A stretch of DNA of 49,797 nucleotides, from NCBI RefSeq assembly GCF_004010195.1, contig NC_057751.1, positions 17,895,768-17,945,564 of the forward strand, read 5' to 3'. This document shows, piece after piece, positions 1 through 49,797 of this stretch. A program made the translations under genes and the position numbers. Numbering within the stretch: position 1 is the first letter of the stretch; every line of letters begins with the position of its first letter. The notes beneath the pieces are model-generated. The model did no database searches and was not told the origin of the DNA. It saw only the letters and a list, made by a program, of their open reading frames with translations. Source of the DNA: Chiloscyllium plagiosum. Lineage: Eukaryota.

Positions 1-2330
1 CGAGTGGCGCATAACCTACCACGTGGGAGGTGAGTTGTTTAGGAGTGAGGAAAACGCAACCTAAAATACAAAGAAAAACATGTTTACTGGCCCGGACTGC
101 ACAAGGAAGTAGTTGAATTTTGCCAGGCGTGCCATATATATAATTGGAAAAGCACAAGCAGGAGTAAAACTTGCACCTTTAATAATTATTCCTCTAATTA
201 ATTAAACTTTTGCAAGAGTCTCAATTGATTGTGTAGGTCCACTACGATAAACATAAAGTGGTGATCACTATTTGTTAACAACAATGTGAGTAGCGACGAG
301 ATTTTCAGAGGCCATTATGTAATATCACAGAAGAAAAGATTGCAGAGGAATTACTCAAATGTTTTCACTAGATATAGAGGACCTACACGGGTGCAATCAG
401 ATCAATAGTCAAAAGTTCGCATCAAAATTATTCAAGGAATTTCTGGACAGCTTAGCAATGAAACAATTAAAATTAACTGTGCACCATTCAGAATTTCAGG
501 GAACGTTAGAAATGTGACATCAGTGTTTATAAGCTATGTTTAGGGCTTATAGTCAAGACTACCCATATGATTGGGATAAAGAAATTTCATTTGTGTTTTT
601 TTGCGATCAGAGATCACCAAAGAATCGATCAAATTCAGTCTATTTGAATTAGATTTTTCCCGTCATGAATTGAGAGGACCATTAAAATTGATTAAGGAGA
701 AATTACTAAGTCAGAATTCAGAGATCATATTTTTAGAAAATGTGTCAACTTTAGCGAACGATTAAAACAGCTGGGGAGTTGGCTAGAGAACGTTGAAAGT
801 ATCACAGCATACAACGAAACAGGAAACAGACCAGAAATTAAAGGTTCACAATTTTGTTATCCAGGACAAGGTATTACATTCTGTGATAGGTGCACATTCA
901 AAAGCAAGGTTTAGTGGATTTTATCAAGTCCAAAGGAAATTGAATGAATTCAACTACTTGATTGTGGCTGCAGACAAATAAAGAAATCGCAGAGTGTGTC
1001 ATGCGTATATGCTGGAAAGGTATTTTGACAGGGGTAAAAAGCAAGAGGATAATGCGTTGTTGATTGCTACACAGAGGGAACGACAAAGTTCATAAGATTC
1101 TGAATTGGAGATTCCGCCAATTAAATTGGACAATCAGGGAGTTATCCTTAAAGGCACATGTTCAAATGGAGATTGAACACACTCTGAGACGAAATACAAA
1201 GTGAGTTACAATGACTAGAACTCACCCATAATAATTGTACCAAACCCAGATATTACCCAACGGTGATGTGTGAATTATGGCAAGGTTAATGCAGTTTCAA
1301 ACACTGATGTATTTCTGATTTTGACGTTGGAAGACTGTGTTGAGAAGTTAGGCCAAGCAACTTATATTTCTAAGTTGGACTTGTTCAGGGGATACTGGAA
1401 AATACCTTCGACAGACATTGAAAAAAGCAATTTCGTAATGTCGAATGGACTGTATCAGTTTAAAGTAATACCATTTGGCATGGAAAATTCGCCAATTCAG
1501 TGACTAACTAAGAAGGCCATTACCATTTAACCAACTGCGTGGCATGTACCAATGACCTGGTGATTATTAGTCACACACGAAGGGAAAGTTTACAACATTT
1601 ATCAGGCTTGTTCGATTGACTTCACAAGGCAGGCTTGGTGATAAACCTGGGTAAAAGTACATTTATGAAGTCCAAGTCACCTTCCTGGGCCATGTTATTG
1701 GACATGGATAAATAGCCCACGGGTTGCAAAAATAAATGTAATTGGGGCGATTTCCATACCCTCAATGAACGATCAGTAATACGGTTCGTGGGATTGACTT
1801 GATATTATCAAACACTTGTCCCAAATTTAAGCAGCATGGCTGCTGCATTCGCTGGGCAGCGAATTGTCAGAAGACATTTGACAGCGTGATAGCTGTGTTA
1901 ACAATTTCCACAGTATTAGCCACACCTAATACTGTGGAAATTCAACGCCATTCAAGATGGCTATCGATTCAAGTGATGTGCGTGTTGGTGTTATGCTTTT
2001 GCAACAAAATGTCGAGAAGGTAGAAATACCTATTGGGTATTTCTCCAGGAAGTTGAAAGTTCATCAGTATAAATATTCGACAGTGGAGAAGGAGACTTTT
2101 GGGCTTGGTGTTGGCATTTCAATATTTCAGTGTTTATGTTACCAGCAAGGTCTCTGAGACAATCGTATACCCGTATCAAAAGCGATTGCAGTTTGTGAAT
2201 ATACTTAAGGACAGAAACGCCAAACTGTTTAAACGTAGCTTGTTGTTACAGCCATTCAATTTTAAAATTGTGCACGTGACAGGTTGATAAAACGTGATTC
2301 CCGACGCACTGTCGAGATTCGAATGAGGAG
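1..2330 (+). mobile_element. Decayed Gmr1-type Ty3/gypsy LTR retrotransposon pol region (integrase, then RT, then RNase H); 5' part lies outside the window
   Basis: Frameshifted remnants: integrase (YWPGLHKEVVEFCQACH, IDCVGPL, RFSEAI) at about 1-1050; RT (SPIIIVPKPD, LEDCVEKLGQATYISKLDLFRGYW, GLYQFKVIPFGM) at about 1200-1750; RNase H (AIDSSDVRVG, PIGYFSRKL, YSTVEKE, NVIPDALSR) at about 1950-2325. Confidence 0.9.
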
Positions 2331-2509
2331 GGTACGTGTTTGGTGGCCGGAATCCAACAGACTGAAATGGAATGTGGTTGTGCATGTTTGCACGTTTAGT
2401 GTCAGTGCAATGTATATGTGCCATTCAGAGGCCTAAAGATATTTTAGGCGTTTTAAAACGAAGCCATCTTTAATTATTGATGGCTCATTTTCATCTTAAA
2501 GGTGAAAGA

Positions 2510-3107
2510 TCTGATGATGCTCCTTCTTTAACGAGGTTATGCTTTTTTTTAAAAAAAAGAGTTCGTAAATGATACAGTCTCTGCAAATTCTGGGCTAGAG
2601 AGTTTTAGGGTCTATTTGATAATAGCTAACAGATACTGCATCAGGCAGAGGTTCTAAAGTAAAAAAAAACACTTGTGCAATGAAAGATTCTGGCCCGTTC
2701 TCTGTTTTTTTTTAAAGCACTAATTGGAACAAAAAAGCTGCTGGACCCATAGAAGCAAGGCCAGGCTGGCAATCTCACTGACTTCTGTCCTGCAACAGCA
2801 ACTTGTTTTTGATTTCAATTTGTTTTGCCAAGGGGTGTTTATGGGGACTATTGCAAGTATTTTGAACAGCATCATTAAGTTGAGATGACTTTTTCAGTTT
2901 TCGGGAGGTTACATTAGTCGATTTCCTCTTCACTGTGCTTTGTGTTTCGTTCAGTAATGTTGTAAATAAATTCTGCGTTTGTTTCACACTGAGTGGTTTC
3001 TTCAGCTGATTCCTTCCTGCAATATCTAATTTACGCCTGCTGAAAACGAAGTTATGGTGAGGGCTACCTTCTGAAATGTTTTGAGGAGTCAAGCCATGCC
3101 CATAACA
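2510..3107 (+). mobile_element. 3' LTR of the first Gmr1-type element
   Basis: Follows the pol end and a purine-rich tract (aaaggtgaaaga), and ends CATAACA. Its 3' end is similar to the reverse complement of the LTR at 24548-25200. Confidence 0.7.
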
Positions 3108-3177
3108 CACTAATCCATGATCATTTGGAATCTCATCGTAGGCTCTAACTGCCAAACAGTCTACTCTTGGTTCTAAA

Positions 3178-4130
3178 TAGAAACATATAAGAAAGGAGCT
3201 GGAGGAGTCCATTGGGTCCTTAGAGCCTGCTCCATCATTCATCGTGATTCTCGGATTCATTAGCCTAATGCTGCTTTCACCCCATAATCTTTTTATCCCA
3301 ATGGCATCAGGTTATACATCTTGCTGCCTCATGAATACATTCAGTATTTTGTCATGAGGTTCTTCCTGAGGTAATAAATTCCACAGACTCACCACTCTTC
3401 CATTGAGGAAATGTCTCCTCATGTCCATGCTACGTGGTCCAAACTGAATTTACAGACTGTGAACCCTGTTTCTGGACGCACCGGTCGTCGGGGTCAACTA
3501 CCTTGTTTACTCCTGTAAATATGTTCTTGTCTCTATGAGATCTACCCTCACTTGTCCGACATCCAGCGAAAACAATTTAACCTCAGACGTCATTCACGCC
3601 ATCCCTGGAATCAACTTGGGTCACGTATGCTGCACTCCCTGGAGACCAACAGCTTCCTTCCGCAGAATAGTGGACAAAATCTGCACAAAATATTCTAAGT
3701 GTGACCGCACCCGGGCCCTGTATAATTGCAACAACGCATCCCTGCTCCTTAGTGGAACCGCCACACAATTAAGGCCAATATGCGATTTGCCTTTTTTACT
3801 GCTCGCTGCATCGGTGTGCTTACCTTCCGTGATGGTGCCCAAGGATTCCCAGTTCCCGATGTACATACGGGTCTCCCAATTCATAACCTTTCAGGATCAG
3901 GAATATGCCATTTATCTCTATGAAGCCTGCCACACCGATCATTGTGATCATGATTGATCACCTGCCTCAACGTCATGTTCGCACTTTCTTTCCATGCCGA
4001 TTGATACCTTAAATATTTAAAAGGAGAACAACCTCTTCTGTGAGCATATTCAGCGTTTTCTTGTTTTTGCTTTCAAAGTGAATAACCTCGTATTTATCCA
4101 AATTACATTGCACCTGCTGATCTTGTTGTC
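3178..4130 (-). mobile_element. CR1 LINE 3' fragment(s), degenerate
   Basis: Minus-strand translation LLQLYRARVRSHLEYFVQI is the CR1 RT C-terminal motif; CR1-type 3' UTR near 3178-3300. Confidence 0.8.
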
Positions 4131-4139
4131 CTATGCGCT

Positions 4140-5040
4140 GATTTTATTTTCACTACTCATTATGGAGACTGGAGTTCAAATTGTTGCATGCCCTTATTGC
4201 AATTTCTGTCTCATGTACTAGGACATTGTTCAGGATGAAAAATGGCCAATCTCTCAGACTCTTTCTAATCACTCTGTCTCTCCCTGGGATAAAGGCACTC
4301 CACTCTCCCATGACTTCTCAGAGGACAGTTGGAACACAGTTACTTGTGCGGAAAAATAGTATTCATCATTTCTACAAACTGGGCCTTGACTGAGACAGCA
4401 GATTGGAAAAAAAATAAGTTTCCCAAACTACTACATGACGCCAAATATTTTTACCTCACCTAAAATGTGACTGTCGTGGGAGAATTTCTTCAGGAGCGTG
4501 TTTTTCTAGTGACGCCATCAAATACATTCTCTGGGGCTCGTATCCCTTTACCAAGTCACACGTTATTTTTAGGTGGAGAATATTAACATTGATCCAGCTC
4601 TCAGAGTGGACAGGATTAGATTAGATTACAGTGTGGAAACAGGCCCTTCGGCCCAACAAGTCCGCACCGACCCGCCGAAGCGAAACCCACCCATACCCCT
4701 ACATTTACCCCTTACCTGACACTACGGGCAATTTAGTATGGCCAATTCACCTGACCCTGCACATCTTTGGACTGTGGGAGGAAACCGGAGCACCCGGAGG
4801 AAACCCACGCAGACACGGGGAGAACGTGCAAACTCCACACAGTCAGTCGCCTGAGGCGGGAATTGAACCCGGGTCTCTGGCGCTGTGAGGCAGTAGAGCT
4901 AACCACTGTGCCACCGTGCCGTTGACAACCCTGTTCGTAACTGTTAGACAGGGCTCCCTGATTCGATTAAGTAACTAACCAAAAACAGGAAATTCATATT
5001 CTACAAGGACCAACTGGCTGACCTCGTTGCAATCACTTAT
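4140..5040 (-). mobile_element. Decayed gypsy-type LTR (about 4518-5040) with PBS-like TGGCGTC and a gag-start remnant; LTR interrupted by a SINE
   Basis: Minus strand reads gtgattgcaacgaggtcagccag...agaatatga...cagggagccctg, then TGGCGTC, then a degenerate FGKL...AQFVE...YFFR gag-like start. Confidence 0.5.
4614..4921 (-). mobile_element. HE1-type tRNA-derived V-SINE, young full-length copy
   Basis: tRNA-like head (ggcacggtggcacagtggttag...ggttcaattcc), V-domain (tgtggagtttgcacgttctccccgtgtctgcgtgggtttcc) and (taatc)n tail. Confidence 0.93.
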
Positions 5041-5589
5041 AAAGAGCATTCCATTTTAAATTGTGTTCGAACTGTTCGCGAGAATGTGTTGGAAACGTAC
5101 CATTGAATTATCATTCAGTTTTATTGGAAATAATTGAAAAGTGTACAAGAAAAACATTTGACATGACGTAATGAGAACTGTTTCGACATTCTCCCTCTCG
5201 AGCTGTTATGTTCCCCTTTTAGCATGCGTTCAATAATTTTGACATTATTTCGCATAAATATTTTTATCGTATCACAGAGTGAAAATGGCCCATCGATCAA
5301 CTGAATCTGAACAGAAACAAAGAGAGAATAGCCCTTAGTTTGATCTGGAATTTGGTTTCTCAATCTGCATTGCTACATCACTTTATTCTAATTGATCGCC
5401 ACTCTTCCTTCTGTGAGAAAATGCTTACCTTCCTGCTGTCTCTGTTTTTATGCATGAAATCGATGAAGAAAATATTGCTTGATTAATTGCATGGTCTGAA
5501 TTAAATCAATTTCTTATTTGAAAGTTGCAATCAAAAAATAGCTAATAAACATCCCGATATCAGTTGATAATGTAGTAAAAATTTCACCT

Positions 5590-5850
5590 GCAATGTTTCC
5601 TGGAAGGTGGCCTTGAAACCCATTCAGTCTGTTCATGAGATTTGAATTCTGAGATTTCAAATCAAAGTAATTGGCTGCCTGGTGACTACTGTAATGCAAG
5701 CCCGTCCAATTTACTCATATAATTTCAGAAAAGAAAGGTGTCATTCTAGGCTTTGCATGTGACAACATACCCAGAGAATGTATTTGAATATTAGTGATGA
5801 ACAATTAATGATGGGCAAGATAAAAATGCCCATATCATTAATAAATAAAC
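5590..5850 (+). mobile_element. Highly degenerate SINE of the same family as 11965-12520
   Basis: Motifs gatttgaattc, catgtgac and a gatgggcaa...aataaataaa tail. Confidence 0.4.
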
Positions 5851-6564
5851 TTTCCATCGACACCTTTGCTGTGTAATTACGTTTTGTATTCAGGTCTATT
5901 TAAGTAATGATTCGAGAACACAAATAACAGTGTCAAATAGGTGCTTTGTTTCTGTTTACTGTGAGCTGTTCACTCCGCTGGTCTGAACAACAACTGCTAC
6001 CATCTCACAACATTTAAAAAAATATTAATCAGTTTCTGCTTCATCATATCTAAATCATGGCAAGAGAGTCCTCGAAACTTAGAGCAGGGTGTACTGCTGT
6101 AAACTAAATAGCTAAATATTCACATCACCAGGGGCAAGAAAAGAATAGTCACACTTGAGGAGCAGCTGGGCGTCGTGCAGCCTCCTTTTTAGTGTGTGAA
6201 CCGCCAATATCTATCTTCAAAGTGTAACCATGTCTGAAAATTGAAAAATGAAATAGTTGAATAAATCCAAACTAGATCTGAAAAGAACAAAGTAGATTTG
6301 ATGGCTGTGTTGGGATCTATAGCAGACATAATTCCTTCTATCACCCAATCATTTACCATGCTGTCCATCAGCAAGAATCGATTACATTCCCAGTTCTGTA
6401 GCGAGTACAGTTACTGACAGAGGGTGCTGATGGTGCTGTTTGGCGACCAACTGAAGATGTAATCGTCAATACACTGTTGTTAGCACCACACCAATCTTGC
6501 CCACACCCAACACATGATCTCAATATTTGAAAACCATTCTTTCTGAGACCAACCTTTGGACAAA

Positions 6565-6925
6565 TTAGACACTTGGAATGTTTTCTTTGGAGTAGGGAAC
6601 GCTGAGAGAAGACCTGACAGAGGTTTTTAAAGTCAAAAACAACCTGAATGGAGTAATTGGGTTGGAACTGTGAAGAAGAACTGAAAGCATCGATTTAAAG
6701 TAACGTGCAAACGAGGCAAAGAAAACGAAAGATAAACTCAGCAAGTACACGAGGTTTGAAATTGACTGACTGGGAAATGGTGGATGTATATTCAACCGAG
6801 GCGTTCAAGAGGGTCATTTGATGGGCATTTGAATTGTAATAGTATGCACCGATATTGGAACAATTAGCACTCGGAAATTCAATCTGACTAGATCATTGAG
6901 CAGGCCTCGTGTTTCCAGTGGTTTC
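6565..6925 (+). mobile_element. CR1 LINE 3' fragment
   Basis: LGMFSLE*GTLREDLTEVFK remnant (CR1 LGLFSLE.RRLRGDLIEV.K motif). Confidence 0.7.
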
Positions 6926-8123
6926 CTACTGCATCTCAACTAACTGCAATTCTTCAGATTTGAACTCCATCGCTGTATACATCTCTTTAAACCCAGTCAA
7001 ACATACAGCCTCAAATATCTCCATCCTCTTCCAAATCTTCACATATTTCCATATAGGAAGCTGATGTAGATGCAACGGCTTTTTAAACTGTGCTTCCTTT
7101 ATGTAGTATTCCTTCTGCATTGTTGGGGGTAGAAATGTGAAATAAAAACAAAACCTGCGATAAAAACTGTGTAGATCAAGAAACATCGTGGAGTGAGACA
7201 CAGAGGTAGCAATTCGGCCTCAGCACATCCAAGGGTAACGAGAAATCAAATGGTTCGTCAGTCGAATGAAAGTACTGGACTTCGAAGCAGACAAACGATT
7301 CAAATGATGCACGAATGAAAAAATATGATCATTGTAATTTTATTACAAATCGATACAAAGGTTACAGTGGAGCGAGGAAAATTTTAAAGTCAAGAAAAGG
7401 CATGCTCAGAAATGGTTACTTTGTAAAACCTTATATGAAAGATTGTTTGAAAATGATCATGAGACAAAACGCCTGATCACTGTCCAGGGAATCCTGCATT
7501 TGAGATTGGGGAAAGGGAAATCAGCCTGGGTCTTCGTCAGATCACTGTCCATCGATGACTGAGTTAGAAAAAAAGCTTTCAAATCTGCCAGACTTTAGTT
7601 TCTGATCACTAATCTGAGATTCCCTGGTTCGAGAAAATGAGGAAATGAACCAGAATTCGTGATTATGATCATTATCTACGATACCTGGATTAGAGAGAGA
7701 GAGAGAGAGAGAGAGCAGAGAAATCAGCAATGCATTTGGTCCTGATGTCTGTTCAATAATTCCTCGTTATTGACAGAGGCAGGGGAATTCGTTATGTATA
7801 ATCGATGGGCTGAATGACCTATTTCTACTCCTCAATTTAATGGTGTACAGCTTCTATGGCGTTCACACAAAAACGGTTTTAAGGAGGGAGACGGTGGCCT
7901 GCAGTTTGGAATGCATTGATTGAGTGAGGGTACTGTTAGGGAATTTTGAAGACGGAGTCGGATCAGTATCCGATCTTGAAGGATGCACAGGGTTGGGGGT
8001 GAATTGACTAACTGTGTTGTGGCAAGGGGACAGAATAAGCATGAGGGTCTAATGGCCTCTTCCTCAGCTGACACAATGGTCCTCAATTCTGATCAAACTG
8101 TCTCTCTGCTCCTCCCGCTATAA

Positions 8124-8217
8124 TTCAGTGCTGTGTTTGCCGAGAAACCGATGCCTTTTATTCCGATTCGCTGTCTCTAGCAGGCTAACCATGCATCACA
8201 TGCTGCCAGGAACTGGG
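8124..8217 (+). pseudogene. UNC93B1: UNC93B1 pseudo-exon (exon 6 equivalent, 94 bp)
   Basis: FSAVFAEKPMPFIPIRCL*QANHASHAARNW(G) aligns ungapped to LSFACAQLPMIYFLNHYLYDLNHTLYNVQSC(G). It ends in phase 1 at GTAGG; the acceptor reads AA instead of AG. Confidence 0.7.
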
Positions 8218-8269
8218 GTAGGAGACCTCAGCTGAAAGAGAGCATCAGAATTGTAAATGTCTCAACACA

Positions 8270-8495
8270 GGTCTCAGAGAGAAAGCGAGTGAGAGTGAGA
8301 GAGAGAGAGACAGACAGAGAGACAAACAGAGACAGAGAAGTAAATAGACTCCAACACTTACTGGGAACATCACACACAAAGACAGAGAGAGAGACAGGCA
8401 GAGAGTCTTCAACACACACTCGTTGTGTCACACATAAAGACACAGAGAGACACAGAATGAGAGAGAGATAAATGAGTACAGACACACTCGCATCT
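8270..8495. repeat. GA/GACA-rich low-complexity tract (a similar tract lies at about 9945-10110)
   Basis: Direct reading; the two tracts flank a CR1 insertion. Confidence 0.85.
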
Positions 8496-8499
8496 GGAG

Positions 8500-9945
8500 T
8501 CACAGATTATCAAGTCAAACAACTTGGAAAACCATCGTTTGGTCTAACGCATTCGCGCTGGTCTGTTATCCTATCATATCTAGCTCCATTTGCCAGCATT
8601 TGGCCCATATCCTCTAAACCCTTCTCATTCATGTGTCTATCCAGATGCCTTTTAGACGTTGGAATTGTAATCATATCGAGCACTACCTCTGGCAGCTTGG
8701 TTCATATACGCACCACCGACTACTTGAACGAGTTACCCCTCAGGTCTTTTATCAAACCTTTCCCGATTCACTTAAATCTTGTTACCCATCTGATTAGATT
8801 TTAGAGGAAACAGGCCCTTCGGCCCAACAAGTCCACACCGCCCCGCCGAAGCACAACCCACCCATACCCCTACATTTACCCCTCACCTAACACTACGAGC
8901 AATTTAGCATGACCAATTCACCTAACCTGCACATCTTTGGACTGTGGGAGCACCCGGAGGAAACCCACGCAGACACGGGGAGAACGTGCAAACTCCACAC
9001 AGTCAGTCGCCTGAGGCAGGAATTGAACCCGGGTCTCTGGCGCTGTGAGGCAGCAGTGCTAACCACTGTGCCACCGTGCAGCCTGAAAAGCACAGTGGAT
9101 TAAACAGATTACACAGCTGTTCCCTGCAACCCAAACATTATAGTCCTCAAAAACATCATTGTAAATATTTTCTGCCCACTTCCAAATTAAACAGCATTTT
9201 TTTCTCTGGAGCAGACACTTGAATTGTAAGTGACATCACCAATGTCCTGTGCATCTGCAGAATGACTTCACAACCCCTATACTCAATGCACTGACCAATG
9301 ATAGCGAGTCGACCAAACACCACCTTCACCACCATGTGTGCCTGTTACACGAATTTGAAGGAACTTTGGACGTGAACCCCTCGCTCTTTTTGTTTTGGCA
9401 TCACTGCCCGGGGCCTACCATTAACTGGATTTGTCATGCCCCTGCTTTGTCTTTTCAAAATGTAACTCTTCACATTTATCATAATTAAACTCATCTGCCA
9501 CTCCTTGGCTCATTTTCCTATTAGATCAAATTCTCGTTGTTTTTTCGAGATGATAATCTTCATCCCATACTACAACACCGATTTTAGTGTCATCTACAGA
9601 TTTACTAATCACGCCTGTAATATTCGCTTTGAAGTCATTTACATAAAACTCGAAAATCAGTGGATCCAGCACTGATCCTTGTAGCACACCCCGGTCACAG
9701 ACCTCCAATGCAAAAAGCAATGCTCTGCCACCACACTCTGTCTCCTACCTTCAAGCCAATTTTAGATACACATGGCTACCTCACCAGGACAACATATGTT
9801 TAAACTTGCTAACCAGTCTAAAATGTGAAATCCTGTCTCTCACCTTGCTAAAGGTCATATAAACAACATCTCCTGCTCTGCCTTGATCTATTTTCTTTGC
9901 CAACACTTACAAATCCTAAATCAAGTTAGTAAGACGATTGTTCAC
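8500..9945 (-). mobile_element. CR1 LINE RT/3' fragment(s) with a nested SINE
   Basis: GVLQGSVLDPLIFEFYVND and SKSVDDTKIG motifs; CR1 3' UTR near 8500-8790. Confidence 0.85.
8790..9079 (-). mobile_element. HE1-type V-SINE
   Basis: Close similarity to 4614-4921, with a short internal deletion. Confidence 0.92.
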
Positions 9946-10235
9946 GCGCAGAGAAAAAAAAACGCACAAGGAGAGCAAGAGCGTTAGGGAGAGAGAGAGA
10001 GACAGAATGAAAGAGAGAGAGAGTCGGAAGAAAACAGGTAGAGACATTGCGTGAGCAGCGGGCACACAAAGAAGTGCACAGACAGTCGGAGACACAGAGA
10101 TAGGCATGACAAGTGTGGGTGAAGGTGAGTGGACGTGGGAGATGAGGGTGGCGTGGCATTTTCATGTTCCTTTGTTAGAAGCATAGAGTGAAAGTGAATG
10201 CTGTGTTTTTTTTTTAGCGTTTATTTTAGTGGCAG

Positions 10236-10356
10236 GCACTGACATAAAGATTACTAACCAGATCGAGGGTCTGAACAAGACTCTGTTGATGAAGATTCCT
10301 CACGGCATCAGACTCATTGTGATTGAGATTGCCCTTATACTTCGCCATGGTACACG
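10236..10356 (+). pseudogene. UNC93B1: UNC93B1 pseudo-exon (exon 7 equivalent)
   Basis: After CAG: (G)TDIKITNQIEGLNKTLLMKIPHGIRLIVIEIALI/FAM versus GTNSHGILSGFNKTVLRTLPRSGNLIVVESVLMAVAFLAM. The phase-1 start fits the previous exon. Confidence 0.8.
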
Positions 10357-11002
10357 GTACATGTATGGAAGCTGAGGATATGCAAGTAGATTGACGGCAC
10401 AGAGAAAGACAGAGAAAGATGGTGTTTGTGAAGAACTGAGGTGGATTTAGAGATGGGGTGTGTGAGGCTGTTGCAAACGTTAAAGATCACTTATGGAACT
10501 GAGATCATAACATAATAAATCTATCATTCAGTTTGAGAGTGAGGAACCTGGTCAAAAACACTTGTGTTAAACTTAAATACAGGTAATCATATAGGAATGG
10601 GGGCAAAACTGGCTTGGTGGACTGGTATCTAGATTTGGCAGAAAATGAAGTTGAAAAACATTCTCATACAGTTAAGGGAACAGATCATGGCTTACGATGA
10701 AGATACATTTCAATGAGGAAATTGTGATTCCAGTGATTTGATAAGCGAACCACCCTTGACCAGGGGAGTTAAGGACACTTCAGAGTAAAAGAAGAAAATT
10801 GCATTCTTGAAAAAATAATGGTAAACCAGAGGACTGGGCAAGTTTTGGAAACGTACAATGGATAACCGAACACAATAAACAAGTGAGCGAGGTGTTGAGG
10901 CTCAGCTCGGGAGTAATATTAAAATTGAGTGCAAAGACTTCTTTAACGTGTAAAGGATAATGGAGGTCAAAGTTAATATAGGCCCTTAAAGAATAAGCCG
11001 GG

Positions 11003-11031
11003 TTGGGGGGGGGGGGGGGGGGGCGTGGGGG
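11003..11031 (+). repeat. Poly-G run (G-quadruplex-prone)
   Basis: About 19 consecutive G followed by cgtggggg. Confidence 0.8.
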
Positions 11032-11964
11032 CTGAGGCTGCATGTTGTGGGGAAAGACAGGAAATGGCAGAGAAGTTCAATAAATGCATTACATCAGTCT
11101 CAGAAGTTACTGACAGTATTCCAAAGTTACCAAATATTCAAAAAGGAGAGGAAGTAAGTATAACGACAATCATGACAGAAGAAGTTATAATAGAAACTAA
11201 TGGTGTTAAAGAACAATAAAACTCCGAGGAATGATGAATGCTTACATATTTAAACGAAGTAACAACGGAGATTGCAGTTGCACTGGTAGTTATCCTCCAG
11301 GAGTCCTTAGGTTCTGGAAATGTCCCAGACGTTTGCAAAACTGTTAAATTCAACCTTTACTGAAGGAGAAAAAAAACTGACATGTAACTGTCGATCAATC
11401 TGATTCATAGATATTATATGATAAGCGTTAGTCCATTCTAAATGACGTGTTAGCAGATCTTTTCGGTATACGCACTGGGTTCAAACAGAGATAACATGCT
11501 TTCATGAAGGGGAAATCTATGCCTGACAAACGTCGAATTCTTTTGAATGAGTAGTTTCCAGAACAGATAAAAGGGAAGCACTGGATGTAGTACATTGAAG
11601 TTTTCAGTATGAGTTTTGACAAGGTTCTTCATGGTAGGCTTCATTCGGAGAGCCACAGTGTTGGAGAGGATAAATTAGCATAGAAAGCATTGAATTAGCG
11701 AATGAGTAGAGGGAAAACAAAGGGATTGGGTGATAGTTTTTGGATCACAACCTGTAACCAGTGGTGTGCCTTAGGAATCAGCAATGGGGCCATTATTATT
11801 TACAACATATCAGAATGACTTGGATAAGGAAAGCAAATGCATAATAGGCGCGTCTGCGAACAATACCAATCTAGATGGGAAGCCATATCGTGAGGATTAT
11901 GCAAAAGTCTGCAGAGAGACAGGAACAGGTTGGGCAAAAGAGATTTAACACATGCTAGATTTGC

Positions 11965-12520
11965 TTTTTACTCATCCACAAAATAAAGGTGTTGCTGGTT
12001 AGGCCAGCATTAATGGAACATCTGTAATTGCCCAGAGGGCACTTAAGAGTCATCAACATTCCAGTGTGGCTATAGGCACATATACTGAAAATGTGTTGCT
12101 GGAACAGCGCAGCAGATCAGGCAGCATCCAGGGAACAGGATGAAGAAGGGCTTGTGCCCGAAACGTCGATTCTTCTGTTCCCTGGATGCTGCCTGACCTG
12201 CTGCGCTGTTCCAGCAACACATTTTCAGCTCTGATCTCCAGCATCTGCAGACCTCACTTTCTCCTATAGATACGTATATGTAAACTCATGTAAACGTGGC
12301 TTTTTCCCTCCTTAAAGGGCATTAGCAAATGAGATTTATCCTTTGATAATGGATAATGGATTTGTAATCATCATTGGATCATTTTTTTCCATATTTTCCA
12401 GTCAAATTCCACTATCTGCTGTGGAAAGAGTCAAATCCAAGTCAACAAAAAGTTAACTGTGTGTCTAGGTTAACAGACCAACGAGAACACCACTGGCCAT
12501 CATTCCCCAAATGTAGCATA
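11965..12520 (-). mobile_element. Second-family tRNA-derived SINE sharing its 3' tail with the LINE at 37325-38040
   Basis: The reverse complement ends gggcaatta...aatgctggcctaaccagcaacacc; the head region reads cagatagtggaatttga. Confidence 0.65.
12085..12264 (+). mobile_element. Penelope-derived hairpin element with a hammerhead-ribozyme core, flanked by a TATA duplication
   Basis: 54-bp inverted arms (12085-12138 and 12175-12228, one mismatch). The loop contains TGAAGA-A-GGGC-TTGT-GCCC-GAAACGTC. TATA lies at 12081-12084 and 12265-12268. Confidence 0.8.
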
Positions 12521-13509
12521 TTCTGAGAAAATGCGATGTTGTACACTTTAGTCGAATGAACAAGGGATCTGTATTTTTTTCCAGTGCATAAAGCGATATG
12601 AGGACCCTTTGCTTGGTGAAGCACAGAAAATTAACATTGAGGTTCAGTGGGTAACTGCAAAGACAAATGGAATGCTGATAATTATTTCAGAGATAATGGA
12701 TTATAAAATGAGGGACGTTTTTCTAAAATTGTAGAAGGCACAAGTCAAGCTGGAGTTGCAATATTGTCCACAGGTTTTGGCCGCTTATCCACTTTAAAGG
12801 AAAGATAAAGTGGAATTGGACGCAGACCAGAAAATATTCACTCAAATGAATGCTTGTGCAAGTTCCAGTATCGTGAATTGATGTTGGGCGTGCAATTGGA
12901 GGGAAAGACTCAGGAAAGCGTGTGATAAAGCGCAGAGCAGCAGGATTAGAATTCAATGACATAAGGATGGTGTGAGCTGGAAAAGGACTGAAATGAGATG
13001 TCACATGGCACACGAAGCATGAGAAAGAATGGGTGAGGTTGTGAGAGAATAGGATTAACTAATTGTTAACACTGAACGAAGTCCCTCTTGCTCTCTCTTT
13101 TTTCACGAGCTCAGTTGCCCCTCAGCTCTTTACCACTGACATCACTGATCCCACTGATTTTCTGCTTATGGTCCTTAAACTCAACCCTTTCATTCTACCC
13201 TCAACGCCAGTTCCCTCTCGGTCTGCCTATGACCCCTCACTCTCTGCCTCCAGATCAGAGGTCCTGAACCCTTCATACCAGCATGCACTCTCCAGCCCTA
13301 AACCCCGACTTTCAGCATTCATTCTCCCTGGCATTTACCCCAACCCCTCTCTCTGGTCTGACTCCTCACTTTCAGTCTCTGAGTACTTGATCACAGATGT
13401 TAACCCTTGACTGCCCTCTCCCCTGTCTGAAGAAATTGAAGGAGCTGTTCGGCAGGAATCATGGGGCGTGTTCTCTCCCCTCCCCCGCACCCTCTTTCGT
13501 TTCTGGTGT

Positions 13510-13690
13510 TTGTTCACTCTCTGAGGCCCGATCTACTGATCCATCGAGGAAACGACCTTCACAGCACCGTCTGGGGCAATATCTTCCAGCTGCCCTTCAG
13601 ACACATGTAAGACTACCACCTCTGCCTGCTGCTGCCCTTCTTCATCTACAATAGTTTTGAGGTGCTCTTCACTGCATAGGCTTCAGCCTC
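13510..13690 (+). pseudogene. UNC93B1: UNC93B1 pseudo-exon (exon 8 equivalent)
   Basis: LFTL*GPIY*SIEE/DLHSTVWGNIFQLPFRHM*DYHLCLLLPFFIYNSFEVLF/CIGFSL versus VLGLCGAAYRPTEEIDLRSVGWGNIFQLPFKHVRDYRLRHLVPFFIYSGFEVLFACTGIAL. Confidence 0.93.
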
Positions 13691-13779
13691 TTTTTGGGGG
13701 GATTGTTCTTCATTTTTCCGCTCGGATACATAGATCTCCTTATGAGGAGCTGGGAAAGATGGGGTAGTACTCTATGCTT

Positions 13780-14220
13780 TTGTTCGTTCTCTCTTTTTGT
13801 CTTTCTCTTTCTCTTACTCTCACCCTGCCTGCGTCGCTCTTTATTTCACTTTCTGCTTCTCGCTGTCTCTCTCACTGATCCTCTCACTCATTTCGTATCT
13901 GCCTTCCTCTCTGTTTCTTTTTACCTTGTTTCTTTCTTTCTCACTCTCTTTCTCTCTTCCCATCATTCTCTCTTTCTGTTTCCCTCTCTGTTTCTATCTC
14001 TGTCTCTCTATCTCTTTCTTTCTTTGTCTCTGTCTGTGCCTCCCTCTCTCTGCCTCTCTCCCCGTCTCTCTCTCACCTTTTCTATTGTCTACTTCTCAGT
14101 TTCGTTATTTCTCTCTCTATTTCTGTCTCTTTCTCTCTTTTGCTCTGTCTCCTTTCTTTTTCTTTCTCTCTTTGTGTTTCACTCTCTCTCTTTTTCTCCA
14201 CCTCATTCTTTCTCTCTGCA
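13780..14220. repeat. CT-rich polypyrimidine low-complexity tract (intron 8 of the pseudogene)
   Basis: Direct reading. Confidence 0.9.
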
Positions 14221-14293
14221 GGCATTGGGCTCCTTCTGTCGCCCTATCCCTGAATGGTTTCTCTCTAAACTGCATCTGTTTCGAATTTCTCAG

Positions 14294-14569
14294 TTGTACA
14301 GTACTTTTTCGCAAGGGCTGTTACTTCTTGGTGGTATAACTATCGATTATGGAATTTCGGCATCAGTCCTTGCTGCCATCACTCACCATGCTGTGTGTTG
14401 CACGCTCGGTGCCCCTGGTGAGGGACGCTTCTGTCGAGCCAGGTTAATTATGACGCACTTCTACTGGACCACTAACCCAATGGAATGCCTGACTGCCAGC
14501 CTGCTGGAGTCGACGCTGTGGTTGTGCTGTTGGGACTCGACCTGGCCCTGAACAAGACCAGTCTCGCCA
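14294..14569 (+). pseudogene. UNC93B1: UNC93B1 pseudo-exon (exon 9 equivalent)
   Basis: After ttctcAG: LYSTFSQGLLLLGGITIDYGISASV/LTMLCVARSVPLV/LIMTHFYWTTNP/AVVVLLGLDLALNKTSLA versus GYGVCSVGLERLAYLLVAYSLGASA...RPVPLV...FFWAPVP...ALWGVGSALNKTGLS. The donor reads TTGAGT. Confidence 0.85.
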
Positions 14570-14931
14570 TTGAGTACATAGCGGATGGGAGAGAAAGGGG
14601 ATAGTATGGCAACAGACTGGGAGAGGGGCGATGGGGGCAAGAGGATCTGCGGAAATCTTTGGAAATCCGAGGCTAATGGCGAGGTGGGGAATGGAAGAAT
14701 TGGTTGCGGTAGAGACTAGATTTGGGGTGCTGAAAAAGGGAGAGGTGGGGTGCAGGAATGAGGAATTGTGTGGATACGGGTTGAGGAAAAATGTGGGGAC
14801 GGGAGCGTGAAGGCTAAAATAGGGTGTTGGAGAAAACTTTATCCATTCCTGTGTGTGTGTGTCTCTGTGTATGTTTAACAGTGATTCGCTTTACTACTCT
14901 ACCCTCACCCCCTAATCACACTATCCTCCAG

Positions 14932-15035
14932 CTCTCTTTGGAACATTATTGGGGACAAAGAAAGACAGGACTTCATCTTCTCTATCTTCCATCGCAATAT
15001 TCGGAGTGTACCTCTGGTCAGGAGATCACATGAAG
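14932..15035 (+). pseudogene. UNC93B1: UNC93B1 pseudo-exon (exon 10 equivalent)
   Basis: After ctccAG: LFGTLL/DKERQDFIFSIFH/AIFGVYLWSGDHMK versus LLGILYEDKERQDFIFTIYHWWQAVAIFTVYLGSSLHMK. The donor reads TTGAGT. Confidence 0.93.
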
Positions 15036-15194
15036 TTGAGTGTGTCCATCAACCATTAATGTGAGGTCATTGAAGGAGGGTATAAACCTCAAGTTGTACT
15101 TCCCAAAGGCTGGCATGACAGTTAGTCCTTGTGCTACCAGGCTGTTCATATTGAGGGTTTCAGAGCTTTCAAAGAAGTCTGTGTGAACAACTGT

Positions 15195-16035
15195 CTCGGG
15201 GACAGTGCAGCCAAAGCTTTACCCTGCATCTAACCTCGTGCTGTTTTGCCTTGGGATTGTTTGATGCAGACAGTGTAGACAAAGTTTTCAACTGTTTCTA
15301 ACGTCGAGCTTTCAAATTCCTGGGAGCGGTTGATCTGGACAGTGTCGAAGGAGGTTTGCATTCAGTGTAACTTTTAGTTCCAAAGAATAGAACCACCACT
15401 GGTATCCCCAAGCTATCTATCAATGCTGAGAGTGACTGAAATGACACAGTAGAGAGGGCTTTACTCTATCTAACCTGTTGCTGTCCCTATCCTGGGAGTG
15501 CTTGATTGAGACAATGGCGAGGATATTATTGCTTGGCTTAACAGAATGAATAAAGATCGACATTTTACCTTATAACATAATGTCCCTCTTCTGGGAATTC
15601 TATATTGGAACAGTTTTCAAGAAGGTTCACGATGAATCTGACCTCAAGCAATCCCTCTGTGATTGATGAGGACACTGCTGAAGGGGCTTGACTTGCCGTT
15701 TGAATGAGTAGGCAAAGCTTTTTCCTGTATCTAACCCGCTGCTGTGCTAAATCTGGGAATGGTCGTTGGAGACAGTTTCAAAGAAGTGCTAGTTCCAACT
15801 TGCTTTCAGTATAGAAGATCAGATAGAATTTTCGTTTGTTGCTAACTCTATGCTGTCCCAGCTCTGGGAGTACTTGATGGGAACAGTCTTGGGGGAAGTT
15901 TATGAGAGAGGCAGCTCGAATTTCTGGTTAAAAAGTAGAGAGATATTTCATCTCTACTTAACGCAGAGTTACTCTTGTTCTCGGAGTGTTTTCAGGGGAC
16001 AGCATCGAGGGAGTATTGCTCTGGAACTAAACCCA
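15195..16035 (+). repeat. Degenerate tandem repeat of about 65-70 bp in pseudogene intron 10
   Basis: Recurring unit approximating ggacagtgtagagggagctttactctgtatctaacc...tgctgtccct...ctgggagtgtttgat. Confidence 0.75.
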
Positions 16036-16054
16036 ATCACGGTGACATCCCCAG

Positions 16055-16320
16055 GTGAATTTGCTGGTGCTGCGTGACTCTGGCCATTGCCGTCACTTCC
16101 AACCTTTACACTGGGAGCAAGCTGGACGGTGGGTCCCTTTCCATGTGCCGTATGTCTCCACACCCCAGCATGAGGCTATCACGACCTGGAGGATTAGAAT
16201 TCTTAGCAGACCGATGAGGAAGCTGAGATGCAGAGCAACCCCATTGAATCGGAAGTGGATCTGGAGACTCTGGACGCACACGTTTAGCAGTCTGCCAACC
16301 CCGATGTCGCTGATCAGTAA
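16055..16320 (+). pseudogene. UNC93B1: UNC93B1 pseudo-exon (exon 11 equivalent, last coding exon)
   Basis: After cccAG: VNLLVL/VTLAIAVTSNLYTGSKL/WVPFHVPYVSTPQHE/GYHDLED*NS*QTDEEAE versus AKLAVLLVTLVAAAVSYLRMEQKL...PRIPRPQHKVRGYRYLEEDNSDESD. Confidence 0.85.
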
Positions 16321-16559
16321 GACTGAGTGACATTGGCCTTTCGCCCATCACAAACTACTGAACCACATGCTCAATGATTCAATTTTCTTGTGCCAGCTGC
16401 TTAAAACTGTGTCATTCCGAAGTTGTGTACTTCCCTCGCTAAAACTATTCATATGACCTCCCATCTACGCTCACGTCCCCTCCCCTCAACTCCTCAAAGC
16501 CTCCCCAGTCGATCTTGAATTTCACTTTCCACAGTTGACATAGCAGAATTCCATGGAAA

Positions 16560-17125
16560 TGTCGAATCATCGAGCCTTCGAAAAGGACAGAATTGAAACC
16601 GATCATTCAATCCAAATCATCCACACCGACCAGTAATACAAAGTAATTTTAGTCCCATTTGCTAGTATTTGGCCCATATCCCTCTATACCCTTCCTATTC
16701 ATATATCCATTAGGTGCCTTTGAAATGTCGGAATTGTACCAGCTTCTTCCACTTCGTCTGGCAGTTTATTCCACATACAACCCATTCACTGAATTAAAAA
16801 CAGTTGTCTTTTGGCTCCTTTTTAAATCTTTCCTCTCTCAAGTTTACACCTCGACCCTTTGGTTTTGGACTCACCTACGCTGGAATAAAAAAATGTCAAT
16901 ATCCGCAATATTCATGCGTCTCTTGATTGTATAAATTTCTGCAAGGTCATGCCTCAGCCTTTGTTGTTCCAGAGGAAATAGTCCCAGCGAATTGAGCTTC
17001 TACTGATAACTCAAAAACTCTAACTTAGCAAAGTCCATGCACCGCTTGTCTGGACCATTCAAGTTTCACAACATCTTTCTTAAAGCTGAGAGACCAGAAT
17101 TCAATATAATGTTACAAAAGTGGCA
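16560..17125 (-). mobile_element. CR1 LINE 3' fragment
   Basis: Reverse CR1 3' UTR and a degenerate FPLEQQRLRHDL motif. Confidence 0.75.
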
Positions 17126-17379
17126 GCATTCCCACCTGAGTGAAAACGATAAGCAGGTTACCATGAGGGTGGTGTGCATGTTCATGAAACTAGTTTAGGT
17201 CGAGAGTTGGAGAAAGTCTGCCAGCCCTGCTGAGGGAAACCCTGGAAGAAACTCAACAATAACGATATTTAGGTAACTTCCAGTAAGACTCTTGTCAAAG
17301 TTGTTTTTGATCATTGAAGTTAGGTAGATCAGTAAAGGTGTTTCGGCCCTTGATTTTCCACCGACCTGTGAAACCAAGC

Positions 17380-20300
17380 TGAAGCCCATTTAACCTATAC
17401 AACCCCATTTTCATCCATATGTCTAACCAATGTCAAATTAAATGCCGTAAAGTTGGCCAATCTACTACTGTTATAGGCAGTTCCCTGCCCTGCCACTTTC
17501 TGAGAAAAGAAACTACCTCTAACATCTGCCCTACATCTTTCACACCTCAACATAAGGTATTATCCCCTCATGCTAACCATCACCACCGAGGAAAAAAGGT
17601 ACTCTATCTAATCGTCTGGTTGCCTTATTTGTCTTAATTTAGTCAACTCTCAACCTTCTTCTCTCGAGCGAAAACAGCCTCAAGTCCGTCAGCCTTTCCT
17701 TGTCAGACATTCCTTCCATACCAGGCAGCATCCAGTAAATCTTCTCTGCAGCTGTCCCAACGTTTTCCACATCATTCCAGCAATGCAGTGACCTAAACTA
17801 TACACAATACTTCAAGTGTGGCCGCACTAATGTTTTGTACAGCTGCAGTACGACCTCATGGCTCCGAAACTCCATGCCTCTACTAATGAAAGCTAACGCA
17901 CTGTATGCCTTCTTAACAAACCTACAAACGTGGGTTGTAACATTAAGCGATGTATACACGTGGAAACGGATTTCTCTCTGTTCATCGTCACTACCAAGGA
18001 TCTTACCACTAGCCCAGGAATCGTTATTGCAAAGTGAACTACTTTAAATTTTTCTGCATTAAACTCCATATGCCACCTCTCAGCCGTGCTCTGCAGTTTA
18101 TCTACATCTCTCTGTAACTCAGAACATCATTTGGCACTATTCACAACGTTACCAACTTGAGTGACTTCCTCAAATTTACTAACCCATTCTTCTATGCCCT
18201 CATCCAGATCATTTTTAAAAATGGCAAAACAGCAGTGGCCCAAAACAGATCCTTGCTGCCCACCAATATTAACTGAACTCCGGGATGGACATTTTCCATT
18301 GCCCATCAATGTCTGTCTTCATTTCGCCAGCTAAATTCTGATCCAAACCGCTAAACTGCACTCAATCCCATGCCTCGATCTTTTTGTGCAATAGCCTGCC
18401 GTCGGGAACCTTATCAAAAGTCTTAATGAAACCCACATACAGAGGAACCTCGATTATCTGAACGAGATGGGCAGGCAGTATTTCATTAGGATAATTAATT
18501 TTTTTGGATAACTATTTCAATGCCTCTCCTCTGGGTCTATGGAGTTTCCTAAAGTTTCATTTTTGCTAGCTCTGCCGGCCTTGCTACCTCTCTTGGCCTC
18601 ACGGTTAGTTTCTGAGCAGACAGACCCTTGCGTGTAAGTGATCTCCAGCATTGATGCTGCCACGCCCGCTGCTGCTTCACTTCAATGTGATTGACAGAGT
18701 GAACACTTGCTTTGCCCGTTTCCCGTTCAGGAGACTAGGCAGCAGCCCACTGCATAACACTCCCGTCCTCGACGAACCGCATGCGCCCCCAACCCACCGG
18801 GCTGGAATGGAAACGATAGCCGGATGGGACTTGAATAGTAAGACTGCTACTGCCTTTGGACGGTGAGTCTCAAAATAGCATACACACACGCAGCCGCTTA
18901 CACAACTTTTTATCATGTTCCCACTCTCCCCTGGACAGGGCAATGTTGGAGAAATTATCTGGGGAAGGGGGTTTTAGAGTACACCCTTGTGAAGAACTCC
19001 TGGGAGAATGTGGGGAGAGACAGAGAGGGTGAGAGATCAGTAAGTTGGAGATGCTGCCTGAGCTCTCATCGGAGTCCAGGATTGTTTTCAGCAGCATTTT
19101 AATAAGCCAACTTTACTTTTAATCATTGAAACGAAAAACACTATCAGTGTTGCATGACACCTCTTTGATATGTTTCCATCGGGACCTTGAAATCTTCTTT
19201 GGATAATACGAAATTGAGGAAAGTCATATTCTGATAATGGAGCTTCCTCTGTACAACGCATCAACCACTTCATCCTTATGCTCCTATCTGGTCATCTTTG
19301 ACAAGAACAGAATATTTGTGAGATATGATTTACCCTTCACAAAACAGTGTTGAATATCCCTGATCAAACTATTCTATTCGGAATGATTATTAATCCTCTT
19401 CACTAAATCCTTTTCCAATACTTTATCCACAACCAAAGTAAGGCTTACTGGTCTGTAATTGCCATAGTTCTTTCTCCTACCATTCTTGATCAAGGGAACA
19501 CCATTTGCTGTCCTCCATTCTTTTGGTACTGTTCCTGAAGAGAATGACGACATAAATCTCAAAGCTAAAAGAACTGCAATCTCCTCCCTGTCTTTCCAGA
19601 GATTCTGAGGATAAATCACATCTGGCCCAGGGGACTTGTCTATTGTCATACTTCCGGAATTGCTGACACCTCCTCCTCGTGCATGTCAATCCCATCTCGT
19701 CTAGTGGCCTGTATCTCCTTCTTCTCCTCGACAACATTGTCTTTTTTCCCATGTGAATTCTGACTAAATATATTCATTTAGTGTGTGCCCCATCTCCTCT
19801 GACACCACGCATAACTTAATTCTACCATCCTTGCTTGGCGCAAAACTTGCTCCAGTTATTCTTAAATTCCTTTAAAAAAACTATCGAAAGCTTTCGCATT
19901 TTCCTTGATTCTATCTGCCAACGACTTCTCAAATCCCCTCCCGGCTCTTCTTAGCTCTCCCTTTAGGTATTTCCTGGCAAACTTGTAACTCAAAAGCTGC
20001 CTAACTGAGCCTTCACGTCTCATGGTAACACGTGTCTTTTTATCCCTTTTGACAACAGTTTCAGATTCTTTACTAAACCACTGCGCCCTCTCTCGGCAAA
20101 TTGCTCCATGCCTCACAAGTACGTACTTATCAAGGACACGCAATATCCTTTCCTTGTATGAGCTCCATATTTAAATTGTGACTATCCCCTGCAATTTCCT
20201 TCCCCATCCTATGCATCCTAAATCTTGCCTAATCGTATCATAATTGCCTTTCCCCAAAGCTATATCTCTTGCCCTGCAATGCATACCTATCCCTTTCTAT

Positions 20301-20905
20301 CGCTAATGTAAACATAAGTGATTATGGTTACTATCACCAAAGTGCTCACCTACCTCCAAATCTAACACTTGGCTAGGTTCATTATCAAATCTAATGTGGC
20401 CTCGTCCCTTGTTGACCAGTATACATACTTTGTCAGGAAACACTCCTGCACACATTGGACAAAATTGACCCATCAAAATACTCCGGCTATAGTATTCCTT
20501 GTTGATATTTGGAAAGTAAAAGTCCGCCATAACAACTACCACGTCACTCCCGCACCTATCGAGAATGGTCTTGGCTATACTTTCCTCTGCATCTCTGGAA
20601 CTAATCAGAGGCCTAAAACACACGACAGGGTGACCTCTCCTTTCCTGTTTCTAACCTCAGCCCATACCACCTCAGTAGACGAGTTCTCAAACGTCCTTTC
20701 TGCCATCGTATTACTGCCCTTGGTGAACAATGCCCGCACCTCCCCCTCTTTTACCATGCTCTCTGTTCTTATTGAAACATCTAAATCCCGGAACATGCTA
20801 CATTCATTCCCGTCCCTACTCAATCCATGTCTGCGAAATGGCCACAACACCGAAATCCTAGGTGGTAACCCGCACTGCAAGTTCACCTACCTTATTCTGG
20901 AATGC
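17380..20905 (-). mobile_element. Long decayed CR1 ORF2 (endonuclease plus RT), interrupted by a MITE
   Basis: STEVVWAEVRNRKG, VVMADFYFPNI, HFGDSNHN, DKSPGPDVIYP, GNYRPVSLTLVV and QGSVLG motifs. Confidence 0.92.
18440..19251. mobile_element. Non-autonomous Tc1/mariner-superfamily (pogo/Tigger-like) DNA transposon (MITE)
   Basis: Terminal inverted repeats CAGAGGAACCTCGATTATC / GATAATGGAGCTTCCTCTG (2 mismatches) and a TA duplication (18438-18439, 19252-19253). The CR1 is continuous across the site. Confidence 0.88.
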
Positions 20906-20929
20906 TCAAGATTCAGCAATTTAGAAACA

Positions 20930-22020
20930 TATTATGGGCATTCATGTAAAAAGCTAGAATATGAATACATTGTGGTGGACATCTACGAGTTACACTTAAC
21001 ATCGAAACTATTTCTCTTTGAGGGTAACAAGCTTTGTGAAATAATACTGTTGATGTGATATACGCAGATTTCACAGAAAGAGCGCTATACAATATCATAT
21101 ACAGACCATTGAACAAGGTTTTTAGTCGTGGTATAAAACTGACAATGCAGAACATGGAGACAAAACTGGCTGACTCTCAGGAAACAGAATAATCGTCAAT
21201 GGATTTTTTTTTTACCAGAATGGAAGGCTTTTCAGAATTAGAATCCTTACCTTGCAGAAACTGGCCATTCGGGCCAACAGGTCCGCACTGACCCTCAGAG
21301 AGTATCCTATCCATAGCTCTATGTTTCCCCTGATTTACACAACATTGAGCAATATAGGCAATTTAACGTGGCCAATTCACCTAAGCTGCACATCTTTGTG
21401 ACTGTGGACGGAATCCAGAGCACCTGGAGGAAACTCACACGGACACGGGAAGAATGTGCAAGCCCACACAGAGAGTTGCTCAGGTTTGGAGTCGAACTCA
21501 GATTCCTGGCGCTGTGAGGCAGCAGTGCTAATCAATCAGCTACCGCGCCTTCTTAGTATGGAGTCTCCAGTCATGTATGTTTTACAAACTGGATCTTGCT
21601 GTGTAAGTGACTCCTCAACACTTTGTTAATGACACTAAATTTGGGAGAAGACTGAAACGCCAAAAACGAGTTGATAGAGTGCATGAATAGGTAGCAGATG
21701 TCAGACAGTGTGGAGAGGTGTGATCTGATGTATTTTGATGAAAATAACATTCAAAGCCAATACAAATAGCGGTGGCGGGAAACGTGGGGCGGGGCGGGGG
21801 TTACAGTGTTACAGGATGATTTCTATGCACAGATATTTGATGTGAACTGGACAGTTAGAGACAAACTTAAAAATAGCAAGTTGTGTTGTCGAAATTATTA
21901 ACAGGAGAAAGAGAAAGAAAGTGATATGGAAGTTGTAGCAGAAGCTTGTTCGCACTCAGCTGACGTATTTTGTCCAGTTGTGGACGTGTGAGAAAGACCT
22001 AAGACTACACTATAACAGAC
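20930..22020 (+). mobile_element. Old CR1 RT fragment interrupted by a SINE
   Basis: DVIYADFT, FVNDTKFG and QLTYFVQLW remnants. Confidence 0.6.
21237..21550 (-). mobile_element. HE1-type V-SINE, diverged
   Basis: Similar to 4614-4921 across head, V-domain and tail. Confidence 0.88.
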
Positions 22021-22241
22021 CCAAATAATACTGAAATTCGTAGCTTAAGCAGGCTGTGAGTGACAATGTTAAATTTATTTTTGCAAAGCACTTTAACCCA
22101 ACATGTTGGCCACATATTGAAGTGCACGTCTTCTTGTAATAAGTTTGATCAGAGCTTATGGAAGCCATTAGTTTCTTTTATTCTAACTGTACAATCAGTT
22201 TGATGCAGATTGGATGTTTTCAATGCAGGAAGAATCCACAA

Positions 22242-22657
22242 NNNNNNNNNNNNNNNNNNNNNNNNNNNNNNNNNNNNNNNNNNNNNNNNNNNNNNNNNNN
22301 NNNNNNNNNNNNNNNNNNNNNNNNNNNNNNNNNNNNNNNNNNNNNNNNNNNNNNNNNNNNNNNNNNNNNNNNNNNNNNNNNNNNNNNNNNNNNNNNNNNN
22401 NNNNNNNNNNNNNNNNNNNNNNNNNNNNNNNNNNNNNNNNNNNNNNNNNNNNNNNNNNNNNNNNNNNNNNNNNNNNNNNNNNNNNNNNNNNNNNNNNNNN
22501 NNNNNNNNNNNNNNNNNNNNNNNNNNNNNNNNNNNNNNNNNNNNNNNNNNNNNNNNNNNNNNNNNNNNNNNNNNNNNNNNNNNNNNNNNNNNNNNNNNNN
22601 NNNNNNNNNNNNNNNNNNNNNNNNNNNNNNNNNNNNNNNNNNNNNNNNNNNNNNNNN
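22242..22657. other. Assembly gap (416 N)
   Basis: Run of N. Confidence 1.
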
Positions 22658-22882
22658 TGGAGTTTGCACGTTCTCCCCGTGTCTGCGTGGGTTTCCTTCG
22701 GGTACTCCAGTTTCCTCCCACAGTCCAAAAATGTGCAGGTCAGGTGAATTGGCCATGCTAAATTGCCTGTAGTGTTAGGTGAAGGGGTAAATGTAGGGGA
22801 ATGGGTGGGTTGTGCTTCGGCGGGTCGGTGTGGACTTGTTGGGCCGAAGGGCCTCTTTCCACATTGTAAGTAATCTAATCTA
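22658..22882 (+). mobile_element. HE1-type V-SINE, young; 5' part lies in the gap
   Basis: V-domain and (taatc)n tail. Confidence 0.92.
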
Positions 22883-24547
22883 ATTAGTTTCTTTTATTCT
22901 AACTGTACAATCAGTTTGATGCAGATTGGATGTTTCAATGCAGGAAAAATCCACAAGCAGGAGTCGTAATATTTGGATGAAGGGTAAACCTTAGGATAAA
23001 AATAAGGAATAATTTCTTCATCCAGAGATTTGTGAACCTCTGGGTTTCACGCTGACATGTGTGATTGAGGGAAAAAAAAGTGTGTTTTTAAGAAGGAGAA
23101 AGGTATAGCTCCTGTTGCTAAAGGGATCAAAGAACAACGGGGAGAGTATTGAGCTGCATAATTGTAAGGGTGTTTAAATGCCATTTCCTGTTCCTATCCT
23201 CTAATTTTGTTTGTTTCACCAAAGTGCCGCCATCGTACAGCAAAGAAAGTGGAGAAGAAAGCAGGAAGATATGGGCAACTTTGGTACATTTTCTGGCATC
23301 AAGAAAAGTGCTTCAACCGATGAGAAATTAGCTACATGCCTTTTATGAAAACATAATGCGTTCGATATAGTGAAGTGAATGGGGAATCTGGTTCTCACGT
23401 AAATTTGAAAAGGTCATAAATAGGTTTGATAAATGTGATCAAGCGATGAAGTGAACATATATTTCCAAACAAAAATTGCACGATCATCTGCCATGTAAAA
23501 TGTTGCTGCTCAAGTTAAGAATTTGTGGAGTTGCTGATATTTTATCAGCATGGACAGAGGTTTGATTTTAAAAAAAGAAGAAAGTTAAAAGAAATAGTTG
23601 AATCTTGGGTTGTCTAAATGCAGCCACTGAGTTTTAACGGATATTTTCCTAGTATATTTCCCACTCAAAATATTCTTATAAGCTTATTTTTTCCATTTGT
23701 TATCCCATTATGCTTATACATTTGGAATTTAAAAGAGGTATGATTCACGCCACAGAGAGGTAGGTGGATTTATTAATATCTGAGTTAACATTAATATGTG
23801 TATGTATGCCATTGTGATTGCAGCAAACCATAAACCACGTGGAAATGTTGAATATTGGTGATGCTTTAAAATTAATTTTGCATGTGTTTATTATGCAGCA
23901 TGGGATTTCACATAACAGCCATAACAGCAAGACTTATCCTCCCCGCATTCGAGCATTTTAAGGGAAGAACGACAAAATAACACAGAGATCATCAAGTTCT
24001 GATCTGGCATCGATGATTCATCAGGCCCCAATGCACCCCATTACCAATTTCATTAAATTGAAAATAATCTTCGAAGGAATGGAGAACTCAGCTTCAGATA
24101 AGTTGAGCAATTGGATGTGGATCACCAGATAACAGGACTGGTTGTTCCATTGGTGGAAATAGTTAACTAATTAACGAAAACAGAGAGAAGAACGTGGCGC
24201 TCGAAATGTGATACAGCAAGAACTGCTGGATGCATCTGTTCCATCTATCTTTTGTTTTGTTTTCTGTTCCCTTTTACTTTTGGTATTTTCTTTGCATTTT
24301 GTGGCACCTTCGGTGGGGATTCAGTGAGAGTTGGAGACAAGTGGCAGTAACGGCATGTTCCAAGGTTTGGCAGCAACAACATCGAGGAGCAAGTTCAGAG
24401 TGCCAACAGAAGCAAGTTGCCAGAGCCTTCCACAGCGAGTTGCGACAGATTGCAGTGACAGTAGCGCTGATGCTCGAAGCATTGCGAATACAGATAAATT
24501 ACGTTATTCAGCTCGGACGTTTCGATCTGGCCCCTTCCCCTTTCTTC

Positions 24548-25200
24548 TGTCATGGGCCAGGCCAGACCACTCAAAACAATTCAAGAGGGTGGCACAGACC
24601 CGACGTTTTTTAGTTGTAATAAGCAGATGTGGTGTGGATATTCCACGAGTGATGCAGATCACCAAGGCACTCAGTTTAAAACAAAGTAGTACTTAATTAC
24701 TCATGAACAAACGAAAACTGAATTTAAAATAACATAACTTTTAAAAACACAACTGACTCTATCAAAAATTAATGACGCTGTTCCAAATACTTGAAGGATT
24801 CCCATGAAAACCCACTTGATGAAAAAAGCCTAACATCAAACAAAGACATTTTCAGAAGAGATGTGAAAGAGAGAGAGAGTGAGGATTAGCGTGGAATTAC
24901 TTGACTAGCAGCTCCCCCCAAAAAAACTTGACCTGCAGCTCTAAACAGCCAGATTGTTTGCTGCAAGCAAACCAAACAGAACCAAACCAGATAACAGTTG
25001 AGCTGGGATAACTGTTCACTATCACCCAGCCCCACCCATTTTCTTTGTACAACTGTAACTATTTTTTTAACTCGAAAGCCTTTTATCTAAGGTATTATCT
25101 GTTAGCTGTAGTCAATTTTTCCCGAGAAACTAACCAAACTACATACATCAGAAGCTGATGGTCATTCAGTCACTTAAATGATAAATGATTAACCATGACA
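24548..25200 (-). mobile_element. Solo LTR related to the LTR at 2510-3107
   Basis: Termini TGTCATGG...CCATGACA form an 8-bp inverted repeat. Blocks ctcaaaaca and tatctgttagct are shared with the reverse complement of 2510-3107. Confidence 0.7.
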
Positions 25201-25675
25201 GACTACAGACGGGAGGTGGAAGACCTGCAAAAATGGTGCACCGAGAACAACCTAGTTCTCAATGCCGGCAAAACCAAAATATTCATTATTGACTTTTGGT
25301 GGATATTACTCATGTGCCACTACACATTAAGAGCACAGACGTGGAAAAAGAGGAGAATGTCAATTTCCTGGGAGTGGTCATCCACAACAAACTTTCTTGG
25401 GCTCTTCATGTGCGTGTACTGATTACAAAAGCCCAACAACATCTCTTCTTCCTTCGGAAGCAGAGGAAATTCGGCATGACGGCGAATACCGTTGACAATT
25501 TTTATAGAAGAGCCGTCGAGAGCAGTCTGTCTCATCGTATCACTACCTGGTATGGAAACTGTACCATTCAGGATCGGAAACGGTTACAGATAGTAGTGAT
25601 AGGACAAAGGGTGGAAAAGTATTGGCTAATTAGCCTAACCTCGTTTGTAGGTAAAATTCTAGAATCTATTGTTAA

Positions 25676-26015
25676 GGGTGGCATGATGGCTCTGTGGTTA
25701 ACATTGCTGTCTCACAGCGCTAGGGACCGAGGTTCAATTCCAGCCTTGCACGACTGTCTGCGTGGAGTTTGCACATTCTCCCTGCGTCTGTGTGGGTTTC
25801 ATCCAGTGCTCCGGTTTCCCCCACAATCCAAAGATGTGCAGGTTAGGTGAATTGGACATGCTAAATTGCCCATAGTGTTCATGAATGTGTAGGTTAGTGC
25901 ATTAGTCAGATGTAAATATAGAGTAGGAGAATGGGACTGGGTAGGTTACTCTTCGGAGGGTCATGTGGACTTGTTGGGCTGAAAGGCCTGTTTCCACACT
26001 GTAGGGATTATATGA
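25676..26015 (+). mobile_element. HE1-type V-SINE
   Basis: Head, V-domain and 3' end are recognisable. Confidence 0.9.
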
Positions 26016-26164
26016 GTAAAAGCCACCAACAAGATACAGGTTCTATGAAAATATGTTAGCGGTGCCTAGATATGGTATATAGAAATGGTAAATCATTAGT
26101 GCACCTGTTGCCTTGAGACACAGCAGGGGCAAAGTGTAATGCAAAAATATACACAAGTTTGATA

Positions 26165-26477
26165 GGGGCGGGATGGTGGCTCAGTGGTAAGCACTGCTTC
26201 CTCACAGCAACAGGGTCCCAGGTTCAATTCCAGGCTTGGGCGACTGTCTGTGTGGAGTTTGCACATTCTCCCTGTATCTGTGTGGGTTTCCTCTGCGTGC
26301 TCCGGTTTCCCCCACTGTCCAAAGATGTGAAAGTTAGGTGAATTGGCCATGCAAAATTGCCCATAGTGGTAAGTGCGTTAGTCAGAGGGAAATGGGTCTG
26401 GGTGAACTTTGGAGGGTCGGTGTGAACTTGGGCCAAATAGCCTGTTTTCACACTGTTGGGACTCTAATCTAATCTAA
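26165..26477 (+). mobile_element. HE1-type V-SINE
   Basis: Head, V-domain and (taatc)n tail. Confidence 0.9.
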
Positions 26478-28559
26478 ATTCTTGGAAGCGCAGGGTGAGA
26501 TTAGAATAAGTCAGCATGGATTTAGTAAGTGGAGGTTGTGGGTGACAAACTTGTTAAAATTCATTGAAGATGTAGCAAGTAGGTTAGACCAGGGAAACCC
26601 AGTCGATGTTATCTATCTAGAATTACAATATTCCTTTGATATGGTGCCTCACAGGAGGCTGCTGTGTAAGGTGAGGTCCCATGTTGTTCGAGGTGAGCTA
26701 CTGGCATGGATTGAGGATTAGCTGTCTGACAGAAGGCAGAGAGTTGCCATAAAGGTTCTTTTTCGGAATGGCAGTTCGTGCCAAGTGGCATACCGCAGGG
26801 TTCTGTGTTGAGCCCGCAGCTGCCCACTTTATATGTTAATGATCTGAATGAAGGGACTGAGGGCATTCTGTCGAATTTCGCTGATCGTATGATATTAGGT
26901 GGACAGTCAGGTAGTTCTGAGGAGGTGGGGAGACTGCAGAAAGATTTAGACAGTTTAGGAGAGTGGTCCAGGAAATGGCTGGTGAAATTCAACGTGAGAA
27001 ATGTTACGAATTGCACTTTGGAAAAAAAGAATACAGGCATGGATTATTTTCTAAACGGTGAGAAAATTCGTAAAGCCAAAGTGCAAAGCAATCTGGGAGT
27101 GCTAGTCCAGGATTCTCTGAAGGTTGGCTTGCAGGTTGAATACGTGGATTAGAAGGCAAATACAATGTTGTCATTTATGTCAAGAGGGTAAAAATATAAA
27201 AACAGCAATGGGCTATTGAGACTTTATAAATCTCCAGCTCGGCCCCATTTTTAATACTGTGTCCAATTTTGAGCCATACACAGGAAGTACATACTGGCAC
27301 TGGAGCGTGTCCAGTAGAGATTCACACAGATGATCCCTGTAATGGTCGATCTAACATAGGATGAACGTCAGAGGATCCTGGAACTGTATTCATTACAGTT
27401 TAGATGGTTGAAGGGAGATCGAATATAAACGTACAAGATAATGCATGGCTCAGAAAGGGTGGACGCTGGGAATTTGTTTATGTTACGTGAGGAGACTGAG
27501 ACCCGTGGTCACTGCCTTAGAATTAGAGGAGGTCAATTTAGAACGGAAAACTTGTGACATTTCTTCAGCCAGAGGATGATGGGCCTGTGGAATACATTGC
27601 CACGAATTGCAATGGAGGTCAGGATGTTAAATGTCTTCAAGGCAAAGATTGGTAAGTTCTAAATCTCGCCAGGCATGAAGTGCTGTGGGGATAGTGCGGT
27701 CAAGTGGAATTGTAATGCCCATCCGTCATGATTAAATGGCAGGATGGAGTCGATGGATCGAATGGCCTTACTTACACCCCTCTCTCTTATGGTCTTATGG
27801 GACTTGGGCCCGGACAATCACAAAGACCAACCTCCCATCTATAGTATCCACTTACCAGGCCCGCTGTACAGAGGAGGCCGCCAACATTCTCAATGATCCA
27901 CCCCACCCTGGCATTGTTTTTCTACAACCTCTGCCATCGGGGAGAAAATACATAAGCCTGAACACACGCATCAAACAGTTTCTAAACAGTTTCTACCCGA
28001 CTGCTGTTAGAATAGTGAATAGGCTCACAAACTCTGAACATTGGCCTGTATCTGTGTTTTTGTTTTTGCCGTTGTTTACCCATTATTCACTTATCTATGC
28101 TACTTAGATCTTTGATCTGCCTATATTGATCGCAAGATAAAGCTTTTCACTGTGCCTCGGTACACATGAAAGTAAATTCAATTCATTTCATTTCATTTCA
28201 ATTCAACTTAATTCAATTCAATTCAATTCAATGCAATTCAATTCAATTCAATTCAATTCAAATCAACTTTCAGAGATGGTTCACCAGGAGTAAAAAGAGT
28301 AGGACAGCCCGAATAGTCGAAAATATCTCATATCTCCATACTACCAGAAGTACTGCTCACCACTGCATTTTCATTGGCTGACCACTTCGGCTTAATGCAA
28401 ATGACCAGACTATAATGATGATTTTAGGAATGAAAAATGAAATCAGTGATGTAAGTTCTAATGGGTCATCAGTATGGGTGACATTAATTCGCATATAGAT
28501 TCGGAGAATAAAACGAATCACAATCTTTTTTAAAAAAGTTATCCCTGGTGTGCGTACTG

Positions 28560-29190
28560 GATAATTTTCCTGTACAAATACAAAGAGCAGAAATCTCAGA
28601 ATAGATCCCTGTGGAACATCAGTGGATACCGAGTTCCTGGCTGAACACGTTCCATTTACTGTCAATATATGTCTTTTCTGGGCCAGCCAATTCTGTATCC
28701 AGACAGCCACATTTTCCTGTGTCCTATACGCACTTACTTCTGAATGAGTGGAAATTATCGAACATCTTCCTAAAATCCATGTAAACCGCCTCTATTGCTC
28801 TATCATCGTCAGTGTGTTTTGTCACATCCTCAAATAATTCAAGAAGACGTTTGAGGAATGCCCTGCCCCTCACAAAACCATGCTGACTATCTATAATCAA
28901 GTTATGATTTTCAAAATAATCATATATCCCGTCTGTTCAAATACACTCATAATTTGTCCAGTGCTGACGTAAGAGCGATTGGTCTATAATTCCCTTGGTT
29001 ATACCTATTCCCTTTCTTCAACAATGAAATAAAGTTTGCAACCCCGCAACCATTTGACTCTACTCCAGTGGAGGGAGAGGATGCAAAGATCATCGCCAAT
29101 GACGCAACAATCTCTTTTGTCATTTCCGTTATAACATTAGGCATGTCATGTCTGGCTTTGGGGACTTACCGACCTCATGTATTCCAAACG
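28560..29190 (-). mobile_element. CR1 RT fragment
   Basis: GNYRPIALTS and DVPQGSILR motifs. Confidence 0.85.
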
Positions 29191-29363
29191 TTCCACTGCG
29201 TCCTTCTTTTCAAAGTCAATGTGTTCGAGCGTGTGTTGCAGAGCATATTCGAGAAAAGACCACCTTCATCTTTCCAAACGTTCCACTGCATCCTCCTTTT
29301 CAAAGTCAATGTGTTCGAGCGTGTGTTGCAGAGCATATTCGAGAAAAGACCACCTTCATCTTT
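29182..29363. repeat. Tandem duplication, 2 x 90 bp
   Basis: Units start at 29182 and 29272 and differ by two substitutions. Confidence 0.95.
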
Positions 29364-29515
29364 TTGAGATATAATGAGAAATGAATTCTTGGTAATGGCT
29401 TTTCAGAGTCTCTCTGAGGATGAGCGACCATAACCCAATACAAGCCTTCATCAAAATGTCATCGAGAAGTGAATTTACGATATGTGAGTTGTCAGTTGGC
29501 TATGGATGATTGGAA

Positions 29516-30256
29516 TATAAAACACGGAGGTGAATCCAGCTGTAAATTAAATCAAATACACTGAAAAGCTTGTCTTGCCTCATAATCTATTAACATACGT
29601 GTGGCAGAGAACTACCAGATCCCACTGTTTAATAAAAATACATTAATTCATTTTTTCACTCTAAAAGTCAACGTTAAACAAGTATTTATCACTCTAAATC
29701 CCCTTTCTCTTAACTGCATAGCATCTGCCTCCAACTCTGCAACAACATGTTGTTCTAATAAGACACTTAATAAAATTGCATTTCGTCTTCCGGTGGATGA
29801 TCACTGTTGGTCGTGTTATTTCTTATTGTTGCAAGTATGTTTCATATGAAATATACCTTTGAGACCGAATGCTTCCTAATTTCTTGGCGAGGAAGATGTG
29901 AGCACCCAAAGCCTTTGGGCCACTATTCTCTGTGCAATTTTCAAAACTGTCCACATTTTATATCCACAGACATCGAAATCTGTCATTGTTTGGAAGATGG
30001 CAAAACAATAAATTCAATTCGAATGGGTTTTAGTATCCTGGGGTATAATTAAAACTGATGGTTCAATTTGAAATGCTGTAAAACACAGCAAGCAAAACTA
30101 AGGTATCTATTTCAAAGATAAATATCATATCATTTTAATTTTTCAGTGAACGGTGGGACTGCAATCTAATCATATTTCAGAGGCCTGTGATCTCTCAATT
30201 CAGAGCAGAAGTCACTCTCTCTTAAAGGTACAGGCAGTGCCTCCAACTTCATAACA
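29516..30256 (-). repeat. 3' LTR of the Gmr1-type element, preceded by a polypurine tract
   Basis: Collinear similarity with 36523-37320; the minus strand reads GGGGGTAGG then TGTTAT. Confidence 0.8.
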
Positions 30257-31529
30257 CCTACCCCCTGACTTTCCATAACAAAAAACAACATAATGAAAAC
30301 ATGGTTTCATTTTTTTCTACTTCTTAATCCCATTACCATGAAATACATGCGTCATTAAGGTCAGGTATACCTTTCATATTAAATTCTGCACACAGGCATA
30401 ACATCAAATCAGTCAATCCAATCGGAATGTTTTTTCGTTTAAACCTGTAATAACGTATCTGCTATCACATTTCTACGTGAAGCAACATGTGCAATTTGCA
30501 ATTTAAGGAAATGAAAATGTATGACGATAAGATTCCAAAGAATTATTGTCTTAATTTCGTCTCCAAATCGTTCCAAGAATGTGAGCGAATTGTGAATTGG
30601 GTATGCAACCGTTTCTGACAGTTCGTTCCTCACATAAACAATCAAATGTTGTAAGGCAGTAACAAACTCAGTAACTCTTTTTCGATGGCAGAGTGTTTTA
30701 TCTGGTGTGTGACGAGTTTTTTGAACAGTAGAAAAATGGCCGTTCAATTCCATTATCACCTTCCTGTTGCAGTACAGCTTCAATCCCGAGAATTGCTTGC
30801 AACTTTGAAGGATTTCAAAAACAAGATGGTGTCGCTAAAGCTGGTACGCTGGTTACAAGTACGCTTAAATTCTCAAGTACTTCAGGTCATTGTTCCATGC
30901 ACTGAAATTTTGTGTTCTTCCTCAGTAAATCTGGTAAAAGTTTCACCACATTGCTGAGGTTGGGAACAAACTGCCAGGAGAATCGGCTTAGTCCAAACAT
31001 GGAAGGAAATCTTTCGTCGAGGATAGTTGTGGAAATTCATTGATTGACTTCGTTTTGACGTTTCTTGGGGTCATCTTTCCATTACTGATGTTATGCCCAA
31101 AGAGGGTCTGATCGAACTTCGCACATTACTTTGTCTTTAATTTTAGTATGAGTTTGGCTTCGCATAATCTTTGAAAAACGTCTACTAACTAATAGTTCCA
31201 TGACTCTGTAAAGATCAATACATCATCCAGATAAACTGCACAATTTGTGAATCGTGCCACAACTCTGTTCATGTTATTCGATTATTCTTCATTCCAAAGG
31301 TCATCACATTCAAATGGTATTGCCAATTTGCTGTTACAAGCTTAGAATATTCTTTCACTTTCTCTGATGAGTGTACCCGCCAATAACCGCGCAAGAAGTC
31401 CAACATTGTGACGTAAGTGGATTGTTCAACTTTCTCGAAACAGTCCTCCAATTTTGAAATTGAGTATGGGTCTGATTTTGTTGCAGCGTTGACCTTCCTT
31501 TAGTTTACAGACAATCATCGAGAGCTGTA

Positions 31530-31916
31530 CATAGAACATAGAACATAGAAGAATACAGCGCAGTACAGACCCTTCGGCCCTCGATCTTGCGCCGATCCAA
31601 GCCCACCTAACCTACACTAGCCCACTATCCTCCATATGCCTATCCAATGCCCGCTTAAATACCCATAATGAGGGAGAGTCCACCACTGCAACTGGCAGGG
31701 CATTCCATGAACTCACGACTCGCTAAGTAAAGAACCTGCCCCTAACATCTGTCCTGTACCTACCCCCCTTAATTTAAAGCTATGCCCCCTTGTAATAGCT
31801 GACTCCATACGTGCAAAAAGATTCTCACTGTCAACCCTATCTAAACCCCGAAGCATCTTGTACACCTCTATCAAGTCACCCCTAAACCTTTTTTTCTCCA
31901 GTGAAATCAACCCCAA
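31530..31916 (-). mobile_element. Young 5'-truncated CR1 inserted in the gypsy RT
   Basis: GLISLEKKRFRGDLIEVYKMLRGLDRVD and a (ttctatg)n tail. Confidence 0.92.
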
Positions 31917-32109
31917 TGAAAACTCATTGTTTTCGAAATATAAACTGTGAATGTGATAAATTCCATCGATTGTACTTTTTTTAAAGTACGGGATACTTTA
32001 TTCTGGATTTTAAGTGCCTTTGAGGTTACAACCGTCATTTAAGTACTGGCTTAATATCAGGGTCATTCACTCTTATCAATGCAGTTGGGCTGACGTTCTA
32101 CGTTAATAT

Positions 32110-32580
32110 TAATAGGTTCGAGGAAACGCTTTCTTCTCACAGAGGGTAGAGAATGTTAGCAATTCTCTGGTTTAGCGAGTTAGGGGAAGGAGAACACTGA
32201 AAGCATTTAAAGAGGAGGTCGGTGGATATTTGACCTGTGCGGGTGTAAAGAACTGGACATTAAAGAGAGGTTGATGCCAACAATATGTCACCCATGATCT
32301 TATACAATGGTGTGAGTGTCCGAAGTACCCACCCCTGTTTCTTCTGTCCTCATAGTTTGTAATTGGAAAGTTGTTTGGTATGATTTTCCTCAAAGTGCAG
32401 AACTAGAGGGCATAGGTTCAGGCTGAGAGGGGCAAGATATATAAGAAACCAAAGAGGCAAAGTTTTCATGCAGAGGTTGTTACGTGTATATGGGAGCTGC
32501 GAGAGGAAGTGGTGGAGGCTGGTACAGTTAAAAGGCATTTGGATGCTTATAGGGTCGCATCTGAAGTGTCTGACCCTATG
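32110..32580 (+). mobile_element. Two older CR1 3'-end fragments within the same insertion block
   Basis: ttcttctcacagagggt and aactagagggcataggtt motifs. Confidence 0.7.
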
Positions 32581-34092
32581 ACTCTCTGAACCATCAGGTT
32601 TGGGAACTAACACGAGTGGCGAACTGTAAGGTGGTTGGTTAATCGGAACATGATTCAATATGTCCACCTCATACGCAACCGTATTCGTCCTCCCTATCTT
32701 ATACTTGCGTATGTGCTCAGATTGCTGTAAAAAAAAATTCAACTCGTTTCTTTGCTCCTGAGCCATATAGCTCACTAACCTATCCCACTCCTCAAGGACT
32801 TCCTTATTAATTAACGCATGTTGACGCACACCAAACTCCCCGAGATCTGGATTTGAGTCTGCACTCTGTGGGGCAGTAACTAAAATCTGTTTCTCCATTT
32901 CCTTGTTTTTTTTTATAGTAAGGGTTCAACACATTCACTTGATATAACTTCTGCAGTTTATTTTCCTACCGGCATCTTTACTAGATAGTATACCTGACTC
33001 AAATTTTTCTCAATTTGAAAGGAACTACTGAACATGGGCTTTGCAGGGATCTCCAAACTTTTGTAACAATACTAATATATCATCCCCACGGGAAAATGTC
33101 CTGAGATTAGATTTTGTGCCTGCCACCAGTTTCATTCTATGTTGTGCCCCCTTCAGGTCTTTTCAGCTAACAAACATTCCAGGATTAATCTCCTCAAAAC
33201 CTCACATATATAATCCAATTGTGAGAGCTCTGACTTAAGTGCTGTCAATATTTTGTTTAATTAATTTCAAGGTCCCTCTCAACTCATACCTGAATATTAA
33301 GTGAAAAAGAGTAAAATGAGTAGATTCATTTGGGGCACCTCTAATTATAAATCATACAAATGGGATACCATTAACCCAATCATCGTATATTCCTGACAAT
33401 GCGCTCTTCACATGGTCATCAAGGTCTGATGCCACATTTCCAAGGTTCCCTGGGACTTGATTTAAAGTGGTGTATGTCTAAGTTATCCGTGACTTCCGTA
33501 AACAGCCTCGCAGTAAAATTAGAAACTTGGTCAAACTGAATCTATCTGGGTAATCCATACAGGGTAAAGAAAAAGTGACAAACGCCTCCAGGAAACTTTT
33601 TGCCTCATTAGACTGTAATGCAATTTCCTTCAGAAATCTGGTAAACAAATTCAGCATAGTTGGCAAGTGTTGGTTCTTACTTGTACTTTTCGGGAGAGGA
33701 CCGACACAAACAATTATATGCCACGTGAAAGGTTCTTCAAATACGGTAATTAACAATAAAGGTGTTTTTTAAAAAAGAAATCCCTGGCGTTTACCTACCA
33801 TTTGGCATATATGACATATGTGGCAAAATGTAAATACACCCTTGTGAATTCCAGACGAATAAAAGGAATTTTATTTCTTAGCCTGAGTCTCTAGATGACC
33901 TCCTGTTGGTAACACACGCGTTACCTGTTATACTTTATGTCCATATGCTACCCGTAACACATTCTGGTGCACTTCCACCCATTTCTTCTTTGCACTAACA
34001 TGCCGTGTTCTCTATTTACATCTTAGGATTCTATCATTAAAATAATAACACTTTGGAATACATTCTGATTCCTTTTTCTAATTATCTTTCTC

Positions 34093-34446
34093 TGTGTGTG
34101 TGTGTGTGTGTGTGTGTGTTCATGTGTCGCCATATTCTTACCAGACCAAGGGGTGGCTCTCTGATTAGAGCGAAGCGATTGATGGTGATTTAACCTGACA
34201 GACACCAAACATCAGATGAGGGAAGAGGTTGAGAAAGAGGGTCAGTCATTGTAACTTCAAACCAGTGGCGGAATTGAACTCATGCTGTTAAGCCAGACCA
34301 AGGGGTGGCTCTCTGTTTAGAGCGAAGCAATTGATGGTGATTTAACCTGACAGACTCCAAACATCAGATGAGGGAAGAGGTTGAGAAAGAGGGTCAGTCA
34401 TTGTAACTTCAAACCAGTGGCGGAATTGAACTCATGCTGTTAAGCC
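34093..34446 (-). mobile_element. (TG)n microsatellite plus a tandemly duplicated (2 x about 152 bp) SINE fragment inside the gypsy pol
   Basis: Units start at 34141 and 34293; each has a B-box-like gttcaattcc on the minus strand. Confidence 0.8.
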
Positions 34447-36522
34447 TTTCAGGAACATGTACTTCTGCCTAACCTTCTGCCGATTCAGATTTTTCCTGTA
34501 TCCTTACATCAAACAGGTTTCGAATAACTGAACCACAACTTCTTCGTCTTTCTCTTTAGTTTTTGTTTCGTGCTGTGACGTATTGTAGTGGGATCTTGTT
34601 ACTATGCAGCCTTCAATTATTCAAGGTATTTCACTTTTCTCTCATCGGTTCCATGGATTTCCTTTGACTTCTCTACAAGAAGCGGCATCATTCCTAACTT
34701 GAATCCTGCTGAATCGTTTCCAAGAACAAACTGTATTTCTGGAACTAAAACAATACCAATCAGTCCAACCATTACTTCCTACTTTGATTTGGATCTTCAA
34801 TCTGATCTCATAGAGGGGAGCACTAAGTTTCTGTCCATCTGTTCCAAAGATTACCACTCTGATATAACATGTTGGAAGAGTGCAAATACTTCGATCTCTT
34901 GCTATTGCCGAGTGACAATCTCCCGTATCTCTCAAAACTGCAGCTTCTTTCCCGTCTCCCCCTGTTCTCAATGAGTAAAATTTACCAACGGAGGTGAAGT
35001 CTTTATAGAGATCTGTCACTAATTCAATGCCCAGTCACTGATGAGGCTATGCACTTTCCTTTAGCAATTTGCATTTCTTTGGGTTATCCTTCACCACTTT
35101 CACTGGCTTCGCCTCTTTAAATAAATATTTTCCCACATTGCATTTCTTTAACGAACAGTAACGCGATTGTAAATGCCCCGTCCTAAGGCAGTGAAAATAC
35201 CTGTTTACAATCCCCTTCTTAAACAATCAGCTCTGAAGTTTACGTGTCACACTCCATTCCAGTGAAAATACCTACGACCTCTCATATTGTTCTACCTTCT
35301 TTGACTTCTTTTTTCACCTGCAATAAGCTATTACAAATGTACTCTACTTTTGTTTTGGAGTGAAGGAACTCTCCTTCTCTCATGTTCTATCATTCACAGG
35401 ATGACATTCCTGTCAAAAGCTAGATTTTACCTTACGAAAGGTGCAGATTCATGTGTCATCTCTGCCGCTCTGCTCACTTCTTGAACTTGCTGCTCATCCA
35501 CATAAATTCTTATCATCTATGGAAGTGAGGATTTAAAACTCCTCCAGCAGAATATTCGCTCTTAGAAACTCATAGGTCATAACTGATTTTGAAGCCCGCA
35601 CCCATCTATCAAAATTATTATGTTTCATTCCTTCGAATTCAACATTAGATCTTTTTATGTTTCTGAACCGCTATCTTTTCGCTTCTGGCGCCAATTCATA
35701 GGCACGCAAAATAACCTTTTTGGTATCTGAATCTCTTGACCCCTCGTCTTACAGCACTGCAAATACCTCACGAGCGCTGCCGACCAGCTTACCCTGAACT
35801 CGTATTGCTCACGGGTTCTCTGGCCACTCGTTCTACGTAGTCAATTGTTCAAATGAAATAAAAAAACTTCGATATCTTTCACATTAAAAGTGTACTAACG
35901 TGTTAACATAGGTAAAACATTACCTTCTCCCGTCATCTTCATCCCTTTAACTTGACTTTCTTCACAAATGTTCAATTTCGAACGTTCAGCTTCTCGCTCT
36001 CTTTCTTCTCTCTCTCTGTTCTGTTTTCTGCCCTTTCTCCTTCTATTTGAACAGCCAACAATGTTCTCTCTCTTCTTTCATCAGCTAACTCCATTTGCTT
36101 CCAAGCAATTTAAGTTTTTCTAACTCCACTGCAAATATTTCCCTGATCGACCCAAGTGCTTGACCAACTCTATTATATACGCAGTTTACTTTTTGCCCCT
36201 GTTTAAACCCAATTCTAACCGATTTGTTAATTCTAAATGTATGCCCTTTCTCTGTCTTAGGAAACGTTCTTGAAATTTTTTGAAGCAGCTTCTAACCCGA
36301 GCACGTCTTTTGTAATTTTTAGAGCGAATATCCTCACTTTTAATTTAACCAACCGCAACTAACTAAAATTAAATAAATTGTCTGACATAAGTTTTACTTA
36401 AAATCGAGGATTATAATTGCAAAGTATGCAAATCTGCTAGGGCCCTTTGTTACCGAAATCTGTTCAAATCTCAAACTGGACCTGTTCAAATGTGTCCAAA
36501 TGTCGAAGCTGAACCACCAATT

Positions 36523-37320
36523 TGTTACAACAGGGAGGCGAAACCCTTTGTTAATTAAATCAGACACGAAAAAAAGCTCACCTCGCCTCACAATCTGTTA
36601 AAATATCAGTGAAAGAGATCTCCAAAGTTCCACTAAGTAAAGAAAATAGCATCAATTTATTTTTAACTCTAAAAGTTTACATTTAACAACAGCAATTTGC
36701 AACTTTAAGCTTCCTGTTATCGTAATTGCTTATTATCTGAGTCCAAATCCATCTCAGTTTGTTTTTTTAAATAAGACACTTATTTGACAATTACATCAAC
36801 TTCATTTCAAATCCACACTGCAGCTGTCGGTTTCTATGAATTCACTCTTCCAGCTGATGATCTCTGTGGAGCATGTTCTTCCTTTTTATTGCGAGTATGG
36901 TTCATGTCAAAAGACACCTTTGATCGATAGTGTTTCCTAAATTCCTGCAGAGCAGAATTTTAGATCTCTAAGATTTTCTGTCTCTATGGCAATTCCTCTG
37001 TCTTCAGTTTTCAAAGTGGCCGCATTGTTGCATCAGATCGTCTCATTGTTTTAATGTTGGTAAAACAATAAATTCAAACTCGATTGGGTTTTAGCAACCT
37101 TGGGCAAGATTTAAGCTGATTAGTGAAATTTGAAAGGTTGTCCAAACAGCAATCAAAACTCAGGCATCCATTCCACAGCCAACTATCACATATTTCCCAT
37201 TTTGCAGTGCAATCTGGGACTGCCATTCAGAGGTACACATCGAACCGTGCAAGCTGTCATTTGAGAACAGCATTCACTCTCTCTTTTAAAGGTATAGTGC
37301 ACGACTTCAACTTCATAACA
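36523..37320 (-). repeat. 5' LTR of the Gmr1-type element, followed by a PBS-like TGG motif
   Basis: Minus-strand termini TGTTAT...TAACA, followed closely by TGGTGGTTCAGC. Confidence 0.82.
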
Positions 37321-37324
37321 CCGG

Positions 37325-38040
37325 CTATGACCATCAGTCATGACAGAAAATCTAACCACCACCACTTGGTATTCAAAGATGTTGTCATCACTGATTTCCC
37401 CACCAAAAACAATCCGAGAATTATCATTGATCAGGAACTCAACTTGATTCCTCACGTGAACATTTAGCGTACAAAACCAAATCAGAGGCTATAAAGACTG
37501 TGGTGACTGTCTCATCTGCTGACTCCATATAACCTATCTAACACCTAAAAGAGTCAAGCTGGAAAAATACACCTAACTTGCCGAGAGACTTGACAACATC
37601 CAGGCAATATTAGCCTGCTTGATTGCTGCATCCACAAAATCTACTCCCCACATCACCAATGCTCAGTAACAGCAGTGTGTACTATCTACAAGATGCACTG
37701 CAGAAATTCACCAAGAATTCTGAGACAGCACATTGCAAACCCTGGCCACTTACATCTCGGAAGACAAGGGTATCAAACACATGGGGACACCATCAACTTC
37801 AAATTATTCTCCAAGCCACCCTCCATCCTGAGTTGGGAATATATACACGTCCCTTGTCTGTCACTGGGTCAAAATCCTGAATTTCCCTCCCTAATAACAT
37901 TGTGGGTCAACCAACAGCAGGTGGGACTCCATCAGTTCAAGAAAGCAGCTCACCACTACTTTCTCAAGGGCAACTGGGACGAGCAAATCATTCTGGCCGA
38001 CCAGCGACGCCCACATTCGACAAATTAATCAAACAAAAAT
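37325..38040 (+). mobile_element. 3' end of an L2/CR1-group LINE (family distinct from the main CR1)
   Basis: IIIDQELN, LDNIQ, CTIYKMHCRNSPRIL and LHQFKKAAHHYFLKGN, followed by a ccagcgacgcccacat tail. Confidence 0.8.
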
Positions 38041-38479
38041 CACTTGGGATTATCCACAGCAGTATACTCCTGACTGATACTGTGAGATATCACATTGAAT
38101 GGAGCTCTTTATTAAGGCAAGGTAAACCTTACAGTGACAAATGAAGATCAATCGACGACTCCATATTAGTCACTGATCAAACAGCGTCAGTTTACTATGT
38201 TCTTCAAACGCTTTTATTATGGTAATGTTCGACTTCGACTTAATCATTGTCATTCTCTTTTGGACACTTTTGCTTTGTATATTCCTTTCTTATAAAGCTG
38301 ACTGAATCCCACTTTTTCCCCGAACTCAGTATCCATCACCTCTCATCTCTCCTTGCAAATTCCAAGCGATTTGTCCCTTGCCATGCAGATCGGACCTTGG
38401 AATTTACCTCATTTGCTCTTCAGGATTTCACAATTGATTTTATGGTGTCCCGTTCCTATTACTGCCTCTGCCTCTGTTC

Positions 38480-38820
38480 TGAATATAGCCAAATGATAAC
38501 TCTCTTTGCACGTTCCCTTACACAGTTGTTTGCGATTTAGATAAAGAATCGTCATTATTTTGTTCCAAAACTGCATAGTCTCACCTTCATACATGGTACT
38601 GCATCAGGCGTATATTTATCCACTCCCTGAACTTGTCGCAATCGCACTGAAGCATATCTGGGTGCTATTTATATTTATCCCTGCTTTGTTCTGGCTGGAA
38701 ACTTGAAGATTTTTTTCCCTCATCGATAACATTAATGTCTATTGGTAATAACTGGGCACCAAGGATTCATCTTTGTGGTGCCCTCCTGCACACTGCCTGA
38801 CACTAGGCAGCTTGATTAAT
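38480..38820 (-). mobile_element. Old CR1 RT fragment
   Basis: Degenerate reverse motifs for GVPQGS.LG and the LQ.D region. Confidence 0.5.
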
Positions 38821-40027
38821 TGTTGAGTTGGCTGATTTACCTGAGAATGTAACTAAAGAATCTGTCGAAAGAAATTTTAAAGCACGGAAAGAAAGTATGT
38901 CTTCAGTGGCCCCAATATCTAATGAAATGTCAGAAATGTGAGTGCTACCAAATTGACTTCGATATGAAGGGAAATTGGGATACTGAGTTGATCAATGAGC
39001 ACTGTTTGTGTTTTGTGGATTAGGACCTATTGTGAATTGAATAACAGGCAGCAGTGAGATTGTTAACCCTAGTTTTAAAATGTTAGCGCCCTGTGAAGCA
39101 ACGCAGACATCTATTGGAAAAGTCGACTCAGGAGGATGCAATAGAAGGAATGAAGTTCTCTGGAATGAGCTGACACAGTGATATCTCGAGAGGAGAAGGA
39201 AAGTTAGCTGTGAGACAACAGCAGAAGTGGAATTAATTCAGGCTCAGAAACTGGTTTGTCAACATGAATGTCATTAAAATTAATAATAATAACAGACACG
39301 AGCAGATTTGCTTTTCCAACAGTGTGTTTCACCCCACTCCACTATGCCGAACCCTCCCCCTACCCCCGCCCCCCGCCACACCCCGCCAACTCAGCCGGAG
39401 CACCTGTGAGGATATTAAAGTCGAATAACAGTGGCAGTGGAGAAATGGCTGCTGATCCTGTTTCACTTCCATTACTGCAGGAGATATTGTGACTGTCGTC
39501 ATCCCCACATTAAGTGTTTCCACTTGAAAGTCATTTTTGGTGACTTCTCTCCAGCATATTTGACTCTTCGTGTAATTTGCAGCTCTCAGTCAATAAACAC
39601 TGAGATTGTCATTTTTTATTAGATTCAACGGCATCAAACGATTCGAAGATGGTGCAAACAAAGGTGCAGATCCAGTTAATCAACCATGACTTCATTAATT
39701 TAAGAATGTGCTCAAAAAGCTGAAAGACTCGCTGCCGCTCTGATCTCTGATCCATTTATTTCCACCTTGCTCTCTGTTTGTCCAATATTTTCTTTTAAGC
39801 AGGATTGCTGAGTTTTGTCCTCCTGCTCAGAAAATCCTGGTCCTCGGAAAGTCACCTCAAGACTTCGACACTGCTGTTTCTAATCAAAAGCTCCTGCCAA
39901 AGTTCTGATTCTCCAGCTTTCCATTTCTTCCAAACTGTTAATATCACTTTTACGTTCTTTTCCCTCATCGTGGTTCGGTCTGGCGTTGATTCTTGGTTTG
40001 TTTTGATCGCTTTCCTTGTTACATTAT

Positions 40028-40899
40028 TTACGTAAAGATAGCTTCGAATGGGTTCTTAAGTTTCTCTCTGAACTTCGAGAGAATTGCAACATAAACAATG
40101 GTGTTTGTGCAGCAATTCAAATTCCGCAACATGTATGCAAATGTTTGAAACATATATTTGCCTTGATCGTCTAAACGACTGTAAACACCAAAATAAGATA
40201 AAATATACCATAACCACAGAAAAATGAATGAGCCAGATATGGAGAAGAGTAAATTCACAGACTGATTCCGATTTTCTATCTCTGGGTCCCTTGAAGTGTC
40301 ACCTTTATTTTGAGACTTCAGACCCCTCAGACCCTTACGAACTTGACTGGCCATGAAAATGTGATTCGCTGTCAGAATGTTAAGGAACAGAATTAAAGCA
40401 AATGGAACTATTGGAGTTAAAAACTTTTCGAAATTTTTAAATGCTCTCCACGTAGGATCATAATAATATGCATACGAATTAGAACAGCCCCATGGTACAT
40501 TGTCTACAATCATGAATGGCTGAAATCTAAAGTATCTTGGAATATTTTTCAAACAAAGCAGAATTCCAGACGTAGCTAAAATTACAGTGGCAGTTTTCTT
40601 CGTACAAAATTTAAATTTCAACTTCTCACAACAAATGGTGACATGTCGATCCAAGGTGAAAGCGATAGTAAACCAGACAGAACAATCGATGACTGCATGA
40701 CTAAGAGCATGGTGAACACTACAAGCCGGGGTGATGTCAAGGAATGAAGTGGGGAAGTAATAATATTTTATTTGCCTTAGTATGATCTCAAAGATAGTAA
40801 ACAACAGATCCATCATTGCCATGGCCATCAGGTAACATGTGGTGCAGGCAGACAGTCCACAATTTCCTCGGTACAAGATCGCAATCGTCAGTAAATTGA
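40028..40899 (-). CDS. GPR139-like: GPR139/GPR142-like class A orphan GPCR, exon 2 (end of TM1 through TM7 and helix 8)
   Basis: Open frame NLLTIAIL..YLMAMAMMDLL..CSVWFTIAFTLDRHVTICC..TPIVPFALILFLNILT..CCTNTIVY..SKFRE; polypyrimidine acceptor ttttctctctcttttgcAG. Confidence 0.92.
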
Positions 40900-41432
40900 C
40901 TGCAAAAGAGAGAGAAAACAATAGACACTGAAAAATACAGACAAACCTTTTCCATATTTGAGGCAAGAGAGTAATGCTTAGATTTTTGTAACACTACGCA
41001 ATTGTCTGTAGATATGAATAAAACATTCATAATCACAATTATGTCACCCACATCGCTCCAACCCTACACCTTCAGGTTGAAAACATGCGGAATTTGAGCG
41101 TGCGCCACATTGCACGTAGGGCAAAGGTAGACTTGTTAATATTAGAATAAGGATGAAAGGAAAATTGTGTCAGGAACTGTCTGGTGCATTCAGGCAGATT
41201 CCAGACTCGGGACAATGCAAGCTTCAATTTGTATTACAGTCCAGATTAAGAGAACACTTTCTGGACATTCACACAACGTTCTTGGAATAAAAAGAAACGT
41301 TTTCCTCGAACCAATCACTTTTATTAGTGTTACATGGAGGAAGGATTACAATTGAAGTGTAGGTTTGACAAACCTATGCAAGCACAAATTAAATAAAGAA
41401 TTGGACCTACTCTGCTCAAAATTTAAAAGGAT

Positions 41433-41722
41433 TGGCACGGCGAACCAATGGTTGATACTGTGTCAGGGACTTGGGTTGAATGACTGCCTGTGCGACGTTT
41501 GCACATTCCCCCTTTTCTGACTTTGTTTCCTTCCACAATCCGATGATGTGCTGGTTAGGTGACTTGGCCATGCTAGATTGTCCATCATGGTCAGCAATGC
41601 ATAGGCTTGATACATTAGTCAGGGGAAAATGTAGGGGAATATAACTCTGTGGGTTACTCTTCAGAAGGTCGCAGTGGAATCGTTGGGCCGAAGGGTCTGT
41701 TTCCACACTCTAGGTGTTCTAT
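41433..41722 (+). mobile_element. HE1-type V-SINE, strongly diverged (in the GPCR intron)
   Basis: tttgcacattcccc, ggttaggtgacttggccatgcta and gggccgaagggtctgtttccacact motifs. Confidence 0.8.
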
Positions 41723-42599
41723 TATATGAAAGAATACTTTTAGAAAAAAATACTGTGCATTCAGGATTTCCAAAACTCTATACATGTGAATGTAATAATG
41801 CAGATATGTCTTTCACTTGCAAGAATACTGCCTTTATAAATTTCAGCGTTTGAGGTATATTGAAGTGCTTGTTATTTTGTCCTTCCAATAAAGGAATGCT
41901 GATGTCTGATCAACCACGGTTTTTTTCAAATTGCAAAGGTATTTGTCTGAAAACCAAAGAAAATATTTCTGTTTCTGATAGTGCGCTGAAAGGGAAGATA
42001 GCTACTAATAAATTCTGTGATCGACTCAGAAGCCGGAGACATTTGCTTTGTGGACGTGGACTTGCAGACCCTCTCGAATCGAGACATGGCAAAACTATGA
42101 CGATGAAATTTTTGCATGAAGGAGACAGGAATGTCAGGATGCGTTCGTGAGGTTGAAAGAGGGCAATGTGCAGCATAAAGACAGTCATAGTCCCTTTGTT
42201 TTAAACGCCACGTTTCCAGCTGTAAAGGCAGTAAATTTAATGTTAGGTGATGACAATCATTCGTACTTTCATCTTAATGAAATAATTTCAATCACAGGGC
42301 AAAAGGTTTTCAGAGTTGTGACCGGTGAAGGAAATGAATCAGTTCCAGAAGATATTTAATCTGCTTGAATTTAGAATAATGTGGTGTTCCAACTTGATAT
42401 ATTTGCATAAACATACATGAATGGATACTGAAATCACAGCATAGTCACTTGGATCAGGTGCCTCAATCCAGTCAGGTATCCAGTTTGAGAACAATTCCAG
42501 AGCCAGAGAATCACAGAAACCTTCTGTAAAGGATACGTCCCTTGACCAATGGTGTCTGCACAATGGAAAATGCAATAAACTGACAGTTGTTTTACTTTT

Positions 42600-43750
42600 C
42601 TTCACTGAGCGCCTGGCATTAAATATAACAAGATTTCAAGTGCTCGTCTTCTTTTTTTCTATTTGTGAGGTTCCTCATTCACTTAATGTCCCAGAAAGTA
42701 CATTCCAGAAACCCAGAGCCCTCTTGGTGAAAAAGATTGACCTGATATCTCTTCTATTAATCAATCCTTTCACCTTTAAATTCTATCGGTTTGTCATTGA
42801 ACGTTCGACGAAAGATAACAGGCAAGATTATTTCACCCTGTCCATTCCCCTCATAATTTTATGCAACTCTATATTTTCGGACTTTATAAGCTCTAAATAA
42901 AAACATGCGAGCTTCTCCAACCTCGCCTAATAGTGGAAATTCTCCGTCCCAGGCAATAGCCTTATGCACGCCTGTTGTATCCGCTCTACCCCAGCCTATT
43001 TAGACTCTCCTGCCAGATCAAAATCCCCAAAGCTGGCAACAAGCTTGCAAATCCTTTCTGAGTGATAAGCAGAATGACAGTGATATAATTAACGTCGAAG
43101 ATTGTGACACATAAAAAGCACAGCAGGCCAGGTAGCATTCGAGGAGCAGGACAGTCCATGTTTCGGACATAAGCACATCATCAGTCATTCCTGATGCAAT
43201 AGCTGTGCCCAAATCCTTCCTACAGTACAATGATCAGAAGTATGCCCATTACTACACTTGTCTCCTGAACAGAGATCTGACATGTTCGAACCTGACATAC
43301 GTATTATTATATGATATGGCAGGACTTGTAAAGCAAGAGTTGCACAAATCATCTGAAGTTTCTCATGAAACTTTCCCCTTTTAGAGATCCGTGGAGCCAT
43401 ACACCAAGCATTCCTTGTTATTCTGAGTCTGCTTGCGTTCTGGCATATTTTGTATACTCCCTTTGGCTTGCTTAATCTCCCAAAAGTCATCACTTTGCAT
43501 TTATCAGGTGGCTGTTTCATCAGAGACTGATAGGCCCATATGGTCAATCTATTAATATCCATCTGGAAGCTAACATATTCCTCCTCACTGACAACACCAG
43601 GCTCACCTTTGTGTAATTCACCAAATTAATTATCGCCCTTTATCCAATCTTCAAATTTTTATCTGCCCTATTTATGAAAGCCACAAACAATGAAAGATCG
43701 ATCACTGATCCGTTTGGCACACCATTTTACACTGGGCTCTTGAAATTATT
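42600..43750 (-). mobile_element. Old CR1 3' fragment containing a copied 207-bp block
   Basis: DINRLTIWA..DKCKVMTFGR remnant and reverse 3'-end motifs. Confidence 0.65.
42992..43198 (+). repeat. 207-bp direct duplicate of 45130-45336
   Basis: Ungapped near-identity with scattered substitutions. Confidence 0.95.
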
Positions 43751-44739
43751 ATGCAGTCAAAGGGGTAAATTGGAACATTACCATGTGTTAGCCATACTAT
43801 TTTGTTACCAATTAGTCTCAATGATGAACACGTGAGTCTCCAGAATGACATCAGTGTTAGTAGACAACAAGTTTTACTATTCAGTTGTTTGCAACAAAGC
43901 GCAGTCACTGGATGTGCTCACGAAAGGCTGTTAATGTGCTTTCATTAAAAAAAAACACGCAAAACTTTATTGCAGAAGAGGAATAATGGACAAACTATGT
44001 CTCACTCTGAAATGATCCCAATCGAATAATCATGAAGGAAGATTTAATCCATTTACCGCCCCAACGATCTTACAGATACTCCAGCCTCAGTGAAGGGTGA
44101 CTTGTGATTCCATGCTGAAGTCCCATGCTCATCTGCCGTGGTTACAATAGGTTACACTTTTAACAATTTTCTGCATTCACTTTACTTTAGATTATTTATT
44201 TAGTGGACTTTCTTTGGATATTTAAACACTGATCATTTAGCATGCCTACCTTTACGTTATTTCATCGAGAGCTTTGGGCCTATATTATTCTGTTTGTCAA
44301 TCCACAAACATTTCTTCCTGGGCTTCTTCTCAGCAGTTCCAAGACCTTTCACCGCGCTTTAGCAGGTGGTATACTTTTAACAGAACGTGCTGATGATACG
44401 GACTTTTTCAGTTTCTCTGGCCTTGCATTTGTCTGGATCAACTTCCTCCTGGGGCTTTTTTCCCCAATGCAAAACCTCAAGGCAGTAAATGCTGGTAAAA
44501 TAGTTTCCTCTGATTTTACTTGCTGTTCATTCATTGAAACTCACATGGCGCATTGGATTTGAGAAAAAAAAAATCGACTCCCTGTCAAGAAGAGCATGCT
44601 GACCTGTACAGAACTGAAATTGTACACGTGATGCACGTCAGTGCTGAGTATCAGCATTCATCAGTGTAAATTTCTTCAGGCCTCCGAACCATATTCTCCA
44701 GAAATTTGTTGATTTTATTCATCATAGCCCTGGTGCTAT

Positions 44740-45200
44740 GCACATGGGAACAGACCCTTACTTCCAAAACTTCCACAGTAACCAGTTTTGCGAAATCAAT
44801 CTAGTCCCATTTGTAAGCATTTGATCCACATCATTCTCAGTCCATTCTATACTCATCCTAATGCCTTTTAAATGTTGTAAATGGGTCAGCCTCTACCGTT
44901 TTATTTAGCAGCTCATTCATTATATGCAGCAAAATCTGCGTGGAAATGTTGGCGCAAAGATACATTTTTTAATTATTCCCTTCTTGCCTGAAACCTAAGA
45001 GCTTTAGTTTTGGACTCCACAAAGCCAGGGAAACTCCCTCAACGATTTACCCTATGCATGTCCCTCGATTTTATAAATATCTATAAGGACACCCCTCAGC
45101 CTCCGGTGTTCCACACATACACAAAAAAACAGCCTACTTGGACTCTCCTGCCAGCTCAAAATCCACAAAGCTGGCAACAAGCTTGCAAATCTTTCCTGAG
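44740..45200 (-). mobile_element. CR1 3' fragment
   Basis: EHRRLRGVLIDIYKI motif and reverse 3' UTR. Confidence 0.75.
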
Positions 45201-45224
45201 TGATAGGCAGAATGACAGTGATAT

Positions 45225-45453
45225 AATTAACGTCGAAGATTGTGACACATAAAAAGCACAGCAGGTCAGGTAGCAATCGAGGCGCAGGACGGTCCATGTT
45301 TCGGACATAAGCACATTATCAGTCATTCCTGATGCAGTGGTTATGTCCGAATCGTCGACTTTCCTGTTCGTCGAATGCTGCCCGACCCGCTATCATTTCC
45401 AGCGCCACAGGTTTCGACACTGATCTCCAGCATCTGCAGTTTTCACTTTCTCC
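45225..45453. mobile_element. Degenerate Penelope-derived hairpin element with two inverted decayed hammerhead cores
   Basis: gtttcggacataagcacattatcag...ctgatgcagtggttatgtccgaatcgtc, followed by ctgatctccagcatctgcag as at 12231-12250. Confidence 0.7.
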
Positions 45454-45612
45454 TAGTAATATCACGTTGTGTAGAGATCTGAAAGAAAATGGAGGCAGCA
45501 CAATAAAACTAGATAATTAATAATTGAGGTAACATTACTTATTTTCTTGGGTAACTTTCAAATCGAGATAAGACGTAGATTTAAACAGTCTTAATGGTCT
45601 AAACTCACTTAC

Positions 45613-45679
45613 CAGGAAGGCCAATTATGCCCAAGACCAGATAGAATACTCTCCTCACTGTCCAGATTGGAGCATACAT
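45613..45679 (-). CDS. GPR139-like: GPR139/GPR142-like GPCR, coding exon 1
   Basis: MYAPIWTVRRVFYLVLGIIGLP plus G, then the consensus donor GTAAGT. The phase-1 join gives GLPVNLL and completes TM1; the spliced CDS is 939 nt. Confidence 0.88.
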
Positions 45680-48289
45680 ATCACGTGTGCATCGAATTGT
45701 GCCTCGCTTCTGCTGCAAATTCCTGGCCGTTTAATTGCGTGATCTTTCTTCGCTGGTGTTTTAATTATAATTGCATTAGGTTTCCATGGGGATTTGGGGG
45801 ACGTGAGTGATTGGACTGTATTTTTGTTGCATAATTTTCTAATGTGATCCTTTTGCTTGTAAAGTTTGAACAAACAGATGACGACAGCTGAATTATTCCT
45901 GTGATGCTGTGAAGAATAAAATAAGTCAACCACCACTGCATGACGAGGTGACAGCACTGATCACGTGGAGTAACTGATCAGGACTGGAAGCTGTGGTAGA
46001 GACAAATGGAATAGCTCCTGCACGCATCCTAAGTCGAAGGTCTCGACTTAGCATATTGGCTGTAATGACCTTCTCTCAATGACCATTCCTAGAGTGAGTT
46101 CTGACCATGAAAAATCACACCCAGATGTGCGCAAACGAGTTCAAAGCACCGCTGCCCTCTTTAGCTGTGGACAATCAGTTGAGAATTTCATTGAATTAAA
46201 GTGAGCAACAGAGAATTCGACAAGTTGGATGGTTTAGTTCAAACATTTCCCAATCTCAATCCCGTCATCTCTCTATCATTAGCTTACATCTTATGTAATA
46301 TTCAGCTCCCTATAATTAGATCTGATTTATTTAACTCTTAGTGAGTTAACTTCATGTTCTCAATAAGAACCATGCAATCAGTAATTTTCGGGCACATCGT
46401 TGTTGAGTCTGTTGCCAAGCTCCTGCAAGCTTTGTCCACAGTAAAGTTTCTAGTCTCCGTGTAATAGTCAAGTGCCTTATATTCAGAGTATGGGGTGGAT
46501 TTGGGGAACCAGTATAAATGGCTAAGTTAGTCGTGCATTGCGTTATCCAAGCTTGAACAAAAGGTGAGGTTTTCTGTTATCTGCCAATCCATCACATGCT
46601 TGGAGCTAGTCATGTTCCAGATGCACCTCTGCATCTGATGCACTTTTGTTCACACTCACAGAACGCAATAATGTGCGGTATTTGATTATTGCATCTCCCT
46701 CATTCGTTTGCAGTTTGTAGTGAATTTCCCTTCACTTCAATGTATACAACAAATCCAAGACCTAAGTCTTGCTGATTACCATTGTTCAGAAACTGAACTG
46801 GACTAGTCAAACAAATGCAATGTCTACCAGAACAGTTCAGAAGCAAGTGATGCGGCAGCGAAGAACCTAATGCCAAACAAGTTGCAGGTCACGGTGTTAT
46901 GAAATAAACTCAATTTCCCGGATAGATGCAGCCCACTCAGTACACAAAACGCTGGCCACCATATGGGGCAAACAACCTATCTGATTGGCGTCACAGCCTA
47001 AATATCCACTCTCTCCACCACGGCTGCACGGAAGATGTAATGAGCATCATCAGCAAACTTTCAGCGCATAACTCAACAAGAATTTATTTCAATAAATGTC
47101 TCGAATTATTTCTGAAGGTTTATCCGAATGCAGAAACTCGGCGTAAATCTCTCTGTATAATTCATTTTCTTTGAATAATTGAAGATATTAGTCTCTGAAG
47201 AGTATTATTTTCTGTTGTATCTGACTTCAACACGGACCATTGGCTCAGGGAAAGTGCGCCAACTCCTTTCCTAATGAAAGTGGGGCAGCAGCAGAAGTAC
47301 AATTGAATACACTCCCTATTTATTGCTTATCACACCGTGATAAATGTTAGTCTATCTGCTGGGTTTGAGGAAGACAGTTAATTACTCTTGTTGTTTCTCT
47401 GCATCAATGACTGGCCAATCGTTCTTGAATTCTTTGTCGTGTTGGATAAATTGCCATTCCCCTTTCTCAAGACTTTTTTTCGACCTCTTAATTCAAATGG
47501 CAGCGGGATGAAAAGAAAGTTCTAGCAGACACGTCCACGCTCAGCATTGTCTAAGTTTCGTCTGGTTCATGATCCCACTCAGCTTGTCTCTTTTTCCCAT
47601 TTATCATTGAATTACTCTTGCCATTCCCGTTGACGGTTTAACTCTGCACGATTTTCCGTTGGCTGACTTCCCATCCTGAAGAAAGACAGACAAATCATCC
47701 TACCTGATATGAAAATGTCTGCAAAGCAATTTATAGCTTTACATCACAAAACTCTGTGGAAGTCCAATGGATGAGTCCAATCTTAAAGATTCGGAAATGC
47801 ACTCAATCGTCTCAGATGTAGAGGCGATTTGTTCCAAATTAAGAGCAGGCATTATATTCCATAATGGGCTCTGGGTTATTTTGGAAAGTTGTTCGAGCGT
47901 TGAATGATGAGGCTAATAGCGAAAGAAGGAGAAATTTGGCTTCTAAAATATGTCTTAATTTATCTGAACTGCTGCTCGGCAGTTGCATTTAAACGAGAAA
48001 ATAAAATACAAGCACAACCAGTGGATTTCAGCGTTAAAACTAGCACGTGCCTCCCACGTGCTAGTTATTATACACGCTTCTTCTTTGTCCTTATATCATG
48101 ACAACCGACATCGAATATCTGAGCAGTATGCGAGCATTGGTAAAAAGAATGTTAAACATAATCATAAATTCCTTAAGTTTGGCACTAAATTCATGTGGCA
48201 AATGGGAACAATTTCATCAGGTATTCAGAAGCTTACTTTGCATCTCCTATTTGCTGCTAACTTTGCATTCATGGTGATCATATCATCGA

Positions 48290-48765
48290 GTCATAGAATC
48301 CTCCAGCACGAGACAGGCCTTTCATCGCAAACTAGTCCATGCCGATCAAAATGTCCATCCACGCTTACCACATTTACCTGTACTTGGTGCACATCCTTCT
48401 AGCCCTTTTCTACCCGTACATTTGTCCTAATGCCTTTTGTATGTTGTTATCGTACCTGCTTCAACCACTTCCACTGGCAGATCATTTCATATATGTATCA
48501 CCCTCTGTGTAAAAATAGTTGGCCCTCAGATTCTCTTTATTATTTCTCCTCTAATGTTAATCAGATGCCCTCCGCCATGTGATCCCCAAATCCTGGGGAA
48601 AACATTGAGTGCACTCACCTTATCCACATCTCTCATGACCTTATCTAAGATGGACCCTCAATTTCCTACAGTCGAAAGTGAAATGTATTAGCTTGTCAAA
48701 CTCTTCGTATAATTAAGACCGTTTAGTCCGGACAAAATATTTCTAAATGCCTTCTGCACTCTTCC
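48290..48765 (-). mobile_element. CR1 3' fragment
   Basis: Reverse 3' UTR (gagtcatagaatc...acaggccttt) and accacttccactggcag motifs. Confidence 0.75.
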
Positions 48766-48799
48766 CAACGGGATACTCCAGAATTGCCTTGGACGGGGC

Positions 48800-49185
48800 A
48801 ATTTTAACAACACTCAAGAAGCTTGACTCCATTCAGGACAAGCCAGCCTGATTGATTGGCACCACATCCAAAAACATCCACTCCCTCTGCCACCAACATC
48901 TGCAGCAGCATTGTGTCAGAGTCTCAAGTGGCGCTGCAGAAATTCATGAAGGCTCCTTAGATACCAGCTTCGAAATCTACCATCACTTCCACCTGGAAGA
49001 ATAAATGCAGGCAATACATTGAAATAAAGCCCCTGCAGGTTCGCCTTCAGATCACACACAATCCCGACTTTGAAATATACCGGCAAGTGCTTCAGTGTCG
49101 CTGGGCAAATATCCGTGAACCACCTCCCCACTGCCACTGAGTGCACTCCACCACATGTGATGCAGCATTCCATAAGATGCTGCTC
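48800..49185 (+). mobile_element. Fragment of the same LINE family as 37325-38040, cut off by the young CR1
   Basis: TLKKLDSIQDK and catccactccctc motifs. Confidence 0.75.
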
Positions 49186-49797
49186 GGTCATTTCCAGTGT
49201 GAGCAGCAGCGACGGTAAGACCATTTGGTTTTAAAAGTACTTACCGGTAGCGGGCAGAGGTGTTTTTATTTCTCTTTCACTCTCTCTTTACAGAAAGAGC
49301 GGGGGCACCAGGGGGAAGTGACGACGTCCAGAGCGGCAGCCGAGACCCGGAAGCAGTTAGTGTAAGCTTACCTGGGTAGGTTTTTTCCCCCTTTAAAAGC
49401 GCGAAGGAGAGGAACCCGAGGCACTACACGGGTAGTGCCTCCCACCCGCCCTCCTCCTCTAACCTAATAATAACACCTGTTTTGGTAAGTAGGTAAGTGA
49501 TGAATTTTGCTTGTTGTATTCTTTAGACCCAGTTTTTTTAAAAATAAAAGTTAGCTTTAGAGGGATGGCAGTGAAGGCAGTGCAATGTTCCTCCTGCAAC
49601 ATGTATGAGGTGAGGGATGCCATCGACGTCCCTGCCGATTACACTTGCAGGAAGTGCACCCATCTCCAGCTCCTCCAAGACCGTGTTAGGGAACTGGAGC
49701 TGGAGTTGGATGAACTTCGGATCATTCGGGAGGCAGAGGGGGTCATAGATCAGAGTTATAGCGAAGTAGTAACTCCAAAGATGGCAGAGAGATGGGT
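49186..49797 (+). mobile_element. 5' end of a young, possibly full-length CR1 LINE (5' UTR plus start of ORF1)
   Basis: CpG-containing 5' UTR followed by an uninterrupted ORF1 running off the window. Confidence 0.85.
49565..49797 (+). CDS. CR1 ORF1 N-terminus (zinc finger plus leucine zipper), partial
   Basis: MAVKAVQCSSCNMYEVRDAIDVPADYTCRKCTHLQLLQDRVRELELELDELRIIREAEGVIDQSYSEVVTPK: CxxC...CxxC followed by heptad leucines. Confidence 0.88.
   Translation, partial: MAVKAVQCSSCNMYEVRDAIDVPADYTCRKCTHLQLLQDRVRELELELDELRIIREAEGVIDQSYSEVVTPKMAERW

Follow-up and report, generated by a model that had tools for sequence, protein, structure and literature searches.

The stretch of DNA analysed here (49.8 kb, the window) contains, at 8124–16320 of its + strand, six exon remnants that are collinear with residues 231–590 of whale-shark UNC93B1 (P0154) and match it at 198 of 336 aligned residues (Table 1). 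We number them 6–11 after human UNC93B1, which we take to have 11 exons. By this significant collinear similarity the locus can be assigned to the UNC93B1 lineage. An earlier note on this DNA had described six ordered exon remnants with the diagnostic peptides WGNIFQLPFRH, ALNKTSL and DKERQDFIF, disrupted by stops, frameshifts and deletions, and had proposed a collinear alignment with UNC93B1 as the check. On alignment to the whale-shark protein, all six segments were recovered on the + strand, in gene order and above controls; their translations contain the three peptides, and the lesions are abundant.

Table 1. Remnants, introns and repeats of the UNC93B1-like locus (residue numbers are those of whale-shark UNC93B1, P0154)
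Feature	Position	Strand	Residues	Identical residues	Remarks
Exon 6 remnant	8124–8217	+	231–262	13/31	score 56 versus controls of at most 45; acceptor AA; stop at 8178; GT donor kept
Exon 7 remnant	10236–10356	+	262–303	21/37	6-nt in-frame insertion; net -10 frameshift near the end; AG and GT kept
Exon 8 remnant	13510–13690	+	304–364	41/59	PDB match, E 3.9e-13; stops at 13522, 13537 and 13608; two 1-nt deletions; neither splice site left
Exon 9 remnant	14294–14569	+	365–458	51/90	three frameshifts (-2, -1, -1); donor TTGAGT
Exon 10 remnant	14932–15035	+	458–497	27/33	deletions of 1 nt near 14953 and 14 nt near 14993; donor TTGAGT
Exon 11 remnant (last exon)	16055–16320	+	498–590		ends with TAA at the homologous end; frameshifts near 16073, 16126 and 16173; stops at 16195, 16204 and 16285
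Five retained introns	8218–16054	+			2018, 3153, 603, 362 and 1019 nt
Dispersed repeat in intron 6	8806–9079	.			families D5 and D8; 92–98% identical to the copy at 4635–4919
Degenerate multi-copy repeat in intron 10	15166–15945	.			attracts many unrelated contigs

Identification of the locus

In a frameshift-aware scan of the whole window, 11 exon-sized peptides from the whale-shark protein were searched separately. The last six gave best + strand scores of 56, 89, 182, 175, 104 and 157 at the six segments, versus 30–45 for the controls (minus strand, reversed/complemented). Exons 1–5 are absent from the window, including the 8.1 kb upstream, as the first five peptides scored 29–40, which is background. 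Exon 6 is the weakest segment; in its favour are the exact 94-nt length required for its residues, the GT donor and the expected position. The piece at 13524–13676 matches the PDB entry 'Protein unc-93 homolog B1' (7c76_B), one of 2 sequences matched among 177,635. All 31 readable strong homologues of the locus are of UNC93B1 type by sequence, with a repeat protein in 32nd place (E 6e-4). As a homolog query, the 51-residue exon-8 piece yielded four candidates, none significant, and a search with a bird protein listed birds, turtles and one unnamed record but no shark among 120 of 557 matches. Weak tblastn matches with bird proteins suggested a candidate exon 5 at 7664–7756, but we dismissed it because an AG repeat extends into it, shark proteins do not match it and the score of the exon-5 peptide does not rise above background. 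Weak matches at 6375 and 21903 were dismissed on the same grounds.

In all four trees (16 sequences, with and without the tail; no UNC93A outgroup) the window copy is sister to Rhincodon, with bootstrap values of 100/100 on the Rhincodon alignment and 95/99 on the Carcharodon alignment. The copy thus nests within vertebrate UNC93B1, next to the whale shark. Exon 11 scores 163 versus Rhincodon and 91 versus Carcharodon, its tail being specifically whale-shark-like.

The introns are kept at the parent's positions, and the copy is unprocessed rather than a retrocopy; its exon 9/10 boundary coincides with a splice junction in the RNA contig described below. The intron 6 repeat, presumably SINE-like, is so similar to the copy at 4635–4919 that it should be younger than the pseudogene's own decay. 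The window is rich in transposons, with an N gap at 22242–22657, and the 8.1 kb upstream of exon 6 are, by eye, largely mobile-element remnants. One other cellular coding stretch was found, a 7tm_1 receptor 24 kb away, and no conserved neighbour gene was recognised in the 49.8 kb, the Pfam scan covering 4 of 45 long ORFs.

Lesions and mode of decay

Judged by open frame and canonical splice sites, the window copy is not a functional UNC93B1 gene. It carries seven stops and 12 frame-breaking indels, of which the two in exon 7 may be one event (11–12 frameshifts), and five of its 11 splice sites are non-canonical (acceptors at 8124 and 13510; donors after 13690, 14569 and 15035). Over 16078–16550, four contigs of the DNA run X1 differ from the window by 0–1, and the lesions in this interval are real, not assembly errors. 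Independent confirmation covers this interval only; the lesions of 14230–16077, for which X1 showed no near-identical contig (the record filter leaves some records out), and those of exons 6–8 are from the assembly alone.

Of the residues that do not vary among 15 intact vertebrate proteins, 119 are covered and 47 of these (39%) differ in the window copy, with six of eight invariant arginines changed; at the other aligned sites the count is 91 of 217 (42%). Because invariant residues have changed as often as variable ones, decay seems to have been neutral from about the birth of the copy, neutrality being judged here from residue changes and not from a true dN/dS. Replacement changes amount to a minimum of 57 in 281 sites (~20%).

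A second decayed copy and a spliced transcript

Three X1 records (1–3), linked end to end by overlaps of 30 letters, span intron 8, exon 9 and intron 9 of a second locus, which is 89%, 85% and 82% identical to the window, at a depth of 11.5–12, about single-copy. Its exon 9 measures 270 nt versus 280 in the intact gene (from contig coordinates, assuming no hidden gap), and one allele is short of one further base at 14558. As the parent this locus was rejected: its introns are 82–89% alike, yet at replacement sites alone the window copy is ~20% from the intact protein; moreover, the length of its exon 9 does not keep the reading frame, and at 14565 its sequence departs from that of the X19 transcript. 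In a related species (run X13, record 15), 15572–16529 is covered at ~90% identity with a single indel inside exon 11 (+1 at 16125), so that two of the three exon-11 frameshifts are common to both. The pseudogene should therefore be older than the split of that species.

A contig of run X19, which carries the same species label, fits the window at 14953–14987 only and continues for at least 255 letters on each side. At its ends, the end of exon 9 is joined directly to exon 10, as in a spliced transcript; its tie to the species is by label, and its RNA nature is a guess that the splice junction supports. Read by eye, it gives LATLLGMLYE before and YHWWQAIAIF after the junction, as in whale-shark UNC93B1, and over the 95 letters visible it has neither the 1-nt nor the 14-nt deletion of exon 10. 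Since the next codon begins with G where the whale shark has Met, the contig is not whale-shark sequence. None of 14 X19 contigs is at least 99% alike to the window copy. Eight single-cell RNA reads (run X17, about 2/100 of the run read) fall on the locus, all less than 90% alike and all on the intron 10 repeat. Among the runs listed as containing the stretch there was no RNA run, which speaks neither for nor against transcription.

The six named cartilaginous-fish proteins that were retrieved are all intact orthologues. The whale-shark protein cluster has five members, and bamboo, epaulette or zebra shark proteins may sit inside it.

Discussion

On the basis of these results, the window very probably holds an old unprocessed UNC93B1 duplicate that was non-functional from about the start and was later re-duplicated, with a live parent elsewhere. 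We propose that a DNA-level duplication in a carpet-shark ancestor copied at least exons 6–11 with their introns; the mechanism may have been segmental, and the 5′ part was probably lost at birth. The copy would have been non-functional from about its origin, probably for want of a promoter and the 5′ exons. Neutral decay would then have produced the ~20% replacement-site change, the stops and frameshifts and the five dead splice sites, and a further duplication of the pseudogene the second decayed locus. No protein would be made from the pseudogene, and TLR trafficking would be served by the transcribed and spliced parent, which is probably intact over its full length.

The earlier note's main reading, an unprocessed UNC93B1 duplicate in a shark, is borne out by the kept introns, the orectolobiform UNC93B1 as closest protein and the intact-looking spliced transcript of the same label. 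It had also raised the possibility that the window is the dead orthologue itself, the shark having lost UNC93B1 and normal endosomal TLR trafficking. Among 120 matches listed of 530, no bamboo, epaulette or zebra shark protein heads a cluster and none named for the bamboo or epaulette shark is UNC93B1; likewise, no parent contig is among 24 of 283 pieces listed for X1 and X13, with zero depth over exon 10 in both, as gene loss would have it. This reading is nonetheless contradicted by the X19 transcript, whose splicing and freedom from both exon-10 frameshifts refute a unitary pseudogene, and it runs counter to the transposon-rich surroundings with their lone receptor gene and to the intact cartilaginous-fish orthologues; the whale shark, according to the available portion of PMC8455134, retains TLR3, 7, 8 and 9. 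We regard gene loss as highly improbable. Still smaller, and practically negligible, is the chance that a real gene lies here and that its apparent lesions stem from faulty assembly or sequencing. The N gap and the stretch without a near-identical X1 contig would suit errors, but for exon 11 they are refuted: X1 contigs match there, two of its frameshifts recur in a related species, eight runs contain 54–88% of sampled words of 8000–16800, and ~20% substitution at invariant sites far exceeds error rates.

Unlikely, though a serious alternative, is a duplication of the whole gene, with exons 1–5 lying upstream beyond a transposon-swollen intron or deleted later, and the copy perhaps briefly serving as a second working UNC93B1. 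Such a history fits all contig results (X1, X13, X17 and X19), and the window begins only 8.1 kb before exon 6, in mostly mobile elements that make a long intron 5 possible. Against it, the five retained introns are just 0.36–3.2 kb long, and the equal decay of invariant and variable residues makes a long working life of the copy hard to accommodate.

UNC93B1 delivers virus-sensing receptors inside immune cells, and we know of no natural vertebrate knockout of it; a parentless locus would have provided the first example. Since a working gene seems to be retained and spliced in this species, no doubt falls on nucleic-acid sensing, and the old duplicate carries little biological weight. The practical risk is that catalogues of immune-gene loss in carpet sharks could take the locus for the orthologue, while the shared exon-11 frameshifts provide a neutral marker for the lineage. 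A literature search found no study of shark UNC93B1, this gene and lineage being unreported there. Neither PMC8455134 nor PMC4067322 mentions 'UNC93' in its main text, though their supplements could list the gene, and the available portions of bioRxiv 10.64898/2025.12.03.692127 and PMC10510315 have no bearing on shark copies.

Compared with whale-shark UNC93B1 (named by NCBI/UniRef; Pfam UNC-93 PF05978), the window copy preserves the exon phases and the acidic tail, but it lacks residues 1–230 in the window and is unable to specify a chaperone with the transporter fold. The human and mouse UNC93B1 proteins in PDB 7c76/7c77 likewise count among its closest known counterparts. Unprocessed pseudogenes keep introns, bear lesions throughout, decay neutrally and have a live parent; the shark copy shares these traits and does not differ in kind.

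The closest precedent comes from great apes, where, in the available portion of PMC3038909, pseudo-UNC93B1 copies border tumour break-prone segmental duplications. There, too, dead UNC93B1 derivatives are multi-copy with a live parent in the genome, and expanded receptor genes lie near, 7E olfactory receptors in apes and the 7tm_1 gene in the shark. Somewhat speculatively, and with more doubt than confidence, the 3′ part of UNC93B1 may be the core of a small, old carpet-shark duplicon family with at least two dead copies; pseudogene seeding would then be independent in sharks and great apes, and the gene perhaps a recurrent donor in rearrangement-prone regions. If so, annotators misled by copies of this kind could report the TLR chaperone as lost. 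The ape copies are called retroposed, in duplications of 12–16 million years and >95% identity (PMC3038909, available portion), whereas the shark copy keeps five introns, is of carpet-shark and independent origin, and has a sister only 82–89% alike.

Identity and decay of the UNC93B1 remnants

The six exon segments and three peptides that the earlier note ascribed to UNC93B1 were confirmed (see table), and they align collinearly, in the correct order and on the plus strand, with residues 231-590 of the whale-shark protein P0154; their numbers, 6-11, follow the human gene. Solved UNC93B1 chains were the sole two matches of the exon-8 piece among 177,635 sequences (E 3.9e-13 and 7.3e-12). The same piece gave 32 matches in a representative library, from which the shark-like fragment P0018 was chosen by eye as the next query. 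Among the 120 of its 530 matches listed are UNC93B1 proteins of six named cartilaginous fishes (Carcharodon, Mustelus, Rhincodon, Narcine, Mobula and Pristis), and none of the clusters there is headed by a protein bearing the name of a bamboo, epaulette or zebra shark. A scan of the whole window placed the last six exon-sized peptides on the six segments with scores of 56-182, compared with 30-45 for minus-strand and reversed controls; by score alone, the exon-6 remnant stands modestly above chance. Exons 1-5 were not found in the window, the first five peptides scoring at background (29-40).

Exon-by-exon alignment (198 of 336 aligned residues identical) bore out the stops and frameshifts noted earlier, with 7 premature stops and 12 indels that break the frame; the two in exon 7 add up to -10 and are possibly a single event. 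Five of the 11 splice sites are non-canonical. Positions invariant in 15 intact vertebrate proteins are changed at 47 of the 119 covered (39%), and the remaining aligned positions at 91 of 217 (42%; by subtraction). Since a long-working copy would have spared the invariant residues, the window copy appears to have drifted from about its birth. The minimum for its replacement divergence is 57 changes over 281 sites (20%). Of eight invariant arginines, six are changed, as CpG decay would predict.

The exon-9 (14570-14575) and exon-10 (15036-15041) donors both read TTGAGT, each differing from the consensus GTGAGT by a G-to-T change at +1, a coincidence that is probably due to chance; the exon-8 donor is TTTTTG. 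By eye, the 14-nt deletion in exon 10 (window 14988-14993) is flanked in the parent sequence by two short CAT-containing near-repeats, resembling what a microhomology-mediated deletion would leave.

A probable live parent and further copies

Four public runs were compared with window 14230-16550 at 80% likeness. In X19, which is RNA by the tool's guess and is tied to the window's species by its label (shared with the best-matching DNA run), a contig matches 14953-14987 only and extends at least 255 further letters on either side; 95 letters of the contig in all are visible. In the 30 letters upstream, the final bases of exon 9 run straight into the beginning of exon 10 and the base missing near 14953 is present, and the 30 downstream include the 14 bases missing near 14993. 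Translated by eye, the contig reads LATLLGMLYE, the shared DKERQDFIFSI and YHWWQAIAIF, with flanking peptides as in P0154; the codon that follows, Met in whale shark and Gly in the window copy, starts with G. Over the 95 letters seen, the contig is a spliced transcript of an orectolobiform UNC93B1 that looks intact, and it cannot derive from the window locus because the exon-9 donor there reads TT.

The earlier note had weighed an unprocessed duplicate against a dead orthologue. The latter would mean a shark without UNC93B1, which is very improbable: it is contradicted by a spliced transcript free of the exon-10 lesions. Among the 24 of 283 pieces shown from filtered records, neither X1 (DNA of the same organism as X19, A) nor X13 (DNA, related organism B) showed genomic exon 10 of the parent, and X1 did not show the window's own sequence at 14230-16077 either. 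UNC93B1 acts in endosomal TLR trafficking, according to PMC10510315, and its retention is the expected state because whale shark keeps TLR3, 7, 8 and 9, as stated in PMC8455134. With introns kept here and an intact-looking message in X19, the window copy is very probably an unprocessed duplicate whose parent gene is still live.

Over window 16078-16550, four X1 contigs show 0-1 differences, so that the exon-11 lesions in this interval are confirmed. At 16252-16373, two alternative contigs (1 difference, depth 9; 6 differences, depth 3) stem either from an additional copy or from an allele that has diverged. X1 also contains a second locus collinear with window 14232-14845, where three records chained by 30-letter overlaps span intron 8, exon 9 and intron 9 (89, 85 and 82% identity; depth 11.5-12, similar to the value of about 10 for single copy). 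The calculated length of exon 9 at this locus is 270 nt instead of the 280 required for an intact exon, and at 14558 one of the alleles is short of another 1 nt; we read the locus as a putative second dead UNC93B1 copy. The X13 contig over 15572-16529 (94 substitutions, 9 gap letters, about 90%) has a single indel inside exon 11, +1 at 16125, so the frameshifts near 16073 and 16173 are common to organism B and the window, which makes the pseudogene or its sister copy older than the A/B split. In the 2% of the single-cell RNA run X17 that was read, eight reads matched, each of them on the repeat in intron 10.

Origin of the copy

Identity is 60% to whale shark and 51% to Carcharodon when aligned on Rhincodon, and 56% and 53% when aligned on Carcharodon. 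All 4 trees place the copy as sister to Rhincodon (bootstrap 95-100; either guide, tail in or out). By this affinity and position, its source is a carpet-shark UNC93B1 and not an ancient genome duplication. The window holds 8.1 kb upstream of exon 6. Because the copy seems dead from the start and the introns are short, the 3' half was probably duplicated alone. The most probable course is that duplication of the 3' part at the DNA level produced a promoterless fragment, which would then have decayed, gained repeats and been duplicated again; the window copy would be without protein-level function, leaving endosomal TLR trafficking to the parent.

Surroundings

Mobile-element debris, including several dispersed repeats, makes up most of the remaining window. 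The Pfam scan covered 4 of the 45 ORFs of at least 100 aa, so that further genes may be present; frame 32353-32925 had no significant match. The receptor frame, which resembles shark-expanded orphan GPCRs, starts near 40900 at an acceptor rich in pyrimidines, and its first exon was not found within 40850-41400. About 80 nt before the N gap (22160-22241; gap 22242-22657) recur at 22882-22960, after a SINE-like element beyond the gap, which suggests either a long repeat of the target site or a duplication introduced during assembly.

Features of the window
Feature	Position	Strand	Basis
UNC93B1 exon 6	8124-8217	+	alignment
UNC93B1 exon 7	10236-10356	+	alignment
UNC93B1 exon 8	13510-13690	+	alignment
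UNC93B1 exon 9	14294-14569	+	alignment
UNC93B1 exon 10	14932-15035	+	alignment
UNC93B1 exon 11	16055-16320	+	alignment
ALKBH8_N match	25293-25847		domain match
RVT_1 match	26730-27149		domain match
Rhodopsin-family receptor, open 321-codon frame	40028-40993	-	Pfam 7tm_1, E 4.3e-14
Decayed, LTR-retrotransposon-like	1-3200; 30400-37000		integrase, RT, RNase H-like by eye
Two-copy duplication, recent	29182-29363		90 nt, 97%
Two-copy duplication, recent	34141-34446		152 nt, 98%
Two-copy duplication, recent	42992-43215/45130-45353		224 nt, 92%

Comparison with known copies

Literature searches found no paper on shark UNC93B1 copies; the window copy is genuine, unreported as far as the literature was searched, and ordinary. 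Among published cases, the closest to it are the pseudo-UNC93B1 copies at great-ape segmental duplications, which PMC3038909 describes as retroposed. In contrast to the copies so described, the shark copy retains its introns and is of independent origin.
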